Assembly (NCBI GenBank): GCA_902621725.1 | Contig: CACNND010000001.1 | Span: forward strand, 83,726-147,725 | Length of the DNA: 64,000 nt | DNA from: an uncultured Alphaproteobacteria bacterium | GTDB lineage: Bacteria > Pseudomonadota > Alphaproteobacteria > HIMB59 > GCA-002718135 | Reading direction: 5' to 3' | Part shown: one piece after another, positions 1 through 64,000 of the stretch | Position numbering within the stretch: position 1 is the first letter of the stretch | Layout: each line of letters starts with the position of its first letter | Translations under genes and position numbers: made by a program | The notes under the pieces: generated by a model | The model's input: the letters and a program-made list of their open reading frames with translations, nothing else | The model's database searches: none | What the model was told of the DNA's origin: nothing

Positions 1-433
1 CAAGCGCCCTACTTATGGTATCGATATCTTTAAGGGTATTATTTGAAAAGAAAATAAATTCTAGAACTTCACTGGGTTGTTCTAAATTTTTTCTAAGCTC
101 GATAATTTTATTAAATTTTTCTTCTTTATAAAAAGATGCAGCTGTAATTATAAGAGCTTCGGCATTGTTATTATCCCGAGTCAAAATATTATTGGCGATT
201 TTTGATGCCAAATCTATATCTTCAGTAATAATAGCGGCGATAGCTTTATCCAAAAGACTATCTTGTGATAAATTTGCTGCATCCATGTCAAAATTGAAAA
301 GAGATGAACTGTAATCGTAATTCTCATAAGCAGATTGAGAAATTAGAAAGGATGAGCTAGTTAGTGCAAAAGCGCTGGAGTTAAGTATTAAAATATATGA
401 GATGAATTGTAGTTTTTTAATTAAATTAATCAT
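1..433 (-). CDS. Hypothetical exported protein, N-terminal part only (ORF runs off the window start)
   Basis: Manual reverse-strand translation from the ATG at 433-431 gives MINLIKKLQFISYILILNSSAFALTSSS... (signal-peptide-like) and stays open to position 1. It is absent from the ORF track because it has no stop in the window. No family recognised. Confidence 0.4.
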   Translation of the reverse strand, partial: MINLIKKLQFISYILILNSSAFALTSSSFLISQSAYENYDYSSSLFNFDMDAANLSQDSLLDKAIAAIITEDIDLASKIANNILTRDNNNAEALIITAASFYKEEKFNKIIELRKNLEQPSEVLEFIFFSNNTLKDIDTISRAL

Positions 434-480
434 TTCAAAAATAGTAGAGTTACACTATGAATAGATAATTGTAATTTTCC

Positions 481-1191
481 ATGAATCAATCAAATAAAAA
501 AAATTTAGAATTTATAATTAATTCTGGGGTAAACTACTTTCTTCAGGATTCTCCAAGAAATTGGTTTGAACATGAGAAAAAATTAGAACAGTCTGATTTT
601 AACAAAAATACTGGGGATAAAAAAACTCAAATTGATGAAGTTATAAAAGATTTAAAGAAACATAATTCTTCTCTTCAAAAAATGGCGACGAAATTAGTAG
701 TTTATGATGGTAACTTAAACGCAAAAGTTATGTTAATTGGTGAAGCACCAGGTAGAGATGAGGATCAGCAAGGTATTCCATTTGTTGGAAGAGCTGGGCA
801 ACTATTAAATAAAATGCTTTTAGCAATTAATTTACAAAGAGAAGACGTATACATTACTAATGTTGTCAATTGGCGTCCACCTGATAATAGAACGCCAAAT
901 GATGAAGAAATTTTAGAATTTTTGCCTTTTTTACAAAGACAAATTGATATTATTAAACCAAAATTTATCTTCCTATTGGGAGGTGTTGCAGCAAAAGCTA
1001 TTTTATCAACTCCTCTAGCACTTGGAAAACTCAGAGGTAAATGGCATGAATATAAATCACTTAATTTAGAACAAGGTATTCCTACAATAGCTTCCTATCA
1101 CCCTGCTTTTTTACTTCGATCTCCTCAATATAAAAAACATTCTTGGGAAGATTTACAAATGCTACAAAAAAAATTGAAAAATGTATCATAA
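481..1191 (+). CDS. Uracil-DNA glycosylase, family 4
   Basis: GEAPGRDEDQQGIPFVGRAGQLLNKML and HPAFLLR match the family-4 UDG motifs (GEAPG..E..G.PFVG.AG; HPS.LLR). It has an N-terminal extension of about 70 aa. Confidence 0.85.
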   Translation: MNQSNKKNLEFIINSGVNYFLQDSPRNWFEHEKKLEQSDFNKNTGDKKTQIDEVIKDLKKHNSSLQKMATKLVVYDGNLNAKVMLIGEAPGRDEDQQGIPFVGRAGQLLNKMLLAINLQREDVYITNVVNWRPPDNRTPNDEEILEFLPFLQRQIDIIKPKFIFLLGGVAAKAILSTPLALGKLRGKWHEYKSLNLEQGIPTIASYHPAFLLRSPQYKKHSWEDLQMLQKKLKNVS

Positions 1192-2926
1192 AAAATTTTC
1201 AATTTTTTGTTTATTTATATTCTTTGTAATTTTTTCAAAACAAATCTATGCGTACCAACAGGAAATAGTCGACAAATATGATAATATATTCTCATCAAAG
1301 GTTCTAAGTGATGAAGATGTATATAATTATCAACAAGCATACAAGTTTCAAGAAAAATGCAAATGGAAAAGTGCAAACAATTTTATTTTAAAAATTAAAA
1401 ATAAATCATTACTAGGACACATATATGCTCAAAAGTTTTTGCATCCAAATTGTTATCGATCAAAATATTTAGAATTATATTATTGGCTTAAAAAATATAA
1501 TGACCACCCTCAAGCAAAACAAATTTATAAATTAGCTATTCGAAGAATGCCGGCAGGTTATAAAAGTCCAACTAAACCTGGTGCTCCTATTGGGATAGAA
1601 TCAGAACAGGTAGTCAGCAAAAAGACTAGTAAATATAAAAGTCAAAAAAAACTATCTAAAAACCAGAGAGCTGAAAAAAGAAAATTAATTAATGGCATCA
1701 AATCTAGAGTAAACAAAGGGTGGCCAACTGGGGCACTGCAATTATTAAATCAAAGAGATGTAGACTTATTATTAGATCAAGTTGAGATAGATCAACAAAA
1801 GGAATTAATCGCAAAAGGGTATTTCCTAGCAGATAAAAATGACTTAGCAATCAAATATGCTTCTGAGGCTCTGGTTAATTCTGCAAAATATGTTCCTTAT
1901 GCAGCTTGGACGGCTGGTCTATGTTCTTGGAGACTAGAAAAATATGGAGATGCTGCAAAATATTTTTCACTTTTTTCCATTAGCTTAAAAGATGATGCGT
2001 GGCACCAAACATCAGGTAGTTTTTGGACAGCTAGATCATATGCAAAACTTGGCCGTTATGATGATATTAATTTTTGGTTAAAAAGAGCATCAAATAATCC
2101 AAATAGTTTTTATGGTATGCTTGCACTAGAAATTTTAGGAGTAGATAAAAAAATTGAATGGGTAGAGCATACTGATCTTAATAAAAACAATAGTACTATT
2201 TTAAATATACCCGCAGGAAAAAGAATACAGACACTGATACAAGTTGGTTTTGCGGATGAATTAGAAAAAGAAATTGTTCATATCAATTCTATTTTAAATA
2301 GAGAAATAGCAAAGGAATCTATTCAAATTGCTGAAAACTTTGACCTTGCCTATACTCAATTAAAGATTGTCAATAAGTTAGAAAATTTTGGTATGGATGT
2401 TCCTACCTACCTCTATTACCCTACTAGTGTTTGGAAACCACGGGATGGTTTCAAATTAGAAAAAGAATTACTTCACGCTTTCATGCATCAAGAATCTATG
2501 TTCAACATAAAAGCAAAAAGTAAAGATGGTGCCATAGGGTTAATGCAAGTGTTACCTTCAACAGCAAAATTTATTACAACAAGTAAAGATGTTAAACAAA
2601 GCAATAGTAATATTCTTAAAAATCCAGAGATAAATTTAGAGGTTGGACAAGAATATTTAAGGTATCTTCTTGATCTAGAGCAGGTTTCAAGAAATCTTAT
2701 ATTTCTCGCAGCAGCTTATAATGGTGGTCCTGGAAATTTACAAAAATGGAAAAATGAAACAAATTATATGGAAGACTCACTCTTTTTTATGGAAAGTATT
2801 CCATCAAGAGAAACAAGGTGGTTCATAGAAAAGATCTTAACAAAATATTGGATTTACCAAAATAAAAATAATAAAGAAATGCATTCCCTTAAAATGCTAG
2901 CAAACGGAAAAGATCCACTTTATTAA
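1181..2926 (+). CDS. Soluble lytic murein transglycosylase (Slt-like), exported
   Basis: N-terminal signal peptide and a C-terminal SLT domain (HQESMFN..., GLMQVLPSTA, AAYNGGPGN). Overlaps the UDG gene by 11 nt. Confidence 0.85.
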   Translation: MYHKKFSIFCLFIFFVIFSKQIYAYQQEIVDKYDNIFSSKVLSDEDVYNYQQAYKFQEKCKWKSANNFILKIKNKSLLGHIYAQKFLHPNCYRSKYLELYYWLKKYNDHPQAKQIYKLAIRRMPAGYKSPTKPGAPIGIESEQVVSKKTSKYKSQKKLSKNQRAEKRKLINGIKSRVNKGWPTGALQLLNQRDVDLLLDQVEIDQQKELIAKGYFLADKNDLAIKYASEALVNSAKYVPYAAWTAGLCSWRLEKYGDAAKYFSLFSISLKDDAWHQTSGSFWTARSYAKLGRYDDINFWLKRASNNPNSFYGMLALEILGVDKKIEWVEHTDLNKNNSTILNIPAGKRIQTLIQVGFADELEKEIVHINSILNREIAKESIQIAENFDLAYTQLKIVNKLENFGMDVPTYLYYPTSVWKPRDGFKLEKELLHAFMHQESMFNIKAKSKDGAIGLMQVLPSTAKFITTSKDVKQSNSNILKNPEINLEVGQEYLRYLLDLEQVSRNLIFLAAAYNGGPGNLQKWKNETNYMEDSLFFMESIPSRETRWFIEKILTKYWIYQNKNNKEMHSLKMLANGKDPLY

Positions 2927-2932
2927 TAGATT

Positions 2933-3460
2933 ATGCCAATTGATACTACTCTAGATTTTGTTCCCATAAATATTGCTGTAATTACAATTTCTGACTCAAG
3001 AACAAAAGAAAACGATACATCTGGAGATACATTAGAAAAACGCATTACTGATGCTGGTCATAAAATGGTTAAACGTACAATTATACCAGATGATGTTTCT
3101 CAAATAAAAGATACCTTAGATACAATGTCAAAAGAAGAAAATATTGATTGCATTATTACAACTGGTGGAACTGGTCTAACAGGAAGAGATACAACACCAG
3201 AAGCTGTAAGTGCTATAGCTAGTAAACATATTGATGGATTTGGTGAATTGTTTCGCCAAGTTAGTTTTGAAAAAATTGGTACATCGGCTATTCAATCACG
3301 AGCTGTTGCAGCCTTAATAAATAGTACGTATGTTTTTTGTTTACCAGGATCAACAGGTGCGTGCAAAGATGGTTGGGATAAAATTTTACAATATCAATTA
3401 GACATTAGACATAAGCCCTGTAATTTTGTTGAAATCATGCCAAGATTAAATGAAAAATAG
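2933..3460 (+). CDS. moaB: Molybdenum cofactor biosynthesis protein B (MoaB/Mog fold)
   Basis: TTGGTGLTGRDTTPEA motif, about 175 aa, typical MoaB length and layout. Confidence 0.8.
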   Translation: MPIDTTLDFVPINIAVITISDSRTKENDTSGDTLEKRITDAGHKMVKRTIIPDDVSQIKDTLDTMSKEENIDCIITTGGTGLTGRDTTPEAVSAIASKHIDGFGELFRQVSFEKIGTSAIQSRAVAALINSTYVFCLPGSTGACKDGWDKILQYQLDIRHKPCNFVEIMPRLNEK

Positions 3461-4074
3461 TGACTGATTTTTCTATAGAGAAATCAATTGATGGACCTGT
3501 AATTGGTTTAGATGAAGTTGGTAGAGGTCCGTTGGCAGGCCCTGTGGTGAGTTGTGGATGTTATTTTTCTAATTATGATGATTTAGAAACAGAAATACCC
3601 ATAACTGATTCAAAGAAACATACAGCAAAACAAAGAGAAAAATTATTTTTATTTTTTAAAAAATTACAAAAAGAAAAAAAACTTCAATATTACTTAGGGT
3701 ATGCGAGTGTAGAAGAAATAGATACAATTAATATTTTGGAAGCAACAAAATTATCGATGAAAAGAGTAATAGATAAATTTAATTTTGAAAATCCCCATCT
3801 TATAATTGATGGTAATTTTTCACTAAATTATCAAAATGAAAAATCTATAATAGGCGGAGATAAAAAATCTTTATCGATCGCAAGTGCATCTATTATTGCA
3901 AAAGTTCACCGTGATCGACTGATGAAAATGCTAGATACTAAGTTTATATTTTATGATTGGAAAAAAAATGCAGGTTACGGAACTAAAAAACATATTGATG
4001 CAATACACAAACACGGTGTAACTCAATTTCACCGAAAATCATTTGAACCAATTAAATCGTTATTAAAAAAATAA
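3460..4074 (+). CDS. rnhB: Ribonuclease HII
   Basis: GLDEVGRGPLAGPVV active-site motif. GTG start overlaps the moaB stop by 1 nt (TAGTG). Confidence 0.9.
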   Translation: MTDFSIEKSIDGPVIGLDEVGRGPLAGPVVSCGCYFSNYDDLETEIPITDSKKHTAKQREKLFLFFKKLQKEKKLQYYLGYASVEEIDTINILEATKLSMKRVIDKFNFENPHLIIDGNFSLNYQNEKSIIGGDKKSLSIASASIIAKVHRDRLMKMLDTKFIFYDWKKNAGYGTKKHIDAIHKHGVTQFHRKSFEPIKSLLKK

Positions 4075-4197
4075 ATTACTCAAATTGTCCATGCAAAGAA
4101 TGCATACCAAATATTATTTTATTATGCTTCAAAAAGATGCGACAAACATTAAATATATATTATGTTTCATCATTCCTCCCATTTGATGAACAATTTC

Positions 4198-4228
4198 AGG
4201 GGTCTACGGACCCCTTTTTTTATTTTTT
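4198..4228 (+). terminator. Rho-independent terminator (GC hairpin plus T-tract)
   Basis: GGGGTC (4199-4204) pairs with GACCCC (4209-4214) around a 4-nt loop. It is followed by TTTTTTTATTTTTT. This is one of very few GC-rich hairpins in the window. Confidence 0.7.
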
Positions 4229-4260
4229 AATAAAGTTTTTTAAGGTTATCCCTACCTAAA

Positions 4261-4314
4261 GATTCCACCTGTTGATAACTCAATTGACCTGATTCCATAT
4301 CTGCTTAAAGATTC
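4261..4314 (+). promoter_or_regulatory. Cluster of three GANTC (GATTC) sites in the ccrM upstream region
   Basis: GATTC at 4261-4265, 4291-4295 and 4310-4314, all within 66 nt of the ccrM ATG at 4327. From base composition I expect roughly one GANTC per several hundred bp. Confidence 0.5.
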
Positions 4315-4326
4315 TTTTTATCAATT

Positions 4327-5397
4327 ATGAAGAAAAATCAAATTATATTAGGTGATTCTATTAAGGAATTGAGAAAATTTAAGGATCATTCAGTTGATCT
4401 AATCTTTGCTGACCCACCCTATAATCTTCAATTAAAAGATACGTTATACAGACCTGATCAAACAACGGTGGAAGCTGTAACACAAGACTGGGATAAATTT
4501 AGTACGTATAAAGAATATGATCAATTTACCAATGCGTGGCTTAGTGAATGTAAACGTGTTTTAAAAAAAGGTGGTGCGCTTTGGGTGATTGGAAGTTATC
4601 ATAACATTTTACGTGTAGGCTCCACAATTCAAGATGAGGGATTATGGATTTTAAATGATATTATTTGGCATAAAACAAATCCTATGCCAAATTTTCGTGG
4701 TACACGTTTTACAAATGCCCATGAAACATTATTATGGTGCACAACATCAAGAGAAGCGAAATACACATTCAACTATCAAAATCTCAAAGAACTAAATGAA
4801 GGAAAACAAATGCGTAGTGACTGGTATATTCCTATTTGTTCAGGGAAAGAAAGATTACGTAAAGATAATAACCAACGTTCACACCCAACACAAAAACCAG
4901 AAGCTCTTCTCTACCGAATTTTATTAGCCTCGACAAACAAAGGTGACCTTGTTCTTGATCCCTTTTCTGGAAGTGGAACAACTGCTGTTGTTGCAAAAAA
5001 ATTACAACGGAACTTTATTGGCATAGAAAAAGATAAAGATTACGTCAAACTTTCAAAAGAACGGTTAAAGAAAACAAAAGTATTAAAAGAAGATGTTGTG
5101 ACTATTGCAAAAAGTAGAAAAGAGTTACCAAAAGTTCCTTTTGGTGAATTAGTCGAGCAAGGAATTATTCCACCAGGTGCCGTATTAACAGATAAAAAGG
5201 AACGTTTTAAAGCAACGGTTAGTATTGATGGAACACTTAAAATAAAAGATTTAACAGGTTCTATTCATCAAATGGGAGCAAAGATACAAGGACTACCAAG
5301 TTGTAATGGATGGGATTTTTGGCATGTAAAGAACAAGTCTAAATCAATCCTACTAGATGAAATACGATCTAATTACCGTAAAGATAAACTAAATTAG
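4327..5397 (+). CDS. ccrM: CcrM-type N6-adenine DNA methyltransferase (GANTC-specific family)
   Basis: DPPY motif (FADPPYNL) comes before the FSGSGTT AdoMet motif (beta-class order). The C-terminal extension of about 80 aa is typical of CcrM. Confidence 0.9.
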
Positions 5398-5402
5398 TAT
5401 TT

Positions 5403-7889
5403 TTAAAAATTGTACGTGAGCATTAATTCTGCTTCTTGATTAGAATTATTACTAATAAACTGATTAGCATTAAACCCTAAATCAAAACCATATATATTTT
5501 TTGATATACCAAGTTTAGCCTCTGTGTTTTCATCACCAGCTAATGACAGACTGTATTGTGTCTCACGATTTGATATAAAGTTAATAGCAAAATCTATAGT
5601 ATCTCTACGTTCACTCCTGTTACCTTGAACCCTACTATAACTAGAGTTAATATTTAAATAATCTCCAGCAATAAATGTTAACCCAATCATAGAGCTGATT
5701 AAATGATCTGAATTAGCTTCTTGCGTATAAGTATAAATTGTTGAAGTGTCTGTTACATAATTGATCTTGGCATCAGATTTGTTACTAAAATCAGTAATAA
5801 ATTTAAGCGATCCAAATGGTTGAAATTTATTTTCATTAAACTGAATATTATCACTAACTTCAAAACCAAATGAGGCTAATCCACTCTCAATTCTCTGACT
5901 TGCATAATACAACGCATTTAATCCAGTCTCCTTGTAGTCATCAAGTTTAGTATAACCTAAATCAAGACGTCCAATTGGTGTTATATTAAAATCACCTTTA
6001 TCAATTGTTTTACCGTAATTAATAGAGCCAAATATTTGTGTTCCATCCCGCGTCCCAGTTAATACATTAGAATTATGGACTCTTTTCAAATCACTTTCTA
6101 TTAACCCTATGCCTAATAATGTTTCGATAAAATTATTATTATCAAGTGGCCTTGCTCGGTAAATAGAGAAATTTATATTTTCACTATCAACACTTGTTCC
6201 ATTTGTTCCAATATCCGTATCACTTTCACCATACTGAATAGCAAAACCAAGAAAATCACTATCACTTAATTTTTTATCAAATCCTAATGCTACTGCTTGA
6301 CCTTCAGTTTCTTGTTTTGATGAATTTATACTATCACCAATTTTTGATACATAAGTTGATCCAGATGTCCATGCAGACCAATTACCTGGCATAATGGAAT
6401 TGGTATTTTTTTCTATATTATCATTTGCTAATGAGGCAAGAATGTTATTATCAATATCTAATTGTAATCCTTGGCTCGACAAAGAATCACTTAATCTATT
6501 TTGTCTTAAAAATCGTAAACGATTTGAGACAGTATCAATAGACTGACTAATATAGTTTTTTGCTAATTCACTTTGCGCATCTATGGAGCCTACAACATCT
6601 TTAATTGTTGTTGGATCCAACCTATCATCGCTAACAGTAAAACTTAAAGTCGTTGTTGACGTTATACCAGCATAAGAAGCATCACTTCCATCATCAAAAG
6701 CTGTAGCATCAATTAATACATAATATTCAACATTATATTCAAAATCTGAGCTGGGATTAATTGTTATCGCTGTTGTTCCAGTACCAGTTACTTGACTACT
6801 GGTGACATCTATTGTTTCAACAAGAGAATTATCAGATGTTTTATAAATTTCTATATTACCACTTTCTACATCCATCTTTTCACTAAAGGTTAGAACTATA
6901 TTAGCATCTATTGAAACACCTGTAGCGTTATCCGCTGGTGAAGAAGAGCTTAGAGTCGGAACTGCTAAATTATAAGCTGCATTATTTAAGGTATATTCAT
7001 TAACTTCATCATTACTACCACCAGTTTTATCGCCATCAGTTCCCGTAATAAATACTTTACTACCATCATCATTAAAAGCTATACCTTCAGGTTGCACTTC
7101 CTCATCTGCTACACTATATTCATCAACGAGAGTTGCACTAGAAATATCAAAACCTGTTGTTAAACTATATTCATAAATCTTTCGTTCGATTCTATTCAAA
7201 ACAAATAATGTAGTTCCATCACTACTGAATGCCAACGATGATGCGCCAGAAGTTACAGTTAAACTATCCACATATGTTACTGTTGATGATAAATCAAATG
7301 CAGTTTCAACAGTGTATTCATCGATTTCATCGCCATCCTCAATAAACAACTTTGTACCAGTAGAATCGAATTCTATTGCCAAAAAATTTCCAGACTCGTC
7401 AGGATCAAAAGTATTAAGGTGAGTTGCCGATGATATTTCATAGGGTACGGTAAGCCTATATGTTATTACACCATGTTGGTTTACCGAAAGATACATTCTA
7501 TCGCCGTCTTCATTAAATCTTATATCATGAATTCTTGTACCTCCTCCATTTGTTGAAAATTTTAAATCTGTTATAACAGTCGTAGTAGCCTCACCATCAT
7601 CTGTATCTCTTATTTGTTTTTCAAAGCTTTTTGTTGATACGTCATATGAAGTAGTTAAATCATATTGAACTACAACATTTTTAAAGCCTGGGTCGGTACC
7701 AACAATATACATTTTATCACCATCATCATCGAATGTTATCCCGTAAGATAAACTAAATTCAGTATGAGTTGCTGCAGCATCCTCATGATTTATATCTGCT
7801 TTAAGAGAATTGATAAAAATACAATTGAAAAATAAGAAAATTAAAAGATAGATTAAATATTTTTTTATTTTGACCAAACTTACAAACAT
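5403..7889 (-). CDS. Autotransporter (type Va) outer-membrane protein with a beta-propeller-repeat and Ig-like passenger
   Basis: Signal peptide, then five or more repeats of F(N/S/D)xDG(D/T/S)(K/R)(M/L)(Y/F)(I/V) (YVTN-like blades). Next comes an SbsA/Big_5-like segment (PADNATGVSIDANIVLTFSEKMD). The C-terminal 280 aa or so have alternating beta-barrel character and end in ...LMLTYNF. Confidence 0.75.
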   Translation of the reverse strand: MFVSLVKIKKYLIYLLIFLFFNCIFINSLKADINHEDAAATHTEFSLSYGITFDDDGDKMYIVGTDPGFKNVVVQYDLTTSYDVSTKSFEKQIRDTDDGEATTTVITDLKFSTNGGGTRIHDIRFNEDGDRMYLSVNQHGVITYRLTVPYEISSATHLNTFDPDESGNFLAIEFDSTGTKLFIEDGDEIDEYTVETAFDLSSTVTYVDSLTVTSGASSLAFSSDGTTLFVLNRIERKIYEYSLTTGFDISSATLVDEYSVADEEVQPEGIAFNDDGSKVFITGTDGDKTGGSNDEVNEYTLNNAAYNLAVPTLSSSSPADNATGVSIDANIVLTFSEKMDVESGNIEIYKTSDNSLVETIDVTSSQVTGTGTTAITINPSSDFEYNVEYYVLIDATAFDDGSDASYAGITSTTTLSFTVSDDRLDPTTIKDVVGSIDAQSELAKNYISQSIDTVSNRLRFLRQNRLSDSLSSQGLQLDIDNNILASLANDNIEKNTNSIMPGNWSAWTSGSTYVSKIGDSINSSKQETEGQAVALGFDKKLSDSDFLGFAIQYGESDTDIGTNGTSVDSENINFSIYRARPLDNNNFIETLLGIGLIESDLKRVHNSNVLTGTRDGTQIFGSINYGKTIDKGDFNITPIGRLDLGYTKLDDYKETGLNALYYASQRIESGLASFGFEVSDNIQFNENKFQPFGSLKFITDFSNKSDAKINYVTDTSTIYTYTQEANSDHLISSMIGLTFIAGDYLNINSSYSRVQGNRSERRDTIDFAINFISNRETQYSLSLAGDENTEAKLGISKNIYGFDLGFNANQFISNNSNQEAELMLTYNF

Positions 7890-7996
7890 AAAACTTTTAA
7901 TAACATTTGGCCTTTTTTATTTTAAAATAGGGCTAGTGGCCGACCTATTTGAAAAACTCTTTGTCTTTTTACGTATTTTTCGAAAATTTAATAGAA

Positions 7997-9313
7997 TTAT
8001 TCTTGGATGCGGCCATAGATTCTAGGCATGTAGACAAACAGAGTGAGTGCTCTTGCAATAAAGAAAAGACAAAGAGATATCCATAATCCTGTATTCCCAA
8101 AACTTGCTATTAAAAAGAAAGAGACAACAATATAGATAGCGACAGAGATGATCATGGCATTTCGCAGTTCTCTTGTTTGTGAGGCGCCAATAAAAATACC
8201 ATCAAATAGAAAACAAAAAGAGGCTGCAAAAGGAATAATTATAGCCCAGTAAGAGTAAGAAAAACTAATCTCTCTTATTGCAGATAAATCTGTCATTAAA
8301 ATAATATAATAATTTTTAATTAAGAAAACGATTAAACAAATTACTAAACCTGTTGCTGTATTTAAAATAAAAGAGTTTTTTATAACATCTTTTAATAATT
8401 TTAGATTTTTTGACCCAATAGAATACCCAACAATACCCTCAGTAGAAAAAGCATAAGCATCAAGGATATAAGCAGATAGCATGATAAAATTTAGTAGTAT
8501 GGTATTTGCAGCAACTGTTTCTTCACTAATAGAATTGCCAAGATAGGTAAAATATACAAAAGAAAAGGCAAGAAGAATAGATCTAATAAATATATTAAAG
8601 TTGATATTAAATATATTTTTAACCTTATTGAGATTAAAAATTTTTTTTGTATTGAATTCTAATTTTACAATCTTGCTTAAGGCAAAAAAAGTATAAAATA
8701 AAAAAATAATCGATGTCAGTGTTGAAGCTACGAGCGTTCCTAACGCAACGCCTAAAACATTTAAATTAAAATATAAAACAAAGACCAAACTTAAAATTAT
8801 ATTCGCAACAGAATAAAACCCTACAACTAGGCTAGACGTTTTTGTTTTTTGTAAACCAATAAATAAACCGGTAATCACAAAAATCGTTAACTCGCCAAAA
8901 GAGGAGTAAATGCGTAGAATAAAATAATCTTTAAAATACTTTTTTGTTTCTTGAGATAAATCAAAAATGGATAAAGATATATTATATATGTAGGTTTGAA
9001 AAATAACTATTAGAAGCGAAATAATAATAACAAATGCAATGTTACGTAAAAAAATATTTATAATTTCTTTATAATCATTAGATCCATCTGCTTGTGCTAT
9101 CATTCCAACTGTTCCTGAACGTAAAAAACCAAAACTGCCAAAAAGAATGGAGAAGATACTTGCTGCAATACTAGTAGCTACTAAGTAACTAGTATTATCA
9201 AGATTACCCATTAAACCCGTATCAACAATAGCTACAAAAGGAACGACTAAATTTGCAAAGAATATAGGAATAGATAATTTAAAAATATTTTGAATGGATG
9301 ATTTCGATGACAT
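7997..9313 (-). CDS. MATE family efflux transporter
   Basis: 438 aa and about 12 predicted TM helices. The N-terminal IPIFFANLVVPFVAIVDTGLMG pattern is typical of the MATE/DinF-NorM family. Confidence 0.8.
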   Translation of the reverse strand: MSSKSSIQNIFKLSIPIFFANLVVPFVAIVDTGLMGNLDNTSYLVATSIAASIFSILFGSFGFLRSGTVGMIAQADGSNDYKEIINIFLRNIAFVIIISLLIVIFQTYIYNISLSIFDLSQETKKYFKDYFILRIYSSFGELTIFVITGLFIGLQKTKTSSLVVGFYSVANIILSLVFVLYFNLNVLGVALGTLVASTLTSIIFLFYTFFALSKIVKLEFNTKKIFNLNKVKNIFNINFNIFIRSILLAFSFVYFTYLGNSISEETVAANTILLNFIMLSAYILDAYAFSTEGIVGYSIGSKNLKLLKDVIKNSFILNTATGLVICLIVFLIKNYYIILMTDLSAIREISFSYSYWAIIIPFAASFCFLFDGIFIGASQTRELRNAMIISVAIYIVVSFFLIASFGNTGLWISLCLFFIARALTLFVYMPRIYGRIQE

Positions 9314-9430
9314 TTTTAATGTAGTAAGAATTTATATTAGTAAAACTTGATAATAAGTCCTTAAGTTGACTTTAATATCAAAATATTCACTATCTTTATT
9401 TATCAAATCTTATAAAGCAATATACTTAAA

Positions 9431-9910
9431 ATGAAAATTGGCAGATACAAATACGAGTTTGATTTCTTTAGTTGGATCAAAAAAACTGAGCTAGTTGAAC
9501 TAGATGGTGTTAACCCATCTGATGATCCGGTGCGCCCAGAACTGGATAATGATTTTCGTACATCAAAAGGAAGAAAAATTTTTGGCCTTAAATATAAAGA
9601 TGATATTGAAGGTATTGCCTGCTTTGCCTTTACAAATGAAATACCTGCAACCATTAAAGAAATGGATTTAATGAGCGTTGAAGAAGATCAAGCAACCATT
9701 CCTATTGCCTATACGTTATGGTCTTTTAAAAAAGGAGCTGGGAAAAAGATTATGAAAGAACTGCAAAAATATATCAAATCAAAAAAGCAGTTTGAGAGTA
9801 TTATTACCATTTCTCCCCTAACTCCTGTTGCTACTCATTATCATATTCGAAATGGAGCACGATTAATAAAAATTAATCCAACAACACAAAATTTTGAGTA
9901 TAAAATTTAA
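9431..9910 (+). CDS. Hypothetical protein, possible acyl-CoA N-acyltransferase (GNAT-like) fold
   Basis: 159 aa. Only weak support: KKGAGKKIM resembles the GNAT R/QxxGxG/A CoA-binding loop. The antisense ORF 9403..9654 is rejected. Confidence 0.35.
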   Translation: MKIGRYKYEFDFFSWIKKTELVELDGVNPSDDPVRPELDNDFRTSKGRKIFGLKYKDDIEGIACFAFTNEIPATIKEMDLMSVEEDQATIPIAYTLWSFKKGAGKKIMKELQKYIKSKKQFESIITISPLTPVATHYHIRNGARLIKINPTTQNFEYKI

Positions 9911-9916
9911 AAGTAA

Positions 9917-10600
9917 TTAGTCTGTTAAAGCAATACTGACTGTTGGTTCATTCGGCCACATTCTACAAGTTCCACCTGCATCAACTGCACCACCTACTGC
10001 TGTCGATACATCAAATGATACTTTTATTTTTGGAGATACAAGGCCAACTGTATAACTACTAGTTAAGGCGTAAATTAATTGCATTTGAGTAGCTGATGGT
10101 GAACCCACGCTCATAGACACTGCTGAACTTGGACTAGAATAGGCAATTTGAATATTGCTTCCAGAGCCATAATTACCGGCATCTACTATTTCAAAAGTTG
10201 TATTAGTTTTACCTGACGTATCGTCTTTTGTTCCTACATGCATAGTTGTTGCATTAGCCTCTGTACTTCCATCAGTAGTACATGTTCCATTTGATCCATC
10301 AGTAACAGTTCCGCTTATTGTAAATGTTCTATCAAGAGTAACTCTCAAATGACTGAAAGTTTGTCCAATTGGTAATCCAGATGTTGATCCAAATTTTGCT
10401 GCCTCAGCACCTGCTGAAAGATTTGCAATATTAACACTCTGCGAACCAGAAGCCACTTCCGTTGGCGAAGAACATGTCACTTCTCCACACAGTTCTACTT
10501 TTAACATAGTAACAGTGTAAGTATCTGCAGAACCAGAAGCTCCAAAAAGTTTAAAAGAAATTAATAACAATGAACAAAAAACTATTAGAAAATTTTTCAT
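9917..10600 (-). CDS. Secreted Thr/Ser/Gly-rich beta-rich protein of unknown function
   Basis: Clear signal peptide (MKNFLIVFCSLLLISFKLFGA) and three Cys-containing segments. Its start overlaps the stop of the upstream barrel gene by 1 nt (TAATG). Confidence 0.6.
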   Translation of the reverse strand: MKNFLIVFCSLLLISFKLFGASGSADTYTVTMLKVELCGEVTCSSPTEVASGSQSVNIANLSAGAEAAKFGSTSGLPIGQTFSHLRVTLDRTFTISGTVTDGSNGTCTTDGSTEANATTMHVGTKDDTSGKTNTTFEIVDAGNYGSGSNIQIAYSSPSSAVSMSVGSPSATQMQLIYALTSSYTVGLVSPKIKVSFDVSTAVGGAVDAGGTCRMWPNEPTVSIALTD

Positions 10601-11484
10601 TAATTTGACCTTGCCATTACTACACCTGATCCTTCAGACTCAATTATTTGTTTATTAGTTCTTCTAACAATACTAAGTAACTCCGTACTCATATCAAACT
10701 GAACAAAAGCTTTTTCACTTACAAATTCTGTTGAAGCAGTTGGTGTTTCTCTTGGAGGATAAATAAAAGTAATTTTTGCAAAATTATCAGTTCCAGAAAT
10801 ATTATTGTCATCAAAACCTACTTCGGCTATTAAATTTGGAGTTAAGGCCATTTCTAAACTAAATTTCTCACCCTTAGAATCTTTAGAATTCTTTTCAGCT
10901 TCCCAGTTATAAGAATTACCAATTACATTAACCCATGGAATATATGGAACTTGACCAACAACACTAATCTCATAACCGTCAAGTGTTCTTTCAGTATAAT
11001 CTCCAACAGTTTTATCTCCACTTATTGCAGAATAATAATTTGCTAAAGCATCAAAAGCAGATGATCGAAGTTCTAACCCAACACTAGCTCTAGCATTTCC
11101 TTTTTCATCGTAATCAAAGAAAAAATTTGCACCCGTCATAGAAGTTTTACTATCTGATAACTTTCTGTAACCAACTCCAATATTTCCAGCTAATCTACTA
11201 TCACCTCTTATTTTATGATCACTTAATTGTAATTGGATAAAGGTCGCATCAACACTATGATGTATTGCTATTGGTCTAACTGTAACAATAGAAAATTCAG
11301 GTTTGTAATCCTCTCCCATATCAATACGGACTTGTGTATCGCCCGCACCATCTAATATGTTTTCTACAGCATCAGATAATCCAGAGGTAAATCTTTCAAT
11401 TAATCCTTGTTTGACTTTTTGTTCATCACTAGCAAACAAATTTGTAGAAAATAAAAGGACAAAAAGGAGAGTTATTAATCGCAC
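10600..11484 (-). CDS. Inverse-autotransporter (intimin/invasin-type) beta-barrel domain protein lacking a passenger
   Basis: Signal peptide plus segments colinear with the intimin beta-domain as I remember it: GNIGVGYRKL (NLGLGYRYF), GANFFFDYD (GVNAFYDQD), ERTLDGYEISVVGQVPYIPW (ERPANGFDIRAEGYLPAWP), LEMALTPNLIAEVGFD (VGLNYTPVPLITLGVD). The protein ends about 50 aa after the barrel. Confidence 0.65.
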   Translation of the reverse strand: MRLITLLFVLLFSTNLFASDEQKVKQGLIERFTSGLSDAVENILDGAGDTQVRIDMGEDYKPEFSIVTVRPIAIHHSVDATFIQLQLSDHKIRGDSRLAGNIGVGYRKLSDSKTSMTGANFFFDYDEKGNARASVGLELRSSAFDALANYYSAISGDKTVGDYTERTLDGYEISVVGQVPYIPWVNVIGNSYNWEAEKNSKDSKGEKFSLEMALTPNLIAEVGFDDNNISGTDNFAKITFIYPPRETPTASTEFVSEKAFVQFDMSTELLSIVRRTNKQIIESEGSGVVMARSN

Positions 11485-11586
11485 AATTATTTATAACTGT
11501 ATTTAAAAAAATAATAAGCATTATTTTTAATTTATAATTTTGCACTATTTACTTAACAAATCGAGAGAAAATTCATAAATTCAGAA

Positions 11587-12693
11587 ATGGTTTATCATAT
11601 AAATACCAATTATTCCGTTACTTTTGATGATGTTCTGCTCTCACCAGCGTATTCGGAGATAAAACCAAAAGATGTAGATACATCGATTACCATTGGAAAA
11701 GTCAAATTACATATTCCTATACTTTCTGCTGCTATGGATACCGTGACAGAGAATAAAATGGCGATCAATTTAGCACTTAATGGCGGTCTTGGTGTTATTC
11801 ACCGTAATATGCCAATTGATAAACAAGCAAGTGAAGTCAAAAAAGTTCATAGTTTTAAAGTTAACGGTAAAAAATTTCAAAATGCTGTAATTAATTCTAA
11901 CAAACAAATTGCAGTAGGTGCTGCAATCGGTGTTGAAAACAATGCGTACTTACGACTATTAGAATTATCAAAAGCCGGCGTTGATATAGTCTTTATTGAT
12001 GTTGCTCATGCACACACAAAAACAACTTTACATTTTATTGAAAAAGCAAAAAAAGTTTTAAAGAAAACCCCTCTCATAGTTGGAAACATTGCTACAAAAA
12101 AAGCTGCATCAGATTTAATTAGTGCTGGTGTTGATGCTATCAAAGTAGGTATTGGACCAGGATCAATTTGTACTACAAGAGTTGTAACTGGTGTTGGTAT
12201 TCCTCAACTCTCAGCTGTGATGGATACATTTCAAGTTGCCAAAAAATTTAAAATTCCAGTAATTGCAGATGGAGGAATAAAAACATCAGGTGATATTGCG
12301 AAAGCTATAGCAGGTGGTGCAAGTGCTTGCATGATAGGCTCTTTATTTGCCGGCACTGAAGAGTCACCAGGGAAATTATTAACGATTAAAGGTAAAAAAT
12401 TTAAATCATATAGAGGTATGGGTTCTGTAGGAGCAATGCAAAAAGGGTCTTTTGATCGATACTCACAAGAAGAAACAAAGAATGCAAAAAAATTAGTGGC
12501 AGAAGGTGTTGAAGGGATGGTTCCATATAAAGGTAAAATAGAAGATGTAGCCTATCAACTTGTTGGTGGTTTAAAATCTTCGATGGGGTACACTGGTCAT
12601 AAAACGATTAAGAAAATGCAGGGTAACTGTAAATTTGTCTTTATTTCAAAAGCAGGAGCCCGTGAAAGTAATGTCCACGATGTCATTATGTAA
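11587..12693 (+). CDS. guaB: IMP dehydrogenase lacking the CBS/Bateman subdomain
   Basis: Colinear with bacterial GuaB ([27 protein letters not shown] catalytic Cys loop, ADGGI, YRGMGS, ESNVHDV). It is only 368 aa, with a linker of about 20 aa where the roughly 120-aa CBS pair normally sits. Confidence 0.85.
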
Positions 12694-12735
12694 TAATGTA
12701 TCGAATCATCATTGAATTGATACAATAAAAAAAAA

Positions 12736-13227
12736 ATGGTTTCAGCATCAACAAAACATAAAGTAGCAATTGTTATGGGTAGTAAGTCTGATTATGCTAC
12801 CATGAAAAATTGTGAAAAAATTTTAAAATTACTGAAAGTTAAGTTTGAAACCAAAATTGTTTCTGCACACCGTACACCAGAGAGAATGTTTAAATTTGCC
12901 AAAGAAGCTGAAGATAATAATATTTCTATCATTATTGCTGGCGCAGGAGGTTCTGCGCATTTACCAGGAATGATTGCATCATTGACAACTATACCTGTAA
13001 TCGGCGTACCAATAGAAAGTCGTAAATTAAAAGGATTGGATAGCTTATTATCAATAGTACAAATGCCAAAGGGTATTCCTGTTGGTAGTGTGGCAATTGG
13101 TGAGGACGGCGCAATGAATGCCGGTTTATATGCAGCCTCCATTATTGCTCTTACGAATAAAGAAATTAAGAAAAATTTAAAAAATTATCGAAGTAAACAA
13201 TCAAAAGCTGTTAAACAAAAACCATAA
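12736..13227 (+). CDS. purE: N5-carboxyaminoimidazole ribonucleotide mutase (class I PurE)
   Basis: [15 protein letters not shown] motif. Adjacent to purK. Confidence 0.92.
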
Positions 13228-13230
13228 GTC

Positions 13231-14274
13231 ATGAATACACCAACACTTGGCATTATCGGTGGTGGACAATTAGGAAGTCTTTTAGCAGATGCAGCAAAAA
13301 AAATAGATATACAAACCGTCATATTAAGTGATGATCCTGATTCACCTGGAAAACACTTTGCGACTAAATTTATTTTTGGTCAGTATAATGATGATACAAC
13401 GATAAATAATTTTATTAATGAAGTTGATCTTGTTACATATGAATTTGAAAATATTCCCTTCGCAATACTAAAAAAGATTAATGAAAAGAAACAAGTTTTA
13501 CCTAAACCAGAAATTAATCAACTCATTCAACACCGGGAAACAGAAAAAAAATTTCTCAATGATAATAATATAACAACTACAAAATATGTAATTGTCAAAA
13601 ATGAAAAAGATTTGAGTGAAAATGTAGACTTGCTTCCAGGTCTATTAAAAACAACAACGTTAGGATACGATGGCAAAGGTCAGTATAAATTAAACACTAT
13701 AGATGATATTACGAACGAGATTGATTTTACAAAAGAATACATTTTAGAAAAACTCATTCATCTTAAAAAAGAAATTTCAGTCGTCATTACTCGTTATGAT
13801 CAAAATAGTTATGAGATATATGATCCTATTGAGAATGTTCATGAAGAACAAATTTTAAAATATTCAACAATACCAAGTGATATTTCTGATGATATACGAA
13901 AAAAATCGATTGAGTGGGCAAAACACGTTGTAGAAAAACTAGATTATATTGGAACGTTATGTGTAGAATTTTTTATTGATACTGATGATAATTTATATGC
14001 TAACGAAATTGCTCCTCGTGTTCATAATTCTGGACATCTGACAATTAACTCTCATAATATTAGTCAATTTGAAAATCATGTACGAGCAGTATGTGGCTTA
14101 GAAAAGATTGAAACAAAAAAATTATATAATGCCAAAATGATTAATTTAATTGGTGATGAGATATCACCGTACCGAAATAAAAAATTTAAGGATAACGAAT
14201 TTTTTTATGATTATTTAAAAACAGAAATTAAACAAAAAAGAAAAATGGGTCATTTAACTATTATAGAAAAATAA
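13231..14274 (+). CDS. purK: N5-carboxyaminoimidazole ribonucleotide synthase
   Basis: ATP-grasp protein with an N-terminal GIIGGGQLG. It follows purE by 3 nt. C-terminal RKMGH motif. Confidence 0.9.
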   Translation: MNTPTLGIIGGGQLGSLLADAAKKIDIQTVILSDDPDSPGKHFATKFIFGQYNDDTTINNFINEVDLVTYEFENIPFAILKKINEKKQVLPKPEINQLIQHRETEKKFLNDNNITTTKYVIVKNEKDLSENVDLLPGLLKTTTLGYDGKGQYKLNTIDDITNEIDFTKEYILEKLIHLKKEISVVITRYDQNSYEIYDPIENVHEEQILKYSTIPSDISDDIRKKSIEWAKHVVEKLDYIGTLCVEFFIDTDDNLYANEIAPRVHNSGHLTINSHNISQFENHVRAVCGLEKIETKKLYNAKMINLIGDEISPYRNKKFKDNEFFYDYLKTEIKQKRKMGHLTIIEK

Positions 14275-14284
14275 ATTATTAACT

Positions 14285-15181
14285 TTAATTAAATTGATCA
14301 GTTAACTTTGTTACGAGTTGATATTTGTTAGCAACATTTGCTAAATCTTCTCCTTCACGAAAAGATTGCTTATCTAATTGTTTAGTGGGATCTCCACCAG
14401 GCCATATTCGCCAACTATCATTATCAACAACATCAGATAAAACTAAAGAATTGTCCGATACTTTAAAACCAAGCTCAAACTTAATATCAACTAAATGTAT
14501 AGGACCATCAATTGTCTTAATAGTTTTCCATTTGTCTTCTATAAGCTCAAAACTTGGAAGAATAATTTCATTAATAGCTGTTTCTAATTCTTGATCAGAC
14601 AGTAATTTTTTAGTTTTCATCAAGCTTTTGCTTGTTATAGGTTGTTTGGCAGAAAATAATTCCCACTCTTCTCCAGTTTTAACAAAAGGATCCGTAAATA
14701 CACCCTCTTCCCATTTTCCATCTTTTAAAAATTGTCTTCTCGCTTCACTCTCATCCATTTGAACAGGTTCTGGAACATGAGGTGGAATAACAACAGCTTG
14801 TTTATGAAATATTTCCCAAACTAAATTTTCAAATTGATGAGGATTGCTTTTGTCTTTTGCAAATTGTGTGTTTCTACTTAAATAACTTCCCCAAGCATAA
14901 CGTCTTACTACAAATTCTAAAGGAAGCATATTACAGTTGTAACTTAAAAGACTATTTGGAGAATCTTGTTCAATAAATGATGTTGCAATATCTGCATTCG
15001 TTAGCATACTAAAAACATTACTTGTTTGTTTTGTCTTTTGTATTCCAATATCTTTAATTTCCTCTTTCTTGGCTGCATCTCCACCTGTTAAAAAATCTTT
15101 TGTTACAATTCGAATGACATTTTGATCATTTGTTTTTTCAATAATTTTTGTTTTTCCTTCAACTAAAAAAGAATTACTCAT
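14285..15181 (-). CDS. purC: SAICAR synthetase (long form)
   Basis: SAICAR_synt signature region (LVLSDVVDNDSWRIWP). I prefer the ATG at 15181 (MSNSFLVEGKTK...), which overlaps the purD stop by 8 nt. The ORF track extends to 15223. Confidence 0.85.
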   Translation of the reverse strand: MSNSFLVEGKTKIIEKTNDQNVIRIVTKDFLTGGDAAKKEEIKDIGIQKTKQTSNVFSMLTNADIATSFIEQDSPNSLLSYNCNMLPLEFVVRRYAWGSYLSRNTQFAKDKSNPHQFENLVWEIFHKQAVVIPPHVPEPVQMDESEARRQFLKDGKWEEGVFTDPFVKTGEEWELFSAKQPITSKSLMKTKKLLSDQELETAINEIILPSFELIEDKWKTIKTIDGPIHLVDIKFELGFKVSDNSLVLSDVVDNDSWRIWPGGDPTKQLDKQSFREGEDLANVANKYQLVTKLTDQFN

Positions 15182-16451
15182 CAATATATCTCCAACCAAT
15201 ATCTTTTCGATAATATCCCTCATCCCAGTTAATTTGATTGATTATATTGTGAATATTCTCTCTAATAGTTTTTAAATCTTTACCCGTATTAGAGATATTT
15301 AATACGCGCCCACCATTAGAGAGCCATTTATTTTCTTTAAACATTGTTCCTGCATGAAATAGATAGTCATCTGTTGTTAAATTAAGATTTTCCAAATTAT
15401 TAATTGATGTTAATTTTTTATAATCCTCAGGATAACCATGAGCAGCCATTACTACTGTCATGGCATAATCATTTTTCCACTTAATTTTTTTTATTTCATT
15501 TAAGGTGCCTATTGCTGATGCATGAAGGAGTTCTAATAAATCTGTTTCTAATAGTGGAACAATTGCTTGTGTTTCAGGATCGCCGAAACGAACATTAATT
15601 TCGAGTAAATTTGGCCCCTTGTCTGTTAGAATTAATCCTGCATAAAACATTCCTTGATAGTTGATGCCTTGTTCAGCAAGATATTGAACAATAGGCTCAA
15701 CAAATGTTTTGGATAATTCATTCATTTTATTTGATGAAATAGAAGGAACAGGTGTGTAGGCTCCCATACCACCAGTGTTTAATCCTTTTTCTCCTTCCAA
15801 GATTTTTTTATGATCTTGTGCTGTTGTAAGTGGCAACACAAATCCATTTTTATCAACAAGTGAAAATAAACTTACCTCTTCACCAACTAAAAATTCTTCA
15901 ATAACAACAACTGAACCAGCATCACCAAAAGAATTATCTTTAAAACATTTAATCAGTGCATCTTTTGCATCTTCCATTGTTTGACAAATAATAACTCCTT
16001 TTCCAGCTGCTAAACCATCAGCTTTAATAACAAGAGGATAGGATTGGTTTTGACAAAAATTCAAGGCATCATCATAGTTGTTAAATACGTCATAAGCAGC
16101 TGTTGCAATATTTAATTTTTTACAAATATCTTTTGTAAACTTTTTTGATTTTTCTAACTCTGCTCCCATCTGATCAGGACCAAAAACTAATATAGAATTC
16201 TTCATTAAGAGATTCGATAAACCTTTAGTTAAAGGTAGTTCTGGACCAATTACTACAAGATCAATTTTACTTTCTAGACAAAATTGAAGAATAGCGTCAT
16301 GATCATCAACATCTGTGATAATCGAAGAAGCAATCTCACTGATACTATCACTTCCAGGAATACAATATAAATTAGAACAATTAGGAGATTGTTTTATACC
16401 ATAACATAGTGCGTGTTCTCTTCCACCATTACCAATTACAAGAACGTTCAT
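15174..16451 (-). CDS. purD: Phosphoribosylamine-glycine ligase
   Basis: MNVLVIGNGGREHAL start, ATP-grasp core, and the length are typical of PurD. Confidence 0.95.
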   Translation of the reverse strand: MNVLVIGNGGREHALCYGIKQSPNCSNLYCIPGSDSISEIASSIITDVDDHDAILQFCLESKIDLVVIGPELPLTKGLSNLLMKNSILVFGPDQMGAELEKSKKFTKDICKKLNIATAAYDVFNNYDDALNFCQNQSYPLVIKADGLAAGKGVIICQTMEDAKDALIKCFKDNSFGDAGSVVVIEEFLVGEEVSLFSLVDKNGFVLPLTTAQDHKKILEGEKGLNTGGMGAYTPVPSISSNKMNELSKTFVEPIVQYLAEQGINYQGMFYAGLILTDKGPNLLEINVRFGDPETQAIVPLLETDLLELLHASAIGTLNEIKKIKWKNDYAMTVVMAAHGYPEDYKKLTSINNLENLNLTTDDYLFHAGTMFKENKWLSNGGRVLNISNTGKDLKTIRENIHNIINQINWDEGYYRKDIGWRYIDE

Positions 16452-16471
16452 GAAAAAAAATAATTCATTTA

Positions 16472-17959
16472 TTAATTATTTGAAGCAAGACTTAAAAATG
16501 ATAGTTTTTTTAAGTTTTCGTCATTCAAGTAATCTAAAGGTCTGACTGGATAATCTCCTGTAAAATAATGATCAGTAAATTGAGGATTATCATTATCCCT
16601 CTTTTCATAGCCAAGTGCTTGGTAAAGACCATCTAATGATAAAAATTTTAACGATTTAGCTCCAATATATTTACACATTTCCTCTAAATTTTTGTTTGCG
16701 GCCAATAATTCTTCTTGGGTTGGAGTATCGACTCCATAAAAATCGGGATATTTAATTGCAGGTGAAGCAATACGCATATGGACTTCTTTTGCTCCAAAAT
16801 CATAAAGCATTTTTATTATCTTAGTGGATGTTGTTCCTCGAACCAATGAGTCGTCAATTAAAACTACTTTCTTTTTTTTAATAGAACTTTGGTTAGGATT
16901 TAGTTTCAACTTTACACCTAAGCTTCTAATTTGCTGAGTTGGCTCAATAAATGTTCTCCCCACATAATGATTTCGAATTAAACCTAATTCAAAAGGAATA
17001 CCAGATTCTTGACTAAAACCAAGAGCAGCAGGAACACCAGAATCTGGAACTGGTACAACTACATCAGGTTTTATATCGGTTTCTTTTGCTAAGTATGTAC
17101 CTAAATTTTTTCTATATTCATAAGCAGTTTTGTTTTTTAAAATACTATCTGGTCGAGAAAAATAAATATATTCAAAAACACATGGTTTAATTTGTTTCTT
17201 TGGAAATGGACGTCTACTTTCAATTTTGTTGTCTCTAATAACTACTACTTCTCCATTTTCTATTTCTCTAATAAATTTTGCACCAATAATATCTAAGGCG
17301 CATGTCTCAGATGCTAAAATAAATGCATTTTTTAATTTTCCTAAAATGAGCGGCCGAATACCTAATGGATCTCTTGCACCTATTAGCGTGCCATTCGCTA
17401 TTATAGAGAGAGAAAATCCACCTTGTATTTGCATCAATGCATCAATGATCTTATTTACTATTTCTCTTTTTCTCGAACGAGCCACAAGTTGTACTATTGT
17501 TTCTGTATCTGAAGTTGTTTGAAATATAGCTCCTTCCCTTACCATTTGTTCACGTAATAAAAGTGCATTTGTCAAATTACCATTGTGAGCAATACTTATG
17601 GCTCCTCCATGAAGGTCAGCATAAAATGGTTGTATGTTTCTTATTGTTTCGCCACCTGTTGTTGAATAACGATTATGTCCGATGGCAATTTTTCCTTTAA
17701 GTTTTTCTAGAGAATATTTTTTTGTAAAATTGTCACCGACTAAACCAAATCTTCTTTCAGAATGATATGATGTTCCATCATAACTTACAATACCACAACC
17801 TTCTTGACCTCTGTGTTGTAAAGCGTGTAATCCTAATGCAGTCAAAGCAGCGGCATCTTTTGATCCACTGATTCCAAAAACACCACATTCTTCATGAAAT
17901 CTTGGAAAATGAGATTGGCTAACTTTAATTTTTTTTTGGAAATTTAATCGATTTTTCAT
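16472..17959 (-). CDS. purF: Amidophosphoribosyltransferase
   Basis: CGVFGI N-terminal nucleophile after a propeptide, plus the PRTase motif VVLIDDSLVRGTT. Confidence 0.95.
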   Translation of the reverse strand: MKNRLNFQKKIKVSQSHFPRFHEECGVFGISGSKDAAALTALGLHALQHRGQEGCGIVSYDGTSYHSERRFGLVGDNFTKKYSLEKLKGKIAIGHNRYSTTGGETIRNIQPFYADLHGGAISIAHNGNLTNALLLREQMVREGAIFQTTSDTETIVQLVARSRKREIVNKIIDALMQIQGGFSLSIIANGTLIGARDPLGIRPLILGKLKNAFILASETCALDIIGAKFIREIENGEVVVIRDNKIESRRPFPKKQIKPCVFEYIYFSRPDSILKNKTAYEYRKNLGTYLAKETDIKPDVVVPVPDSGVPAALGFSQESGIPFELGLIRNHYVGRTFIEPTQQIRSLGVKLKLNPNQSSIKKKKVVLIDDSLVRGTTSTKIIKMLYDFGAKEVHMRIASPAIKYPDFYGVDTPTQEELLAANKNLEEMCKYIGAKSLKFLSLDGLYQALGYEKRDNDNPQFTDHYFTGDYPVRPLDYLNDENLKKLSFLSLASNN

Positions 17960-17960
17960 C

Positions 17961-18530
17961 TTATTTTTTTTTACTTAGAATTTTTTTTGCAACCATCTGT
18001 AATGCTTTTGGATATATTGTGTGTTCTTCTATCAATATTTTCTTTGAGAGTGATTCGGTATTATCTTTCTTCAAAATCTTTACTTTTTTTTGCAATATAA
18101 TCTTTCCGGAGTCAATTTTAGAGGTGACGTAATGTACACTACAACCAGAATAGGTTGCTTTAGCCTCTATTGCCTGATTCTGAGCATTTAAGCCTTTAAA
18201 AGCTGGGAGATAAGACGGGTGAATATTGATTAATCGCAATCTCCACTTTCTTACAAATTTTGAGTCTAAAACTTGCATAAAACCAGCTAAACAAATGATA
18301 TCAATATTTTTAAGATACTTGATGACTTTATTTTCAAAATTTTTTCTTTGAACACAATGTATAGATGGAATTTTATTTTTTTTGGCAATAACTAAACCTT
18401 TTGCTTTAGAATTATTAGATATGACTAATTGAACTTTTACTAAACTTTGTTTTTTATATGACGATTGAATAAGTGATTCTAAATTTGAACCTCTTCCTGA
18501 TATAAAAATAGCAACTTGTAATTTTTTCAA
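17961..18530 (-). CDS. purN: Phosphoribosylglycinamide formyltransferase
   Basis: SGRGSNL, NIHPSYLP and the formyltransferase core. Overlaps purM by 4 nt. Confidence 0.9.
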   Translation of the reverse strand: MKKLQVAIFISGRGSNLESLIQSSYKKQSLVKVQLVISNNSKAKGLVIAKKNKIPSIHCVQRKNFENKVIKYLKNIDIICLAGFMQVLDSKFVRKWRLRLINIHPSYLPAFKGLNAQNQAIEAKATYSGCSVHYVTSKIDSGKIILQKKVKILKKDNTESLSKKILIEEHTIYPKALQMVAKKILSKKK

Positions 18531-19561
18531 CTAATTGTACACCTTGATGATTTGTTTACTTCTATTTTTCCAATTTCAAAAATATCTAAACTTTCATCTT
18601 TTATTAATTGCTCAAATTCTTTGTAATTTTTTTTTGAAATAGTCATAATCAAACCCAATCCACAATTAAATGTCTTTAACATTTCTTCATCTGAAATATC
18701 AGCTAAATTCTGAAACCATTTAAATATTTCTTCAGTGTAAATAAATTTTTTATCAATTGTTGCTGAAAGGTTATCTGATAGCATCCTAGGAACATTTCCA
18801 ATAACACCTCCACCTGTTATATGTGAAATACCATTAATTAAATTTGTTGTTAGTATTTTCTTTAAAAAGGGAAAATATAATTTTGTTGGAGCCATTAAAG
18901 CTGCTGCATTTGTGTCGTAAGATGATTTAAATTCTGTTTTTTTATTTAGATCTATATTTTTATCTTTTAAAACTTTTCTAATAAGAGAGTATCCATTTGA
19001 ATGAAAGCCTGAAGATTTAATACCGTAAAGTAGATCTTCTTCTTTCATTACATCTCTTTTAGGTAAAATTTTTTTTCTCTCCACAGCACCAACACAAAAT
19101 CCAGCAAAATCAAAATCATCTTTTTTATATAGTCCAGGCATCTCTGCTGTTTCACCACCTATAAGAGAACAATTATTAATCTTACAAGCTTCAGTAATGC
19201 TTTGCATAATTTTCAAAAAAGAATTTTTATCAATTTTAGATGAAGCGTAGTAATCTAAAAAAAATAATGGCTCTGCACCATGACAAAGAATATCATTGAG
19301 ACACATACCAACAAGGTCATGACCTAAACCATCTAAAATATCAGTTTCAATACCGAGTAATATTTTAGTACCTATGCCATCTGTTCCAGACACTAATAAA
19401 GGATCTTCGTACCCACATTTTTTTAAGTCAAAAATTCCACCAAATCCCCCAATTTTATCAAAATTTCCACTTCTGTTCGTTGATTTGCTTAGTTCAGAAA
19501 TATTTTCGACAAGAGCATCTGTATTTTCTATATCAACCCCTGCTTCTTTATATGTTGTCAT
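18527..19561 (-). CDS. purM: AIR synthetase
   Basis: YKEAGVDI start and DGIGTK motif, PurM/AIRS family. Confidence 0.95.
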   Translation of the reverse strand: MTTYKEAGVDIENTDALVENISELSKSTNRSGNFDKIGGFGGIFDLKKCGYEDPLLVSGTDGIGTKILLGIETDILDGLGHDLVGMCLNDILCHGAEPLFFLDYYASSKIDKNSFLKIMQSITEACKINNCSLIGGETAEMPGLYKKDDFDFAGFCVGAVERKKILPKRDVMKEEDLLYGIKSSGFHSNGYSLIRKVLKDKNIDLNKKTEFKSSYDTNAAALMAPTKLYFPFLKKILTTNLINGISHITGGGVIGNVPRMLSDNLSATIDKKFIYTEEIFKWFQNLADISDEEMLKTFNCGLGLIMTISKKNYKEFEQLIKDESLDIFEIGKIEVNKSSRCTIS

Positions 19562-19634
19562 ATTTAATTAGTTTTAAACGAATCGTTAACGAGTAAACTA
19601 TTAATATAGTAAATTAAGTTGATTCGTACTCATA

Positions 19635-22565
19635 ATGACAAATACAATTCAAATTCTCTCAATTGAGAAGACAGGGAAAGAAAGTTCTCTGCAAAAAGAA
19701 CACAACAATAAATCTATCAAAATTATAGATGGATATTTCTTTTCTACAAATCTAGATGATCGAAAATTTAATAAGATAAGTAAACTTATATCTAATGAAG
19801 TTTCTCAAGTAATATTAACTAGAAAAAATGTAAATACAGTTTTATCTAAATATAGTAATTTTAACTGGGTCGTAGAAATAAAATATTTACCAGGTGTGAC
19901 TGATAATATTGCTACAACTGTAAAAGAAATAATTAATAATAATCTAAAAAATAGTTTTAAAAGCTTTGAACTTGGTTCAACAAAAATTATTTTAATAAAA
20001 GGACGAAAAGAAGATATTTCCAAAATATCCAAAAATGAAGCAAATCCATTAATTCAAACAATAAAGATTTATCCATTTAAAAAATATTTAAATAATTTCA
20101 AAAGAAATCAATTTAAAATAGAAAAGGTTAAATTGCCGAAAAAAAAATACACTAAAAAAGAAATTAATTTAGATATCTCTGATCATAATCTTAGTCTTAT
20201 TGGAAAACTTGGTATTGAAGAAAATGATAAATCTAGAAGAGGAACACTTGGTCTAGATCTAGAATCTTTAAAAGCAATAAGAAATTATTTTTCCATTATA
20301 AAACGTAAACCAACTGATATAGAAATTGAAACATTAGCACAAACCTGGTCAGAGCACTGTAAACACAAAATATTTTCAGCTAAAATTGATGATATTCAAG
20401 AAGGTATATTTAAAAGATACATTAAAGGTGCTACTGAAAAAATTATTCAATTAAGAAAAGATAATTTTTGTGTCTCACTTTTTACAGATAATGCTGGTGG
20501 AATAGAATTTAATAAAGATTGGATAATTTGTCATAAAGTTGAGACACATAATACGCCTTCAGCCTTAGACCCATTTGGAGGAGCAATCACTGGAATTGTT
20601 GGTGTTAATAGGGATTGTCTTGGGTTTGGAAAAGGAGCAAAACCTATAGCTAATACTTATGCATATTATTTGGCAGACCCGAATAAAAACTATCAATTGT
20701 ACCGTCAAAAAAATAATAAGGATCCAATGCTTCCAGCAAGTTTTATTGCTAAGGGCATTATTAGTGGTGTTAGAGTTGGGGGAAATTGTTCAGGTATTCC
20801 AACTCCACAAGGTAATGTGTATTTTGATGACCGATTTGCTGGAAAACCACTCGTATTTTGTGGAACAGTTGGGATTATTCCAAAAAAGATAAAAGGGAAA
20901 CTATCGCATAAGAAAAAAGCTAATCCTGGAGATATCATTCTCATGGTTGGGGGTAGAGTTGGAAAAGACGGTATTCATGGTGCAACATTTTCATCAGAGG
21001 AATTAGATCCTAATAGTCCAGTGACTGCTGTACAAATTGGTGACCCTATAACACAGAAGAAAATGTCTGATGTAATCATTAGAGAATTACGCGACGAAAA
21101 TCTGTACTCAAGTATAACTGATAATGGTGCTGGAGGATTATCATCATCAATAGGAGAGATGGCAAAAGAGAGTGGTGGTTTTATAGTTAACCTTGAAAAG
21201 GTTCCTCTAAAATATAAAGGATTATATCCTTGGGAGATTTGGATTTCTGAATCTCAAGAAAGAATGACACTAGCAGTACCCCCAGATAATGTTAATAAAG
21301 TTATAAAAAAATTTAATACAAGAGGTGTTGAAGCAACAATAATTGGTAAATTTATTAAAAAAGAAAAAGCCATAGTAAAATATAATAAAACTCAAATTCT
21401 CAATTTAGATATGGAATTTCTTCATGAAGGTTATCCTAAATTAAATTTAAAAACATCTTTTCCAAGAATTAATAAAGAAAAGAAAAAAATAATTAAAAAA
21501 AGTTCTTTAACTTATAAATTACATAAACTTCTCTCTAGTCCAAATATTGTATCAAAAGAATTTATAGCCACACAATATGATCATGAAGTACAAGCAACTT
21601 CTATTGTAAAACCATTACAAGGCGAAGGTAGAGTTTTTGGAAATGCTACGGCCATTAAACCTCTGTTTAATGATGAAAAATCAATTGCTCTTTCTCAAGC
21701 TGCTTATCCTCAATTCGCTGAAACAAATCCTTATGACATGGCTGGATGCTCTATTGATACAGCATTTAAAAATTTAATTGTAAGTGGTGCTAATTCGAAA
21801 AAAATTGCAATTCTTGACAATTTTTGTTGGTGTAGCTCTGATGAAACTGATCGATTGTATCAATTAAAAGAAGCTGCAAGAGGATGCTATGATTACGCGG
21901 TTGCCTACCAAACACCCTTCATATCAGGTAAAGATAGTATGTATAATGATTTTAAAGGTTTCGATAAAGATAGTAAGTCTATCAAAATTTCAATACCTCC
22001 TACATTACTAATTTCCTCGATAGGAGTAGTAGATAAAATTTCACATTTAACAAAAATAACACCAGATAAAGATGATAAGATTTTTCTATTAGGTAAGACA
22101 AACAATGAATTAAAGCATAGTGTTTACGATAAAATCATAGGAGTTAGAAAAACAAATTTACCAAATGTTGATAATAAAACTGCACTAAAAACTTATAAAA
22201 ATTTTGAAAAAGCTAACAAATTAAAAATTATTAATTCAGCAATTGGTGTCGATTTGGGTGGAGTTGGAATTGCAATTTCTAAGATGGCAATAGCTTCTAA
22301 AAAAGGTTTATTCATTGATCTAAAATCAAAAAATAAAAACTCTGTTGATCAATTTTTGTTTTCTGAAACTCAAAGTAGAATACTTGTTTCTATTAAAAAA
22401 AGTAAATTACAAAAATTTAAAAAGATATTTAAAGATTCAAATTATGTTTGTATTGGTAAATGTACTGGCTCAGATTTGATTGAATTTAAAAATGGAAATA
22501 AAATAATTAAAAGCAAAATTGAAGATTTATCAAAATCATATAAACAAAATATCAAAGGTCTATGA
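19635..22565 (+). CDS. purL: FGAM synthase, synthetase subunit with a large-PurL-type N-terminal domain (no glutaminase domain)
   Basis: 976 aa. The conserved AQTWSEHCKHKIF motif lies near residue 235 rather than near residue 40 as in small PurL. The N-terminal 200 aa or so are therefore extra, as in single-chain large PurL. Confidence 0.9.
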   Translation: MTNTIQILSIEKTGKESSLQKEHNNKSIKIIDGYFFSTNLDDRKFNKISKLISNEVSQVILTRKNVNTVLSKYSNFNWVVEIKYLPGVTDNIATTVKEIINNNLKNSFKSFELGSTKIILIKGRKEDISKISKNEANPLIQTIKIYPFKKYLNNFKRNQFKIEKVKLPKKKYTKKEINLDISDHNLSLIGKLGIEENDKSRRGTLGLDLESLKAIRNYFSIIKRKPTDIEIETLAQTWSEHCKHKIFSAKIDDIQEGIFKRYIKGATEKIIQLRKDNFCVSLFTDNAGGIEFNKDWIICHKVETHNTPSALDPFGGAITGIVGVNRDCLGFGKGAKPIANTYAYYLADPNKNYQLYRQKNNKDPMLPASFIAKGIISGVRVGGNCSGIPTPQGNVYFDDRFAGKPLVFCGTVGIIPKKIKGKLSHKKKANPGDIILMVGGRVGKDGIHGATFSSEELDPNSPVTAVQIGDPITQKKMSDVIIRELRDENLYSSITDNGAGGLSSSIGEMAKESGGFIVNLEKVPLKYKGLYPWEIWISESQERMTLAVPPDNVNKVIKKFNTRGVEATIIGKFIKKEKAIVKYNKTQILNLDMEFLHEGYPKLNLKTSFPRINKEKKKIIKKSSLTYKLHKLLSSPNIVSKEFIATQYDHEVQATSIVKPLQGEGRVFGNATAIKPLFNDEKSIALSQAAYPQFAETNPYDMAGCSIDTAFKNLIVSGANSKKIAILDNFCWCSSDETDRLYQLKEAARGCYDYAVAYQTPFISGKDSMYNDFKGFDKDSKSIKISIPPTLLISSIGVVDKISHLTKITPDKDDKIFLLGKTNNELKHSVYDKIIGVRKTNLPNVDNKTALKTYKNFEKANKLKIINSAIGVDLGGVGIAISKMAIASKKGLFIDLKSKNKNSVDQFLFSETQSRILVSIKKSKLQKFKKIFKDSNYVCIGKCTGSDLIEFKNGNKIIKSKIEDLSKSYKQNIKGL

Positions 22566-23326
22566 GAGTTTTAGTATTATCAGGTTATGGTATTAATTGT
22601 GAAGATGAAACAATGCATTCATTTGAAGTTGTAGGATTCAAAGGAAATATTGTGCATATTAATGATCTTATAAATAATCCAAAACAATTAGATAATTACC
22701 AAGTATTTGCTATTCCTGGAGGTTTTTCTTATGGTGATGATACAGGCTCAGGGAATGCAATGGCAAAAAAAATTATGATCAAACTCTATGATCAACTTAT
22801 AGAGTTCATATCAAAAGATAAGTTAATGATAGGAATTTGTAATGGATGTCAAATATTGATAAATCTTGGATTAGTGCCAGGCATTTACACAAATGATCCT
22901 GAAGTAGCGATGATTGAAAATAAATCTGGAAATTATGAATGTAGATGGATAGATGTAAAAGTAGCTGATAATAAATCACCATGGCTTAAAAATATTACTA
23001 CTTTAAATTTGCCAATAGCACATCAAGAAGGTCAATTTATGATACCCTTAAATGTACTTAAAAGTGTAAAAAATAAAAAATTGATCGGTTTACAATATAT
23101 TAATAAGAAAAAAAAATTAGCAAAAGGAAAATTTCCTTTTAATCCTAATGGATCTCAAGATGATATAGCTGCTCTAACTAATAAAAAAGGTAATGTTCTT
23201 GCAATGATGCCTCATCCTGAAAGAGCTTTTTATAACTATCATGTTCCTAATTGGCAAAATGACTCTTCAAAAAAATTTGGAGATGGATATGAAATTTTTA
23301 TAAATGCAAAGAAATACTTTTTATAA
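22562..23326 (+). CDS. purQ: FGAM synthase, glutamine amidotransferase subunit
   Basis: GICNGCQIL nucleophile elbow and MPHPER. 4-nt ATGA overlap with purL. Confidence 0.9.
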   Translation: MRVLVLSGYGINCEDETMHSFEVVGFKGNIVHINDLINNPKQLDNYQVFAIPGGFSYGDDTGSGNAMAKKIMIKLYDQLIEFISKDKLMIGICNGCQILINLGLVPGIYTNDPEVAMIENKSGNYECRWIDVKVADNKSPWLKNITTLNLPIAHQEGQFMIPLNVLKSVKNKKLIGLQYINKKKKLAKGKFPFNPNGSQDDIAALTNKKGNVLAMMPHPERAFYNYHVPNWQNDSSKKFGDGYEIFINAKKYFL

Positions 23327-24376
23327 CTATAGCGCCATTTCTACTATTTTTTTCATAACTGTCGGTAATCCAGATTTTAAATAAGTAGATTTTTTAATCC
23401 AAGTTGCTTTTGATAATTTTGCTTTTTTAACACAACCATAAAAAATTTCAGTTTCTAAATCAAAGTGACTAAATGAATATTCAAATGATCCTTTAGTTAT
23501 TAATTTAGATTTTAAATTTTTAATTATATGATCAGTAGACAATAATTTTTTATCTTCTACCCAAGTATCATTTGGGACCTCAAGCATTTTTGCCAACATA
23601 CCTTTATCAGATCTATTTCTAACTAGAATTTCATTATCCTCATTAATAATTACATAAGCACGGGTATATTTAATTGGTTTATTATTTTTCTTTTTTAATT
23701 TTACTGGAATTTTATTTTGTAGATTTCTTTTATAAGATTGACAAAATTTATTGATACCACAATCATAACATTTCGGGTTTCTAGGAAGACAAACTATAGA
23801 CCCATAATCCATAAAAGATTGAATTAGGTTAGAGGAATTGTTTTGTGACCTAAAGTTATTTGCTAAAATTTTAAGTTTTTTTTTTACTTGATTAATAGGG
23901 ATATCTATAGCGTATAGTCTTGCTAAAATTCTTTCAATGTTTGCATCAATTGGCATTACAGATTTATTAAAAGCAATACCAAGAATAGCGTTTGCTGTGT
24001 AATCACCAACTCCTGGGAGTTTAATTAGATCATTATATGATTGAGGTATTTTATTTTTGAAATTATTTTTGATCAATTTAGCTGATTTTAGTAAATTTCT
24101 AGCTCTTGAATAATAGCCTAGACCTGACCAGAATTTCAAAATTTGAGGTTCGTTTGCTTGAGCAAGATTATTTAATGTTGGCCACCTTAAAATAAAATTT
24201 TTAAACTTATTGTTAACTGTATTTACAGTAGTTTGTTGAAGCATATATTCACTAACAAAAACAAAATACGGATTTAGTAGATTATTTTTATTTACTTTTC
24301 GCCAAGGTAATATTCTTGCGTGTAATGAGTACCATTCTATTAAGAATTTTTTTACTTGTTTTTCTTGTTTAAACAT
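23327..24376 (-). CDS. mutY: A/G-specific adenine DNA glycosylase
   Basis: HhH-GPD motif (LPGVGDYTANAIL), LGYYSRARNL, a 4-Cys Fe-S cluster loop, and a C-terminal NUDIX-like domain. Confidence 0.9.
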   Translation of the reverse strand: MFKQEKQVKKFLIEWYSLHARILPWRKVNKNNLLNPYFVFVSEYMLQQTTVNTVNNKFKNFILRWPTLNNLAQANEPQILKFWSGLGYYSRARNLLKSAKLIKNNFKNKIPQSYNDLIKLPGVGDYTANAILGIAFNKSVMPIDANIERILARLYAIDIPINQVKKKLKILANNFRSQNNSSNLIQSFMDYGSIVCLPRNPKCYDCGINKFCQSYKRNLQNKIPVKLKKKNNKPIKYTRAYVIINEDNEILVRNRSDKGMLAKMLEVPNDTWVEDKKLLSTDHIIKNLKSKLITKGSFEYSFSHFDLETEIFYGCVKKAKLSKATWIKKSTYLKSGLPTVMKKIVEMAL

Positions 24377-24415
24377 ATTGCTTTCATAATTAGGTACTAT
24401 AAATTAATTATGTAT

Positions 24416-24937
24416 ATGAATAAAAAAAATAACAAGATAAAAAGGGGTTTTATTCCACAATCAATTGGAGATGTAGTCAAAAAAATAAACAAAAAATTTA
24501 CATCTAAATTTGGAAAGTACGAGTTTATAATTCATTCTAATTGGTCAAATATTGTTGGCATCTATTTTTCAAAATTTTCAGAGCCAAAAAGTTTAACTCG
24601 ACTACCTGATTTTGAAAATGAACATGGAGAGAAGGTTTATAAAAACTTACTAAATGTAAATGTTGCACCAGCTGCCGCACTCGAATTTCAACATTATAAA
24701 AATACAATTTTAGAAAAAATAAATAGCTATATAGGATATAAAGCAATTATAGACTTGAGAATTTATCAAAACTACATACCTAAAGTAAATGAAAATAATA
24801 AAATTTATTCAAAAACAATGCAATTGAATCAAAATGAGAAAAATTCTATTAATAATAAGGTTACAAAAATGAAAAATAATGATTTAAAATCATCTCTAAC
24901 TGATTTAGGTGAATATATTACAAAAAATACAAAATGA
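24416..24937 (+). CDS. DUF721 (DciA-like) domain protein
   Basis: IPQSIGDVVKKI...HSNWSNIVG matches the DUF721 N-terminal pattern. The position between mutY and dsbA-smc is conserved alphaproteobacterial synteny. I prefer the ATG at 24416 (or 24410) over the track start at 24356, which overlaps mutY. Confidence 0.6.
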   Translation: MNKKNNKIKRGFIPQSIGDVVKKINKKFTSKFGKYEFIIHSNWSNIVGIYFSKFSEPKSLTRLPDFENEHGEKVYKNLLNVNVAPAAALEFQHYKNTILEKINSYIGYKAIIDLRIYQNYIPKVNENNKIYSKTMQLNQNEKNSINNKVTKMKNNDLKSSLTDLGEYITKNTK

Positions 24938-25551
24938 TAGAAGCCGTAAGAAACATACTAATAACTATATTTGTTTTATCTTTTACTACGAGTATTTCAT
25001 CTAACGAACATTCTGAGTTAATTATTAAAGATAACGATTTTTTTATAGGCGATGAAGATGCGCCAGTAACCATCATTGAATATGCTTCCATGTCATGTAG
25101 TCACTGTGCTGATTTCCATAATGATACTTTAGACGAGCTTAAAAAAGAGTATATTGATACTGGAAAAGTCAAATTTGTTTTTAGAGACTTTCCTTTTAAT
25201 TACCCTGCATTAGCAGGGAGTATGATGATGAGATGTGTACCAAATGATGTAAGATATGATTATATGAATGCCTTGTATAAACTGCAGAAAAATTGGGTTG
25301 TAAGAGATAATACTAAGACAAAATCAGAATTATATAAAATTATGCAAAGTGGTGGAATGCTACAAGATGAATTTGATGCTTGTTTAAGCGATCAAAATAT
25401 GGAAAATGATATACTTGAAGGCGTTATGAATGCTCAAAGGGAATTCAATATTAGATCAACGCCAACATTTATCATAAATGGTATCATTTATTCTGGAAAC
25501 AAAAATATAAAAGAGTTTAGACAAATCATCGATAAAATATTATCACAATAA
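24934..25551 (+). CDS. DsbA-family thiol:disulfide oxidoreductase (periplasmic)
   Basis: N-terminal hydrophobic anchor or signal and a CSHC active site in a thioredoxin fold. Confidence 0.8.
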   Translation: MIEAVRNILITIFVLSFTTSISSNEHSELIIKDNDFFIGDEDAPVTIIEYASMSCSHCADFHNDTLDELKKEYIDTGKVKFVFRDFPFNYPALAGSMMMRCVPNDVRYDYMNALYKLQKNWVVRDNTKTKSELYKIMQSGGMLQDEFDACLSDQNMENDILEGVMNAQREFNIRSTPTFIINGIIYSGNKNIKEFRQIIDKILSQ

Positions 25552-25554
25552 TTA

Positions 25555-28200
25555 ATGATTAATTTTAGGACACTTAAAGTCAAAGGCTTTAAGTCATTTG
25601 TTGAACCAACTGAAATACTCATAGAAAATGGTCTAACCGGTATCGTAGGTCCTAACGGTTGTGGCAAATCTAATCTTGTTGAGGCATTTAGATTTGTTAT
25701 GGGCGAACTTTCTCCAAAACAAATGAGGGGAAGTGAGCTAGATGATGTTATTTTTAATGGAACTGACAATAGACCCGCTTGGGATATAGCTGAAGTTACT
25801 ATTGATTTAGATAATAAAGAAAGAAAGGCCCCAAGTATATTTAATGAAAATGACAATATAGAAGTTACAAGAAGAATATGGCGTGGAGAAGGTTCAGAAT
25901 ACAGGGTAAATGGTAAAGAAGTTAGATTGAAGGATGTTCAATTATTGTTTGCAGATGCAGCAACAGGTGCACGATCAACATCTATGGTTAGCCAGGGAAG
26001 GATAGGTGCAATTATAGCTGCTAAACCTGAACAGAGAAGAACATTGCTTGAAGAAGCAGCTGGTATAACAGGTCTTCATTCAAGACGACATGAAGCTGAG
26101 TTACGCTTGAATGCAACAGAAAATAATCTTGAACGTGTAAAAGATGTCTTAAAAGCTCAAGATGAACAACTTACAATACTAAAAAAACAATCTAAACAAG
26201 CTGAAAGATACAAATATATTCAAAAAGATATTACAAAAGCTAGAGCTAGATTGTTTTATAAGAAATGGATTGATGAGAAAGATCGATTAAAAAATGCAAA
26301 TGTAAAAATTGAAACTGAAACTAATTTGGTAAACGATCAAACACAAGTTGTTGCACAAATAAATGTAGATTTTGAAAAAGTTCAAGAAAGTCTTCCAAAC
26401 CTCCGTTTACAAGAAAGTAAAGTTGCAGCAGAATTACAAAAAAATTCTATTAGTCTAGAGAATCAGGAAAAGGAGATTGAAAGAGCTAATATTGCTGTAG
26501 ATGAAACAAAAGTAAGAATAGAACAAATAAAAAATGATATTGATAGAGAGAAGTTTTTATTTGAAGATGCAAAGCAAAATCTAGAAAGAGTAAGGGAAGA
26601 AAAATCTATTTTGCTAAAACAGCAAGGTGATCTTTTTTTACAATCGGATGATCAATTAGATAATGAAACGGTTTCAAATAAAAAAAACAACAATCCAATT
26701 ATAGATTACATAGATTTTGAAGATGGTCTTGAACAAGCAATTGCAGCAGTTTTTTCAGACGAATTAATTGCATCTATTGATGAGGAACAAATTAGTTTTT
26801 GGAGAAAATTAGATGTTGAAGAATCTTCCTTTAATTCTGAAATTATAAAATTCTCTTCTTTGATAAATGCTCCAGAAAATCTCAAAAAAAAATTAGAATT
26901 TGTTGGATTAATTGAAAATAAAGACAATATTTTAGAAATTCAGAAAAAATTAAAGCCAGGTCAAATAATAGTTAGTAAACTTGGAGAAATTTGGAGGTGG
27001 GACGGATATGTCTCCAAAGGTAAACAAAACAACTCAACTAAGGCTATATTAGATCAATTAAAGAATAGGCGAATAAAACAATTAAGTAATGAAGAAAAAC
27101 AATGGAACGATATTTCAGATAAAGCTAATCAAAGAATACAAGAGCTAAATTCAAGAGAAAATACACTTATAAGTGAATTATCAAATCTCCTAGCTATTCC
27201 AGATGATGTTTCGAATCAAAAATTAAAAATACAAAACATGATTGATGAAAATAAATTATCTTATGAACAAATAGCTGAAAAACTTCGTCAAACTGAACAA
27301 GATGCAAATGTAATAAATAAAAAATTAAAGTTAGAAGAAATTAAACTAAATGAACTTAGGGAAGAAAGAATTAGAACTGAGGGTCAAATTAATACAATTA
27401 AAGAAGCAATTAAATTACTTTCCACTCAAGTTAAAGAGAGGTTGGGAATTGAATTAGAAGAGCTTTATAATATTGGAGAAATAAATCCAAATAAAACTTT
27501 AAGTGAGATAGAGGATTTAGAAAAAAAACTAGAAAGACTTATTTCTGAACAAGAACGGCTTGGTGGTGTTAATCTTTTAGCGGAACAAGAAGCTAAAGAT
27601 CTAGAAGATAAAGTAAATACAATTAAAAAAGATCAAAATGATCTTATAAGTGCAATCGCTAAATTAAGAGAAGCTATTGATTCACTTAATAAAGAAGGTA
27701 GACAAAGATTACTTGCTGCTTACGGCATAGTAAATGAAAACTTCCAAAAATTATTTACTCGTTTATTTGGAGGAGGTAAAGCATATCTTAAATTTACAGA
27801 TGAAAGTGATCCATTGCAGGCAGGATTGGATATATTTGCAAGCCCTCCAGGAAAAAAATTACAAAACCTAAATTTATTATCAGGAGGTGAGCAGGCACTT
27901 ACAGCTTTATCACTATTATTTGCTGTTTTCTTATCTAACCCAGCTCCAATATGTGTACTTGATGAGGTTGATGCCCCTTTAGATGATACAAATGTTGATA
28001 GATTTTGTTCATTAGTTGAGGAAATAGCAAAAACATCTTCAACCAAATTCTTAGTTATTACTCACCATAGAATGACAATGGCCAGGGTAAATAGATTATT
28101 TGGTGTTACTATGCCTGAGAAAGGTGTATCACAATTAGTCTCCGTTGATCTTGAAAAAGCAATAGAGATAAAAGAACAAGATACTTCAAATGAACTATAA
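25555..28200 (+). CDS. smc: SMC chromosome partition protein (short form, 881 aa)
   Basis: Walker A GPNGCGKSN, signature LSGGEQAL, Walker B VLDEVDAPLD, and long coiled-coil-type heptad regions around a reduced central hinge. Confidence 0.9.
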   Translation: MINFRTLKVKGFKSFVEPTEILIENGLTGIVGPNGCGKSNLVEAFRFVMGELSPKQMRGSELDDVIFNGTDNRPAWDIAEVTIDLDNKERKAPSIFNENDNIEVTRRIWRGEGSEYRVNGKEVRLKDVQLLFADAATGARSTSMVSQGRIGAIIAAKPEQRRTLLEEAAGITGLHSRRHEAELRLNATENNLERVKDVLKAQDEQLTILKKQSKQAERYKYIQKDITKARARLFYKKWIDEKDRLKNANVKIETETNLVNDQTQVVAQINVDFEKVQESLPNLRLQESKVAAELQKNSISLENQEKEIERANIAVDETKVRIEQIKNDIDREKFLFEDAKQNLERVREEKSILLKQQGDLFLQSDDQLDNETVSNKKNNNPIIDYIDFEDGLEQAIAAVFSDELIASIDEEQISFWRKLDVEESSFNSEIIKFSSLINAPENLKKKLEFVGLIENKDNILEIQKKLKPGQIIVSKLGEIWRWDGYVSKGKQNNSTKAILDQLKNRRIKQLSNEEKQWNDISDKANQRIQELNSRENTLISELSNLLAIPDDVSNQKLKIQNMIDENKLSYEQIAEKLRQTEQDANVINKKLKLEEIKLNELREERIRTEGQINTIKEAIKLLSTQVKERLGIELEELYNIGEINPNKTLSEIEDLEKKLERLISEQERLGGVNLLAEQEAKDLEDKVNTIKKDQNDLISAIAKLREAIDSLNKEGRQRLLAAYGIVNENFQKLFTRLFGGGKAYLKFTDESDPLQAGLDIFASPPGKKLQNLNLLSGGEQALTALSLLFAVFLSNPAPICVLDEVDAPLDDTNVDRFCSLVEEIAKTSSTKFLVITHHRMTMARVNRLFGVTMPEKGVSQLVSVDLEKAIEIKEQDTSNEL

Positions 28201-28474
28201 AAATAAAAATTTAGAAGAATTAGGAAAAAAAATTAATAATTTAAACAATCAAAACAAACCTGATATCAAAAAAAAAGAGAGTGGTGCTGGTTTTGGATTT
28301 AAAATTAGTACTGAAATTATTGCTGCACTAGTTGTTGGAGTTGGAATTGGGCTTATTGTGGATAATTATTTTAATACTAAACCAATAGGGTTAATTATTT
28401 TCTTCATATTTGGCGCATTAGCTGGATTTTTAAACGTTTATCGTGTAATGCGTCGCATTGAAAAGCAAAGGTAA
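28190..28474 (+). CDS. atpI: AtpI/AtpZ-like F0F1 ATP synthase accessory protein
   Basis: 94 aa with two TM helices, and it is the first gene of the atp F0 operon. Overlaps the smc 3' end by 11 nt. Confidence 0.6.
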   Translation: MNYKNKNLEELGKKINNLNNQNKPDIKKKESGAGFGFKISTEIIAALVVGVGIGLIVDNYFNTKPIGLIIFFIFGALAGFLNVYRVMRRIEKQR

Positions 28475-28495
28475 TTTGAATATTCAATAACTATT

Positions 28496-29230
28496 ATGGC
28501 CGCAAAAGATAGTCCGCTTAAACAGTTCGAAATAGATCCAATATCTAATATTGAACTTGGTGGCTATAATATTTCATTTACAAATTCATCTTTTGCAATG
28601 CTAATTACAGTTCTAGTAATTACCCTTTTCTTAACATTAACAGTTAACACAAGATCAATAATTCCTTCAAGGATGCAACTTATTTCCGAATTGATGTATA
28701 ATTTTATTGCTCAATTACTCTCTGATACAGTTGGAGATAATGGAAAAAGGTATTTCCCATTTGTATTCTCTTTATTCATGTTTGTTTTAATTGGAAATAT
28801 GGTTGGTATGATACCATACCAATTTACTTTCACGAGCCACATTATTGTTACATTTGCTTTAGCAGCCGTTGTATTCATAGGTGTAACTATTCTTGGATTT
28901 ATCAATCATGGTATTAAATTTTTTACTTTCTTTTATATACCAGGTGTACCATTTTACATGCATCCACTCCTAATTCCTATCGAAGTAATTTCTTATTTAT
29001 CTAGACCTATAAGTTTATCAGTTAGATTATTTGCAAACATGCTAGCGGGTCACACACTACTAAAAGTATTTGCAGGCTTTGTTGTTTCAATGCCATTTTT
29101 TACGGGAGTTTTTCCTCTAGCTTTTATTGTAGCTTTAACAGGATTAGAAATTTTAATTGCCTTTTTGCAAGCATATGTGTTTGCAATACTGACGTGTTTA
29201 TATATTAACGATGCTTATCATTTACATTAA
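28496..29230 (+). CDS. atpB: F0 ATP synthase subunit a
   Basis: LSVRLFANMLAGH motif carrying the essential Arg. Confidence 0.95.
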   Translation: MAAKDSPLKQFEIDPISNIELGGYNISFTNSSFAMLITVLVITLFLTLTVNTRSIIPSRMQLISELMYNFIAQLLSDTVGDNGKRYFPFVFSLFMFVLIGNMVGMIPYQFTFTSHIIVTFALAAVVFIGVTILGFINHGIKFFTFFYIPGVPFYMHPLLIPIEVISYLSRPISLSVRLFANMLAGHTLLKVFAGFVVSMPFFTGVFPLAFIVALTGLEILIAFLQAYVFAILTCLYINDAYHLH

Positions 29231-29248
29231 TTTAAAATAGGAGGACTT

Positions 29249-29473
29249 ATGGAAATTGAAGCAGCAAAAGTAATCGGAGCGGGTCTAGCCGTTATCGGTG
29301 TTATTGGATCAGGTATTGGAATTGGGAATATTTTCTCATCTTTTATTCAAGCAGTTGGAAGAAATCCAGCAGCAAGAGGTGAGGTTTTTACAATGACAAT
29401 GTTAGGTTTTGCATTAGTTGAAGCAATTGCACTTTTCGCGCTAGTTATTGCGTTAGTTATTTTGTTTGGATAG
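29249..29473 (+). CDS. atpE: F0 ATP synthase subunit c
   Basis: 74-aa hairpin proteolipid with the GRNP loop and a carboxylate in helix 2 (ALVEAIALF). Strong AGGAGG SD upstream. Confidence 0.95.
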   Translation: MEIEAAKVIGAGLAVIGVIGSGIGIGNIFSSFIQAVGRNPAARGEVFTMTMLGFALVEAIALFALVIALVILFG

Positions 29474-29490
29474 AACGTAATAATTAATTA

Positions 29491-29982
29491 ATGCCTCAAT
29501 TAAATCCAGAGTTTTTTGTTTCACAGCTCTTTTGGTTAGCTGTATTCTTTACTTTTCTGTTTGTGTTTTTATGGAGGGTTTCTCTTCCAAGAATAGCTAC
29601 AGTTTTAGAGAAGAGACAAAATAAAATAGATGAGAATTTATCTTCAGCAAAAGAGCTTCAAGAACAGGCAATGGAAATTGAAAGAAAAATTAATGATCAA
29701 ATCAGTAAGGCTAAACTAGAAACAGATGAGAAAATTAAAGAAACAATCAATGCTTTACAAGAGGATGTTTCTTCTCAACTTTCTTCACTTGATAAAGATT
29801 TAGAAAAAAAAGTTTCTGATGCAGAAAAAGAAATTTTAAAAAGTAAAGATGATCAAATGAAAAATATTAACAATGAAATAGCTAACATTACAAAACTGAC
29901 TGTTGGGAAAATTACAGATGTAGAGTTGTCAGATAATGAAATTAATAAAGTTATTGAAACAAGTAAAGGTAGTTTTAACTAA
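29491..29982 (+). CDS. atpF2: F0 ATP synthase subunit b'
   Basis: Single N-terminal TM helix followed by a long charged helix. It is the first of two b-type genes, as in the alphaproteobacterial atpIBE(b')(b) order. Confidence 0.8.
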   Translation: MPQLNPEFFVSQLFWLAVFFTFLFVFLWRVSLPRIATVLEKRQNKIDENLSSAKELQEQAMEIERKINDQISKAKLETDEKIKETINALQEDVSSQLSSLDKDLEKKVSDAEKEILKSKDDQMKNINNEIANITKLTVGKITDVELSDNEINKVIETSKGSFN

Positions 29983-30467
29983 TGTTTTCTGATCCTCAGT
30001 TTTGGGTAGCAGTATCTTTTATTTTATTTATTGCAGCTATTTTTAATCCAGTACGCAAAATTCTTACATCTAGTTTAGATGCACAAATAAAAGATATAAA
30101 AAATAAAATAGATGAGGTTGAGAATTTAAAAAATGAGGCTCAAAAAGCTTTGGATGAATTAAAAGAAAGAGAAACTAAGGTAGAAAAGGAAATACAAAAT
30201 CTAAATTTGGAATCTCAAAAAAGAATAGCTGAATTGAAAGATATATCTACCACTAAATTAACTGATCAAATTGAAAAAAGAAAAATATTGGCTGAAAATA
30301 AGATTGAACAATTAGTTCGAGATACCAATAACTCTATAAAAAATTATATTTCAAGTGTTGCAATAGAGGCTACTAAAAATATTCTAATACAAAATCTCAA
30401 TAAGGATAAAAAGTCTGCTTTAATTGAAGAATCTATTACTGAATTTAACTCTGTTTTAAAGAATTAA
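29982..30467 (+). CDS. atpF1: F0 ATP synthase subunit b
   Basis: Same architecture as b'. 1-nt TAATG overlap with the preceding gene. Confidence 0.8.
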   Translation: MFSDPQFWVAVSFILFIAAIFNPVRKILTSSLDAQIKDIKNKIDEVENLKNEAQKALDELKERETKVEKEIQNLNLESQKRIAELKDISTTKLTDQIEKRKILAENKIEQLVRDTNNSIKNYISSVAIEATKNILIQNLNKDKKSALIEESITEFNSVLKN

Positions 30468-30578
30468 AAGTAGATTAATCATTTAAATAATTGAGTATAA
30501 TACTAAGAATTTAATATTAAAGGATTTGCAAAATCTATAGTATTATTAATTAACTGAAATTAATATTATCAAATTTAA

Positions 30579-31520
30579 ATGACTAAAAAACTTAATATCT
30601 TTCTTGCAGGACCTCGAGGTTTTTGTGCAGGAGTAGATAGGGCGATTGAAATGGTTAAGGGCGCTTTAAAAAAATATGGTGCGCCAGTATATGTTCGTCA
30701 TGAAATAGTTCATAATAAATTTGTTGTTGAAAATCTCAAATCGCAGGGAGCTATTTTTGTAGAAGAATTAAATGAGATTGAAGATAAAAGCAGGCCAGTT
30801 ATCTTTTCTGCACATGGTGTTCCAAAAGCAGTACCCGAGGAAGCATTAAGTTTAAATTTAATATATTATGATGCAACATGTCCACTTGTTAGCAAAATTC
30901 ATAAAGAGGTGGAAAATTTTGATAAAAAAAATCTCCCCGTAATTTTAATTGGTCATAGGAATCATCCTGAAGTTATTGGAACTATGGGTCAAACTAATAA
31001 AGAAATTCATTTGGTGGAAAAAGTTGAAGATGTAAAAAATTTACCCTTTGAAAAGAATGATAAGATTGCGTATGTAACCCAAACAACTCTTTCAGTAGAT
31101 GATACGAAAGATATTATAAAAGAGATAAAATTACATTTTAGTAATGTTATAGAGCCAAAAAAAAATGATATTTGTTATGCTACGACGAATAGGCAAGAGG
31201 CTGTTAAAAAAATAGCTAACCAATGTGATTATTTTTTAGTGATTGGCGCAAGTAACTCATCAAATTCTTTAAGATTAGTTGAAGTAGCAAAAAATTATGG
31301 TTCAAAAAAAGCTATTTTAGTAGAAGATGTTGATTCCTTAAATTTAAATATATTTCAAGAATCTGAAAATATAGGAATAACAGCAAGTGCATCATCACCA
31401 GAAGTACTTGTGAGAAAACTTCTTGATAATTTGAAAAAAAATTTTGAAGTTCAAGTAAATGAAGGACATTATCAAAAAGAAGATGTATTTTTTAAAGTTC
31501 CACAAAAGCTGAACGTATAA
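30579..31520 (+). CDS. ispH: 4-hydroxy-3-methylbut-2-enyl diphosphate reductase
   Basis: GPRGFCAGVDRAI with the first cluster Cys, plus the LytB family layout. Confidence 0.95.
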   Translation: MTKKLNIFLAGPRGFCAGVDRAIEMVKGALKKYGAPVYVRHEIVHNKFVVENLKSQGAIFVEELNEIEDKSRPVIFSAHGVPKAVPEEALSLNLIYYDATCPLVSKIHKEVENFDKKNLPVILIGHRNHPEVIGTMGQTNKEIHLVEKVEDVKNLPFEKNDKIAYVTQTTLSVDDTKDIIKEIKLHFSNVIEPKKNDICYATTNRQEAVKKIANQCDYFLVIGASNSSNSLRLVEVAKNYGSKKAILVEDVDSLNLNIFQESENIGITASASSPEVLVRKLLDNLKKNFEVQVNEGHYQKEDVFFKVPQKLNV

Positions 31521-31521
31521 A

Positions 31522-32478
31522 ATGGCGGTCTTTACTAAATTACTCAAAGAAGATATCGAAAACTTTATCTCTGATTACGAAATTGGAAATCTAGAAAGAT
31601 TTGAAGAAATTGTTGATGGTATAGAGAACTCAAATTTTAAAATTTTTTGTAACAATAAACCATATATTTTAACGATTTTTGAAAAAAGAGTGACTGAAGA
31701 AGAATTACCATTTTTTATAAATTTAAAAAACTTTTTAAATAAAAATAATTTTAAATGCCCTAAAGCTATCGTGGATAAAAATGGAAAGACATTAAAAAAA
31801 ATAAAAAATAAAACTGCTGTTATTATTTCTTTTCTAGAAGGTAAAAGTATTGAAAAAGCTAACTCTGAAATGTGCAAAGAAGTTGGAAAGATGGTTGCTA
31901 ACTTACATAATCTTACTGTAAATTTTGATGAAAAAAGACCTAACAGTTTAGACTTAAAAGATTGGAAAAATATTTACACAAAGTGTCTAAATAAGAAATC
32001 TGAAGAATATAATGAAACAATGTATTTGTTAAAAAACGAAATAGATTATTTAGAAAATCATTGGCCAAGCAATATTCCCTGTGGTGTTATTCACGCTGAT
32101 TTGTTTAGAGATAATATTTTTTTTAAAAATGAAAAAATTTCTGGGGTAATAGATTTCTATTTTTCATGTTATTATTTTTATGTGTACGATATAGCTATCG
32201 TTATTAATGATTGGTGCTTTAGTGAAAATGGAAAAAATTTTCACAAACAAAACTGCCTTACAATTCTTGAGGAATATCAAAAATTGAGAAAATTAAGTGA
32301 CCTTGAAAAGGAATCATTAAATATTTTATTAAGAGCTGCAGCTGTTAGAATACTTTCTACAAGAGTACATGACTATATTTTTCATCCACCTAATGCAATC
32401 GTTGTTAAAAAAGATCCATTTGAATATTTTAATATTTTAAAATGGCATCAACAAAATGATATTTTCAATAATGATTAA
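31522..32478 (+). CDS. thrB: Homoserine kinase, type II (aminoglycoside-phosphotransferase fold)
   Basis: APH-type catalytic loop HADLFRDNIFF and VIDFY. ispH-thrB-rnhA synteny is typical of Alphaproteobacteria. Confidence 0.85.
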   Translation: MAVFTKLLKEDIENFISDYEIGNLERFEEIVDGIENSNFKIFCNNKPYILTIFEKRVTEEELPFFINLKNFLNKNNFKCPKAIVDKNGKTLKKIKNKTAVIISFLEGKSIEKANSEMCKEVGKMVANLHNLTVNFDEKRPNSLDLKDWKNIYTKCLNKKSEEYNETMYLLKNEIDYLENHWPSNIPCGVIHADLFRDNIFFKNEKISGVIDFYFSCYYFYVYDIAIVINDWCFSENGKNFHKQNCLTILEEYQKLRKLSDLEKESLNILLRAAAVRILSTRVHDYIFHPPNAIVVKKDPFEYFNILKWHQQNDIFNND

Positions 32479-32899
32479 TATTTACACTGATGGTGCATGT
32501 TCTGGTAACCCTGGTATAGGTGGATGGGGAGTTGTAATTTTAATTAATAAGCAAGAGATTCTATTAAATGGCGGAGACCAACTTACAACTAATAATAAAA
32601 TGGAACTTACAGCGGCAATTAAAGCACTGGGGTATTTTGAGACAAAAAAAGATTTAACCATTTATACAGACAGCAAATATGTAAAGGATGGAATTGAATC
32701 CTGGATTATAAATTGGAAAAAAAATGGATGGAAGACATCAACAAAAAAAATAGTGAAAAATAAAGAATTATGGATTCAATTAGATAATCTGATGAATCAA
32801 CATAATGTAACTTGGAAGTGGGTTAAGGGTCACGCAGGTTTCGAATTTAATGAGAAAGCTGATGAACTGGCAAGGAAATATATTGAAAGTAATATTTAG
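32471..32899 (+). CDS. rnhA: Ribonuclease HI
   Basis: IYTDGACSGNPGIGGWG, TNNKMELTA, DSKYV. I prefer the ATG at 32471 (8-nt overlap with thrB). The track start is 32456. Confidence 0.9.
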   Translation: MINIYTDGACSGNPGIGGWGVVILINKQEILLNGGDQLTTNNKMELTAAIKALGYFETKKDLTIYTDSKYVKDGIESWIINWKKNGWKTSTKKIVKNKELWIQLDNLMNQHNVTWKWVKGHAGFEFNEKADELARKYIESNI

Positions 32900-33446
32900 T
32901 TTATTTTTTATTTTTCTGTATTGTAAACAGATTGTTGCAAATGATTTATGGACTATAGATAAAAATATTTCTAGTATAGAATTTGAAGTTCCAGTTTTGT
33001 TTGCAAAAAATGTTACTGGTAAATTCAATACATTTGATGGTTTCGTTTCATTGGATTTGTCTAATCAAAATAATAATAAAGCGCTTATAAATGTTGGTAT
33101 TGATAGTTTAGATTTAAATTATAAACGGTATAAAGATTTAGTTCTTAGTGAGGTTTTTTTTGATGCAAAAAAATTTCCTTTGGGACTGATTGATACAAAT
33201 AATTTTAAATTTAATTATGAAGATAATAAGATTAATTTAATAGGTGAATTGACAATAAAAGGTAAAAGTCAAAATATTCCTATTGATATTGAAGTAATAA
33301 AATTAGCTAGTGAGTTGGTTCAGGTAAAAAGTGAAATATCTTTTTCTAGAAATGACTTTGAAATTGGCACTGGTAATTGGAAAAATACATCAATTCTTAA
33401 AGATGAAATAAAAATAAAAGCAAATATTTTTCTTTTTAAAGAATAG
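32850..33446 (+). CDS. YceI-family periplasmic polyisoprenoid-binding-like protein
   Basis: Signal peptide and the YceI pattern (IDKNISSIEFEV....VTGKFNTFDG). The true start may be the TTG at 32883, preceded by AAGGAA, which would shorten the overlap with rnhA. Confidence 0.75.
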   Translation: MRKLMNWQGNILKVIFSLFFIFLYCKQIVANDLWTIDKNISSIEFEVPVLFAKNVTGKFNTFDGFVSLDLSNQNNNKALINVGIDSLDLNYKRYKDLVLSEVFFDAKKFPLGLIDTNNFKFNYEDNKINLIGELTIKGKSQNIPIDIEVIKLASELVQVKSEISFSRNDFEIGTGNWKNTSILKDEIKIKANIFLFKE

Positions 33447-33451
33447 TTAAT

Positions 33452-34228
33452 TTACCTAAGTGTATATCCTCCATCTATAACTAATACTTCACCTGTAATG
33501 TAACTTGAAGCAGGGCTACATAAAAAAAGTGCTGCAGATGCAATTTCACTTGGTTTGCCCATTCTTTTAAGAGGTGTCATGCTATTCCACGTTTCATACC
33601 AATGTTCATTTTCTTTAGTTAATTTAGTCATTTCTGTATCGATATAACCGGGTGCAATAGCGTTCACACGGATATTATTTTCAGCAAAATCACTTGCTAA
33701 ACTTTTTGTTAACATATGTACTGCAGCTTTTGATGCATTATAAGCCACTTGAGGCTGAGGAATATTTGATACTAATCCAGATATTGAACCTATGTTTAAA
33801 ATTGCTCCTTCACCTTGTTTTTTCATTTGTGGTAAAACAGAACGACACATCCTAAAAACAGAATCAACATTTGTATTCATAATTTTATCTAATAATTTAT
33901 CATCAAATTCTTCCATAGTACCATGTTGAGCAACACCAGCATTGTTAACTAATATATCAATTGAATTATATTTTTCTAAAACAAAATTTATAATTTTTTG
34001 AGGCTCATTAGGATCAGTAATATCACCTTGTAAGAAAGAAACATCATAATTTGCATCTTTAAGACTTTTGAGTCCAGAATATTTATCTGTTCTACTAGTG
34101 ACAATTATCTTTGCGCCAGCCTCTCCAAGAGCGTGTGCAATAGATAGACCAATTCCTCTTGTTCCACCTGTTACAATAGCAACTTTATTAGTTAATTTAA
34201 AATGATCAAAAATCATCAATACATACAA
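33452..34228 (-). CDS. Short-chain dehydrogenase/reductase (sugar or polyol type)
   Basis: TGGTRGIG, NNAG, and the YxxxK triad (YNASKAA). Confidence 0.85.
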   Translation of the reverse strand: MYVLMIFDHFKLTNKVAIVTGGTRGIGLSIAHALGEAGAKIIVTSRTDKYSGLKSLKDANYDVSFLQGDITDPNEPQKIINFVLEKYNSIDILVNNAGVAQHGTMEEFDDKLLDKIMNTNVDSVFRMCRSVLPQMKKQGEGAILNIGSISGLVSNIPQPQVAYNASKAAVHMLTKSLASDFAENNIRVNAIAPGYIDTEMTKLTKENEHWYETWNSMTPLKRMGKPSEIASAALFLCSPASSYITGEVLVIDGGYTLR

Positions 34229-34302
34229 TATGTTAACAAAGTAGAAATTTCATTAAAAATTATAATAATTTACATTTAAAAATATGCTATTTATTAACAA
34301 AC

Positions 34303-35340
34303 ATGAAAGCATTAGTTTTAGAAAAAAAACTTGAATTGAATTTAAGAGATATAGATTTACCAAACAAGGTTGGTTCAAATGATGTAAAAATCAATATGCA
34401 TACTGTTGGTATATGTGGTTCAGATATTCACTATTATAAGCATGGAAAAATTGGGCAATGGCATGTTAATGCACCAATGGTTTTGGGACATGAAGGCTCA
34501 GGAACAATTATCGAAGTAGGTACAAATGTAAAAGATTTAAAAGTGGGTGACAGAGTTTGTGTTGAACCTCAGATTGTTAGTAAAAGTACAAAAGAATATA
34601 AACTTGGTATTTATAATTATGATCAAAAAGTAAAATTTTGGGCTACACCACCTATTCATGGTTGTTTAACACCTGAGGTTGTATTTCCAAGTGATATGGT
34701 TTTTAAAATACCAGACAATCTCTCTTATGCTGAAGGAGCAATGGTTGAGCCTTTAGCAGTAGGTATGCAAGGAGTAACAAAAGCAAAAATAAAACCTGGT
34801 CAAATTGGATTAGTAATGGGATGTGGGCCAATAGGATTGGTTACAGCCCTTGCCGCTTTAGCTGGAGGATGTGCAAAAGTTTATATTGCTGACATTTTAA
34901 GTGAAAAATTAAAAATGTGTGATTATTATCCTGATATTATTCCCATAGATATATCCAAAGAAAATTTAGAAACAAAAATTATGGATGAAACTAATGGATG
35001 GGGAGTTGATAGGTTTTTTGAATGTAGCGGAGCAGTAAAAGCATATGAAGCTATTTTTACTTGCTGTTCACCTGGCGCACATGTTGTCTTAATTGGAAAT
35101 AATGCTGAACCAGTACCAATGAATTGGGCTATACTATTTTCTAAAGGTCTTGAGTTTCAAACTGTGCATAGGTATTCACATCAATATGAACCATCAATAA
35201 GACTACTTGAACGGGGAAAAATTGATGTTAAGCCGATGATTACACATACCTTTAAATTTGAAGAAAGTGTTGAAGCATTTTTACGAGCAGCAGAACATAG
35301 ACCCACCGATGTAAAGCTTCAAATAAAAATTGATGAATAG
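34303..35340 (+). CDS. Zn-dependent sorbitol/L-idonate-type dehydrogenase (MDR family)
   Basis: GICGSDIHYY, VLGHEGSG, and the GxGxxG loop (GCGPIG). Confidence 0.85.
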   Translation: MKALVLEKKLELNLRDIDLPNKVGSNDVKINMHTVGICGSDIHYYKHGKIGQWHVNAPMVLGHEGSGTIIEVGTNVKDLKVGDRVCVEPQIVSKSTKEYKLGIYNYDQKVKFWATPPIHGCLTPEVVFPSDMVFKIPDNLSYAEGAMVEPLAVGMQGVTKAKIKPGQIGLVMGCGPIGLVTALAALAGGCAKVYIADILSEKLKMCDYYPDIIPIDISKENLETKIMDETNGWGVDRFFECSGAVKAYEAIFTCCSPGAHVVLIGNNAEPVPMNWAILFSKGLEFQTVHRYSHQYEPSIRLLERGKIDVKPMITHTFKFEESVEAFLRAAEHRPTDVKLQIKIDE

Positions 35341-36736
35341 AGGTGAACTAACTATTTCATCTTTTAATAGAGAAAATTGTAAGACAGGTATTGTTCATCT
35401 TGGTGTAGGAAATTTTCATAGAGCTCATCAAGCAAACTACATAGATGAATATCTTAATATATCTAATAATATAAATTGGGGAATATGTGGAATTAATTTA
35501 AGAAAAGAAGATAGCAAAAATTTTGAAAATCTAAAATTAAGAAAAGGGAAATATATCCTGAAAACAATTTCTACTTCAGGAGACGAAAAATATAAAGACA
35601 TCAATTCGATTATAAAATTAATAGACTGGAGTAAGGATAAAGATGAAGCTGAGGGTATTCTTTCAAATCCAGATATAAAATTAGTTACAATGACAATTAC
35701 CGAAAGCGGTTACTATATTAATGAAAAAAATAAATTAAATCTAAATTTAGAACTTATTAAGAATAATATTCAAGGAAAAGAAAACAATATAATTTACTCT
35801 TTTCTTATGGCAGCTTTAAAAAAAAGAATGCTATCTATAAATAAAAAAATCACTTTGCTATGCTGTGATAATATTAGAGAAAATGGAAAAATGTTACAAG
35901 ACTGTTTAAAACAATATTTATCAGCATCTAAAGAATTTGAACTTTTAGAATGGATAGAAGAAAATGTCAGTTTTCCTTCTTGTGTTGTTGATCGAATTAC
36001 TCCTAGAACACCTGAATTTTTAAAATCTGATATAATGGAAAAATTTAATTTGAAGGAAAATTGTGGTGTGATAGCTGAACCCTTTATTCAATGGATAGTA
36101 GAGGATAACTTCATAAATGAAAGACCAAAGCTTGAAGATGTTGGTGTGAAGTTTGTGAAGGATGTATTTCCCTATGAAGAAGCTAAGATTAGAATTCTAA
36201 ATGGAGCTCACTTAGCATTAAGTTATTTTGGAGCACTAAAAGGTTATACAACTTATGATGAAGCAATATCAGATAAAAATTTAGAACAATTTTTCTTTGA
36301 AATTCAACAAAAGGAAATATTACCAGCGCTTGTTCATAAACCCTTTGATTTAGAAGAATATATGATCACAATTTATGAAAGATTTAAAAATAAAAATATT
36401 GCTGATAAATTAGAAAGAATTGCAATGGATGGTGTAGGTAAATTTCCTATATTTATATTGCCAACTATACATAATTGCTTTGAAAAAAATATTATTCCTG
36501 AAAATTGTATTGATGCAATTGCAAGTTGGTATGTTTTTATGTTAAAAATTAAAGATAAAAAATTAAGTTTTGAATACTATGAACCAAGTTGGGAATGGAT
36601 CAAATATTATCTAGAAGAAAATAAAATTGTTGAATTTACAAATTGTGTAGAACTATGGGGCAACACACCAAAAAAATTTTCTTTGTTTTCTGAAATTTTA
36701 GAAAAAAAAATAAATTTTTTAAAAGATATTTATTAA
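35330..36736 (+). CDS. Mannitol dehydrogenase family oxidoreductase (long-chain polyol dehydrogenase)
   Basis: IVHLGVGNFHRAHQA N-terminal motif and CVVDRITP in the C-terminal domain. Confidence 0.8.
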   Translation: MMNRGELTISSFNRENCKTGIVHLGVGNFHRAHQANYIDEYLNISNNINWGICGINLRKEDSKNFENLKLRKGKYILKTISTSGDEKYKDINSIIKLIDWSKDKDEAEGILSNPDIKLVTMTITESGYYINEKNKLNLNLELIKNNIQGKENNIIYSFLMAALKKRMLSINKKITLLCCDNIRENGKMLQDCLKQYLSASKEFELLEWIEENVSFPSCVVDRITPRTPEFLKSDIMEKFNLKENCGVIAEPFIQWIVEDNFINERPKLEDVGVKFVKDVFPYEEAKIRILNGAHLALSYFGALKGYTTYDEAISDKNLEQFFFEIQQKEILPALVHKPFDLEEYMITIYERFKNKNIADKLERIAMDGVGKFPIFILPTIHNCFEKNIIPENCIDAIASWYVFMLKIKDKKLSFEYYEPSWEWIKYYLEENKIVEFTNCVELWGNTPKKFSLFSEILEKKINFLKDIY

Positions 36737-38217
36737 AAATTCAAATTTTGAGCAATTTTTTTGTTAATGTTGTATAAATCTTTCCAAATAGCATATCTTC
36801 GTAACAAAATATCCATATTATGTTTCTTCGGTTCATAAATTTTACTTATTTTTATTTCACTAACAATTTTTTCTTTATTATTCGTTGTATCATCCTGAAA
36901 CATTGCTAATCTTGCAACACCAAGTGCCGCACCAAATTCACTTTGATCACAAACACTTAGTTTTCTATTTAATAGTGATGCAAGCAATTCAATCCAGAAT
37001 GAACTTTTTGAACCTCCTCCGACCATGTATATGTTATCAAAGTTATTGTTAACTTTTAAAATAGAATTTACTCCATCTAATATACCAAAACTAATACCCT
37101 CAATTACTGCATACTGTAAATCTGTTGCATTTGTTGTTGTTTTAATAGAGTGAAATGATCCTCTAATATGTGGATCATTATGAGGAGTTCTCTCTCCAGA
37201 GAGATAGGGTAAAAAGTAGGAAGAATTATTTATAGTATCTCCATCTGCATAAAATTTTTCTACATTATTAAGTGTTTCTGCAATTGAAGTGTTTGTAACA
37301 GCACAGATCCAATCCAAACAATTACTTGCACTTAACATAACTGACATCAAATGCCATTTATTAGGTAAACAATGACAAAATGAATGTACTGCATCTCCGG
37401 TATTACTTAAAAAACTCTCAGTAGGCGTAAAAAAAACTCCTGAAGTACCAAGAGATATAAATGACTGATTTTTATTTGTTATGCCCATACCAGTTGCTGC
37501 AGCTGCATTATCACCCGCTCCACCAACAACTTTAACATTATTATTAAAATTAAATTTATCTTTTAACTCTTTTTTTAAATAACCTGTAAGCTCATTGCCT
37601 TCCACAAGATTGGGCATATGTTTTTCTTCTAAAAACGAGCATGATAAAAGTTTATTAGACCATTTCCTATGTTTTATGTCTAACCATAATGTGCCAGATG
37701 CATCTGACATTTCAGAAAAAAATTCACCAGTAAGAATAAATCTTAAATAATCTTTTGGTAATAAAACTTTGAAAATTTTTCGAAAATTATCTATTTCATT
37801 GTTTTTAATCCAATTTATTTTTGGAGCAGTAAAACCAGGCATAGTAATATTTCCTGAGATTGATCTTACATCAAAGTTTTGTTTTTCAAATTCTTCACAC
37901 TCTTGATGTGATCTAGTATCATTCCAAAGAATACATGGTCTAATAACATTTCCATCCTTATCAATTAAAGTAGCTCCATGCATATGTCCTGATATGCCTA
38001 GAGAAACTGTTTGCGAAAACTCATTTGGTTTTTTTAGTTTCAAAGCTTCAAAACATTTCATTGTCGAGTCAATCCATTCTTGTGGATTTTGCTCACTAAA
38101 ACCATCTTTTGGAGATTGTACTGTGAGACTTGAAGTAGCTGTAGCAAGGATTTTTTGGTTTTGATCAATTAAAATCATTTTAATTGAAGAAGTACCAAGA
38201 TCTATTCCAATAAACAT
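36733..38217 (-). CDS. xylB: Xylulokinase (FGGY family)
   Basis: MFIGIDLGTSSIK start and the GGGSKS motif. It sits in a polyol-dehydrogenase context. Convergent 4-nt overlap with the preceding gene. Confidence 0.8.
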   Translation of the reverse strand: MFIGIDLGTSSIKMILIDQNQKILATATSSLTVQSPKDGFSEQNPQEWIDSTMKCFEALKLKKPNEFSQTVSLGISGHMHGATLIDKDGNVIRPCILWNDTRSHQECEEFEKQNFDVRSISGNITMPGFTAPKINWIKNNEIDNFRKIFKVLLPKDYLRFILTGEFFSEMSDASGTLWLDIKHRKWSNKLLSCSFLEEKHMPNLVEGNELTGYLKKELKDKFNFNNNVKVVGGAGDNAAAATGMGITNKNQSFISLGTSGVFFTPTESFLSNTGDAVHSFCHCLPNKWHLMSVMLSASNCLDWICAVTNTSIAETLNNVEKFYADGDTINNSSYFLPYLSGERTPHNDPHIRGSFHSIKTTTNATDLQYAVIEGISFGILDGVNSILKVNNNFDNIYMVGGGSKSSFWIELLASLLNRKLSVCDQSEFGAALGVARLAMFQDDTTNNKEKIVSEIKISKIYEPKKHNMDILLRRYAIWKDLYNINKKIAQNLNF

Positions 38218-38266
38218 TATGAAATTTATAACATTAATATTTTAAATCATACAAAGAAAATTAGGG

Positions 38267-39127
38267 TTACTTGTAAGAATACCTAAATATAAATACACCA
38301 GATGCAACAATAATAATTGCTCCAATAATTGTAAATATATCTGGTATTTCTTTATATACAATTAGACCAAAAAATATTGCCCAAACTATTATTGTATAAT
38401 TATAGGGTGCTAATACACTTGCAGGAGTGATACTTAATGCCTTAATTTGTAAAAATAAACCCATACAAAAAAAGAAGCCTAAGAATATAAAGAATATAAA
38501 AGAAAATGAATGAAGAGGTTGCCAAAAAAATAGTGATAATATGGAAGTTATTATGACACCTATAAGACCGTTATAGAATAGCATTGTCTCGTTATCATCA
38601 TACTGAGCATTTAATCTTGTTGCTATTTGAAACAGTGAGTAGAAAAAAGCTGCAAGTAAGGGAATAACAAGATACGGATTAAATATTGTTAAGCCTGGGC
38701 GCATAATGAGAAGAACGCCAAAAAAACTAATTCCAATTGCTATCCAAGTAGCTAAATTGATTTTTTCTTTTAAAATTAGATAAGAAAAAAAGACAACTAA
38801 TACTGGTGATAATGATCCAATTGTGTGTGCATCTGCAAGAGCTAAATACCTAAATGATAATACAAAAAAACAAGCCTCACAAACAGATAGGACACACCTA
38901 GTAATTTGTATCTTATAATTATTTGATAGATAATATTTTTTTACATTATTTTTTTTTGCAATAAAAAAAGAAAAAATAAGACAAAAAGTATATTTTACAA
39001 ATAATAGCACAAAAACTGAATGATACTGAACAGCTGTTTTTTGAATTGTGTCTAAGATACCAAAAGATAAATAAGTTAAAAGTATTAAAATGATTCCATA
39101 GCTATATGGATTTGATCTGTTATTCAT
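38267..39127 (-). CDS. EamA/DMT family transporter
   Basis: 286 aa, 10 TM helices, two EamA-like halves. Confidence 0.8.
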   Translation of the reverse strand: MNNRSNPYSYGIILILLTYLSFGILDTIQKTAVQYHSVFVLLFVKYTFCLIFSFFIAKKNNVKKYYLSNNYKIQITRCVLSVCEACFFVLSFRYLALADAHTIGSLSPVLVVFFSYLILKEKINLATWIAIGISFFGVLLIMRPGLTIFNPYLVIPLLAAFFYSLFQIATRLNAQYDDNETMLFYNGLIGVIITSILSLFFWQPLHSFSFIFFIFLGFFFCMGLFLQIKALSITPASVLAPYNYTIIVWAIFFGLIVYKEIPDIFTIIGAIIIVASGVFIFRYSYK

Positions 39128-40317
39128 TTTATGTTTTTGAAAATGTTATTATAAAAGTCTTTTTTAATATTTTTCTCGGCATCTAAAATTTGCATCATTA
39201 AGACTGCAGATAAATCATTAATTGGATCAACTAAGAAATACGTAGCTGCGTATCCTGACCAACCAAATTCACCAATAACACCAAATTTGTTTTGTGGTGT
39301 GTTATTCATCAAAACTCTAAATCCTAGGCCCCATCCATATCCATCTAAATCATTTTCATAATTTTCATCTTTGATTGTATTTGTTGATGTTATTTCTATG
39401 GGCAATAAGTTTCTATTTAATGAATTACGACGCATAGATTGAAGAGTTTCCCTATTTACCAGTGGATTAGCATTTTTATCTTTGCCATTAATAAGCATGG
39501 TAGCAAATTTAATATAATCTGCAGCAGTTGAAAATAAACCATGTCCACCCCTACAGTAATTTTCATTATTTGCAGGGTATCCGTATAAAATTAGTTTTCT
39601 TGAAGCCAAAGTTAAGTCAGTTAATTTTGATTTAACACTATTATATTCAAAAGTTTCAACTAAATTTTTATTTTTATCTTCACTAATAGAAAAATTTGTA
39701 TCGTTCATTTCTAATGGATAAAAGATATTCTCTTTTAAAATATTTAATAACTTATCTTTTGTTACAACTTCTAGAATTCTGGCTAATATATCTATAGAAA
39801 TAGAATAATGCCATTCTAATCCTGGTTCATAAAGTAGTGGTAATCCAGAAATGTTATCAATTTCTTCTTCTAAACTTCTTGAAGATGAGTGAAACAACTT
39901 CTTTTCTTCATAAGCTTCAGCTAAAAAATTATTACTACTATTATAAGTAAAGCCTGCAGTATGTTGCAAAAGCTGTCTTACTGTAGGGGTTCTATCTATT
40001 TTTATAGTATCGTATAATTTACTTGTTAATGATTTTAGTTTTTTTAGATTTTTAAAATTTGGTAAATATTTATCTATAGTATCATCAAGAGATAAGAAAT
40101 TTTTTTCTATTAATTGCATTGCTGCAAAACCAACAATTGGTTTAGTCATGGACCAAATTCTATAAAATGAATGTTTATTAAGTTTATTTTTTTTAACTAA
40201 ATCATTAAATCCGATTGCTTCATGATAAATATTATTTTTATGATTTATTATCCATTCAGCACCATTACATCTTCCATCATCAATATGTTTTTGAAAATCT
40301 AATCTAATATTATCCAT
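39124..40317 (-). CDS. Beta-lactamase-fold serine hydrolase (class C/esterase-like)
   Basis: SMTKP (SxxK nucleophile motif) near residue 56 and YS (YxN-like) downstream. No signal peptide. Confidence 0.75.
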   Translation of the reverse strand: MDNIRLDFQKHIDDGRCNGAEWIINHKNNIYHEAIGFNDLVKKNKLNKHSFYRIWSMTKPIVGFAAMQLIEKNFLSLDDTIDKYLPNFKNLKKLKSLTSKLYDTIKIDRTPTVRQLLQHTAGFTYNSSNNFLAEAYEEKKLFHSSSRSLEEEIDNISGLPLLYEPGLEWHYSISIDILARILEVVTKDKLLNILKENIFYPLEMNDTNFSISEDKNKNLVETFEYNSVKSKLTDLTLASRKLILYGYPANNENYCRGGHGLFSTAADYIKFATMLINGKDKNANPLVNRETLQSMRRNSLNRNLLPIEITSTNTIKDENYENDLDGYGWGLGFRVLMNNTPQNKFGVIGEFGWSGYAATYFLVDPINDLSAVLMMQILDAEKNIKKDFYNNIFKNIK

Positions 40318-40324
40318 AAATGGA

Positions 40325-41323
40325 TTAGATTAAACTCTTAATTTTTTCTATGAGTTCTGAATTGATATTTCTTGGACCTTTATCTTCTCTATTAGTATGT
40401 CTTCTTTGTCCAGGTAAACGCACGCCGTCTAAGGATGTCATTTGTTCAAAAAATTTTTCGGCATGTTCGTTCCAATTTTTTCCTGCTATTAGTTCTGGAG
40501 ATAAAGCAATAATAAATTCACCTCCTCGTGCTGGGCCTCCATCATTATTATCCTCTTTTTTTGCTTCAAAACTAAATAAATCTCCAACTAGTCCAGCAGA
40601 TAGTAATTCAATCATCATAGCTATAGCGGAACCTTTATAATCACCAAAAGTCAGAAGCACTCCTCCATTTGCTATTTGATTTGGATCATCAGTTTTTTCA
40701 CCATCTTTATTTAATCCTGTTCCAAATGGTACTTTGTGACCATCTCTAGCTGCAACCTGAACCTCACCCATGGCCATTGTAGAAGTTGCCATGTCATAAA
40801 CGACAGGAGTATTATTTTTTCTTGGCCATGCAAATGAAATTGGATTAGTTCCAAATAGTGGTTTTTTTGCACCAGCTGGCGCTACGCTTGGTTTGTATGC
40901 CGTACAAGCAATACCAATTAAATTATTTTCAGCTAACGCTTCAGTCTCATGCCACAAGGCAGCAAAGTGATGAGTATTAGCAATTGTTAACACACCAACT
41001 CCATGTTTATTTGAAGTTTTTATTAATTCAGGTAATCCAACTTTTATTCCTACTGGAGCAAAACCATAATCCCCATCAACACGAATAGCATTTTGTGTAA
41101 GATATTTACTAGTAGGTCGAGAAACAGCATTTACTTTTTTACTTTTTAAAGAAGCTACATACCCTGGAATTCTAAATAAACCATGAGAAACACTTCCATC
41201 TCTCTCTGCATGAGTTACCGTTGTAGCAACACAATCAGCATTTAAATGATCACAGCCATGTTTTGTAAGTGCTTCATAAGCTAATTCATATATTTTTTCT
41301 AATTTTAAAGGAATTGTATTCAT
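40325..41323 (-). CDS. Ldh_2 family (malate/L-lactate/ureidoglycolate-type) dehydrogenase
   Basis: GSVSHGLFRIPGYV and the overall length of about 330 aa are typical of PF02615 enzymes. Confidence 0.8.
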   Translation of the reverse strand: MNTIPLKLEKIYELAYEALTKHGCDHLNADCVATTVTHAERDGSVSHGLFRIPGYVASLKSKKVNAVSRPTSKYLTQNAIRVDGDYGFAPVGIKVGLPELIKTSNKHGVGVLTIANTHHFAALWHETEALAENNLIGIACTAYKPSVAPAGAKKPLFGTNPISFAWPRKNNTPVVYDMATSTMAMGEVQVAARDGHKVPFGTGLNKDGEKTDDPNQIANGGVLLTFGDYKGSAIAMMIELLSAGLVGDLFSFEAKKEDNNDGGPARGGEFIIALSPELIAGKNWNEHAEKFFEQMTSLDGVRLPGQRRHTNREDKGPRNINSELIEKIKSLI

Positions 41324-41356
41324 TTACTTTTCTTTTATATTTAATATTATTAGTGA

Positions 41357-42727
41357 ATGGATAGAGGATTATTAGACAATTTGAAAGAGCTTTTACAAGA
41401 AAGAATATCATTTTCAGAAAGTGTTAGAAATAATCACGCTAAAGGTGAAGATGCCTATGATCCTATCTTACCCAGAGCAGTTTTATTTCCAAAAAATAAT
41501 GAAGAACTTTCAAAAATATTAAAAATTTGTAACGAATTCAAGGTACCAGTAACTGCCTATGGAACAGGAACATCACTAGAAGGTCATGTAGTAGGTAATG
41601 AAGAAGGTTTTACAATATCAATGGAAAATTTTAATAAAATAATTTCAATCAATGAGCAAGATTTTGATTGTCGGGTTCAGGCCAATGTATCTCGTGAACA
41701 ACTTAATGAAACTCTTAAAGATAAAGGAGTATTTTTTCCAATTGATCCTGGTGCTAATGCATCTTTGGGTGGTATGACTGCTTGCTCTGCATCAGGAACA
41801 ATGGCTGTAAGATACGGAACAATGAGAACAACCGTTCTAGGTCTAACTGTAGTTTTAGCAAATGGAGATATAATAAAAACGGGTACAAGAGCAAAAAAAA
41901 CTTCTGCAGGATATAATTTGACCAATCTTTTTGTTGGTTCTGAAGGTACACTAGGAATAATCACTGAGATTCATCTTAGATTATCACCTGTTCCTGAAAG
42001 TATAATGAGTGCCGTATGTCAATTTCCAGATCTTGATTCAGCTGTTTTAACTGCTCAAGAAATTATTCAATACGGTGTACCAATTGCTAGAGTAGAGTTG
42101 TTAAATAAAGATCAGATGGATATTAGTATAAAGTATTCTAAACTAGAGAATTTAGAAAGTTTACCAACACTTTTTTATGAATTTCATGGAAGTGAAATTT
42201 CAAATAAAGAATCTATTGATGTAGTTGAGGAGATATCTAAAAATAATAATGGTAGTGAATTTAAGTGGGCAGCAAACACGGAAGAAAGAAATAAGATTTG
42301 GAAAGCGAGACATAATGTTTATTATTCAGTTAAAGCGCAAGGGGATAATATAAGAGTTTACGCTACTGATGTTTGCGTGCCTATCTCAAATATTGTTGAG
42401 TGTATTAAATTTGCAGAAAACGAACTTCAAGGTACTGGGCTGAAAGCTCCTATGGTTGGTCATGTAGGTGATGGAAATTTTCATGTAACTATTGTCTATG
42501 ATCCTAACAAAGATAATGAATATCAATACATAAGAAAATTTAGTGATAAATTAATTGATAAAGCACTAAAAATGGATGGAACAATAACAGGAGAACACGG
42601 GATAGGTCTTCAAAAAAAGGAATATTTATTAAGACAACACCCAGATAATATTCCTTTAATGAAATTAATTAAGAAAAGTTTTGATCCAAATAATATTTTA
42701 AACCCAGGTAAAATATTTGATATTTAA
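41357..42727 (+). CDS. FAD-linked oxidase (D-lactate dehydrogenase/GlcD-like)
   Basis: FAD_binding_4 pattern (AYGTGTSLEGH) and a C-terminal GEHGIG motif. Confidence 0.85.
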   Translation: MDRGLLDNLKELLQERISFSESVRNNHAKGEDAYDPILPRAVLFPKNNEELSKILKICNEFKVPVTAYGTGTSLEGHVVGNEEGFTISMENFNKIISINEQDFDCRVQANVSREQLNETLKDKGVFFPIDPGANASLGGMTACSASGTMAVRYGTMRTTVLGLTVVLANGDIIKTGTRAKKTSAGYNLTNLFVGSEGTLGIITEIHLRLSPVPESIMSAVCQFPDLDSAVLTAQEIIQYGVPIARVELLNKDQMDISIKYSKLENLESLPTLFYEFHGSEISNKESIDVVEEISKNNNGSEFKWAANTEERNKIWKARHNVYYSVKAQGDNIRVYATDVCVPISNIVECIKFAENELQGTGLKAPMVGHVGDGNFHVTIVYDPNKDNEYQYIRKFSDKLIDKALKMDGTITGEHGIGLQKKEYLLRQHPDNIPLMKLIKKSFDPNNILNPGKIFDI

Positions 42728-42772
42728 AATATAAAAATTAAATTAATTCTAAATTTTTTATTATAATAATAA

Positions 42773-43816
42773 CTACTTTGGATTATTGATATCTTCGTTA
42801 TACGCAAATACTGCTGGGCTTCCGCCTGTATATATAAATATTACATTATCACCTTTTTTAATAATACCTTTTTCCACATAATCTATAAGAGCAGCAAAAC
42901 CTTTGGAAGTATAAACTGGGTCTAAAATTATAGATTCTTTATTTGCTAAAAGCTTCATAGCCTCTATTCCTGCTTTTGTAGTAGCACCATATTTTTCACC
43001 TACATAACTATTATCATGATTGATCATTTCGTGATTAAATTTTACATTTACATCAAGTAACTTAGCTCCTTCATTGCAAATCCTGGCAATATCTTTTTTA
43101 ATATCCATTTCCCAATAAACAGGAGAAATACCTTGAATACGAGTTGGCCAATTTAATATTTTTGCCCCTAACACACATCCTGCTTGTGTCATATTAGCAG
43201 CTGTAACAAATAAATGATCTGCCATAAAATTTTGTTCTTTCATTTGCAAATCAATTTCAGCCATAGCATTTGCATAACTAATTCCAGCAAGAGTTGTATC
43301 CTCTTTTCCAAATCCACCATATATTATTAAAGGTTTGCGACCCTCCTTTATTAACTCTTTATATTTTCTATCTAGATGTTTTGGTATTTCTTCTAAATTT
43401 TCTCCATCAACTACCTCAACGTTTGCTCCCAAGATGTTATATAATAAAAAATTACCTTGCATTAACTTACCTTTTATTCCATGCATCAATACTAAATAAC
43501 TATCTAGATTTAATTTATTAGCAGCAGCTACTGCTTGACGACAAAAGTTTGATTGAGAGGCGGCTCCAGTTAAAATACAATCAAACTCTCCAGATAAAGT
43601 TTTAGCCATTATAAATTCTAGATGCCTTGTTTTATTCCCTCCGAAAGCTAGAGCAGTACAATCATCTCTTTTTATATAAAGATTTATATTTAACTCTTTA
43701 GAAATATTAGGGGCATATTCAAGAACAGTTGGTAGTTGTGCTAAATGAATTTTTGGAATTTTATTTATTCTTGAAACTAATTCTTCAGCAGATAACGGTT
43801 TAAAATTACTATTCAT
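42773..43816 (-). CDS. PLP-dependent ACC deaminase/D-cysteine desulfhydrase family enzyme
   Basis: GGNKTRHLEF (PLP-Lys region of the family), tryptophan-synthase-beta fold. Confidence 0.8.
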   Translation of the reverse strand: MNSNFKPLSAEELVSRINKIPKIHLAQLPTVLEYAPNISKELNINLYIKRDDCTALAFGGNKTRHLEFIMAKTLSGEFDCILTGAASQSNFCRQAVAAANKLNLDSYLVLMHGIKGKLMQGNFLLYNILGANVEVVDGENLEEIPKHLDRKYKELIKEGRKPLIIYGGFGKEDTTLAGISYANAMAEIDLQMKEQNFMADHLFVTAANMTQAGCVLGAKILNWPTRIQGISPVYWEMDIKKDIARICNEGAKLLDVNVKFNHEMINHDNSYVGEKYGATTKAGIEAMKLLANKESIILDPVYTSKGFAALIDYVEKGIIKKGDNVIFIYTGGSPAVFAYNEDINNPK

Positions 43817-43846
43817 TTTACAAATGACATTAAAAATTTTTAAAAA

Positions 43847-45580
43847 TTAATGACTATGTCTTTTTACCTCTGAGCCTCTTTTACCAATCAGAAAATCAAG
43901 ATCTGCACCTTTATCAGCTTGCATAACGTGATCTATATACATTTTTTGATAACCACCAGAAATCTCAGGTAAAATTGGATTATAATTATCTAAACGATTT
44001 TTAATTGTTTCTTCGTCAACTTTTAAGTCCATAGCACCTTTATTGACATCTATTTCTATTAGATCACCATTTTGAACCGCTGCTAAAGGGCCTTTTACTG
44101 CTGCTTCAGGAGCAGTATGAAGGATTACTGTTCCATATGCTGTTCCACTCATTCTAGCATCAGATATCCTAATCATATCCCTTACACCTTTCTTTAAAAG
44201 TTTTTGTGGAAGACGCATATTACCAACTTCTGCCATACCTGGATAACCTTTTGGTCCACAATTTTTCAAAACTAATATAGATTTTTCGTCTACCTCTAAA
44301 TTTGGATCATCAATTTTTTCATGAAATTCTTCTACACTTTCAAAGACAACCGCTTTTCCAATATGTTTCATTAATTCTGGTGATGCAGCAGATGGTTTAA
44401 TTATTGCGCCATTAGGTGCAATGTTTCCTTTAAGAATTTTAATGCCTCCATTTTTTGTTAATGGATTATCAAATTCTTTTATAACTTCATTATTCCAACA
44501 TTTAGCGTTTTTGTTATTTTCACCAATAGTTTTTCCATTTACTGTCAATGCATTCTCATCTAATAATTTTTTTTCAAGTAATCTTTTTATTACAACAGGA
44601 ACTCCACCTGCATAATAAAAATCTTCCATTAAATATTTTCCAGAAGGCTGAAGATTTACAAGTGTCGGAATTCCCTCTCCACACTTATTCCAATCTTCTA
44701 AATCCAAATCTATTTCCATTCTTCCTGAAATAGCTGCTAAATGAATAACAGCATTTGTTGAACCGCCTATAGCGCCATTAACTTTTATTGCATTTTCAAA
44801 TGATTTTTTTGTTACAATTTTTGACATATTTATATTTTCTTTAACCATCTCAACAATTCTTTTTCCTGACATATGAGCTAATGTGTATCTTCTTGAATCA
44901 ACTGCTGGAATTGCTGCGTTTCCAGGAAGAGACATTCCTAATGCTTCCACCATTGAACCCATTGTTGATGCTGTACCCATAGTCATACAATTACCTTTTG
45001 ATCTGCTCATTGAAATTTCTGCATTTATAAAATCTTCTTCTGTAATTACACCTGCGTTTAAATCAGCATCAAGTTTCCAAACTCCTGTTCCAGAACCTAT
45101 AGTTTCTCCCTGATGATGACCATTCAGCATTGGACCGCCTGAAACTCCTATTGTTGGAAGGTCAACACTTGCTGCACCCATCATTAATGAAGGTGTTGTT
45201 TTATCACAACCCATTAATAGTACTACACCGTCTATTGGATTACCCCTTATTGCTTCTTCAACATCCATACTTGCCAAGTTTCTAAACAACATCGCTGTAG
45301 GTCTTAAGTTAGATTCACTTGCTGAAAATACAGGAAATTCAAGTGGGAAACCACCAGCTTCATAAACACCTTTTTTAACAGACTCTGCTATCTCTCTAAA
45401 ATGACCATTACATGGTGTCAGTTCTGACCAAGTATTACAAATTCCAATTACAGGACGTCCATCAAATAGGTGATTGGGATGCCCTTGATTTCTCATCCAG
45501 CCTCTATGAATAAATGTATCTCTTCTATGTGTTTTAGAATTATACCAATTGGAAGATCTAAATTTATTTTTTTTATTCAT
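43847..45580 (-). CDS. IlvD/Edd family dehydratase (sugar-acid dehydratase type)
   Basis: CDKTTPS cluster-ligand motif, 577 aa. The context with a lactonase suggests an aldonate dehydratase rather than biosynthetic IlvD. Confidence 0.85.
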   Translation of the reverse strand: MNKKNKFRSSNWYNSKTHRRDTFIHRGWMRNQGHPNHLFDGRPVIGICNTWSELTPCNGHFREIAESVKKGVYEAGGFPLEFPVFSASESNLRPTAMLFRNLASMDVEEAIRGNPIDGVVLLMGCDKTTPSLMMGAASVDLPTIGVSGGPMLNGHHQGETIGSGTGVWKLDADLNAGVITEEDFINAEISMSRSKGNCMTMGTASTMGSMVEALGMSLPGNAAIPAVDSRRYTLAHMSGKRIVEMVKENINMSKIVTKKSFENAIKVNGAIGGSTNAVIHLAAISGRMEIDLDLEDWNKCGEGIPTLVNLQPSGKYLMEDFYYAGGVPVVIKRLLEKKLLDENALTVNGKTIGENNKNAKCWNNEVIKEFDNPLTKNGGIKILKGNIAPNGAIIKPSAASPELMKHIGKAVVFESVEEFHEKIDDPNLEVDEKSILVLKNCGPKGYPGMAEVGNMRLPQKLLKKGVRDMIRISDARMSGTAYGTVILHTAPEAAVKGPLAAVQNGDLIEIDVNKGAMDLKVDEETIKNRLDNYNPILPEISGGYQKMYIDHVMQADKGADLDFLIGKRGSEVKRHSH

Positions 45581-45612
45581 GAATGAAAGTTTTAGCTAAT
45601 TAAAGTAAAAAA

Positions 45613-46500
45613 TCAAATTTTAAATTTATAATCTTCAACTCCTGGTACATTTACATTTAATGCGAATAAACTGCCATCATATTGATTTTTGCCAGAATTA
45701 TTTGCAGTAGTAATGAATAATGTCTTAAGATCAGTACCACCAAAAACACAATTAGTGACATTTTCTACAGGTAGCTCATAAATTTGATCGACTCTTCCTT
45801 TAGGGTCAATTCTCACTAAACATGATCCACCCCAACGACAATTCCAAATAAAACCATCACTATCAATAGTTGAACCATCTGGAGCTCCTCTATCAAAATC
45901 AAATAAAATTTTTTTATCTGATAAACTGCCTTTGTCTAGATTAAATTTATATTCAAGTAATGATCCTTCAGTTGAGTCAGCAAAATAAAATTTTGTATTA
46001 TCTGGACTCCAAACAAATGTATTAGGTATACCAAGATTTGTTTCAACTATGTTTAATTTATTTTCCGATAAACAATATAAAGTTCCAGATTTAGTATTTA
46101 AAGTCTTTGCACTTCCATCCTGATTAATATTATTTTGCATTGTACCAAACCAGAGCCTTCCTTTTGCATCGGATGCACCGTCGTTTGATCTATTAGTTAA
46201 AATATTTTCTTCTACCTCTTTAATTATTTCATATTTTTTGGTTTGAAAATTAAATTTGTTTACTCCGTTGTTTGAAACTAGAGCAATTTCACTGTTTGAA
46301 ATTGTTGATGATGCTGTTACAAATTCAGGTAATTCAAAAGTTTCTAATTTTTCACTTTGAAAATTTATTCTGAATAAAACTGTTTTTGGTTTTATATCAA
46401 GCCAAAATAAACTTTGATTAATTGAAGACCAAGTTATACCTTCACCTAAACTGTTTTTTACATCTTTATATAATTCAACCTTACTCACCGAAAGGATCAA
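45613..46500 (-). CDS. SMP-30/gluconolactonase/LRE-like lactonase
   Basis: GEGITW, LFWLDI, and six-bladed-propeller-type repeats. Confidence 0.85.
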   Translation of the reverse strand: MILSVSKVELYKDVKNSLGEGITWSSINQSLFWLDIKPKTVLFRINFQSEKLETFELPEFVTASSTISNSEIALVSNNGVNKFNFQTKKYEIIKEVEENILTNRSNDGASDAKGRLWFGTMQNNINQDGSAKTLNTKSGTLYCLSENKLNIVETNLGIPNTFVWSPDNTKFYFADSTEGSLLEYKFNLDKGSLSDKKILFDFDRGAPDGSTIDSDGFIWNCRWGGSCLVRIDPKGRVDQIYELPVENVTNCVFGGTDLKTLFITTANNSGKNQYDGSLFALNVNVPGVEDYKFKI

Positions 46501-46532
46501 TATAATAAAATTTAAAATTTATGAAGATAAGA

Positions 46533-47537
46533 TTAAAGATAATGCGCTTTGTCTTTGATACGAGCCATTACTTCTTTTGTTGCTTCTTCAGATCCATCAT
46601 GAAAAGTACCCATTAGTTTATCTAAAAAACTAGTGTTTCCTCCTGAGTAATTACATTCAAAGTATTTGTGATGAATATAGTGCATATAATCACCTGTGGG
46701 TATTGATACACCATTTTTGAAAGTCATCTTTTCATATCCTGTATGTCCAGGTGTAGGGGCTAGTCCAGCATGAAAAACATGATACATCGCAACAAGAGGG
46801 TGAGAAGGAATAATCCAATGTACTAAAATACCTGAAAAATATAATAGATGCTCTATTGGGTGCATAGACATACCAGACCAAGCACCTGTATTTGTATTAC
46901 GGTGATGAACTTTATGAGCAATTTTATAAAGTGGTGCCCAGTGCAATAGTCTATGAGTTAAATAAAAATGTGCGTCTCTTATAAATGGAACAAGAAAGAA
47001 CATAAAACAACAATATATTGGATAAGCCTCCCAGCTTACATAAGGGATTATTTGATTTGCGAATGCCCAAAATGTAATTACTTCATAAGCTGTCCATAAT
47101 GGGATAGCACTACAAAAAGTATAGAATAGGTTATCTTTAGTCTGATCATTGAATAAAAATGTTGAGTTATTTTTTTCTAAAGGTCGTGGATTATATTTAA
47201 ATGAAGTTCCTTGTGTCTTCAGTCTTAAATGAAAGAAGCCTGTCCAAAGCAAAATAATAAGTGCATTTCTAAAGAATATGTAGGATATCCATCCTATTTC
47301 AAAAGTCTTCATTGTCTCTAAAGAAGGAGTCAAAAAAAGATATGTAGCAACTGTTATCGCTGCAAATACGAAAGTCCATGGGAAAAAAATTCCTGGGAAT
47401 TTAAAAAAATACTTTAAAAATTTTATTGGGTTGAAAAATATATCTTTAGGTGGGTTAATACTTATTGTACCAAATGGTTTCCAATGACCCCGTTTATCTC
47501 TTGTACCAAAATCACTGTCATTTAATTGATTTCCCAT
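46533..47537 (-). CDS. Fatty acid hydroxylase/sterol desaturase family membrane di-iron enzyme
   Basis: His boxes HRLLH, HKVHH and HYIHHKY, with several TM helices. Confidence 0.8.
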   Translation of the reverse strand: MGNQLNDSDFGTRDKRGHWKPFGTISINPPKDIFFNPIKFLKYFFKFPGIFFPWTFVFAAITVATYLFLTPSLETMKTFEIGWISYIFFRNALIILLWTGFFHLRLKTQGTSFKYNPRPLEKNNSTFLFNDQTKDNLFYTFCSAIPLWTAYEVITFWAFANQIIPYVSWEAYPIYCCFMFFLVPFIRDAHFYLTHRLLHWAPLYKIAHKVHHRNTNTGAWSGMSMHPIEHLLYFSGILVHWIIPSHPLVAMYHVFHAGLAPTPGHTGYEKMTFKNGVSIPTGDYMHYIHHKYFECNYSGGNTSFLDKLMGTFHDGSEEATKEVMARIKDKAHYL

Positions 47538-47575
47538 AATGTATTTATAATATATTTTGAGTAAAAAAAAAGAGA

Positions 47576-48592
47576 CTAAATTGTCGTATCTGGAACCTTC
47601 ACATCAATAAAATAATTTTTATCTTTAGATTGCTTAAATATTGCTGGGATTATTGATCTATAAGCAGAAATTATTCCGTTATGAGGTTCTGGCATTTGAT
47701 TTTTAACTATTTTGTGAAATTTTTTTAAATTATGACATGGGATTTTTGGGAAAATGTGATGCTCAATATGATACTCCATATTTGAATACAAAAAACTAAA
47801 AAAAGGATTCATAATAACGGTTCTTGTACTTTTTCTATGGTCTTTAATATTATCAGCTAGTCCAGCATGTTGAGTCATGCCACAAATCATTAATATAGTA
47901 TTTCCATAAAATGGAGGTAAAATTATCATTATGATTGGTAGCCATGATTGTAATAAAACTGAGGATAGAATTACAAGTAACCAAAAACCTAGATATAATC
48001 TGGAACTATTAATAATTTTTTTTATCTCCTTTTCAGGTACAGTAACTTTTACTACAGGAGTGATTATTCCAAATGAATGTTTAATAATTTCAAAATGTGT
48101 AAAATGTCTTATTTTTTGAATATTAATTATTGGACCAAATGGTAAAAAATTTAAAAGAAATCTAATAGGTTCTGTTGGTTTCGGACTATTGTTTTCGTAA
48201 TCATACACTTCGTCATGTGTAAATATTGTGTAAGTGTGATGATGAAAATGACTCCATTTCCATCTAACTGCCTCAAAACCTCCAAGCAAAGAAGTTATAT
48301 GATAAAAAAATTTATTTAACGCTCTTTTTTTAAAATATGTTTCGTGATTTGTTTCATGTTGAATACTAATGATTTTACAATAAAAAATATTTCCATAAAG
48401 TAGAAAAGCAGGAATTGACCATAAAGTGCCCCAACTTACAATGCATAGATATCCACTTAATACTAGGGCAATGACAAATAATGATATATCTATTATGCCT
48501 TTTAAATCAGATCTCTTAGATAGTTCTTTTAAAATTTTCTTATCTATATTTGGCTTGTACCAATTTTTTAAATCTACTTCGCCTGCGAACAT
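47576..48592 (-). CDS. Fatty acid desaturase family (FADS-like) membrane di-iron enzyme, copy B
   Basis: His boxes HETNH, HFHHH and HIEHHIFP. Paralog of 51053..52039. Confidence 0.8.
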   Translation of the reverse strand: MFAGEVDLKNWYKPNIDKKILKELSKRSDLKGIIDISLFVIALVLSGYLCIVSWGTLWSIPAFLLYGNIFYCKIISIQHETNHETYFKKRALNKFFYHITSLLGGFEAVRWKWSHFHHHTYTIFTHDEVYDYENNSPKPTEPIRFLLNFLPFGPIINIQKIRHFTHFEIIKHSFGIITPVVKVTVPEKEIKKIINSSRLYLGFWLLVILSSVLLQSWLPIIMIILPPFYGNTILMICGMTQHAGLADNIKDHRKSTRTVIMNPFFSFLYSNMEYHIEHHIFPKIPCHNLKKFHKIVKNQMPEPHNGIISAYRSIIPAIFKQSKDKNYFIDVKVPDTTI

Positions 48593-48595
48593 TAA

Positions 48596-49423
48596 TCAAA
48601 ATTTTTCTGAAAGTTTTAGGAATTTTTCAAATTCAGCTTCGTCGATGTTTACTGTGATTTTAGGGTCATTAAATTTTTTGTTTACTGTGTCATCGTGAAA
48701 TTCTTTAAAAGCACTAATTCTTTCAGCTTGTAGTTTTGCAAATTCTTTTTTAAAATCTCTATAAATACGTGCATGTCTTGGAATTTTTCCTTGAGTATAC
48801 CCAAGAACATCATTAGCAAATAAATATTGCCCATCACATCCAGAACCACTTCCCATTGAGAGAGTCATGATATCAACTTTTTTTGTAATAATTTCTGCAA
48901 CTTTTGGTGGAACTACTTCGAGTTCAACTCCGATAGCCCCCGCTTCTTGTAACTCAAGAGTATGTTCTAAAATTCTGATGGCTTTATTAGCAGTTTTACC
49001 TTGCGCAATAAATCCTCCAATCCAAGTAGCATTTCCTGGAACTAATCCAACATGACTGTTAATTGGAATGTACTCATCTCTTAATGCTCTAATCCATTTG
49101 TAGCTCCAATTACCACCATAGATTACATCTGCACCAATATCTAAATACTTATGTGATAGTTTCATTGCTTCATACTCAGAAGCTACTCTTACTGCACCTC
49201 CAGATTGCATAAAGCAAGTTGGCGCAGCCTCACGAATTCTCTTAAGTTCATCAAAAGAATTATAAATACCAAATTGTGGAGCATCATGAGAAGTACAAAT
49301 CATATCAATGCCTGCCTCTTCAGCTGCTGCAGCTTCATCAGCATTATGCACAAACATAACACTTAGTTGTCTTTTACCTTTGCATTGCAAATAATCATAA
49401 ACTGTAAGTTTTTTTCTGCTCAT
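48596..49423 (-). CDS. PanB-like (3-methyl-2-oxobutanoate hydroxymethyltransferase family) enzyme, divergent
   Basis: Colinear with PanB (HVGLVPGNATWIGGFIAQGKT vs [21 protein letters not shown]; LEVVP vs LECVP; MGSGSGCDGQYL vs IGAGNVTDGQIL). The GDSLGM segment is not recognisable. Confidence 0.7.
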   Translation of the reverse strand: MSRKKLTVYDYLQCKGKRQLSVMFVHNADEAAAAEEAGIDMICTSHDAPQFGIYNSFDELKRIREAAPTCFMQSGGAVRVASEYEAMKLSHKYLDIGADVIYGGNWSYKWIRALRDEYIPINSHVGLVPGNATWIGGFIAQGKTANKAIRILEHTLELQEAGAIGVELEVVPPKVAEIITKKVDIMTLSMGSGSGCDGQYLFANDVLGYTQGKIPRHARIYRDFKKEFAKLQAERISAFKEFHDDTVNKKFNDPKITVNIDEAEFEKFLKLSEKF

Positions 49424-49441
49424 AAAATCTCCAAAAAATAT

Positions 49442-49759
49442 TTAATCTATTTTAATGAAAATTTTGTCATTATCAACTTTAACTGGATATGTTTTTAAAT
49501 CCTCACACGCTGGTGGGCTTAAAGCTTCGCCAGATTTAATATTAAAAATTCCTTGATGCATTGGACATTCAATTTCATCATCCATAACCAGGCCATCTTC
49601 AAGATGTACTGCCTCGTGTGTACAAATTCCATCAGTAGCATAAAAACCATCTGCTAATCTATACACGCAAAATGTTTTATCTTGATGATCAAATCTTATG
49701 AGATCCTCTTCTTCAATACTATCTGTAGACCCAACTTCAATCCAATTTTCTTCAGACAT
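49442..49759 (-). CDS. Rieske [2Fe-2S] ferredoxin
   Basis: CTHE...H and CPMHQG (CxH...CxxH) in a 105-aa soluble protein. Confidence 0.85.
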   Translation of the reverse strand: MSEENWIEVGSTDSIEEEDLIRFDHQDKTFCVYRLADGFYATDGICTHEAVHLEDGLVMDDEIECPMHQGIFNIKSGEALSPPACEDLKTYPVKVDNDKIFIKID

Positions 49760-49811
49760 AGATTGTATATAATATCTATTTTATGAAAATAAATACAAAA
49801 TAATTAATTTA

Positions 49812-51047
49812 TTATTTTTGTATAAGTTTATTTAATTTTTGATTTTGATCTGAAAGAATTTGTTTATCTACAATGGTATTTTTCTCAGTTAATTTAGAAG
49901 TTATTCTAATGTCACGACCAATTTTTCCTGCAATTCCTAGACCACATGCACCTCTTATTATTTTATCTTTTAGAAAAAAATAAATTACACCATTATTAAT
50001 CTCATTTCCTCTTTCAATGATTTCATCATAATCATCACAAATACCAGTCAGTTGGAGATTCAAATTAAATTGATCAGACCACATCCAAGGAATTGAGGTA
50101 TATTCTGTTTTTACTCCAGCAATATTTTTTCCAGCACATATTCCATGATTTTGTGCATGTTGATAAGACTCAAGTCTCATATATCTTTCATATAATGGAT
50201 GATAAAAATTAGATACGTCACCAGCTGCATAAACATCTTTAATAGAAGTTTCACAAAATTGATTAGTAACTATACCATTATCAAGCTTTAAATTTGTATT
50301 TTCAAATAACTTTACAGATGGGTTTGAGCCTATACCTGCAATTACAAAATCTGTTTCTATTAAAGAATTATCATTTAATAAAATTTCATAGATGCCATTT
50401 TTTTTAGTTATTTTATCTATTTGTTTATTTAATATTATTTCATTTCCTTGTTCTATATGAGTGTTTTGAACCAAATCAGCAATTTGTTTGGGTATAATTC
50501 TTCCCATAAGTTGATTGCCAATTTCGATAACAGTAACTTTCTTTTGAAGCTGAGATAAAGATGAAGCAATTTCTAAGCCAATGAAACCACCGCCAATAAT
50601 AGTTATTTTATTTTTATTTTTATTTGCAACTATTTCTTTAATTATTTTGGCTTCTTCTAAATTTCTTAGATAATAAATATCATTGTTTAAATTATTATCT
50701 AAACTAAGTTTTTTATTTTCAGAACCTGTTGAAATGAGCAAAATATCATAAGAATAAACATTATCGTTTTTTGCAACAAGTTTTTTATTTTCAAAATCAA
50801 CTTTATTAATTGATATATTTTCAAAATCTATGTTTTCATTTTTTAGTACATGACTAGAATGAAAATAAAGATCTTCTTCATTTTTTTTATCTAACAAAAA
50901 ATCTTTAGATAAAGGAGGTCTTTCATAAGGTAATAAATTTTCTTCACCTAAAATTTTAATATTTGATTCAGAATCATTTTTTCTAATCTCTCTAGCAGCA
51001 TAAATTCCGGCTTGACCACCGCCTAAAATTATAATGTTATTTTTCAC
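49812..51047 (-). CDS. FAD-dependent ferredoxin-NAD(P)+ reductase (pyridine nucleotide-disulfide oxidoreductase family)
   Basis: Two Rossmann GxGxxG motifs (ILGGGQAG; IIGGGFIG). The length is typical of ferredoxin/rubredoxin reductases. Confidence 0.85.
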   Translation of the reverse strand: MKNNIIILGGGQAGIYAAREIRKNDSESNIKILGEENLLPYERPPLSKDFLLDKKNEEDLYFHSSHVLKNENIDFENISINKVDFENKKLVAKNDNVYSYDILLISTGSENKKLSLDNNLNNDIYYLRNLEEAKIIKEIVANKNKNKITIIGGGFIGLEIASSLSQLQKKVTVIEIGNQLMGRIIPKQIADLVQNTHIEQGNEIILNKQIDKITKKNGIYEILLNDNSLIETDFVIAGIGSNPSVKLFENTNLKLDNGIVTNQFCETSIKDVYAAGDVSNFYHPLYERYMRLESYQHAQNHGICAGKNIAGVKTEYTSIPWMWSDQFNLNLQLTGICDDYDEIIERGNEINNGVIYFFLKDKIIRGACGLGIAGKIGRDIRITSKLTEKNTIVDKQILSDQNQKLNKLIQK

Positions 51048-51052
51048 TTAGT

Positions 51053-52039
51053 TTAAGCGTTACCGGGAATAGATAATGGGATTTGATAATCTGGATTTTT
51101 TGCTTGTTTTATGAGTGCTGGAATAATTTCTTTATAAGCCCCAAGAAGACCTTTTCTGGCAGATGGTAATTGATCTTTAATTATAGCATGAAGTTTAGGT
51201 AAATTATGTGAGGGAACTTGAGGGAACATATGGTGCTCAACATGATATTCCATATGCCAATATAAAAAACTTAAAACTGGATTTAAATATACTGTTCTGG
51301 TTGTATACCTGTGATCTCTTTTATCTTCTCTAAGTCCAGCGTGCTGAGTAAGACCCATTAGCATGACGAGTGTCTTTCCATAAAAATTAGGTAATAAAAC
51401 ATATAGAACTGGAAGCCAGCTTTGAAAGTATACTGAAGAAGCAATACTTATAATCCAAATAGAGAGATGACTCCAAGCGGATAATCTACATTTCCATCTT
51501 TCGTTTTCAGGGATACAAACTTTCATTACATCTGTAGTCACACCAAATGCATGTTTTATAGTTTCCCATTGAAGAGAATTTTTAAAAAAAATAAAACCAG
51601 AGAATGGAATGTAGTGAGAGAAAAACACAATTAAATCAGTTGGTTTTTTTACATGAATTTCAAAATCCACAGGATCATTGAATTGGGTATAAGTATGATG
51701 ATGATAATGAGAATATCTCCATCTTATAGGCTCGAAATTATCCATGAAACTTGCAATGTAATAAAAGAAATCATTCCAGAATTTTGATTTAAAAGCTGTT
51801 CTGTGACCAGTTTCATGCCAAATAGCATCACTACATCCCCATATATTTCCATATATTAGAAAAAATAATAAAGACCACCAAGTGCCCCATGTGACATATG
51901 CAAGATACCCAAAAAGAAATAGAGATGAAAAATAAATTATCATATGCTTAAAACCCTGCCAATCAGATTTCTTGCATAACTTCTTAAATTCTTTTTTATC
52001 TATATTTGCTCGATACCATTTACCTAAATCTACTTCCAT
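51053..52039 (-). CDS. Fatty acid desaturase family (FADS-like) membrane di-iron enzyme, copy A
   Basis: His boxes HETGH, HYHHH and HVEHHMFP. First gene of the co-directional operon. Confidence 0.8.
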   Translation of the reverse strand: MEVDLGKWYRANIDKKEFKKLCKKSDWQGFKHMIIYFSSLFLFGYLAYVTWGTWWSLLFFLIYGNIWGCSDAIWHETGHRTAFKSKFWNDFFYYIASFMDNFEPIRWRYSHYHHHTYTQFNDPVDFEIHVKKPTDLIVFFSHYIPFSGFIFFKNSLQWETIKHAFGVTTDVMKVCIPENERWKCRLSAWSHLSIWIISIASSVYFQSWLPVLYVLLPNFYGKTLVMLMGLTQHAGLREDKRDHRYTTRTVYLNPVLSFLYWHMEYHVEHHMFPQVPSHNLPKLHAIIKDQLPSARKGLLGAYKEIIPALIKQAKNPDYQIPLSIPGNA

Positions 52040-52229
52040 AATTAAAAAATAGCACTTTTTAATAACCTTATAAATATAAAAATTACTATAAATTAGGAAT
52101 TAAGTGCGACTATTTTATCTAGCTAACGTAACTCGAATTTAATTTGTAATAAACCCTTTAATACTTTAATTTAATTGTAATATTGATTTATTTACTTATA
52201 AATTGAGTCATAAATTATTTGGAGGAATT

Positions 52230-53210
52230 ATGAAAAAAATCTTTGCAATCATTGCTCTATTTTTTGCTTTTGCATCTACTTCAGCAGTAGCAAAAAATGA
52301 TTATAGCTGTGATAAGAAATTTATATTTTTCCCAGGCGGACCTGAAGGTGGTCCATTTGGAACTATTGTTTATAATGGTGCAGTAGCTGCTGCTGAACAT
52401 ACTGGTTGTGACGTAGACTATTACTGGTCACAATGGAACTCAGAAATCATGATTAAACAATTCAAAGAGGCTGTTGCTTTACAGCCTGATGGAATTGCAA
52501 TCTATGGTTTTCCAGGTGACGCTGCAATGAGACCTATCATTCAAGAAGCTAGAGAAATGGGAATAGTTATTACTACTATGAACACGCCTCTTCCTGACCT
52601 TGAGTCAGAGTATAAAACTGAAGGATTTGGTTATGCAGGCGCAGATTTATTTGATGCTGGATTTAATCTAGGTAAAAAAGCTGTTGAAGTTTGTGGTCTA
52701 CAAGCTGGAGACAAAGCTTTTATCTGGGGTCTTGCAAGTATGCCAAATAGAGGAGAAAGAACTAAAGGTGCAATAGCTGGTGTTGAAGCAGCAGGTGTTG
52801 AAGTAGTTTATCAAGAAATTCCTGATAACGTAAACTCTGATGCATCACAGGGAACTCCTATGTATGTTGCAACATACAGTGCAAATCCTGATATTAAATT
52901 AGCTATTACTGATCATGGTGGATTAACTGCAAGTTTACCAACATATATGAAGGCTGCAGGTCATGGTACTGAAGAAGTATGTGGCGCTGGATTTGATTTA
53001 TCAGCTCCAATTGTTGATGGAATTAATTCAGGTTACATTGATGTAGTAATTGATCAACAACCATTTATCCAAGGATATATGCCAATCGTTCAATTATTCC
53101 TAAGTACAAAGTATGGAATGGCTGGATTAGCTATGGATACTGGTGCTGCATTTGTTACAGCTGATAACGTAGATGCTGTTGCTCCATTAGCAGCAGTACA
53201 AATCAGATAA
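52230..53210 (+). CDS. Sugar-type ABC transporter periplasmic substrate-binding protein (PBP type I)
   Basis: Signal peptide MKKIFAIIALFFAFASTSAVA preceded by a GGAGGA SD. RbsB/FrcB-like fold pattern. The track start at 52203 (TTG) is rejected. Confidence 0.85.
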   Translation: MKKIFAIIALFFAFASTSAVAKNDYSCDKKFIFFPGGPEGGPFGTIVYNGAVAAAEHTGCDVDYYWSQWNSEIMIKQFKEAVALQPDGIAIYGFPGDAAMRPIIQEAREMGIVITTMNTPLPDLESEYKTEGFGYAGADLFDAGFNLGKKAVEVCGLQAGDKAFIWGLASMPNRGERTKGAIAGVEAAGVEVVYQEIPDNVNSDASQGTPMYVATYSANPDIKLAITDHGGLTASLPTYMKAAGHGTEEVCGAGFDLSAPIVDGINSGYIDVVIDQQPFIQGYMPIVQLFLSTKYGMAGLAMDTGAAFVTADNVDAVAPLAAVQIR

Positions 53211-53222
53211 ATTAAATTTTAT

Positions 53223-53255
53223 AACCTGCCTTAATTTAAGGCAGGTTAAATTTTT
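53223..53255 (+). terminator. Intra-operon hairpin (attenuator or partial terminator) after the binding-protein gene
   Basis: AACCTGCC (53223-53230) pairs with GGCAGGTT (53240-53247) around a 9-nt loop. It is followed by AAATTTTT immediately before the ATPase ATG. Confidence 0.5.
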
Positions 53256-54023
53256 ATGGCAGAAGAACTCTTAAAATTAGAAAATATTTATAAAAACTTT
53301 GGAAATGTCAAAGTTTTAAAAGATGTAAATATCAAAATAAATAAAGGTGAAGTAGTAGCTTTAATTGGTGATAATGGTGCTGGCAAATCAACACTTATAA
53401 AAGTTATAACTGGAGTTCACAGCCCAAACTCAGGAAAAGTTTTTTTTAAAGAAAAAGAAGTTCAAATTAAATCAGTCGCCCAATCAAGAAAAATGGGGAT
53501 TGAAGCTGTATATCAAGAGAGAGCACTTTGTGATCAACAAGAATTGTTTAGAAATATTTTTGCAGGAAGAGAAATTACAAACTCATTTGGTTTTTTAGAT
53601 ATCAAAAAACAAAGAAAAGAAGCAGAAAAAATTTTACGAGATTATATAGGGTTTACTTCTAAGGCTATAACTGTGGACTCACCAGTAATGGGTCTATCAG
53701 GCGGAGAAAAACAAGGCGTTGCTTTTGGTAGATCCTTATACTTTAATTCTGATTTGATTGTATTAGACGAACCTACTATGGGTTTATCAATTCAAGAAAC
53801 AGAAAAAGTACTTAACTTTGTAAAGGGTTTAAAAAATGAAAATAAATCAGCTATTTTTATCGATCACAATATAATACACGTTTACGGTGCTGCAGATAGG
53901 TTTATCATTTTAGATAGAGGAGAAGTTGTTGGAGAGTTTAACAAAGAAGATATTTCAAGGGAAGAGCTTGTTAAAAAAATGATCCAACTTCATGAGTCAG
54001 GAAAAATTAAGGTAGAAAATTAA
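53256..54023 (+). CDS. ABC transporter ATP-binding protein (single NBD)
   Basis: Walker A GDNGAGKST, signature LSGGEKQ, Walker B LIVLDEPT. Confidence 0.9.
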   Translation: MAEELLKLENIYKNFGNVKVLKDVNIKINKGEVVALIGDNGAGKSTLIKVITGVHSPNSGKVFFKEKEVQIKSVAQSRKMGIEAVYQERALCDQQELFRNIFAGREITNSFGFLDIKKQRKEAEKILRDYIGFTSKAITVDSPVMGLSGGEKQGVAFGRSLYFNSDLIVLDEPTMGLSIQETEKVLNFVKGLKNENKSAIFIDHNIIHVYGAADRFIILDRGEVVGEFNKEDISREELVKKMIQLHESGKIKVEN

Positions 54024-55001
54024 ATGAGTAGTTTATTAAATAGTTATTTTGTAAAAACACACAAACTTGAAATAAGTATTACAATAATTGCCATAGTGCT
54101 TTTCTTAATTTACTTCTTGGGTGCACCACATGTATTTACAAGATTTCCAATTTACAGAGCTTTCATGCAATCAATGCCTTTTTTTGGCATTATTGCTATA
54201 TCAGCAACATTTGTTGTTACACTTGGTGAAATAGATCTGTCATTCCCATCTATAGTTGGAATTACATCTCTCATATTTGGAATCATAATGACATCAACAG
54301 ATGGTAATTTTTTTATAGCATTTATCTTGGCGACTTCACTTGGAATGTTTGCTGGATTAGTAAATGGATTACTTGTTACTAAAATTGGTATACCTTCAAT
54401 AGTTGCAACTATAGGTACTTTATTTTTTTGGCGTGGATTAGTTAATGTTATTTCCCAAGGTAGTGGTATTGCAATCGTCGATGTGGCAGATGGAACCTGG
54501 CATCATATGATATTTGTAGAAAAATTATTTGGGAAAATTCCAATGCAATTTATTTGGTTCATTGTATTAACAGGTTTGATGCAGTGGGTTTATCGTTACC
54601 ATAAATTTGGAAATCACATCCACTTTGTAGGTGACAATAAAGCAAGTGCTCAAATGATGGGAATTAATGTTGATAATGTAAAAATTATTGCTTTTGTTCA
54701 ATTAGGTTTTTTCTCCGCTTTAGCGGGAATTTTTACAATGTATGAAATGTTATACTTCTGGCCTACACAAGGTGAGGGCTTAATGTTAACGACATTAGCA
54801 GCTGTCTTTGTTGGTGGGACCTCAGTATTTGGTGGTAAGGGTACTATTTTTGGAACCTTTATTGGAGTATTAATTATAGGTTCATTGGAATCAGGTATAG
54901 TTGCTTTAGGATTATCTGGTTTTTATGTAAAATTTATCAATGGGCTCATGATTACAGTTGCCGTGACAGTTTACGCTCTTATACAAAGAAGAAAAAATTA
55001 A
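54024..55001 (+). CDS. ABC transporter permease (ribose/fructose-type, BPD_transp_2)
   Basis: 325 aa, about 9-10 TM helices. Follows the ATPase gene with no gap. Confidence 0.85.
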   Translation: MSSLLNSYFVKTHKLEISITIIAIVLFLIYFLGAPHVFTRFPIYRAFMQSMPFFGIIAISATFVVTLGEIDLSFPSIVGITSLIFGIIMTSTDGNFFIAFILATSLGMFAGLVNGLLVTKIGIPSIVATIGTLFFWRGLVNVISQGSGIAIVDVADGTWHHMIFVEKLFGKIPMQFIWFIVLTGLMQWVYRYHKFGNHIHFVGDNKASAQMMGINVDNVKIIAFVQLGFFSALAGIFTMYEMLYFWPTQGEGLMLTTLAAVFVGGTSVFGGKGTIFGTFIGVLIIGSLESGIVALGLSGFYVKFINGLMITVAVTVYALIQRRKN

Positions 55002-55735
55002 TAAGTAGCTCGACCTCCACTTAAATCAAAAGTTGAGCCTGTGGTATAAGAATTTTCTTCAGAAGACATCCATGCAACTAAAGAGGCTAATTCTTCAACT
55101 AAAACAAATCTATTTCTAGGAATTTTTGATAACATATAATCAATATGTTCTTGCGTAATTTGATCAAAAATCCGTGTCTTAGCAGGTGCAGGGGTAACAC
55201 AATTCACTGCTATATTATTCTCAGCTAACTCTTTTCCTAAAGATTTAGTAAGTGCAATAACTCCTGCTTTTGCTGCACTATAAGGCATTGCATTAGGATT
55301 ACCTTCCTTACCAGCTATCGAGGAAATATTTACGATACGTCCATAATTATGTTTGATAAAATGAGGTACTATAGTTTTACAGCAATAAAATACTCCGCTT
55401 AGATCTATATCGATAACTTTTTGCCATTCCTCAAGTGGATAATCCCAAGTCTTAAAGTTTGGTCCAGCTATTCCTGCATTATTTACTAAAATATCAATTT
55501 TACTTTCATATGTAAGACTTTCAGCAAATGCATTCTCTACATTTTTATAATTTGACACATCAACTTCGATTTTTTGGGTATTTTTTAAATCAACTTTATT
55601 TAAATATTCTTGATCATTGTCCCATATTAATACTCTTGCACCTGATTCTAAAAATCTTTTTGTAATTGCTAAGCCAAAACCTTGTGCTCCACCCGTTACA
55701 ATCGCTACTCTATTTTCTAAATTAATTTTATTCAT
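54998..55735 (-). CDS. Short-chain dehydrogenase/reductase
   Basis: TGGAQGFG, NNAG, YSAAKAG catalytic motif. Confidence 0.85.
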   Translation of the reverse strand: MNKINLENRVAIVTGGAQGFGLAITKRFLESGARVLIWDNDQEYLNKVDLKNTQKIEVDVSNYKNVENAFAESLTYESKIDILVNNAGIAGPNFKTWDYPLEEWQKVIDIDLSGVFYCCKTIVPHFIKHNYGRIVNISSIAGKEGNPNAMPYSAAKAGVIALTKSLGKELAENNIAVNCVTPAPAKTRIFDQITQEHIDYMLSKIPRNRFVLVEELASLVAWMSSEENSYTTGSTFDLSGGRATY

Positions 55736-56208
55736 TAGATTTTTTCTAAAATATATTCAGCTGAACTAACACGGAATTCACCATCTTTTTCAATAAACTT
55801 ATTTATAATCACATTATTCTCAATGATCATGGCAAATCTTCGACACCTAAAGCCCATGTAATTTTTCGTCTTATCAGACATCAGGTCAAAATACCCTGTG
55901 ATCTCAGCATTTCCGTCTGCAATCCCGTTGATCTTTTCTCCCTCTGTATAACTTACTAACCAAGATTTCATCACATGTTCATCGTTTACAGAGAGACAAT
56001 AAATTCCATCAATTTTTTTATTAATAAATGAATTATATAATTTTATATAACCTGGAAGATGTTTCTCAGAACAAGTTGGTGTAAATGCCCCTGGAACACC
56101 AAATAGAATAATTTTTTTATTTTTTAATTCATTTTTTAATGAAGTTACAGATGATACACCTTTTTTAATAATAGGTACTTTAAAATCATCAATAATCATA
56201 TTTTTCAT
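55735..56208 (-). CDS. Peroxiredoxin, Prx5 (type 5/PrxD) subfamily
   Basis: PGAFTPTCS peroxidatic-Cys motif. 157 aa, no signal peptide. Confidence 0.85.
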   Translation of the reverse strand: MKNMIIDDFKVPIIKKGVSSVTSLKNELKNKKIILFGVPGAFTPTCSEKHLPGYIKLYNSFINKKIDGIYCLSVNDEHVMKSWLVSYTEGEKINGIADGNAEITGYFDLMSDKTKNYMGFRCRRFAMIIENNVIINKFIEKDGEFRVSSAEYILEKI

Positions 56209-58262
56209 TTAACTTTATTATATGTTTCAAGTATTTGTTTCTCAGTTAATATTTCATTCATTACTATGCCTTCAGGAAACTTTGAAGAGTAAAATGCATT
56301 AAAAGGTATGCCAAATTTATTATATTTTTTTAAAAATTTATTTATTTCTTCATTTGGCTGTGTCCAATCAGCTTTTATTAATATCACTTCTTGAGAATCA
56401 AAAAATTCTGAAATTGTTTCTGAATTTAAAACATTAATTTTATTAAACTTACAGGTTATGCACCAATCTGCTGTTATATCTAGAAAAATAATTTCATTAT
56501 TAGCTATTATTTCAGAGATACTTATTGAATTAAAATCTAACCAATTGTTACTTTTATAATTTTCTTCATTAATTTTTTGAAAAGAATTTAAGTAAGGGGT
56601 TAAAAAGAAAATAATTATTAAAGAAATAATTAAAGGAAATTGGAAAAATCTAAATTTTAAAACTGCTGATATTAAAGTTAATAAAATAGTAAATGTGACT
56701 ATAAAAAAATAATTAAAATAATTATTTAATATACTTAATAGCCAAATTATTGTTATTAGTAATAAAATAGATAAAAAATATTTAAAATACATCATCCATT
56801 TTCCAGATCGAGGTAAGAAGGAAATTAAGCCTGGAAAAAAAGCTATAACCAAATAAGGTAAGCTCATTCCTATACCCATAAAACAGAATATTAAAAATAG
56901 ATACGTTGTTGATTGGGTAAATGCAGCAGTTACAGCTGTTCCCAAATAAGGGGCAGAACAAGGTGTAGCAAGTAGTGTAGCAAAAAAACCATTAAAAAAA
57001 TTCTTTGTATAAAAATTATTTCCTGAATTTAAAATATTATATGAATGTAAAAAACTTGGTATATTTATTTGGAAAAGACCAAGTGTATTCAAAAAGAACA
57101 TAGATATAATAATCAAAATGAACATTAAAAAATAAGGTTCTTGAAATTGCATACCCCAAGATATTGAAATATTGATTTGTTTCAAAATAGCAAAAAAAGT
57201 GCCAAGTATTAAAAAAGAAGTAATAATACCGAATACAGTAATAAAAAAACTACTTTTTATCTTTTTATCTTGAGTATTAATAACAGATAATAATTTTAGA
57301 GATAATACAGGAAATACACATGGCATAAGATTCAAGATAAAACCACCTAGTAGTGAAATTAAGAGTAAGTATGCAAGATTATTGTTTATAGTAATATTTT
57401 TATCTACATTTTTAATTTCAATATTTTTTTTAACTTTAAAACTGTGATTATTGTCATAAAAAAATATTTCTATTGGAAACTTTTTTTCATTAAATTGATC
57501 TGTGCTAAAATTAAATGAGGTATTCAATTTTTGAAAATCAAATGAATAATTATTTATTGGTTCTACAACTGGTAATCCAAATGGTGTGTGAATAAAAATT
57601 TTTGGATCGTCAAAAAAAGAACTGGTTGATATTTCTATATCAAAAGTAACGTTATTATTATTTTCAATAGCCTTAAATGAGAAATTAGAAATAGGTGTAA
57701 AATCGATATTATTGTTTAGTGTAGTAGATAAAACTTTTTCGATTTCAAAAAAATAATCTGTGTAAGTACCATTTCCAGATGGTAAGTTTAAAAATATATC
57801 CGCATTACCTGGAATGCAAACATCTTTACAAACTAAATAATTAATATTTAAATTTAAATTTGTTGTTTTTTCGTTGTCATCAATATCTACAATCAAAGGA
57901 AAGATAACTTTATCTTTGTATCCAATTGATTTTAAACCTAGTATTTCAAATTCTATTGGCTCTGGCCATAATATTTTAATATCTTTCACATTAGAGGAAT
58001 TATTCCATATAATTTTTTGAGGAAAACCTCCCCCTCCAGGCGATTTCCAATATGTTTTCCATTCCTCTTCTAGTTCATATTCTAATGCTAAAATTAATTG
58101 GTTATTATTATTTGATGTAGTTATTGGTGAAATCAATCTAACTTTTGATTTTTCACCAATTGCCCAATCTGAAGATAAAGAATATCCAGCTGTGCTAAAT
58201 AGCCCAAGTGCAAGTATTATTGCTATTTTTAGAAAATTTTTAAATTTTATTACCTTGTTCAT
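56205..58262 (-). CDS. DsbD/ScsB-family membrane thiol:disulfide electron transporter
   Basis: N-terminal DsbC/ScsB-type periplasmic domain (YWKSPGGGGFP; LVCKDVCIPG). TM core with Cys in LMPCVFPV and TPCSAPY. C-terminal thioredoxin domain (WCITCK). I prefer the start MNKVIKF at 58262; the track start is 58304. Confidence 0.8.
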   Translation of the reverse strand: MNKVIKFKNFLKIAIILALGLFSTAGYSLSSDWAIGEKSKVRLISPITTSNNNNQLILALEYELEEEWKTYWKSPGGGGFPQKIIWNNSSNVKDIKILWPEPIEFEILGLKSIGYKDKVIFPLIVDIDDNEKTTNLNLNINYLVCKDVCIPGNADIFLNLPSGNGTYTDYFFEIEKVLSTTLNNNIDFTPISNFSFKAIENNNNVTFDIEISTSSFFDDPKIFIHTPFGLPVVEPINNYSFDFQKLNTSFNFSTDQFNEKKFPIEIFFYDNNHSFKVKKNIEIKNVDKNITINNNLAYLLLISLLGGFILNLMPCVFPVLSLKLLSVINTQDKKIKSSFFITVFGIITSFLILGTFFAILKQINISISWGMQFQEPYFLMFILIIISMFFLNTLGLFQINIPSFLHSYNILNSGNNFYTKNFFNGFFATLLATPCSAPYLGTAVTAAFTQSTTYLFLIFCFMGIGMSLPYLVIAFFPGLISFLPRSGKWMMYFKYFLSILLLITIIWLLSILNNYFNYFFIVTFTILLTLISAVLKFRFFQFPLIISLIIIFFLTPYLNSFQKINEENYKSNNWLDFNSISISEIIANNEIIFLDITADWCITCKFNKINVLNSETISEFFDSQEVILIKADWTQPNEEINKFLKKYNKFGIPFNAFYSSKFPEGIVMNEILTEKQILETYNKVK

Positions 58263-58319
58263 ATAAAATAAATCAATAAAATATTGAAAAATATAAATTA
58301 ACACGAATATATATACTAT

Positions 58320-58871
58320 ATGAATTTAACTGGTCAGTTCTTAATTTCAATGCCTTCATTAGAAGATTATAGATTTGAAAAAACAGTAATATATATGTGC
58401 GCTCACTCAAAGGATGGCGCGATGGGTATAATAATTAACAAGAAAATTGACTACGATCTTTACCCTGATTTGTTAAATCAGCTAGGAATAGATAAGCCAT
58501 TAGAGGGTAAAAAACTTTACATTCGTTATGGCGGACCTGTTGAAAGTGGTAGAGGATTTGTTTTACATTCTGATGAAGTGATTCAAAAAGAAACACTAAC
58601 AATAGATAAAGGTGTTGCGTTAACTAGTACTTCCGAATTTTTTGATGATCTATCCAAAGGTAATGGTCCAAAGAATAGCATCCTAGCTCTTGGATATGCA
58701 GGATGGGGTCCAGGACAAATTGAAAAGGAATTAGCGTCAAATAGTTGGATGACGCTTAAAACAGATAGTGATTTTATTTTTGGCGAAAAAGTAAATAATA
58801 AGTGGAACGATGCATTTAATTTATTAGGAATAGATGCGAGTAAACTTTCATTATTCTCTGGAAATTGTTAA
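58320..58871 (+). CDS. YqgE/AlgH family protein (UPF0301)
   Basis: LTGQFLISMP...F.KTVIYMC.H..DGAMGIIINK pattern. Confidence 0.85.
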   Translation: MNLTGQFLISMPSLEDYRFEKTVIYMCAHSKDGAMGIIINKKIDYDLYPDLLNQLGIDKPLEGKKLYIRYGGPVESGRGFVLHSDEVIQKETLTIDKGVALTSTSEFFDDLSKGNGPKNSILALGYAGWGPGQIEKELASNSWMTLKTDSDFIFGEKVNNKWNDAFNLLGIDASKLSLFSGNC

Positions 58872-59063
58872 TTATAGAATAATCTCAAAAACTCTTTCCT
58901 TATCTTTTTCTAAAACCTTTTTTATTTTAAACTTTGCAGTTTTTGTAAGTTTGATTCCTTTATTTGTCACAAATGATTTCATTTTAATTACTTCTTTTTC
59001 AGGCATTTTTCTTTCATATTTCAATATATGTTTCTCTCCACTGATAATAAATGCAGTTTTCAT
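58872..59063 (-). CDS. Small basic hypothetical protein (63 aa)
   Basis: Lys-rich ORF preceded by a good SD (AAGGAGA, 6 nt before the ATG). No family recognised. It competes with the antisense ORF 58834..59094. Confidence 0.4.
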   Translation of the reverse strand: MKTAFIISGEKHILKYERKMPEKEVIKMKSFVTNKGIKLTKTAKFKIKKVLEKDKERVFEIIL

Positions 59064-59083
59064 AATTTATCTCCTTTATATTC

Positions 59084-59117
59084 AAGAGAGGTAAAATTAC
59101 CTCTCTTAATTTTTTTT
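59084..59117. terminator. Strong 10-bp hairpin just downstream of amt-1; the T-tract is on the plus-strand side
   Basis: AAGAGAGGTA (59084-59093) pairs with TACCTCTCTT (59098-59107) around a 4-nt loop. AATTTTTTTT follows on the plus strand. On the minus strand the A-tract precedes the hairpin. Confidence 0.55.
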
Positions 59118-59124
59118 ATAAGTA

Positions 59125-60411
59125 TTAATCTCTTATTGAATAAGCTACAACTCCTACCTCAGCCTTATCAGTTCCAAGTTTTTCAGCTTCTTCACTAATT
59201 CTTAATCCCATAATATTTTTAATTAAATATATTACAATATATGAGAAAACAAAAACAAAGATACATACTGATGCAACACCTAATAACTGAATTGCGTATG
59301 ATGCATCAGGATTAGTTAGAGGGACAACTAATGTTCCCCAAATTCCAGCAAACATATGTACAGGTATTGCACCAACAACATCGTCTAGTTTTAATGAATT
59401 TAAGAAGTTAGTTCCATAATACATTATAATTCCTCCAACTACTCCAATTCCAATTGCAAGCAATGGACTAGGCATTAATGGCTCAGCTGTTATTGAAACT
59501 AGACCAGCAAGAGCTCCATTTAGCATCATGACAATATCGGTTTTACCACCAATCAATCTTGTTATTGCTGCACCAGCCATACATCCACCACAAGCTGCAA
59601 GTTGAGTGTTCATAAAAATTTTAGACATTGCTGTTGCATCTTCATAAGAACCTAATGCAAGTTGTGAGCCACCATTAAAACCATACCAACCCATCCATAA
59701 AATAAATGTACCTAGAGTAACTAATGGAATTGATGATGGAGCAAATGGAGCCATATTAGCTGGTTCACCACTTGCGCTAAATCTCCCAAGTCTTGGACCT
59801 AAAAGAATTACACCAGCCAAGGCGGCTGAACCACCACAAGCATGAACTAATGTTGAACCTGCAAAATCCGCAAATCCAAGGGCGTCTAACCATCCTCCAC
59901 CCCATTCCCAACCCATTTGAATTGGATAAATCACTCCTCCAAGAACTGCTGCAAAAGTAAAGAAAGGCCAAATTTTTATTCGCTCTGCGACCGCACCCGA
60001 TACAATTGAAACAGTAGCACAAACAAATAAAGCTTGAAAAAACCAGTCGGAAGCATCTGAGTAACCTGTTTCCATTGATGTATTGTCAGTCCATATGGAT
60101 GGTATACCAATATAACCTCCTTCAGGGACAGAATATCCAAGATTATATCCTATTAAATAGAAAACAATTGAAACTATTGCGAACTTTCCAATATTTTTAG
60201 CAGCAATAGTTGATACACTTCTGGTTGTAACAAGACCTGATTCTAAAAATAGAAAACCTGCAGCCATCCACATGACTAAAAATCCACATACTAGAAAAGA
60301 AAATGTATTAAATATATATGCTACTTCTGCGTCAACCTCTGCCCTCACAGATGAACTTAGCAACAAAATAAATGAGAGTATTGTAAAAAGACTAAAAAAT
60401 TTTTTATACAT
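59125..60411 (-). CDS. amt: Ammonium transporter (Amt family), copy 1
   Basis: Signal peptide, MWMAAGF..LESG, SIVSGAVAERIK, DFAGSTLVH, 428 aa. Confidence 0.95.
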   Translation of the reverse strand: MYKKFFSLFTILSFILLLSSSVRAEVDAEVAYIFNTFSFLVCGFLVMWMAAGFLFLESGLVTTRSVSTIAAKNIGKFAIVSIVFYLIGYNLGYSVPEGGYIGIPSIWTDNTSMETGYSDASDWFFQALFVCATVSIVSGAVAERIKIWPFFTFAAVLGGVIYPIQMGWEWGGGWLDALGFADFAGSTLVHACGGSAALAGVILLGPRLGRFSASGEPANMAPFAPSSIPLVTLGTFILWMGWYGFNGGSQLALGSYEDATAMSKIFMNTQLAACGGCMAGAAITRLIGGKTDIVMMLNGALAGLVSITAEPLMPSPLLAIGIGVVGGIIMYYGTNFLNSLKLDDVVGAIPVHMFAGIWGTLVVPLTNPDASYAIQLLGVASVCIFVFVFSYIVIYLIKNIMGLRISEEAEKLGTDKAEVGVVAYSIRD

Positions 60412-60501
60412 TATTAAACTCCATATAAAATTATAAACACATAACTACCCTTTAGTTATGCATTAAATCATGCGTAGCTATGGAAATTAATTACTAAGAT
60501 C

Positions 60502-60552
60502 CGCGTTCCTTCGGGTATACCTACTTCCGATTTGCGAACTGCAAATTGAACG
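60502..60552 (-). promoter_or_regulatory. Glutamine riboswitch aptamer (glnA RNA motif), gene-proximal, amt-1 leader
   Basis: Minus strand: CGUUCAAUUUGCAGUUCGCAAAUCGGAAGUAGGUAUACCCGAAGGAACGCG. It has the CGUUC/GAACG closing helix, an internal hairpin, and the conserved GGAAGUAG and GAAGGAACGC strings. Confidence 0.8.
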
Positions 60553-60568
60553 ATTAATAACTTTGCAT

Positions 60569-60619
60569 GCGTTCCTTCGACTATCGTCTACTTCCGTCAC
60601 TCTAATTGAGTGATGAACG
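60569..60619 (-). promoter_or_regulatory. Glutamine riboswitch aptamer (glnA RNA motif), distal, amt-1 leader
   Basis: Minus strand: CGUUCAUCACUCAAUUAGAGUGACGGAAGUAGACGAUAGUCGAAGGAACGC. Same architecture, 16 nt upstream of the proximal aptamer. Confidence 0.8.
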
Positions 60620-60688
60620 TGAATTGAGTTATAGCTATAATTTGAAAACTATCAAGAAATAGTATTAGATTTAGTTAATAAAATCTGA

Positions 60689-61114
60689 TTAATTTTCTAA
60701 ACTCATCTTACTAAAAAATGAACCTTCTTTTCTTAACCATGTATTAATCATATCGAGAAAATTATTGCTTAAATAATAATTTTTAATTCGTTTGTCTGAC
60801 TTACTTTGCTCTTTAATAAAAATATTTTTTTCTAAAGCTTCGTTTAAAATAGATTGAATAGATGATCTAGATCCAATTGACTTAGGTATATTTGCGCAAA
60901 TTGTTTCAAATGAAATTCCGTTCAATTTATTATTTTCATATATTTCAAGAGAGATAACATGGTGTAAAATTGATTTAAATAAAAATTTAGAGACGTAATC
61001 TTCTGAAAAGAAGCTAGAATATATGTTTCTTTTTTTCTCTTTAATTATTTCTGCTTCAGTCATTAAATATCTCAATAATATTTTGCTATTTTGGGAGAGC
61101 AAATGCTCTCCCAT
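60689..61114 (-). CDS. Small winged-helix (MarR-like) putative transcription regulator
   Basis: ISFETICANIPKSIGSRSSIQSILNEALEKNIFIKEQSKSDKRIKNYYLS reads as an HTH recognition helix plus a beta-wing with the D(K/R)R typical of MarR-type wHTH proteins. An alternative start at 61063 (MTEAEII...) would avoid the hairpin at 61093-61112. Confidence 0.55.
   Translation of the reverse strand: MGEHLLSQNSKILLRYLMTEAEIIKEKKRNIYSSFFSEDYVSKFLFKSILHHVISLEIYENNKLNGISFETICANIPKSIGSRSSIQSILNEALEKNIFIKEQSKSDKRIKNYYLSNNFLDMINTWLRKEGSFFSKMSLEN
61093..61112 (-). other. GC-rich 8-bp hairpin between amt-2 and the wHTH gene
   Basis: GGGAGAGC (61093-61100) pairs with GCTCTCCC (61105-61112) around a 4-nt loop. There is no clear U-tract on the minus strand. 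It overlaps the ATG at 61114-61112. Confidence 0.45.
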
Positions 61115-61162
61115 TCTTTAGTGACCAACTATAAGGAGTTGATGTGCTAATCACTAAATTCA

Positions 61163-62449
61163 TTAGTCTCTGATGCTGTAAGCCATTACACCTACTTCAG
61201 ATTTATCAGTACCAAGTTTTTCAGCTTCTTCACTAATTCTAATACCAAAGAGCATTTTCATGATGTACCAAATAATAAATGATACAACAAAAACGAAAAC
61301 GTTAATTGCCACAATTCCGTAAAGTTGTGCACCAAAACTTGCTGCTGTGTTTGAAATTGGAACTACTAATGTTCCAAAAATTCCAGCAAAACCATGTACT
61401 GGAATTGCTCCAACAACATCATCGATTTTAAGTGATATTAAAAGTCTTGTTCCATAAAAAACGATTAATCCACCTATTGCACCAATAATTACTGCTAGGA
61501 AAGGAGAAGGAGCTAATGGTTCTGCAGTTATTGCTACAAGACCACCTAATGCCCCATTAAGCATCATTACAACATCTGTTTTACCCGTTACTAGTCTTGA
61601 AATAACAGCACAAGCCATTACACCTGCACCAGCTGCCAGGTTAGTATTAATATATATTGTTGCTACTGCTGTTACATCATCAAATGTACCCATAGCTAAT
61701 TGTGATCCGCCATTAAATCCGAACCATCCAAGCCACAGGATAAATACACCTAAAGTTGCAAGAGGAATTGATGAATTTGCAAAAGGCTCCATTGGAGCTG
61801 CTTCACCACTATCAGTAAAACGTCCTAATCTTGGACCTAACAAAATTGCACCAGCAAGTGCTGCTGCCGCTCCTGCACTATGTACCAGGGTTGAGCCAGC
61901 AAAATCTGAGAAACCTGCTTCTGCTAGGTATCCTCCACCCCATTGCCAACCCATTTCGATTGGATAAATGAAACCTGTTAACAAAGCACAAAAAATAAAA
62001 AATGGCCAAATTTTGATTCTTTCAGCTAATGTTCCAGATACGATTGAGCAAGTTGTTGCACAAAATACCATCTGAAAGAACCAGTCAGAACCATCTGAAT
62101 AACCTGTATCAAGAGCACTACCATCACTCCAAGGAAGCGGAGATCCGATAAAGCCACCTGCAGGAATGCCATATGCCATGTTATATCCAACTAACCAGAA
62201 CATTAAACCAGCTATAGAATATAAGCCTATATTTTTTGCAGCTATTGTTGCTACACTTTTAGACGTTACAAGTCCTGATTCAAGCATTGCAAATCCTGCT
62301 GCCATCCACATGACTAAGAACCCAGATACAAGAAATAGGAATGTATTTAAAATGTATTGCACTTCACCATCTACTTCGGCTCTTGCGTATGAACTAAAGA
62401 GCATAAAGACGGCAATAATGCTAATGAAATATATAGATTTTTTTAACAT
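61163..62449 (-). CDS. amt: Ammonium transporter (Amt family), copy 2
   Basis: Colinear with copy 1, and 428 aa if started at 62449. By eye about two-thirds of residues are identical. The ATG at 62449 has a GGAGGA SD 5 nt upstream; the track start at 62479 adds 10 aa. Confidence 0.95.
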   Translation of the reverse strand: MLKKSIYFISIIAVFMLFSSYARAEVDGEVQYILNTFLFLVSGFLVMWMAAGFAMLESGLVTSKSVATIAAKNIGLYSIAGLMFWLVGYNMAYGIPAGGFIGSPLPWSDGSALDTGYSDGSDWFFQMVFCATTCSIVSGTLAERIKIWPFFIFCALLTGFIYPIEMGWQWGGGYLAEAGFSDFAGSTLVHSAGAAAALAGAILLGPRLGRFTDSGEAAPMEPFANSSIPLATLGVFILWLGWFGFNGGSQLAMGTFDDVTAVATIYINTNLAAGAGVMACAVISRLVTGKTDVVMMLNGALGGLVAITAEPLAPSPFLAVIIGAIGGLIVFYGTRLLISLKIDDVVGAIPVHGFAGIFGTLVVPISNTAASFGAQLYGIVAINVFVFVVSFIIWYIMKMLFGIRISEEAEKLGTDKSEVGVMAYSIRD

Positions 62450-62540
62450 TAATCCTCCATTATAAATTTCACAGTACATGGCTCACATTGAGTCATGCGT
62501 TACTTTTCATGCTTAGCTATGGAAATTAATTACTAAGATC

Positions 62541-62591
62541 CGCGTTCCTTCGGTTTAACCTACTTCCGATTTGCCTAAGGCAAATTGAACG
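62541..62591 (-). promoter_or_regulatory. Glutamine riboswitch aptamer (glnA RNA motif), gene-proximal, amt-2 leader
   Basis: Minus strand: CGUUCAAUUUGCCUUAGGCAAAUCGGAAGUAGGUUAAACCGAAGGAACGCG. The hairpin differs from the amt-1 copy but stays paired. Confidence 0.8.
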
Positions 62592-62607
62592 ATTTATAAC
62601 TTTGCAT

Positions 62608-62658
62608 GCGTTCCTTCGACATTCGTCTACTTCCGTCACCCTAAAAGAGTGATGAACG
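62608..62658 (-). promoter_or_regulatory. Glutamine riboswitch aptamer (glnA RNA motif), distal, amt-2 leader
   Basis: Minus strand: CGUUCAUCACUCUUUUAGGGUGACGGAAGUAGACGAAUGUCGAAGGAACGC. Confidence 0.8.
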
Positions 62659-62763
62659 TATTAGATGAAATAGTTTATTATTAAATTTTAGTAAGAATAT
62701 TTAAGAGAATATTGGTATGCAATAATTGCATATATTAAAAAAACTACTAAATCTGCCAAAATA

Positions 62764-63909
62764 TCAATTTATTTCAGATAAATTTATCCACTTAGAATTT
62801 TTATTACTCGAATCCACAGTAGCATTAATAAATTTCATTATGTGCAATCCATCATCTATATTTGGAAGAACTTTTAATAATTCATCTTTATTGTCCTTAT
62901 TCTGAATGACATCTGCAGCGTCTGAGTAAATTTGTGCGAAAGCTTCAATAAATGCCTCTGGATGACCCGGCGGTATTCTTGTGTGCCCCATAGATTGTGA
63001 TGTTTGTATTACACTTCCTCTTGTAATTACTTTATCGAGTTCTCCTATTTGTGAAAATCTTGCATAATTAGGGTTCTCTTGTGCCCAATGCAAAGCTCCC
63101 TTTTCACCGTATATAGAAAGTGTAATATTATTTTCTTCTCCAATAGCTACTTGAGAAACACTCAAATTACCTTTTGATCCATCTTCCATTCTAATTAGAA
63201 TACTTGCATTATCATCAAGCATTCTTCCTTCAACAAATGTTGTTAAATCAGCGGCAACTTCTTTAACTCTTGTATTAGTAACAAATTCCGCAAGATGCAT
63301 GATGTGACTTCCTATATCTCCAACGCATCCTGCAACACCACTTCTTGCTGGATCTGTTCTCCACTGTGCCTGTTTATTAGATTCTTCTTCTTTAGATCCA
63401 AGCCATCCTTGCAAGTAACCTCCTCTAATCACTCTTATTTTGCCAAGTAAACCATCTTTGATAATTCTTCTCATTTCTCTAATTACAGGATAGCCACTAT
63501 AATTATGAGTTAAAAAAAAATGTGCATTTGATTTTTTGACAGCATTGTGTAAATCTGTAGCCTGATCCATTGTTGCAGTAAGTGGTTTATCGCATATTAC
63601 ATTAATATTTTTGGATAAAAATTTTATTGAAGGTTGTGCGTGTAAATGATTTGGAGTAACTATTGAAACAACTTGAATGCCATCTTCTCTCTCAGATTCT
63701 TTAGTAGCCATAGTTTCAAAATCTGGATAATTTCTAGATAAATCTATTCCTAATTCATTTGCTGAATTTATACCGTTTTCAACGTTTGAAGAAAAACATC
63801 CTGCTACAAGTTCATATTTATTATCTAAACTCATAGCATGCCTATGCCATTTACCTACCTGTCCACCAATTCCTCCACCAATCATTCCTATTCTCAGTCT
63901 CTTTTTCAT
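62764..63909 (-). CDS. Gfo/Idh/MocA family NAD(P)-dependent oxidoreductase
   Basis: N-terminal Rossmann LRIGMIGGG and a length of about 380 aa, the family-typical layout. Confidence 0.85.
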   Translation of the reverse strand: MKKRLRIGMIGGGIGGQVGKWHRHAMSLDNKYELVAGCFSSNVENGINSANELGIDLSRNYPDFETMATKESEREDGIQVVSIVTPNHLHAQPSIKFLSKNINVICDKPLTATMDQATDLHNAVKKSNAHFFLTHNYSGYPVIREMRRIIKDGLLGKIRVIRGGYLQGWLGSKEEESNKQAQWRTDPARSGVAGCVGDIGSHIMHLAEFVTNTRVKEVAADLTTFVEGRMLDDNASILIRMEDGSKGNLSVSQVAIGEENNITLSIYGEKGALHWAQENPNYARFSQIGELDKVITRGSVIQTSQSMGHTRIPPGHPEAFIEAFAQIYSDAADVIQNKDNKDELLKVLPNIDDGLHIMKFINATVDSSNKNSKWINLSEIN

Positions 63910-63918
63910 AAATTTTCT

Positions 63919-64000
63919 CTATATCCCTAATATTTTTTTATTTGCTTTTTCATCTGTTCCAGAACTTGCAAAATCATCAAATGCTTTTTCAGTAACTTCA
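63919..64000 (-). CDS. C-terminal fragment of an unidentified protein (ORF enters from beyond the window end)
   Basis: Manual translation of the minus strand from 63999 gives EVTEKAFDDFASSGTDEKANKKILGI, with a TAG stop at 63921-63919. It is too short to assign. Confidence 0.3.
   Translation of the reverse strand, partial: EVTEKAFDDFASSGTDEKANKKILGI

What the first reader, a model, noticed from the sequence alone, without database searches (positions are those of the whole stretch)
9917..11484. Passenger-less inverse-autotransporter barrel translationally coupled to a separate secreted protein
The 294-aa product of 10600..11484 has a signal peptide and a beta-domain colinear with the intimin/invasin barrel. 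It stops about 50 aa after the barrel, with no Ig-like passenger.

Its stop overlaps (TAATG) the start of a 227-aa protein. That protein has its own signal peptide and is Thr/Ser/Gly-rich and beta-rich, which is compositionally what a passenger would look like.

Three readings are possible:
- a type Ve system split into barrel and passenger polypeptides, a two-partner-like variant
- a barrel that anchors or exports a separately Sec-exported partner
- a decayed adhesin

Either of the first two would be unusual for this secretion family and for a streamlined planktonic genome.
Basis: partly seen in the sequence, partly recalled or inferred. Interest (0 to 1): 0.6.

Follow-up and report, generated by a model that had tools for sequence, protein, structure and literature searches.

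The report
Passenger-less inverse-autotransporter barrel with dedicated partner
A marine SAR11-type bacterium carries a tightly coupled, widely conserved gene pair: a minimal intimin-type outer-membrane barrel with no adhesin attached, and a separately exported beta-rich protein of an unnamed family. It most likely works as a stripped-down version of the rare 'two-partner' inverse-autotransporter system known from Salmonella (ZirT/ZirS).

Summary
Window 10600..11484(-) encodes a 294-aa protein with a signal peptide and a clear Pfam IAT_beta domain (E=6e-29). Its stop overlaps (TAATG) the start of a 227-aa Ser/Thr/Gly-rich, all-beta protein with its own signal peptide.

The "50 aa after the barrel" are not a stub. 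They are the family's alpha-turn, lumen-crossing linker and terminal beta-strand, and only about 11 residues follow.

The pair is not a decayed adhesin:
- In 65 of 68 related loci the barrel (about 275-333 aa) sits directly upstream of the partner.
- The gap is -11 to +5 nt in 64 of 65, and the genes are never fused.
- dN/dS is about 0.05-0.37 for both genes.
- One genome has lost both genes together.

The partner family is large (578 clusters at 50% identity) and matches no solved fold or Ig-like passenger. It is linked only remotely to DUF4382.

The closest known system is ZirT/ZirS, the "two-partner inverse autotransporters" of Heinz 2016, which also noted barrel-only members. This barrel lacks the Ig-like domains proposed to bind the substrate, and the lineage is alphaproteobacterial. 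Whether the partner reaches the cell surface remains inferred.

Verdict: new variant of a known kind, moderate interest.

The parts
10600..11484 (-). Barrel gene: 294-aa minimal inverse-autotransporter beta-domain protein (GTG start, TAA stop)
   Evidence: ORF. Pfam IAT_beta E=6.1e-29. 286 homologs, of which the 120 listed are about 294-295 aa apart from a few shorter entries of 239-279 aa. dN/dS 0.07-0.37.
11431..11484 (-). Barrel signal peptide, aa 1-18 (MRLITLLFVLLFSTNLFA|SD)
   Evidence: Read from the sequence. A18 and D20 are invariant in alignment A2. The cleavage site is inferred, not predicted by a dedicated tool.
10786..11421 (-). IAT_beta Pfam match, aa 22-233: periplasmic helix plus most of the 12-strand barrel
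   Evidence: Alignment to intimin 252-390 conserves intimin R288 as R132 and R325 as R166 (residue roles from PMC13078405).
10636..10785 (-). aa 234-283: last barrel strand (FAKITFIY), alpha-turn region, lumen linker and terminal beta-strand (LLSIVRRTNKQIIES, colinear with intimin 434-448 RYDLVQRNNNIILEY)
   Evidence: The family tail motif is conserved in all 65 barrels. The SAR11 Ia tail aligns to intimin 403-455 with score 57, against a maximum of 54 in 500 shuffles. Block 271-280 is among the most conserved of the protein. The window's own tail is not significant alone (p=0.63). It is assigned through the family alignment.
10603..10635 (-). aa 284-294 (EGSGVVMARSN): the only residues beyond the beta-domain, predicted to be extracellular and about one beta-strand long
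   Evidence: Position relative to intimin Y448 and the D00 start. Nearly invariant within the window's clade, but only averagely conserved family-wide. Its role is inferred.
10598..10602 (-). TAATG stop/start overlap (translational coupling)
   Evidence: The same 1-nt overlap (TAATG or TGATG) occurs in 39 of 65 pairs, and the gap is -11 to +5 nt in 64 of 65.
9917..10600 (-). Partner gene: 227-aa Sec-exported, Ser/Thr/Gly-rich beta protein of an unnamed family (remote DUF4382 link)
   Evidence: ORF. 49 close homologs. 578 clusters in an exhaustive profile search. AF2 pLDDT 79.5, all-beta. Cys38, Cys43 and Cys107 are nearly invariant across the deep alignment, and all four cysteines, including Cys212, are invariant in the closer alignment A1. 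DUF4382 bridge through P0303.
10541..10600 (-). Partner signal peptide, aa 1-20 (MKNFLIVFCSLLLISFKLFG|ASG); no lipobox
   Evidence: Read from the sequence and alignment A1. The cleavage site is inferred.

Best explanation
This is a self-contained two-gene outer-membrane module.

Gene 1 makes a minimal inverse-autotransporter (type Ve) beta-domain. It has a Sec signal, a short periplasmic helix and a 12-strand barrel. It also has an alpha-turn and linker that run back through the barrel lumen and end in the short beta-strand that locks onto the extracellular loops. About 11 residues follow on the cell surface. There is no passenger and no LysM domain.

Gene 2 is translated by coupling at a TAATG overlap, which should give roughly 1:1 output. 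It encodes a separately Sec-exported, probably disulfide-bonded beta-sandwich-like protein of a large unnamed family.

Shown: the identity and completeness of the beta-domain; strict co-occurrence, adjacency and coupling of the two genes; purifying selection on both; loss of both together; absence of fused forms.

Inferred: the barrel is the partner's dedicated outer-membrane device. It either helps the partner across the outer membrane or holds it at the cell surface (or both), as ZirT does for ZirS in Salmonella. It would do so without the Ig-like domains that ZirT is proposed to use as substrate receptors. The short conserved C-terminal strand and the extracellular loops are the most likely docking site.

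My confidence that this is a functional barrel-partner pair is about 0.9. My confidence that the partner ends up surface-exposed or secreted in a barrel-dependent way is about 0.4-0.45.
For: - Barrel identity: Pfam IAT_beta E=6e-29; intimin and invasin chains.
- Structural contacts that hold the linker in intimin are conserved: R288/R132, R325/R166, E447/E282, V438/V273, R440/R275.
- The protein ends about 11 aa after the beta-domain in every relative.
- Pairing: 65 of 68 partner loci have the barrel immediately upstream on the same strand. The gap is -11 to +5 nt in 64 of 65, and 39 have a 1-nt overlap. This includes very divergent partners: P0260, P0312 and P0303.
- No fused form: the longest of the best 150 of 578 partner clusters is 376 aa, and the 120 listed barrel homologs are about 294-295 aa or shorter.
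- dN/dS is 0.05-0.37 for both genes.
- Both genes were deleted together in L062, leaving a 126-bp 3' remnant.
- Flanking genes are unrelated housekeeping genes and differ between clades, so the pair is the unit.
- Tandem duplication occurs as a module (L004).
- Surface location (soft evidence): the partner's composition (Lys 2.9%, Ser+Thr 29.5%) matches the type Va passenger in the same window (3.0%, 23.5%). It does not match a SAR11 periplasmic binding protein (10.6%, 10.3%).
- The partner's centre is indel-rich and variable between conserved terminal strands, and its dN was higher than the barrel's in 6 of the 8 comparisons with the window copy.
- A characterised DUF4382 protein is a surface lipoglycoprotein (PMC8241124).
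- Precedent: ZirS (276 aa, Sec signal, encoded directly downstream of the IAT ZirT) is secreted only when ZirT is present (PMC2270342).
Against: - No experiment or structure places the partner outside the cell.
- The barrel lumen is predicted to be occupied by the protein's own linker, as in intimin. This leaves the same unresolved problem that Heinz et al. called a 'Gordian knot' for ZirT.
- The barrel lacks the IgSF domains proposed as the substrate receptor.
- The partner shows no similarity to ZirS-like or Ig-like domains.
- A probable long-range disulfide (C107-C212; the pairing is inferred) would make threading through a narrow pore harder.
- The barrel AF2 model failed (pLDDT 38) and no complex could be predicted, so no interface is known.
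- The extreme C-terminal tail is only averagely conserved across the whole family.
- The composition comparison uses single proteins.
Confidence: 0.45

Rival explanations
1. Periplasmic-side complex. The partner never crosses the outer membrane. It binds the barrel's periplasmic face (the N-terminal helix, the turns and the alpha-turn plug), and the barrel simply tethers a periplasmic beta-sandwich protein to the outer membrane.
For: - The barrel lumen is plugged by its own linker, and no export route is evident.
- The partner has a plain SPI signal and conserved cysteines, which fit periplasmic folding.
- Coupling and co-occurrence fit any stable complex.
Against: - The partner's composition resembles a surface passenger rather than a SAR11 periplasmic protein.
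- Variable, indel-rich loops and faster evolution than the barrel in most comparisons are more typical of exposed proteins.
- The ZirS precedent is for export.
- The N-terminal periplasmic helix of the barrel is its least conserved mature segment (block 21-30 = 0.24).
Confidence: 0.22
2. Literal split type Ve. The partner is the former passenger of a once-fused inverse autotransporter. It is now threaded through its cognate barrel, or through a BamA-barrel hybrid pore, during barrel assembly.
For: - Gene order (barrel, then partner) mirrors the domain order of IATs.
- The partner has passenger-like composition and is all-beta.
- Gal-Mor et al. raised molecular separation as a possible origin of ZirTS.
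Against: - The barrel retains its own complete linker and terminal strand, so nothing is missing that the partner would supply.
- No fused relatives appear among the 150 listed partner clusters (of 578) or the 120 listed barrel homologs (of 286).
- The partner has no similarity to Big/IgSF passengers. Its only remote link is to DUF4382, a domain found in lipoproteins.
- Against: a demonstration that the partner is exported after barrel assembly is complete, or that it is not exported at all.
Confidence: 0.1
3. Two independent envelope proteins that merely share an operon. The barrel-only protein has its own role (a structural outer-membrane protein, a receptor or similar), and the partner acts elsewhere.
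For: Barrel-only IATs exist in other taxa without a reported partner (Heinz 2016). No interface has been shown here.
Against: - 65 of 68 loci are adjacent, with stop/start overlap kept down to about 25-30% partner identity and across different neighbourhoods.
- The two genes are duplicated together (L004) and deleted together (L062).
Confidence: 0.08
4. Decayed adhesin. A frameshift or stop split or truncated a former intimin-like gene, and the ORFs are remnants.
For: Only the absence of a passenger and the back-to-back ORFs.
Against: - Same lengths and the same two-ORF layout in at least 65 loci and hundreds of metagenome clusters.
- dN/dS is well below 1 for both genes.
- The partner has its own conserved signal peptide.
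- A real remnant (L062, 126 bp) looks entirely different.
Confidence: 0.02

Closest known systems
ZirT/ZirS(/ZirU) of Salmonella, the 'two-partner inverse autotransporters' (Gal-Mor 2008, PMC2270342; Heinz 2016, PMC4943183)
   Same: An Int/Inv-family barrel gene sits immediately upstream of a gene for a roughly 25-30 kDa protein with its own Sec signal (ZirS is 276 aa; here 227 aa). The pair is an autonomous module. In ZirTS, export of the partner depends on the barrel.
   Different: - ZirT is 660 aa with C-terminal Ig-like domains, which are proposed to bind the substrates. This barrel stops about 11 aa after the beta-domain.
- ZirS and ZirU resemble ZirT's Ig domains. This partner has no detectable Ig or ZirS similarity.
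- ZirTS is gammaproteobacterial and horizontally acquired. This pair sits in a stable syntenic region of SAR11-type Alphaproteobacteria.
- Barrel-dependent export is untested here.
Intimin/invasin beta-domain (PDB 4E1S, 4E1T; Pfam IAT_beta PF11924)
   Same: Signal peptide, periplasmic helix, 12-strand barrel, alpha-turn, lumen linker and terminal beta-strand, with key contact residues conserved.
   Different: No LysM domain, no D00-D3 or Big/lectin passenger, and only about 11 residues beyond the Y448 equivalent. Intimin R434 is not conserved (it is Leu here).
'invasin_beta-only' / very short C-terminal extension group of IATs (Heinz 2016)
   Same: The same barrel-only architecture. [quoted passage not shown]
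   Different: That survey found the family 'almost exclusively' in Gammaproteobacteria. It does not report, in the text I could read, a dedicated conserved partner for the barrel-only group. Its supplementary tables were not available.
Type Vb two-partner secretion (FhaC/FHA)
   Same: The concept: a separate barrel and a Sec-exported substrate encoded side by side.
   Different: TpsB is a 16-strand Omp85 barrel with POTRA domains, and TpsA carries a TPS domain. None of these is present.
DUF4382 (PF14321) extracytoplasmic beta-sandwich domain
   Same: One bona fide member of the partner family (P0303), itself encoded after an IAT_beta gene, passes the Pfam threshold (29.7 bits against 25). It aligns full-length to the window partner's profile (hhalign 99.5%).
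   Different: The window protein and 108 of 110 family members do not hit DUF4382. DUF4382 has no known function, and typical members are lipoproteins, whereas these have SPI signals.

Membership tests
Inverse autotransporter / type Ve (intimin-invasin family) | N-terminal Sec signal peptide | tested here: met
   MRLITLLFVLLFSTNLFA|SD. The hydrophobic core and the A18/D20 site are conserved in A2. Read from the sequence; no dedicated predictor was available.
Inverse autotransporter / type Ve (intimin-invasin family) | IAT_beta (PF11924) beta-barrel domain above the curated threshold | tested here: met
   101.9 bits against a cut-off of 22.3, E=6.1e-29. Intimin 4e1s E=4.7e-5 and invasin 4e1t E=4.7e-4.
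Inverse autotransporter / type Ve (intimin-invasin family) | Linker returning through the barrel lumen and ending in a short extracellular beta-strand | tested here: met
   Sequence level only. The family tail motif is colinear with intimin 434-448, and the SAR11 Ia tail aligns to intimin 403-455 better than all 500 shuffles. Contact residues R132, R166 and E282 are conserved. The 3D model failed (pLDDT 38), so the topology is inferred.
Inverse autotransporter / type Ve (intimin-invasin family) | C-terminal passenger of IgSF (Big/fibronectin-like) or lectin domains | tested here: not met
   The protein ends 11 aa after the beta-domain. IAT_beta is the only Pfam domain. The same holds in all relatives.
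Two-partner inverse autotransporter (ZirT/ZirS type) | IAT barrel gene directly followed by a gene for a non-barrel protein with its own Sec signal | tested here: met
   TAATG overlap. Conserved in 65 of 68 loci.
Two-partner inverse autotransporter (ZirT/ZirS type) | Translocator carries C-terminal IgSF domains (the proposed substrate-binding module) | tested here: not met
   No sequence exists beyond the linker plus 11 aa.
Two-partner inverse autotransporter (ZirT/ZirS type) | Substrate has an IgSF fold similar to the translocator's passenger domains | tested here: not met
   - hhalign against the intimin passenger: probability 0.1%.
- Profiles A1 and A3 against all PDB sequences: no significant hit.
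- Foldseek against the PDB: best E=0.39, TM at most 0.31.
Two-partner inverse autotransporter (ZirT/ZirS type) | Secretion or surface exposure of the partner depends on the barrel | not testable with these tools
   This needs an experiment or at least a model of the complex.
Type Vb two-partner secretion (TpsB/TpsA) | Omp85-type barrel with POTRA domains, and a TPS domain on the substrate | tested here: not met
   Pfam shows only IAT_beta on the barrel and nothing on the partner.
DUF4382 (PF14321), for the partner | Score above the Pfam gathering threshold | tested here: inconclusive
   The window partner has no hit. Family member P0303 scores 29.7 bits against 25 and is homologous to the window partner over its full length. 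Only 2 of 110 members hit, so the relationship is remote and transitive.
Slam / type XI (DUF560 barrel plus surface lipoprotein) | DUF560 barrel, and a substrate with a lipobox | tested here: not met
   The barrel is IAT_beta. The partner has no lipobox Cys at the cleavage site in any aligned member.

The most novel reading that the evidence does not exclude
A minimal, natural two-component type Ve system. A passenger-less 12-strand barrel, plugged by its own linker and lacking any Ig-like receptor domain, would be sufficient to export or surface-anchor a separately Sec-exported protein of a new (DUF4382-related) family. Docking might occur by strand addition to the barrel's short C-terminal extracellular strand. 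The system would be a conserved surface component of SAR11-type bacteria, the most abundant heterotrophs in the ocean.
Probability: 0.3. Interest if true: 0.7.

Novelty: new variant of a known kind. Interest (0 to 1): 0.5.

Why it matters
How an inverse-autotransporter barrel whose pore is filled by its own linker can serve a separate substrate is an open problem, raised for ZirT/ZirS and unresolved since 2008-2016. This module is the same arrangement stripped to its essentials: no Ig-like domains and no LysM. It also has hundreds of natural sequence variants and a natural co-deletion, which makes the question directly testable, both by complex prediction and by heterologous co-expression.

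It also puts type Ve components in streamlined marine Alphaproteobacteria, whereas the family was considered almost exclusively gammaproteobacterial. It further points to a possible conserved surface protein of SAR11, which could matter for phage or grazer recognition or for particle contact. The partner defines a large, currently unnamed protein family (578 clusters at 50% identity).

Tried and rejected
- AF2 of the barrel from a 26-sequence alignment failed (pLDDT 38). The prediction cap then prevented a retry or a model of the complex.
- Partner profiles (28 and 110 sequences) against all PDB sequences gave nothing significant.
- hhalign of the partner against intimin's passenger gave no similarity.
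- The window barrel's tail alone, against intimin, was not significant (p=0.63). The assignment rests on the family alignment plus the significant SAR11 Ia tail and two borderline tails.
- The promoter and terminator scan found fewer promoter-like sites than shuffles and no terminator, which is uninformative in 30% GC DNA.
- PHROGs and PADLOC gave nothing for the partner. The barrel has only a partial hit to phrog_7803.
- The viral contig scan found no relatives.
- Public names are all 'hypothetical protein'.
- Literature searches found no paper linking SAR11 with IAT, intimin or invasin, and no follow-up on barrel-only or two-partner IATs beyond Heinz 2016. The Heinz supplements are not held.
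- I first thought the extreme C-terminal tail was the most conserved part of the barrel. That holds only within the window's clade. Family-wide it is average, and the linker is the conserved element.
- Flanking genes gave no functional clue.
Full report
**Observation**

Window 10600..11484(-) and 9917..10600(-) are two intact ORFs of 294 and 227 aa. Their stop and start share one base (TAATG on the coding strand).

The 294-aa protein begins with a typical signal peptide. It scores 101.9 bits (E=6.1e-29, curated cut-off 22.3) on Pfam IAT_beta PF11924 over aa 22-233. It gives weak partial hits to NCBIfam inverse-autotransporter N-terminal models, and it hits the crystallised beta-domains of intimin (4e1s) and invasin (4e1t).

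The 227-aa protein has its own signal peptide and no lipobox. It matches nothing in Pfam or NCBIfam. It is strongly enriched in Ser, Thr and Gly and depleted in Lys relative to the window's other long ORFs. AlphaFold2 predicts an all-beta protein (pLDDT 79.5, pTM 0.76).

**Where the barrel protein stops**

I fetched intimin (eae) from E. coli O157:H7 Sakai. Its sequence carries the residue numbering used in a 2026 mutagenesis study (PMC13078405): an alpha-helical turn at 412-430, a linker at 434-444, and an essential terminal beta-strand at 446-449.

The tail motif shared by all SAR11-type barrels is LLxKV[KR]RxN[KI]I..E..G[ST]..[IV].R. It is colinear with intimin RYDLVQRNNNIILEY.
- A SAR11 Ia tail aligns to intimin 403-455 with a score that none of 500 shuffles reached.
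- Two other divergent tails land on the same segment at p of about 0.06.
- The window's own tail is too diverged to be significant alone (p=0.63). It is tied in through the family alignment.

Residues that hold the linker in intimin are kept: R288 as R132, R325 as R166, E447 as E282, V438 as V273, and R440 as R275.

The protein is therefore a complete beta-domain: barrel, plug and linker. It has only about 11 residues (EGSGVVMARSN) beyond the Y448 equivalent, at the point where intimin's first Ig-like domain D00 would begin. The AF2 model of the barrel itself failed (pLDDT 38), so this topology rests on sequence.

**Is the pair real or decayed?**

- The barrel has 286 homologs. Of the best 120, nearly all are 294-295 aa and a few are shorter entries of 239-279 aa.
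- The partner has 49 close homologs of about 222-237 aa. An exhaustive profile search of 1.84 billion cluster representatives found 578 clusters (301 at E<=1e-10). The longest of the best 150 is 376 aa, too short to include a barrel.
- A scan of one genome per GTDB species with the partner profile returned 58 loci. All are in Pelagibacteraceae single-cell genomes or related marine Alphaproteobacteria (MarineAlpha5 MAGs).
- Across these loci, the metagenome loci and the window, 65 of 68 partner genes have a barrel gene of about 275-333 aa (longest-start ORFs) immediately upstream on the same strand. The gap is -11 to +5 nt in 64 of 65, and 39 have the same 1-nt overlap.
- This holds for very divergent partners: P0260, P0312 and P0303.
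- Pairwise dN/dS is 0.05-0.37 for both genes.
- The neighbours are unrelated housekeeping genes. They differ between clades but are stable within Pelagibacteraceae: DAO oxidoreductase, EamA, 2-hydroxyacid dehydrogenase, deacetylase, MsrB, [pair], Gig2-like/DUF2805.
- L004 carries two barrel genes in tandem modules.
- L062 has the conserved neighbourhood, but both genes are deleted. Only 126 bp remain, encoding the partner's last ~41 residues.

These data refute the pseudogene or decayed-adhesin reading. They show that the two genes are inherited, duplicated and lost as one unit.

**What is the partner?**

- Alignments show a conserved first strand right after the signal peptide (Y.VTM.KVELC), a conserved H.RVT..R.F motif, a conserved C-terminal strand, and a variable, indel-rich centre.
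- All four cysteines are invariant in the closer alignment. C38, C43 and C107 remain nearly invariant in the 110-sequence alignment.
- The model has no significant Foldseek match in the PDB (best E=0.39, TM at most 0.31).
- Profiles of 28 and 110 sequences find nothing significant among PDB sequences.
- The profile does not match intimin's passenger (hhalign probability 0.1%).
- Scanning all 110 aligned members against Pfam gave one informative lead. P0303 passes the DUF4382 threshold (29.7 bits against 25). A second member hits only below E=5.
- P0303 is a full-length family member (hhalign 99.5%, E=4.5e-22), and it also follows an IAT_beta gene.
- So the family is probably a very divergent branch of the uncharacterised DUF4382 beta-sandwich domain. 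The one DUF4382 protein with localisation data that I found is a Sec/lipobox N-glycoprotein of Haloferax (PMC8241124).

**Mechanism**

What is shown is a complete, passenger-less IAT beta-domain and a dedicated, co-translated, Sec-exported partner. The function is inferred.

The closest experimentally studied system is ZirT/ZirS. ZirT (660 aa) is an Int/Inv-family barrel. ZirS (276 aa, Sec signal) is encoded directly downstream and is secreted only if ZirT is present (PMC2270342).

Heinz et al. 2016 generalised this to 'two-partner inverse autotransporters'. They noted that the plugged lumen makes the mechanism a 'Gordian knot'. They proposed that ZirT's Ig-like domains act as substrate receptors, like POTRA domains (PMC4943183). 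[quoted passage not shown] Barrel-only architecture is therefore not new in itself.

I consider it most likely (about 0.4-0.45) that the SAR11 barrel exports or surface-anchors its partner in a ZirTS-like way. Soft support:
- The partner's composition matches the type Va passenger encoded 2 kb away rather than a SAR11 periplasmic binding protein.
- Its loops are variable.
- Its dN was higher than the barrel's in 6 of the 8 comparisons with the window copy.

The main rival (about 0.2) is a periplasmic-side complex. A literal split of a once-fused passenger is less likely (about 0.1), because the barrel keeps its own full linker, no fused forms exist, and the partner is not Ig-like. Independent functions (about 0.08) and decay (about 0.02) are poorly supported.

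**Novelty and score**

The kind of system, an IAT barrel with a co-encoded Sec-exported partner, is known from Enterobacteria. So is the barrel-only architecture. Several things appear new:
- Their combination: a barrel with no receptor or passenger domain at all, strictly coupled to a partner.
- The partner family, which is unnamed and has only a remote DUF4382 link.
- The lineage. Heinz et al. found the family almost exclusively in Gammaproteobacteria. No paper in the searchable library links SAR11 to this family.

I rate it a new variant of a known kind, interest 0.5. It is a good minimal model for an open mechanistic question and a candidate SAR11 surface component, but the key functional step is untested.

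Noticed in passing
L062:1800-1925 (Pelagibacteraceae SAG AG-365-E11): This locus has the same conserved neighbourhood as other Pelagibacteraceae loci (EamA, MsrB, [gap], DUF2805), but the barrel and most of the partner are deleted. Only a 126-bp remnant survives, encoding the partner's last ~41 residues (50% identical to L017's partner). It is a natural co-deletion of the module.
   Followed up: partly
L066:1373-2497 and L067:1375-2499 (TARA metagenome contigs, 43% GC): P0296 (374 aa) carries a partner-family domain behind a long Cys-rich N-terminal extension, with no barrel gene nearby. Its neighbours are an acidic low-complexity protein and a multi-pass membrane protein, and the GC content is unlike SAR11. 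It may be a transfer of the domain into a different, perhaps eukaryotic, organism.
   Followed up: partly
window 5403..7889 (-): An 828-aa classical (type Va) autotransporter lies about 2 kb from the pair: PF03797 beta-domain (E=3e-32), a Big_5 Ig-like domain and beta-propeller-like repeats. This streamlined genome therefore carries both type Va and type Ve components. A 2025 paper discusses large autotransporter adhesins in coastal SAR11 (PMC12636525).
   Followed up: no
L004:125-3104: Two barrel genes lie in tandem: 295 aa followed by a partner, then a glutaredoxin gene, then a second barrel of about 300 aa followed by an ORF cut by the contig end. The module appears to duplicate as a unit.
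   Followed up: partly
window 10600..11484 (-), aa 93-183: The barrel gives a partial hit (E=3.8e-9) to PHROG phrog_7803, a 1642-position phage protein family of unknown function. This suggests that some phage-encoded giant proteins contain an IAT-like barrel segment.
   Followed up: no
window 9431..9910 (+): A 159-aa ORF converges on the partner gene, ending 7 nt from the partner's stop codon. It has no Pfam match. It is not conserved next to the pair in other clades.
   Followed up: no
P0257 (307 aa, metagenome cluster representative): The N-terminal half of a partner-family protein is joined to a different, repeat-like Gly/Thr/Ser-rich C-terminal region (…GNITGSSVSASIGKFTTVDIDGG…). It could be a domain-shuffled variant or an assembly chimera.
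   Followed up: no

Follow-up and report, generated by a model that had tools for sequence, protein, structure and literature searches.

The oxygenase system MocDEF of rhizopine (3-O-methyl-scyllo-inosamine) catabolism is genetically defined (Bahar 1998, cited in PMC10107442 and PMC5132102). Methyl sugars make up a large share of the high-molecular-weight fraction of organic matter dissolved in the sea, and the enzymes that cleave off their C1 are unknown (PMC4817625). The window, as the whole 64,000-nucleotide stretch of DNA analysed is called here, comes from an uncultured marine alphaproteobacterium of the SAR11 group and contains an oxygenase block that resembles the MocDEF electron chain, the label ‘MocD-like’ being one of family, partner genes and the MocE model. 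The favoured reading, to which a probability of roughly 0.55 is given, is that the locus serves transporter-linked catabolism of aldoses that are methylated on O (or N) and perhaps aminated as well, with oxidative demethylation, passage of C1 to tetrahydrofolate and a route from lactone to aldonate to 2-keto-3-deoxy acid. The methyl groups would most likely be O-linked, possibly N-linked, and in many strains the sugar may carry an amino group. No published description of such a locus was found in the literature; if the reading is right, it links SAR11, the commonest heterotroph in the sea, with the methylated sugars found in the dissolved organic pool.

Gene order and the divergent importer

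Nine genes of at least 80 aa run on the minus strand from 52039 to 42773. The original prediction spoke of ten, though its own six plus three make nine, and no credible small ORF that could be a tenth is present within 52039–42773. ORFs and strands match that description, the gaps, put at 52 nt or less, measure 5, 52, 18, 3, 38, 32, 32 and 30 nt, and its family calls for operon and importer genes are upheld by Pfam and NCBIfam domain matches. The run comprises two FA_desaturase proteins, one FA_hydroxylase, a Rieske ferredoxin, an FAD reductase, a PanB-like protein, an SMP-30 lactonase, an IlvD/Edd dehydratase and a PLP enzyme, and on the opposite strand are a Peripla_BP_4 substrate-binding protein, an ABC ATPase and a BPD_transp_2 permease. 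The divergent promoter region between them (52040–52229) is exactly the 190 nt first given when the binding-protein gene starts at ATG 52230; mechanical ORF calling begins at TTG 52203, and the ATG, which has GGAGG before it and yields a signal peptide, is likely the true start. Sequence blocks of this region are kept in close relatives only, and a search for Rfam elements, the region included, gave no match. The reported absence of a regulator holds in that no DNA-binding protein family was detected across 33.4–58.3 kb, and a missing local regulator is unremarkable for SAR11. The one gene to which the label ‘regulator’ has ever been given is an AlgH-like DUF179 gene at 58320–58871.

The periplasmic binding protein (52230–53210, plus strand; CUT2/Peripla_BP_4 by Pfam, with a signal peptide) matches the rhizopine-binding-protein model weakly (82 bits, cut-off 420), and its solved relatives are distant, none being informative. 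Between its stop codon and the ATPase start is a terminator-like RNA hairpin (53222–53248, plus strand), noticed before as an attenuator. A T-run comes after its 12-bp stem, and 18 related loci share the hairpin, with changes that are compensatory (ACCTGCC/GGCAGGT, GCCTGCC/GGCAGGC, GCCTGTC/GACAGGC); it may act as an intra-operon attenuator or stabiliser. The single-domain ATPase (53256–54023, plus strand; 255 aa, Pfam ABC_tran) has four paralogs of 245–248 aa in the genome, and the monosaccharide-type permease (54024–55001, plus strand; Pfam BPD_transp_2) has weak NCBIfam matches to GguB, RbsC and AraH. Comparison of genomes, proposed earlier as a check on co-occurrence of transporter and operon, revealed, in all the SAR11 relatives examined, orthologs of all three proteins, 91–100% identical, divergently adjoining the catabolic genes. 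Transporter and operon do belong together. The sugar would be imported by this binding protein, abundantly made, with its ABC partners. A weak indication of expression comes from seawater metatranscriptome contigs of four studies, which cover 27–29 out of 30 bins and run across several gene junctions.

Oxygenases, electron supply and the PanB-like protein

Three membrane di-iron oxygenases, all with intact His boxes, are encoded in the operon. The first (51053–52039, minus strand; Pfam FA_desaturase family, MocD-like, His boxes at 75, 111 and 262) is 44% identical to a protein of an S. meliloti pSymB operon, and 2184 sequences belong to its top 90%-identity cluster. The second (47576–48592, minus strand), of the same Pfam family and also MocD-like, is 47% identical to the first. 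No sequence similarity to either was detectable in the third (46533–47537, minus strand), of the FA_hydroxylase/sterol-desaturase family by Pfam, and this is the only oxygenase retained in the cluster as it occurs in G021. The FAD ferredoxin-NAD(P)H reductase of HcaD/MocF type (49812–51047, minus strand; Pfam Pyr_redox_2 plus Reductase_C, 297 bits to the NCBIfam HcaD-like model) is the genome's only copy, and the MocE-family Rieske [2Fe-2S] ferredoxin (49442–49759, minus strand; TIGR02377, 138.5 bits with a cut-off of 136.15), whose CxH...CxxH is intact, is likewise the sole one of its type, so that seven MocD-like paralogs and an FA_hydroxylase are present per one reductase and one MocE-type ferredoxin. 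Electrons would pass from NAD(P)H through reductase and ferredoxin to the three oxygenases, each of which would hydroxylate a methyl group to give a hemiacetal or carbinolamine that frees the C1 unit. The oxygenases were at first considered extra to a sugar-acid route; instead, they are part of a MocDEF-like module with a PanB-like gene as fourth conserved member.

The PanB-like TIM-barrel protein (48596–49423, minus strand) is proposed, from its residues, fold, synteny, PurU linkage and co-occurrence, to hand C1 (hydroxymethyl or formaldehyde) to tetrahydrofolate. Its predicted fold (pLDDT 86.9) is that of PanB, with a TM of ~0.75 to 3VAV/1M3U, and while the His and catalytic Glu are kept, the Asp/Ser of GDS, a second Asp and the K-x-E motif are gone, with which PanB's metal/keto-acid site is lost. 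In non-SAR11 PanB-like loci a MocD-like gene is found within 5 kb in 49 of 65, a Rieske gene in 43 of 65 and a reductase gene in 22 of 65, and ~16 of the 65 are without an oxygenase inside 5 kb. Oxygenase, Rieske ferredoxin, optionally reductase, and PanB-like protein are a conserved, portable operon unit: on S. meliloti pSymB the unit is a LacI-controlled operon, its frequent neighbours are CUT2 ABC, GFO_IDH_MocA and AP_endonuc_2 genes, and classical Pelagibacter retains a minimal oxygenase to PanB-like pair. In a family-balanced class sample, with E<=1e-60 as the threshold for a MocD-like match, 7 genomes have both, 2 the oxygenase only, 4 the PanB-like gene only and 185 neither (odds ratio ~162, p ~5e-9). 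PurU (ACT plus Formyl_trans_N) is encoded directly downstream in three Mesorhizobium species and R. multihospitium; this link is found in 4 of the 65 loci, and the remaining downstream neighbours are heterogeneous. The protein probably passes C1 to tetrahydrofolate, as 5,10-methylene-tetrahydrofolate, which would avoid free formaldehyde and feed the folate-linked C1 oxidation of SAR11, keeping in mind that a hemiacetal decomposes spontaneously and so an enzyme for C1 release is strictly unnecessary.

The original prediction of an unusual amino- or methyl-branched sugar comes near in naming a methyl or amino sugar; its branch fares less well, as the pairing of a MocDEF-like module with a PanB-like gene favours removal of O- or N-methyl over a C-methyl branch. 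With a C-methyl-branched or deoxy sugar, the oxygenases would convert C-methyl to a hydroxymethyl branch, the PanB-like protein would remove this onto tetrahydrofolate by PanB's reaction in reverse (a retro-aldol), and the de-branched sugar would enter the sugar-acid route. In its native reaction, PanB moves a hydroxymethyl group reversibly between tetrahydrofolate and a 2-oxo acid, which together with the retained fold and Glu/His, the PurU linkage, and the ability of FA_desaturase relatives to attack C-H bonds in small polar molecules by hydroxylation (weak GntB matches are an example) gives the idea some substance. It is nonetheless unlikely: the enolate-stabilising Mg2+/keto-acid ligands are not conserved, no dehydrogenase making the needed neighbouring carbonyl is among the constant partners, and MocDEF, the only genetically defined relative system, takes off an O-methyl group according to the literature.

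Sugar-acid genes and the absent aldolase

For demethylated aldoses the remaining operon genes offer a continuation. The bare sugar would be oxidised to a lactone and this opened by the SMP-30/gluconolactonase-family protein (45613–46500, minus strand; Pfam SGL, 232 bits; best solved relative 7PLB). The resulting aldonate would be turned into a 2-keto-3-deoxy acid by the IlvD/Edd-family dehydratase of the L-arabinonate-dehydratase clade (43847–45580, minus strand; NCBIfam PRK06131, 914 bits), which scores 835 bits against the NCBIfam L-arabinonate dehydratase model (cut-off 882) and 819 bits against the solved R. leguminosarum enzyme, 5J83/5J84. The earlier view of lactonase and dehydratase as a non-phosphorylative sugar-acid core is strengthened by the latter match and by relatives that add DHDPS-family, enolase-superfamily (MR_MLE) and Amidohydro_2 genes.

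The last gene encodes a fold-type-II PLP enzyme of the D-Cys desulfhydrase/CuyA/ACC-deaminase family (42773–43816, minus strand; Pfam, NCBIfam), and its best curated match, D-cysteate sulfo-lyase CuyA at 274 bits, is far under the cut-off of 450. It follows ilvD in about half of relatives and on Tara, JGI and NCBI contigs. A guess, its role being uncertain, is that it is a beta-eliminating deaminase of an amino-aldonate, performing on 2-amino-aldonates the equivalent of the dehydratase step. From this the substrate could be an N-methylated amino sugar stripped by the three oxygenases, with C1 going to tetrahydrofolate as in sarcosine and dimethylglycine oxidation and the PLP enzyme freeing ammonia from the amino-aldonate. 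Such an enzyme depends on a primary amine, and this would account for demethylation taking place first; its gene directly follows the dehydratase in many lineages, rhizopine is both methylated and aminated according to the literature, and the minimal pair of classical Pelagibacter has as neighbours, in place of sugar genes, a Rieske oxygenase and a gene of the glutamine-synthetase family. Yet about half of the closest relatives have all three oxygenases without the PLP gene, IlvD-type dehydratases require a 2,3-diol and not a 2-amino acid, and we know of no N-methyl amino sugar that is a major marine solute, so this is as improbable as the C-methyl branch.

For the 2-keto-3-deoxy acid expected from methylated aldoses, the final cleavage would in relatives be a matter for DHDPS-family aldolases/dehydratases. 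The aldolase/KDA-dehydratase step, already suspected to be missing, is indeed absent here, and in the genome, which is 82% complete, a probable dapA is all that was found by way of a DHDPS-type aldolase or KDA dehydratase. It is less likely again that the PanB-like protein is itself the missing class-II-type aldolase, with the oxygenases doing something else, for example hydroxylating or desaturating the substrate. PanB carries out aldol-type chemistry on 2-oxo acids, no other aldolase is in the window, and in relatives one operon can have as many as three or four copies of the PanB-like gene; however, the gene keeps company with an oxygenase rather than with ilvD, which is within 10 kb in only ~6 of the 65 loci, the S. 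meliloti operon is without a dehydratase, the metal/keto-acid site is lost, and relatives have DHDPS-family genes for that step alongside their PanB-like genes.

Flanking genes

The lactone-forming enzyme for methylated aldoses, once demethylated, may be the SDR oxidoreductase (54998–55735, minus strand; Pfam), a candidate sugar 1-dehydrogenase that is convergent with the permease gene. It is last of a dsbD-prx-sdr run, a 75% ortholog is within the G021 catabolic operon, and an adh_short gene comes after the PLP gene on Tara/JGI contigs. A GlcD-like FAD 2-hydroxy-acid oxidase/dehydrogenase (41357–42727, plus strand) is a recurrent neighbour, adjacent in G021, L036 and L134-L137, and an Ldh_2-family 2-hydroxy-acid dehydrogenase (40325–41323, minus strand) an optional one, present in G021 and L036 and not in L134-L137; both may oxidise 2-hydroxy-acid end products. 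The best NCBIfam match of the latter is L-sulfolactate dehydrogenase (181 bits, cut-off 500).

Together with the CuyA match this raises the very improbable case of a sulfosugar, degraded by SDR, lactonase and dehydratase as in the sulfo-Entner-Doudoroff route, with the GlcD-like and Ldh_2 enzymes and the CuyA-like lyase taking sulfolactate through cysteate to pyruvate, sulfite and ammonia. An SDR, an SMP-30 lactonase and an IlvD-family dehydratase are indeed the enzyme types of that route in P. putida SQ1, but both sulfonate matches are far under their cut-offs, the dehydratase comes near to being an ortholog of L-arabinonate dehydratase, relatives may or may not have Ldh_2, there was no sign of a KDSG-type aldolase, a sulfolactaldehyde dehydrogenase, an aminotransferase or a sulfite exporter/oxidase, and the oxygenases and PanB-like gene are left unexplained. 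Least probable of all is that the FA_desaturase/FA_hydroxylase proteins, as their Pfam names and weak matches to the NCBIfam models of DesB desaturase and of CrtR would have it, are AlkB-like alkane hydroxylases or acyl desaturases clustered with sugar genes by accident, since those matches reach 25–45 bits with cut-offs of 380–500, partners across phyla are Rieske ferredoxin, LacI regulators, CUT2 sugar importers and GFO/IDH/MocA enzymes, gene order and importer adjacency are conserved across SAR11, and neither rubredoxin nor an alcohol/aldehyde dehydrogenase pair is present.

Further out, two more recurrent neighbours encode a beta-lactamase-fold serine hydrolase that is weakly AcmB methyl-ester-hydrolase-like (39124–40317, minus strand) and an EamA-family transporter (38267–39127, minus strand).

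The operon, its importer and their conservation

The locus is best read, with a probability of about 0.55, as one in which an importer would take up methylated aldoses, oxygenases would oxidatively demethylate the imported sugar, the C1 unit would pass to folate by way of a PanB look-alike (here PanB-like) and the sugar would then be routed through a lactone and an aldonate to a 2-keto-3-deoxy acid. The window, with a G+C content of ~30%, lies on contig C1 of a 1.38-Mb SAR11-type (Pelagibacterales) genome that is 82% complete. Between 52039 and 42773 nine minus-strand ORFs of at least 80 aa are counted where the original prediction had ten genes, and the ORFs of at least 25 aa in this span include no un-nested candidate for a tenth. 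In transcription order they encode an FA_desaturase-family oxygenase (oxygenase 1, 51053-52039), an FAD ferredoxin reductase with Pyr_redox_2 and Reductase_C domains (49812-51047; HcaD-like, 297 bits), a MocE-family Rieske ferredoxin (49442-49759), the PanB-like protein (48596-49423; Pfam match restricted to residues 82-251), a second oxygenase assigned to the FA_desaturase family (oxygenase 2, 47576-48592), one assigned to the FA_hydroxylase family (46533-47537), an SMP-30 lactonase (45613-46500), an IlvD/Edd dehydratase (43847-45580) and a fold-type-II PLP enzyme (42773-43816), with intergenic gaps of 5, 52, 18, 3, 38, 32, 32 and 30 nt.

The 190-nt length claimed for the divergent region is exact when the gene for the periplasmic substrate-binding protein (SBP) starts at ATG 52230, which has GGAGG upstream and opens a signal peptide. 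The hairpin said to follow this gene is present at 53222-53248 and is shared by 18 related loci, where base changes compensate each other, and no DNA-binding family was found among the genes at 33.4-58.3 kb, in keeping with the reported lack of a transcription factor. With ORF count, gaps, divergent region, hairpin and regulator absence checked, the original prediction thus stands, nine genes replacing ten. No Rfam element was found across 38-59 kb, and scans for promoter and terminator consensus sequences stayed at chance level, the SBP hairpin being the exception. Within the divergent region (52040-52229) blocks such as AAGTGCGAC and TTAATACTTTAATTTAATTGTA are kept among close relatives and altered in distant ones, and may act as operator or promoter elements of a locus that has no regulator gene.

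By Pfam the importer on the plus strand consists of a Peripla_BP_4 SBP (from 52230), an ABC ATPase (53256-54023) and, as their partner, a BPD_transp_2 permease, and the presence of all three in one operon identifies it as a CUT2 carbohydrate importer. The ATPase is a single domain of 255 aa, unlike the fused double of ~500 aa that is usual for CUT2. The genome's CUT2-type importers have single-domain ATPases of 245-255 aa, apart from two fused ones on contigs C5 and C3. Against solved structures the SBP has distant sugar-SBP matches only, and ligand inference gave nothing.

Comparison of gene order across SAR11 single-cell genomes and Tara/JGI contigs yields a conserved arrangement, algH | dsbD-prx-sdr → ← perm-atp-sbp | oxygenase 1-reductase-Rieske-PanB-like-oxygenase 2-(PanB-like)-FA_hydroxylase-lactonase-dehydratase-(PLP)-(SDR or DHDPS), followed by GlcD-like, (Ldh_2), beta-lactamase-fold and EamA genes. 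The importer adjoins the operon in every SAR11 relative compared, so the proposed co-occurrence of transporter and operon is borne out, and at the same time the oxygenase set varies: one relative, G021, has the FA_hydroxylase type only, together with three PanB-like genes, and another, G069, has oxygenase 1 only. From this variation the oxygenases appear to be exchangeable front ends, probably regiospecific, that serve a single ligand family. Beside the importer the dsbD-like, Prx5-like and SDR genes of 54998-58304 have end-to-end stop/start overlaps, and their order is kept in most relatives. At 33452-38217 there is a pentitol/pentulose module of an SDR (glucose-1-dehydrogenase subfamily), a Zn-ADH, a DalD-like D-arabinitol 4-dehydrogenase and a xylulokinase that scores above the XylB equivalog cut-off.

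Contigs from seawater metatranscriptomes of four studies, at an identity of at least 92%, cover 27-29 of the 30 bins of 42700-55800 and span the junctions FA_hydroxylase/oxygenase 2, PanB-like/Rieske, SBP/hairpin/ATPase and ATPase/permease. As evidence of expression this coverage is weak, since the contigs come from relatives and may include DNA. Contig depth, which cannot rank genes by expression, peaks on the SBP gene.

The oxygenases and their MocDEF-like setting

The histidine boxes are intact in all three membrane di-iron oxygenases; oxygenases 1 and 2 are 47% identical, and sequence similarity between either and the FA_hydroxylase-type protein is undetectable. The Rieske ferredoxin passes the curated MocE-family model TIGR02377 (138.5 bits, cut-off 136.15) and retains its CxH...CxxH ligands. 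MocDEF, a desaturase-like oxygenase, ferredoxin and reductase from Sinorhizobium meliloti L5-30 and Rhizobium leguminosarum, is described as required for catabolism of the rhizopine 3-O-methyl-scyllo-inosamine in Bahar 1998, as cited in PMC10107442 and PMC5132102; the substrate is a methylated and aminated carbohydrate-like molecule. As with MocDEF, an FA_desaturase-family oxygenase, a MocE-family Rieske ferredoxin and an FAD reductase share one operon in the window and are linked to a Peripla_BP_4 binding protein and an ABC importer, the likeness of the SAR11 oxygenases to MocD being one of family, of three His boxes and of this shared operon. Unlike MocDEF, the window operon has three oxygenases, one of them from the FA_hydroxylase family, and an embedded PanB-like gene. 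Genes for MocR/GntR, MocA (GFO_IDH_MocA) and MocC (AP_endonuc_2), which belong to the rhizopine locus, are absent from 33-59 kb, the downstream route is of the lactone/aldonate kind where that for rhizopine is the inositol pathway, and the SBP reaches 82 bits against a rhizopine SBP model with a cut-off of 420. Because MocR, MocA and MocC are missing and the SBP falls so far below the cut-off, the system does not belong to the rhizopine locus, though by analogy it would be MocDEF-like in its working.

Among 251 Rhizobiaceae genomes nine have an SBP above the cut-off of NF052284, and at the four of these loci that were inspected MocDEF is absent within 10 kb of the rhizopine-type SBP. The best rhizopine-SBP match in the Rhizobium pisi genome is under the cut-off, and MocDEF is absent from its region. 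In Pseudomonas syringae mocDEF-like genes adjoin xylA2 and their function was termed unclear (PMC5132102).

Demethylation is somewhat favoured as the reaction of the oxygenases. There is a marine counterpart for a three-component oxidative O-demethylation of a methyl sugar, as proposed here, in the Bacteroidota, where a cytochrome P450 with ferredoxin and reductase demethylates 6-O-methyl-D-galactose and formaldehyde detoxification is linked to it (PMC6292453, PMC9400963). In that system, as in the one proposed for SAR11, the released C1 unit requires dedicated handling. The P450 is a haem enzyme whereas the window oxygenases are of the membrane di-iron type, its formaldehyde is detoxified through separate pathways, and it is found within polysaccharide-utilisation loci of particle-associated bacteria, SAR11 being a free-living oligotroph.

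Genome-wide there are seven MocD-like paralogs (43-55% identical), three PanB-like genes and five paralogous CUT2 ABC sets, with a single FAD-type reductase and a single MocE-type ferredoxin, both inside the operon. The other paralogs have as neighbours ThuA, GFO_IDH_MocA, sulfatase, GH4, PhyH, aldehyde dehydrogenase and an IolD-like TPP enzyme, contexts that are carbohydrate ones; that the substrate of the oxygenases in the window is the imported carbohydrate is likely. Two more clusters, at 176000-211928 of contig C1 (L007, L008) and on contig C19 (L009), hold five further MocD-like oxygenases, a second PanB-like gene between two MocD-like genes and four further CUT2 ABC sets with single-domain ATPases, in addition to ThuA, GFO_IDH_MocA, sulfatase, PhyH, the IolD-like TPP enzyme and an FAA_hydrolase/SDR pair. 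Their oxygenases seem to rely on the one reductase/ferredoxin pair that the window encodes.

The PanB-like protein

Judged by its sequence the 'PanB' of the operon is not PanB. It misses both curated PanB models (TIGR00222, 102 bits against 207.55; PRK00311, 118 against 272), and a separate true panB is present elsewhere in the genome. Its structure model (pLDDT 86.9) shares the TIM-barrel fold of PanB (EC 2.1.2.11; PDB 1M3U, 3VAV, 3EZ4, 1OY0, 1O66), to which it is 20-29% identical; the top 28 Foldseek matches are all PanB, at TM 0.63-0.78 and typically ~0.75, and strong matches are to PanB structures only. Aligned to the genome's own PanB, in which GDS, LDMP and KLE are all present, it lacks the Asp and Ser of GDS, the second Asp and the K-x-E of the Mg2+/keto-acid site, for which we take the ligands in E. 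coli PanB (1M3U) to be Asp45-Ser46, Asp84, Lys112 and Glu114. The histidine of H-x-G-L-x-P and the catalytic Glu are retained, E169 being invariant in the clade, which has additional new invariant motifs. PanB itself exchanges a hydroxymethyl group with tetrahydrofolate (THF), and removal of a C-methyl branch by such chemistry run in reverse, by a protein with this altered keto-acid site, is unlikely. The context of the PanB-like protein, unlike that of PanB, is catabolic and oxygenase-linked. A profile of its clade recovers, at E<=1e-30, 409 representatives (50%-identity clusters), with members at 1e-65 or better and true PanB at ~1e-27 only. The best match of this profile is P0121, a protein of 542 aa with two tandem PanB-like domains.

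The oxygenase module includes the PanB-like gene. At 65 non-SAR11 loci retrieved with a PanB-like alignment of four sequences, from Mesorhizobium, Rhizobium, Shinella, Ensifer, Rhodobacterales and a few Acidimicrobiia and Verrucomicrobiota, a MocD-like gene lies within 5 kb of it in 49, a Rieske gene in 43 and a reductase gene in 22, the commonest order being lacI | oxygenase, Rieske, (reductase), PanB-like. S. meliloti 1021 has on pSymB, at 607,130-610,801, an operon under LacI control with genes for desaturase, MocE-family ferredoxin, FAD reductase and 'PanB' and no others, and Mesorhizobium clusters add GFO_IDH_MocA, AP_endonuc_2 and an SBP/ABC set that resemble mocA, mocC and mocB. Each of five genomes with the PanB-like gene far from an oxygenase has one MocD-like protein elsewhere. 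Of 198 non-SAR11 genomes sampled from the same class with balance across families, seven have both oxygenase and PanB-like genes, two the oxygenase only, four the PanB-like gene only and 185 neither (odds ratio ~162, Fisher p ~5e-9). The third PanB-like paralog of the window's genome (44% identical; contig C14, 2033-5048) lies between metallo-beta-lactamase-fold and GH4 glycosidase genes with no oxygenase beside it.

Three Mesorhizobium species and R. multihospitium have, overlapping the PanB-like gene or immediately downstream of it, a gene for the formyl-THF deformylase PurU (ACT + Formyl_trans_N), and the R. multihospitium PurU is 55% identical to the Mesorhizobium copy; ten other genes downstream of PanB-like genes are heterogeneous and unrelated to folate. 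From this adjacency, at 4 of the 65 loci, we infer that the PanB-like protein may keep the folate half-reaction of PanB and accept an oxidised methyl carbon. Folate capture of the C1 unit has odds a little short of even. More tentatively again, the PanB-like protein could be a new THF-dependent acceptor of a hydroxymethyl or formaldehyde unit from di-iron O- or N-demethylases, by which SAR11 would gain energy from the methyls of dissolved methyl sugars, captured as folate-bound C1, with the sugar skeleton burnt via the sugar-acid route. A predicted complex of oxygenase 1 with the PanB-like protein scored 0.00, which speaks neither for nor against binding. We found no paper on the oxygenase/PanB-like module, its PanB-like member or its SAR11 expansion, nor any report on the pSymB operon or on PanB-like or MocD-like genes of SAR11.

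The sugar-acid route and the reach of the module

The lactonase and aldonate dehydratase named as a signature in the original prediction are upheld (SGL 232 bits; IlvD/Edd 819 bits to 5J83), and the sugar-acid core is the part of the reading held with high confidence. Among solved relatives the dehydratase is closest to L-arabinonate dehydratase of R. leguminosarum (819 bits), ahead of galactonate dehydratase (524) and the IlvD/Edd-family 5OYN (479), and it falls just under the NCBIfam L-arabinonate-dehydratase equivalog (835, cut-off 882); the closest solved relative of the lactonase is the SMP-30 protein 7PLB. From the clade of the dehydratase, and from what we take to be the substrate range of L-arabinonate dehydratase, the sugar probably has the L-arabino, D-galacto or D-fuco configuration. 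The non-phosphorylative L-arabinose pathway of Azospirillum and Rhizobium comprises L-arabinonolactonase, L-arabinonate dehydratase (5J83/5J84), L-KDA dehydratase and KGSA dehydrogenase. Its succession of SMP-30 lactonase and IlvD/Edd dehydratase recurs in the window, and a DHDPS-family gene adjoins in relatives of the locus (L023, L032, L033, L040 and L138). Unlike that pathway, the window has oxygenases before and a PLP enzyme after these two genes, and neither a 2-keto-3-deoxy-acid aldolase/dehydratase of the DHDPS family nor an aldehyde dehydrogenase is found in it; the sole DHDPS match of the genome, which is 82% complete, is weak, lies on contig C62 and is probably dapA. The SDR at 54998-55735 is a candidate sugar 1-dehydrogenase; its ortholog is inside the operon in G021, and in the Tara/JGI contigs L134-L137 the gene next after that for the PLP enzyme is of the adh_short family.

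Roughly half of the relatives have the PLP enzyme next after the dehydratase, and we found no report tying D-Cys-desulfhydrase-family enzymes to glucosaminate; an N-methyl amino sugar as substrate, deaminated by this enzyme, is improbable. That the PanB-like protein might itself be the missing aldolase, in a window where none of the DHDPS family occurs, is doubtful. The best curated match of the PLP enzyme is the D-cysteate sulfo-lyase CuyA, but a sulfosugar route is very improbable, as this match (274 bits against 450) and that to sulfolactate dehydrogenase (181 against 500) are both far under the equivalog cut-offs, and neither KDSG aldolase nor sulfolactaldehyde dehydrogenase is found in the window. 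Lipid or alkane oxidation by oxygenases set beside a CUT2 importer is scarcely credible, and no report crediting SAR11 with AlkB was found. In L138, from a SAR11 single-cell genome (GCA_902590695.1), the PLP gene is followed by DHDPS, MR_MLE and Amidohydro_2 genes and a second CUT2 importer with fused ATPase, a layout that looks like a fucose/rhamnose-type sugar-acid cluster.

SAR11 is the most abundant marine heterotroph and is known for folate-linked C1 oxidation, to which carbohydrate use would be tied if the demethylation reading is true. Methylated and deoxy sugars account for much of the semi-labile dissolved organic matter of the sea, and which organisms and enzymes demethylate its sugars is an open question (PMC4817625). 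SAR11 would then own dedicated machinery for sugar demethylation, strongly expanded in the window's family, where three such clusters take up, by a rough estimate, ~45 kb or ~3% of a 1.4-Mb genome. A function would also be given to a widespread family mis-annotated as 'PanB' and to 'fatty-acid desaturase' genes of rhizobia, Rhodobacterales and others, and the SBP, the oxygenases and the PanB-like protein would be concrete proteins for direct testing.

Members of the window's family have 6-7 oxygenases and 3-6 PanB-like genes, and classical Pelagibacter genomes have exactly one oxygenase to PanB-like pair, with a gap of 15 nt in the complete genome. The Pelagibacter pair adjoins a glutamine-synthetase-family gene and a Rieske ring-hydroxylating alpha-subunit gene, not sugar genes, which suggests a non-sugar, possibly methylamine-type, substrate. 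In one Pelagibacter locus (G002, contig C1, 966000-985999) the pair occupies 9202-10973 and is preceded by a 140-aa ORF without a Pfam family. A 4.8-Mb alphaproteobacterium of another family (G548) has ten MocD-like and five PanB-like genes and is an independent expansion of the module.

Follow-up and report, generated by a model that had tools for sequence, protein, structure and literature searches.

Organization of the gene cluster

The window, a 64,000-nucleotide stretch of DNA from an uncultured alphaproteobacterium, raises the question of what three membrane di-iron-family oxygenases do in an operon that also encodes just one dedicated Rieske ferredoxin and one FAD reductase, in a setting of soluble sugar and sugar-acid metabolism and not of lipid metabolism. 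This composition and setting, put forward in a preliminary description, were borne out. All six tightly spaced minus-strand ORFs were present in the ORF list of the window at the positions reported, together with every motif quoted for them. The order of transcription is FADS-A, reductase, Rieske ferredoxin, PanB-like protein, FADS-B and FA_hydroxylase-family protein, with intergenic gaps of 5, 52, 18, 3 and 38 nt, in agreement with the 3 to 52 nt given earlier. Because three further co-directional genes continue beyond the FA_hydroxylase gene at gaps of 30 to 32 nt, the co-directional run extends from 42773 to 52039. The features are as follows.

42773..43816, minus strand: PLP enzyme of the D-cysteine desulfhydrase/ACC deaminase/CuyA family, last co-directional gene of the run
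43847..45580, minus strand: IlvD/Edd-family sugar-acid dehydratase of the L-arabinonate-dehydratase type (PRK06131 subfamily match)
45613..46500, minus strand: SMP-30/gluconolactonase-family sugar lactonase (Pfam SGL, 8.7e-69)
46533..47537, minus strand: FA_hydroxylase/sterol-desaturase-family membrane oxygenase, 334 aa
47576..48592, minus strand: FADS-B, second MocD-type membrane di-iron oxygenase, 338 aa
48596..49423, minus strand: PanB-like protein, 275 aa
49442..49759, minus strand: MocE-family Rieske [2Fe-2S] ferredoxin, 105 aa
49812..51047, minus strand: MocF-type FAD-dependent NAD(P)H:ferredoxin reductase, 411 aa
51053..52039, minus strand: FADS-A, MocD-type membrane di-iron oxygenase, 328 aa, first gene of the operon
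52040..52202, no strand: AT-rich divergent intergenic region of 163 bp between the oxygenase operon and the ABC transporter operon
52203..55001, plus strand: CUT2-type sugar ABC transporter (substrate-binding protein, SBP, 52203-53210; ATPase 53256-54023; permease 54024-55001)
54998..55735, minus strand: SDR-family dehydrogenase, candidate sugar 1-dehydrogenase

The divergent intergenic region is presumed to be a promoter region common to the oxygenase and transporter operons; a promoter scan of these 163 bp gave results at chance level. No regulator gene was found within the cluster in the ORF list or by profile searches.

Oxygenase components

FADS-A matched Pfam FA_desaturase (1.2e-32) and contains the His boxes HETGH, HYHHH and HVEHH. 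Neither these His boxes nor a QH motif vary within the family; for the three boxes this holds in marine and rhizobial members alike. Over its full length FADS-A is 40 to 44% identical to rhizobial MocD proteins, with 42.8% identity over 98% of the length to MocD of Sinorhizobium meliloti T073 and 40.5% to the Rhizobium etli protein annotated as MocD. The T073 locus is a genuine rhizopine locus; the MocR encoded beside this MocD scored 763.9 bits at an equivalog cut-off of 650. In an AlphaFold2 model of FADS-A (pLDDT 88.9), the predicted fold was closest to the solved folds of FADS-type membrane subunits and AlkB.

FADS-B (FA_desaturase, 5.7e-33; His boxes HETNH, HFHHH and HIEHH) is 47% identical to FADS-A and 35 to 37% identical to rhizobial MocD. 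It belongs to a separate marine paralog clade and is missing from three variant loci (L021, L023 and L025). The third oxygenase matched PF04116 with 1.4e-19 and carries the motifs HRLLH, HKVHH and HYIHHKY. Its homologs in Sinorhizobium (52% identical) and one other genome are accompanied by a MocE-family Rieske ferredoxin of their own (180.8 bits) and a reductase, as well as by a sugar SBP and a LacI regulator. One marine contig carries FADS, PanB-like and FA_hydroxylase genes in that order, adjoining sugar-catabolism genes. The FADS-like proteins group neither with lipid desaturases of known function nor with carotenoid enzymes, the best equivalog scores being at most 45 bits at cut-offs of 380 to 500.

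Rieske ferredoxin and reductase

The ferredoxin matched Pfam Rieske (8e-17), with the motif CTH...CPMH. Against TIGR02377 (MocE_fam_FeS), the NCBIfam/TIGRFAM model for the "MocE family 2Fe-2S ferredoxin", it scored 138.5 bits, which exceeds the cut-off of 136.15 by a margin of only 2 bits. Identity to R. etli MocEa is 62%, and to the S. meliloti protein 55%. The reductase has two GxGxxG motifs and matched Pyr_redox_2 (2.8e-59) and Reductase_C (1.7e-12). It is 31% identical to rhizobial MocF, and its best NCBIfam matches, below the equivalog cut-offs, were the Rieske-ferredoxin reductases HcaD and AndAa. The operon structure by itself suggests that this one Rieske/reductase pair feeds all three oxygenases.

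Relation to the MocDEF system

A Rieske-ferredoxin chain feeding FADS-like membrane oxygenases is the MocDEF architecture of rhizopine catabolism. The claim that the cluster matches no characterised pathway was therefore not upheld. According to the passages of PMC10107442, PMC5789663 and PMC13434037 that cite Bahar 1998, MocDEF is the genetically defined O-demethylase of 3-O-methyl-scyllo-inosamine. This demethylase role rests on genetics and a model. The mocD/mocEa/mocFa cassette of R. etli resembles the window in its Rieske protein (62% identical), PanB-like protein (44%) and reductase (31%). Since the MocE cut-off was exceeded, MocD identity was 40 to 44% and the cassette with its PanB-like gene was conserved, the cluster elaborates a known kind: judged by sequence, it is an expanded version of the rhizobial MocDEF oxygenase. 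In comparison with MocDEF, two MocD paralogs and an FA_hydroxylase-family oxygenase on one Rieske/reductase pair are its own features. A further new feature is its position beside genes for a sugar ABC transporter, a lactonase, a dehydratase and an SDR, an arrangement shared by about 14 species-level genomes.

The PanB-like protein

The fourth gene had been described as encoding a PanB-like enzyme. Its place in the cassette was confirmed, while the protein itself is not PanB. Pfam Pantoate_transf matched it with 7.8e-38, over residues 82-251 only, i.e. the C-terminal two-thirds. It scored below both panB cut-offs (102 vs 207.55 and 118 vs 272) and has lost five of the seven PanB signature residues (D45, S46, D84, K112 and E114), with H136 and E181 retained; canonical PanB representatives retain all seven. 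With such scores and losses, an identity as ketopantoate hydroxymethyltransferase was rejected. In public annotation the gene is named 3-methyl-2-oxobutanoate hydroxymethyltransferase. The predicted structure model of the protein was of poor quality.

The gene accompanies MocD-type genes in rhizobia, Rhodobacterales and SAR11, and none of the MocD-clade cassettes examined, genuine moc loci among them, lacked a PanB-like gene. It was duplicated together with the oxygenases in three loci (L022, L024 and L028). In the two genuine rhizopine (moc) loci purU follows it, a linkage that neither the LacI-type nor the marine cassettes show. Within this oxygenase family, the classical Pelagibacter clade uses a plant-type ferredoxin and lacks a PanB-like gene, so such a gene is not obligatory for the family. 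Within the cassettes, these gene linkages indicate that the PanB-like protein is a conserved fourth component and no bystander. Its proposed role, a hypothesis, is the folate-linked transfer of a C1 (hydroxymethyl) unit.

Conservation and neighbouring genes

A block made up of the ABC transporter, the six operon genes, the lactonase and the dehydratase keeps its synteny across about 14 species-level genomes and on two contigs from metagenomes. This conservation, which had been posed as a check, shows that the arrangement is more than chance, because the same gene order is kept throughout. Rhizobia, Rhodobacterales and SAR11 all show the order oxygenase, reductase, Rieske, PanB-like, and the same four genes occur together in shuffled orders in many lineages. 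In Aestuarium the cassette adjoins a "rhizopine-binding protein" ABC transporter and iolG/iolC/iolD, and in Rhizobium Kim5 a CUT2 ABC transporter is adjacent. The loci of SAR11 relatives contain GFO/IDH/MocA, AP_endonuc_2, PhyH, RhaM and IlvD-like genes. The surroundings of the cassette thus relate to sugars or cyclitols in all of these lineages.

The transporter is 98 to 100% conserved in relatives and always divergent from FADS-A. Its SBP matched Pfam Peripla_BP_4 (2.3e-30) and, weakly, the rhizopine SBP model (82.5 bits at a cut-off of 420). The lactonase gene lies 32 nt downstream of the FA_hydroxylase gene and is syntenic in L016-L020, L100 and L101. The dehydratase, also syntenic in relatives, scored 913.8 bits against the PRK06131 subfamily (cut-off 539) and fell below the L-arabinonate dehydratase equivalog cut-off (834.9 vs 882). 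The SDR was just under the cut-offs for glucose 1-dehydrogenase (194.8 vs 215) and the FabG subfamily (212.6 vs 222); it is kept beside the transporter in relatives and directly follows the dehydratase in L101. The PLP enzyme, with an upstream gap of 30 nt, reached 274 bits against CuyA (cut-off 450). Close relatives keep it (86 to 89% identical), but L100 and L101 have other genes in its place, and it is doubtful whether it belongs to the module.

Proposed function and alternatives

With somewhat better than even confidence, the cluster is taken to remove O-methyl groups oxidatively from methylated sugars or cyclitols after their import; the PanB-like protein would capture the C1 unit in a folate-linked step, and oxidative catabolism of the sugar would follow. 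The locus would be an expanded MocDEF-type three-component membrane monooxygenase system inside the sugar-utilisation module of a SAR11-type (Pelagibacteraceae) bacterium. From the gene context, a methylated sugar or cyclitol would be imported by the CUT2 ABC transporter. The components of the chain are identified by sequence; by analogy with MocDEF and AlkB-type systems, electrons would pass from NAD(P)H through the FAD reductase and the MocE-family Rieske ferredoxin to the di-iron centres of the three integral-membrane oxygenases. Each oxygenase would hydroxylate an O-methyl group to a hemiacetal R-O-CH2OH, a step suggested because MocDEF demethylation of 3-O-methyl-scyllo-inosamine is genetically established; the three may be split by position or substrate.

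The PanB-like protein has kept the PanB scaffold and the catalytic Glu and His and lost the Mg2+/alpha-keto-acid site. Hypothetically, it moves the hydroxymethyl unit from a substrate-specific intermediate to tetrahydrofolate (THF) as 5,10-methylene-THF, thereby avoiding any release of free formaldehyde. Formaldehyde hemiacetals fall apart spontaneously, and a dedicated C1-capturing enzyme is therefore not chemically required; we know of no PanB-family enzyme that captures C1 from such hemiacetals. Gene content suggests that the demethylated aldose would be oxidised to a lactone by the SDR and opened by the SMP-30 lactonase, and that the IlvD-family enzyme would dehydrate the sugar acid to a 2-keto-3-deoxy acid for central metabolism. 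Both the substrate class and the PanB-like chemistry are what we infer from these relationships. If true, the C1 unit and the sugar skeleton would both be salvaged from methylated carbohydrates, a possible route by which ocean bacteria use methylated sugars.

Hydroxylation of C-H bonds instead of O-demethylation is considered rather unlikely. The target would be the unactivated C-methyl of a 6-deoxy sugar (fucose, rhamnose) or of a C-methyl cyclitol (laminitol, mytilitol), and after oxidation of the neighbouring carbon a retro-aldol reaction of the PanB-like protein would move the hydroxymethyl group to THF. In AlkB- and XylM-type relatives the group that is hydroxylated is a terminal methyl, and the predicted FADS-A fold matches AlkB. 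Reverse PanB chemistry is the cleavage of a C-CH2OH bond adjoining a carbonyl, co-duplication of PanB-like and oxygenase genes fits a substrate-specific C-C lyase, and L035 has three paralogs beside an L-rhamnose mutarotase. However, the PanB-like protein lacks the Mg2+ and alpha-keto-acid ligands, which stabilise the enolate in PanB-type aldol chemistry. Moreover, its gene sits in the same locus as an O-methyl ether demethylase, and an O-methyl ether is the family's only genetically defined substrate (Bahar 1998, as far as cited in PMC13434037).

An undescribed system unrelated to any characterised pathway, as first envisaged, is very improbable. Members of the family are biochemically uncharacterised, and a literature search found no description of three oxygenases and a PanB-like protein beside sugar-acid enzymes, but homology and gene order are common to MocDEF cassettes, including one genuine rhizopine locus, and a curated MocE-family model recognises the ferredoxin above its cut-off. 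Still less credence is given to membrane-lipid modification, in which acyl chains, hopanoids or carotenoids would be desaturated or hydroxylated and the neighbouring sugar genes would be unrelated. The lipid-enzyme names of the Pfam families, weak matches to DesA, DesB and CrtR, and the proteorhodopsin gene adjoining the classical Pelagibacter homolog would fit it. Yet all lipid equivalog scores were at most 37 bits (cut-offs 475-500) and no lipid gene occurred in the approximately 100 loci examined, whereas sugar ABC transporters, LacI/MocR regulators and inositol or sugar catabolic genes are recurrently linked across phyla. Coincidental clustering of a housekeeping panB with the Rieske/reductase pair of a separate soluble Rieske oxygenase can practically be dismissed. 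Although the pair also shows similarity to HcaC/HcaD and AndAb/AndAa and the public annotation agrees with a panB, the ORF list and profile searches gave no Rieske oxygenase alpha subunit in 36-58 kb. The Hca and And scores were all below their cut-offs, unlike the MocE score; the PanB-like protein fails on both PanB cut-offs and signature residues, and the four genes stay together in many lineages even where their order is shuffled.

Organization of the oxygenase operon

Six consecutive minus-strand ORFs were verified, with gaps of 5, 52, 18, 3 and 38 nt from FADS-A to FAH, the reductase gene lying 5 nt from the FADS-A gene and 52 nt from the Rieske gene. The six genes, their coordinates, the gaps of 3-52 nt and all His-box and Rieske motifs were found as a preliminary description of this DNA had given them. 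Beyond FAH the run extends by three co-directional genes with gaps of 30-32 nt, and a CUT2 sugar ABC transporter is divergent from the operon, with an intergenic region of 163 bp between them. The features are as follows (Pfam families in parentheses).

42773-43816 (-): CuyA-like PLP enzyme
43847-45580 (-): IlvD-family sugar-acid dehydratase
45613-46500 (-): SMP-30 lactonase
46533-47537 (-): FAH, FA_hydroxylase-family oxygenase (FA_hydroxylase)
47576-48592 (-): FADS-B, MocD-type membrane di-iron oxygenase (FA_desaturase)
48596-49423 (-): PanB-like protein (Pantoate_transf, C-terminal two-thirds only)
49442-49759 (-): Rieske ferredoxin (Rieske)
49812-51047 (-): reductase (Pyr_redox_2 and Reductase_C)
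51053-52039 (-): FADS-A, MocD-type membrane di-iron oxygenase (FA_desaturase)
52203-55001 (+): CUT2 sugar ABC transporter, with the SBP at 52203-53210
54998-55735 (-): SDR

The G+C content of the window is about 30%. Its closest relatives, all single-cell genomes or MAGs, carry the label Pelagibacteraceae or "uncultured Alphaproteobacteria", which marks the host as a SAR11-type bacterium. The dehydratase was nearest to the L-arabinonate dehydratase model (835 bits; cut-off, 882), an affinity that hints at an arabino- or galacto-configured sugar. A promoter and terminator scan of 42-56.5 kb gave counts equal to the shuffle expectation.

FADS oxygenases and electron carriers

FADS-A and FADS-B matched Pfam FA_desaturase at 1.2e-32 and 5.7e-33, and the three His boxes were invariant across the family. 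Neither protein reached the equivalog cut-offs of the lipid, carotenoid and GntB models (DesA, DesB, CrtR and GntB); the best scores were 45.3 bits for GntB (cut-off, 380) and 37.0 bits for DesB (cut-off, 500). With scores of at most 45.3 bits against cut-offs of 380-500, both stand apart from characterized lipid and carotenoid enzymes. An AlphaFold2 model of FADS-A (pLDDT 88.9, pTM 0.87) had its nearest folds among FADS-type membrane subunits (TM 0.61) and also matched the AlkB-AlkG alkane monooxygenase complex with a probability of 1.00; the predicted fold fits an integral-membrane di-iron monooxygenase. Hydropathy profiles showed several hydrophobic spans in FADS-A, FADS-B and FAH and none comparable in the soluble partners. 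A PDB sequence search with FADS-A and FAH gave no match even at E = 1.

The Rieske protein scored 138.5 bits on TIGR02377 ("MocE family 2Fe-2S type ferredoxin"), a marginal pass of the cut-off of 136.15. The scores with the HcaC/HcaD and AndAb/AndAa models were all below the cut-offs, so that membership of the Hca/And type was not indicated. No ORF for the catalytic alpha subunit of a soluble Rieske oxygenase (Rieske plus mononuclear iron domain) was present at 36-58 kb, which speaks against the idea, also raised in the preliminary description, that the Rieske/reductase pair belongs to a separate known system.

Relationship to MocDEF and to rhizopine loci

The preliminary description was right about the parts and their non-lipid context, but its view that a Rieske chain feeding FADS proteins has no known counterpart does not hold. 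The architecture is that of MocDEF, the oxygenase (MocD), Rieske ferredoxin (MocE) and reductase (MocF) of the rhizopine locus: the ferredoxin passed TIGR02377, and the mocD/mocEa/mocFa cassettes of rhizobia are homologous. In Rhizobium etli CIAT 652 the genes are annotated as mocD, mocEa, mocFa and "probable ketopantoate hydroxymethyltransferase", with a LacI regulator upstream. The same cassette was found on Sinorhizobium meliloti pSymB, with a CUT2 ABC transporter in Rhizobium sp. Kim5, and in the marine Rhodobacterales genus Aestuarium adjoining a "rhizopine-binding protein" transporter and iolG/iolC/iolD. The window proteins were 40-43% (oxygenase), 55-62% (Rieske protein, against rhizobial MocE proteins), 42-45% (PanB-like protein) and 31% (reductase, against R. 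etli and S. meliloti MocF) identical to those of these cassettes.

A tblastn search of plasmids with FADS-A gave 293 records, almost exclusively from rhizobia, in which 98% of the protein aligned at 40-44% identity. In a neighbor-joining tree of 118 homologs the rhizobial/Rhodobacterales MocD clade adjoined a large marine radiation, within which FADS-A and FADS-B formed distinct paralog clades.

Genuine rhizopine loci were located on pSymA of S. meliloti T073 (L095, 12280-18424) and HM006 (L096). They contain an IolE/MocC-like gene, MocA-type dehydrogenases, a Peripla_BP_4 SBP, MocR (763.9 bits; equivalog cut-off, 650), MocD, MocE and MocF. Aligned over 98% of its length, FADS-A shared 42.8% identity with the T073 MocD, which adjoins this equivalog-passing MocR. 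In both strains mocF is followed by a PanB-like gene and then by purU (formyl-THF deformylase; 327 bits on TIGR00655; cut-off, 286), and the coding regions of the PanB-like gene and purU overlap or nearly abut. No mention of these two genes after mocF was found in the moc literature searched. The use of purU as general evidence of folate coupling was downgraded, as it occurred only in the two genuine rhizopine loci.

The window shares with MocDEF a FADS-family membrane oxygenase, a MocE-family Rieske ferredoxin and an FAD reductase with Reductase_C, the location of these components in one operon, the same PanB-like gene after them and an adjoining Peripla_BP_4 ABC transporter. Judged from their sequences, the components are clearly identified and homologous to MocDEF, and the window system has the defining features of MocDEF that sequence can test: a MocD homolog, a MocE-family ferredoxin and a MocF-type reductase. 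It differs in having two MocD paralogs and FAH, hence two superfamilies, on one electron chain, and in downstream genes for an aldose-lactone-aldonate-keto-deoxy-acid route instead of inositol catabolism. The host also differs, being a streamlined marine Pelagibacteraceae genome, and the window system is very abundant in the environment.

The window is not the rhizopine locus itself, because it lacks MocR, MocA and MocC and because its SBP scored 82.5 bits on the rhizopine-SBP model NF052284 (cut-off, 420) and is thus not a rhizopine SBP. Unlike the moc locus, the window has no MocR/LacI regulator, mocA/mocC, iol genes or purU; a GntR/aminotransferase regulator, GFO_IDH and an IolE-like gene were all present in the T073 locus, whereas none was found at 42-58 kb of the window.

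To our knowledge, 25 years of citation of MocDEF include no biochemical study. As relayed in PMC13434037, the O-demethylase precedent (Bahar 1998) is genetic only, and the same source calls the role of mocDEF outside rhizopine catabolism unresolved. It also notes that several rhizobia have mocDEF clusters next to LacI/FixV regulators (PMC3538637) and that in Pseudomonas syringae such a cluster adjoins xylA2 (PMC5132102).

PanB-like protein

The PanB-like protein is homologous to PanB (22-29% identity to the enzymes of Escherichia coli, 1M3U, and Mycobacterium tuberculosis, 1OY0), but it failed both curated PanB models (TIGR00222, 102 versus 207.55; PRK00311, 118 versus 272) and aligned with the solved structures at residues 91-223 only. 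Five of the seven residues of the PanB signature D45-S46-D84-K112-E114-H136-E181 (E. coli numbering) are lost: D45, S46 and D84 are substituted (Gly or Ala takes the place of D84), K112 has become an almost invariant Tyr, and E114 is deleted. H136 and E181 remain, as do the GGF...GK and GxG...D loops, and the protein has an additional C-terminal helical extension. The lost residues presumably form the Mg2+/alpha-keto-acid site of PanB (1M3U, 1OY0); a literature search for the roles of the PanB active-site residues found nothing. The AlphaFold model, for which the alignment was shallow and comprised only sequences with 84% identity or more, reached a pLDDT of 56 and could support neither site analysis nor a fold search.

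An exhaustive search of 1.84 billion representatives gave 68 clusters at E <= 1e-30. Among the full-length matches, five canonical PanBs (31-33% identical) had exactly D-S-D-K-E-H-E, while about 45 PanB-like representatives had x-x-(G/A)-Y-gap-H-E. The seven positions are thus a conserved signature of PanB, since all are kept in the former and not in the latter. One match from the representative library (P0362, 542 aa) contained two PanB-like stretches, apparently a tandem fusion of the domain.

The gene keeps company with the oxygenases in each lineage that has it. In a 71%-identical SAR11 relative without a local Rieske ferredoxin or reductase it adjoins a FADS gene back-to-back, and on a Tara contig it lies between a FADS and an FAH gene. 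Two clusters otherwise syntenic with that of the window have a second PanB-like paralog, 44-45% identical, between FADS-B and FAH (L022, 14936-15751; L024, 14460-15281), and another locus (L028) has two FADS plus PanB-like pairs. Paralogs in one operon would be needless for a generic formaldehyde scavenger, which points to a substrate-specific intermediate as the target of the protein. On this sequence and neighborhood evidence, the PanB-like protein is a conserved fourth component of the MocDEF cassette and not PanB.

It is routinely annotated as 3-methyl-2-oxobutanoate hydroxymethyltransferase, and the cluster thereby exposes a systematically mis-annotated enzyme with a candidate new function, whose annotation can yield false predictions of pantothenate prototrophy in streamlined genomes.

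FA_hydroxylase-family oxygenase

FAH scored 71.2 bits on Pfam PF04116 (cut-off, 31) and carries HxxxH, HxxHH and HxxHH at residues 195, 208 and 286. It matched no NCBIfam subfamily, and an exact-sequence lookup gave no record. Its homologs are well conserved, being 52% identical in Sinorhizobium and 58% identical in a Chloroflexi genome. The Sinorhizobium homolog adjoins its own Rieske ferredoxin, a strong MocE-family member (180.8 bits), and its neighbors also include a reductase, a LacI regulator and a sugar SBP; FAH, Rieske, LacI and CUT2 ABC transporter genes were together again in another genome. The Chloroflexi homolog is near a CUT1 sugar transporter, a GFO/IDH/MocA dehydrogenase and an IolD-like TPP enzyme. 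These neighborhoods indicate that two membrane di-iron superfamilies, unrelated to each other and both found in a sugar or cyclitol setting, are served by MocE-type Rieske ferredoxins, and that MocDEF has a parallel FA_hydroxylase version. This version and the fourth MocDEF component are concrete, testable targets for enzymology.

In a 3.1-Mb genome an FAH-family homolog (about 50% identical; L097, 8001-10135) was convergent with folD, which encodes methylene-THF dehydrogenase/cyclohydrolase; this may be a C1 link or a coincidence.

Distribution and locus variants

A scan of one genome per species gave at least 591 relatives, and the best 78 loci were examined. The neighborhood, whose conservation the preliminary description had wished to see checked, was conserved: the complete block, from the transporter through the six genes to the lactonase and dehydratase, was present in about 14 species-level genomes, some with a FADS-A only 77-82% identical, and on two long metagenome contigs. 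The linkage of the oxygenase components to a PanB-derived protein, which has lost the PanB keto-acid site, and to genes for sugar uptake and oxidation is conserved. Within 10 kb, the best 78 loci had a PanB-like gene in 28 cases, a Rieske gene in 16, a reductase gene in 15, FAH in 14 and an ABC transporter in 32-35. Two loci (L021 and L023) were without FADS-B and FAH, one (L025) kept the PanB-like and FADS-A genes alone, and two (L080 and L028) had the same parts in shuffled order. The genes are very common in marine metagenomes, where single 90%-identity clusters comprised 800-2,200 member sequences.

The classical Pelagibacter clade, including the cultured strain HTCC8051, has the oxygenase without the PanB-like gene. 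In Candidatus Pelagibacter ubique HTCC8051 (L056, 9155-15103) a MocD-family oxygenase, 53% identical to FADS-A, directly follows proteorhodopsin; the genes after it encode a plant-type Fer2 ferredoxin, a TrxR-like flavoprotein, a GST and two GFO/IDH/MocA dehydrogenases. At this locus classical SAR11 thus pairs an oxygenase of the same family with another electron chain. At other SAR11-type loci, as many as three paralogs occurred together with PhyH, L-rhamnose mutarotase, AP_endonuc_2, GFO/IDH/MocA and IlvD-like genes. In a SAR11 relative (L006, 11435-13245) a glyoxalase-fold gene and a gene for a XylA2-type isomerase come after a FADS plus PanB-like pair, an arrangement that mirrors the mocDEF-xylA2 linkage of woody-host P. 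syringae (PMC5132102).

Proposed pathway and comparison with other systems

Electrons would pass from NAD(P)H through the reductase and the Rieske ferredoxin to the di-iron centers, and the oxygenases would act on a methylated sugar or cyclitol taken up by the cell, hydroxylating its O-methyl groups. After demethylation, the aldose would be converted by the SDR, the lactonase and the IlvD-type dehydratase to a 2-keto-3-deoxy acid. The C1 donor of PanB is 5,10-methylene-THF, and the PanB-like protein may pass the hydroxymethyl unit to THF. This hypothesis is based on its descent from a methylene-THF enzyme, the loss of the enolate-stabilizing site, the purU neighbor in genuine moc loci and the duplication together with oxygenases. 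The main rival is hydroxylation of a C-methyl group followed by a PanB-type retro-aldol cleavage.

Like the window system, AlkB-AlkG-AlkT and XylMA combine an integral-membrane di-iron His-box oxygenase with a small iron protein and an NAD(P)H reductase; they hydroxylate methyl groups, and the AlkB-AlkG structure was a significant fold match. Their carriers are, however, a rubredoxin or a plant-type ferredoxin domain instead of a Rieske ferredoxin, they act on hydrophobic hydrocarbons whereas the substrates proposed here are water-soluble carbohydrates, and no sequence similarity to the window oxygenase was detectable by phmmer. For FAH, mechanistic precedent is offered by AGMO/TMEM195, a membrane di-iron enzyme that cleaves ethers by hydroxylating the carbon next to the oxygen, and by the sterol C4-methyl oxidases SMO/ERG25, which oxidize methyl groups for removal. 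Both share membership of the FA_hydroxylase Pfam family with FAH; they are eukaryotic, act on lipids and use tetrahydrobiopterin or cytochrome b5 as electron donor. Sarcosine/dimethylglycine oxidases with purU/folD, LigM and DmdA transfer methyl-derived C1 units to THF without release of formaldehyde, and purU regenerates THF. The logic is that proposed for the PanB-like protein with purU, but the folate domains of these modules are of the GcvT type and unrelated to PanB, so that the link is one of analogy and not of homology. PanB itself differs from the PanB-like protein, which occurs in a catabolic oxygenase context with five signature residues replaced or deleted.

The sole carbohydrate demethylase characterized so far is a cytochrome P450 of marine Bacteroidetes, which demethylates 6-O-methyl-D-galactose with a ferredoxin and a ferredoxin reductase and releases formaldehyde (PMC6292453). 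Such three-component, NAD(P)H-dependent sugar O-demethylation is the function proposed for the window. The P450 is a soluble heme catalyst from another phylum, unrelated to membrane di-iron enzymes and without a PanB-like partner, and the resemblance would be a functional analogy, inferred on the side of the window. A literature search for sterol-desaturase-type sugar demethylases found only this P450 paper (PMC6292453). Searches for a characterized pinitol or methyl-inositol demethylase in rhizobia found none, and those combining FADS, Rieske, PanB and inositol found nothing relevant.

SAR11 bacteria are the most abundant heterotrophs of the ocean and are known for C1 oxidation. Methylated sugars, which are poorly degradable, are a recognized fraction of both algal polysaccharides and the dissolved organic matter of the sea. 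If SAR11 does have a membrane di-iron route, it would be a second, mechanistically distinct carbohydrate demethylation and would tie sugar use to C1 oxidation. As the pairing of Rieske and FADS proteins is itself old, the interest lies in a family that is biochemically untouched, that is very abundant in SAR11 and that offers a plausible explanation of how methylated sugars are used. A broader reading, which as a whole we regard as possible but rather doubtful, is that the two unrelated superfamilies, MocD-type FADS and FA_hydroxylase proteins, are widespread, unrecognized carbohydrate O-demethylases that obtain their electrons from MocE-type Rieske ferredoxins, and that each has as its partner a PanB-derived enzyme for transfer of hydroxymethyl units to THF. 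As part of this reading, the PanB-derived partner would have exchanged its keto-acid/Mg2+ site for a new activity and would move the nascent hydroxymethyl group from the sugar hemiacetal directly to THF. In SAR11, the degradation of methylated sugars from marine dissolved organic matter would then be coupled to energy-yielding C1 oxidation, and the "panB" annotated in many Pelagibacteraceae genomes would be unrelated to pantothenate synthesis.

Surroundings of the cluster

Genes at 34303-38217 and 39124-43816 were assigned as follows (bits versus cut-off).

Within 39124-43816: beta-lactamase-fold esterase, AcmB-like (160 versus 550)
Within 39124-43816: Ldh_2-family dehydrogenase, L-sulfolactate-DH-like (181 versus 500)
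Within 39124-43816: GlcD-like FAD oxidase; CuyA-like PLP enzyme
Within 34303-38217: Zn-ADH
Within 34303-38217: D-arabinitol-4-dehydrogenase-like enzyme (402 versus 600)
Within 34303-38217: xylulokinase XylB (524 versus 380)

The carbohydrate and polyol genes at 34303-38217 place the oxygenase cluster inside a larger sugar-utilization island. The gene set at 39124-43816 as a whole suggests hydroxy-acid or sulfonate metabolism. An extension of the core pathway to sulfonates or amino-sugar acids (CuyA-like, Ldh_2 and GlcD-like genes) was rejected, these genes being non-syntenic in one related locus (L100) and at most partly syntenic in another (L101).

An Rfam scan gave no match in or near the oxygenase cluster; the sole matches were glutamine riboswitches at 60-63 kb. 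Two pairs of tandem aptamers (RF01739, 55-61 bits) were located at 60500-60621 and 62539-62660 on the minus strand, each pair upstream of an ammonium-transporter gene (59125-60411 and 61163-62479).
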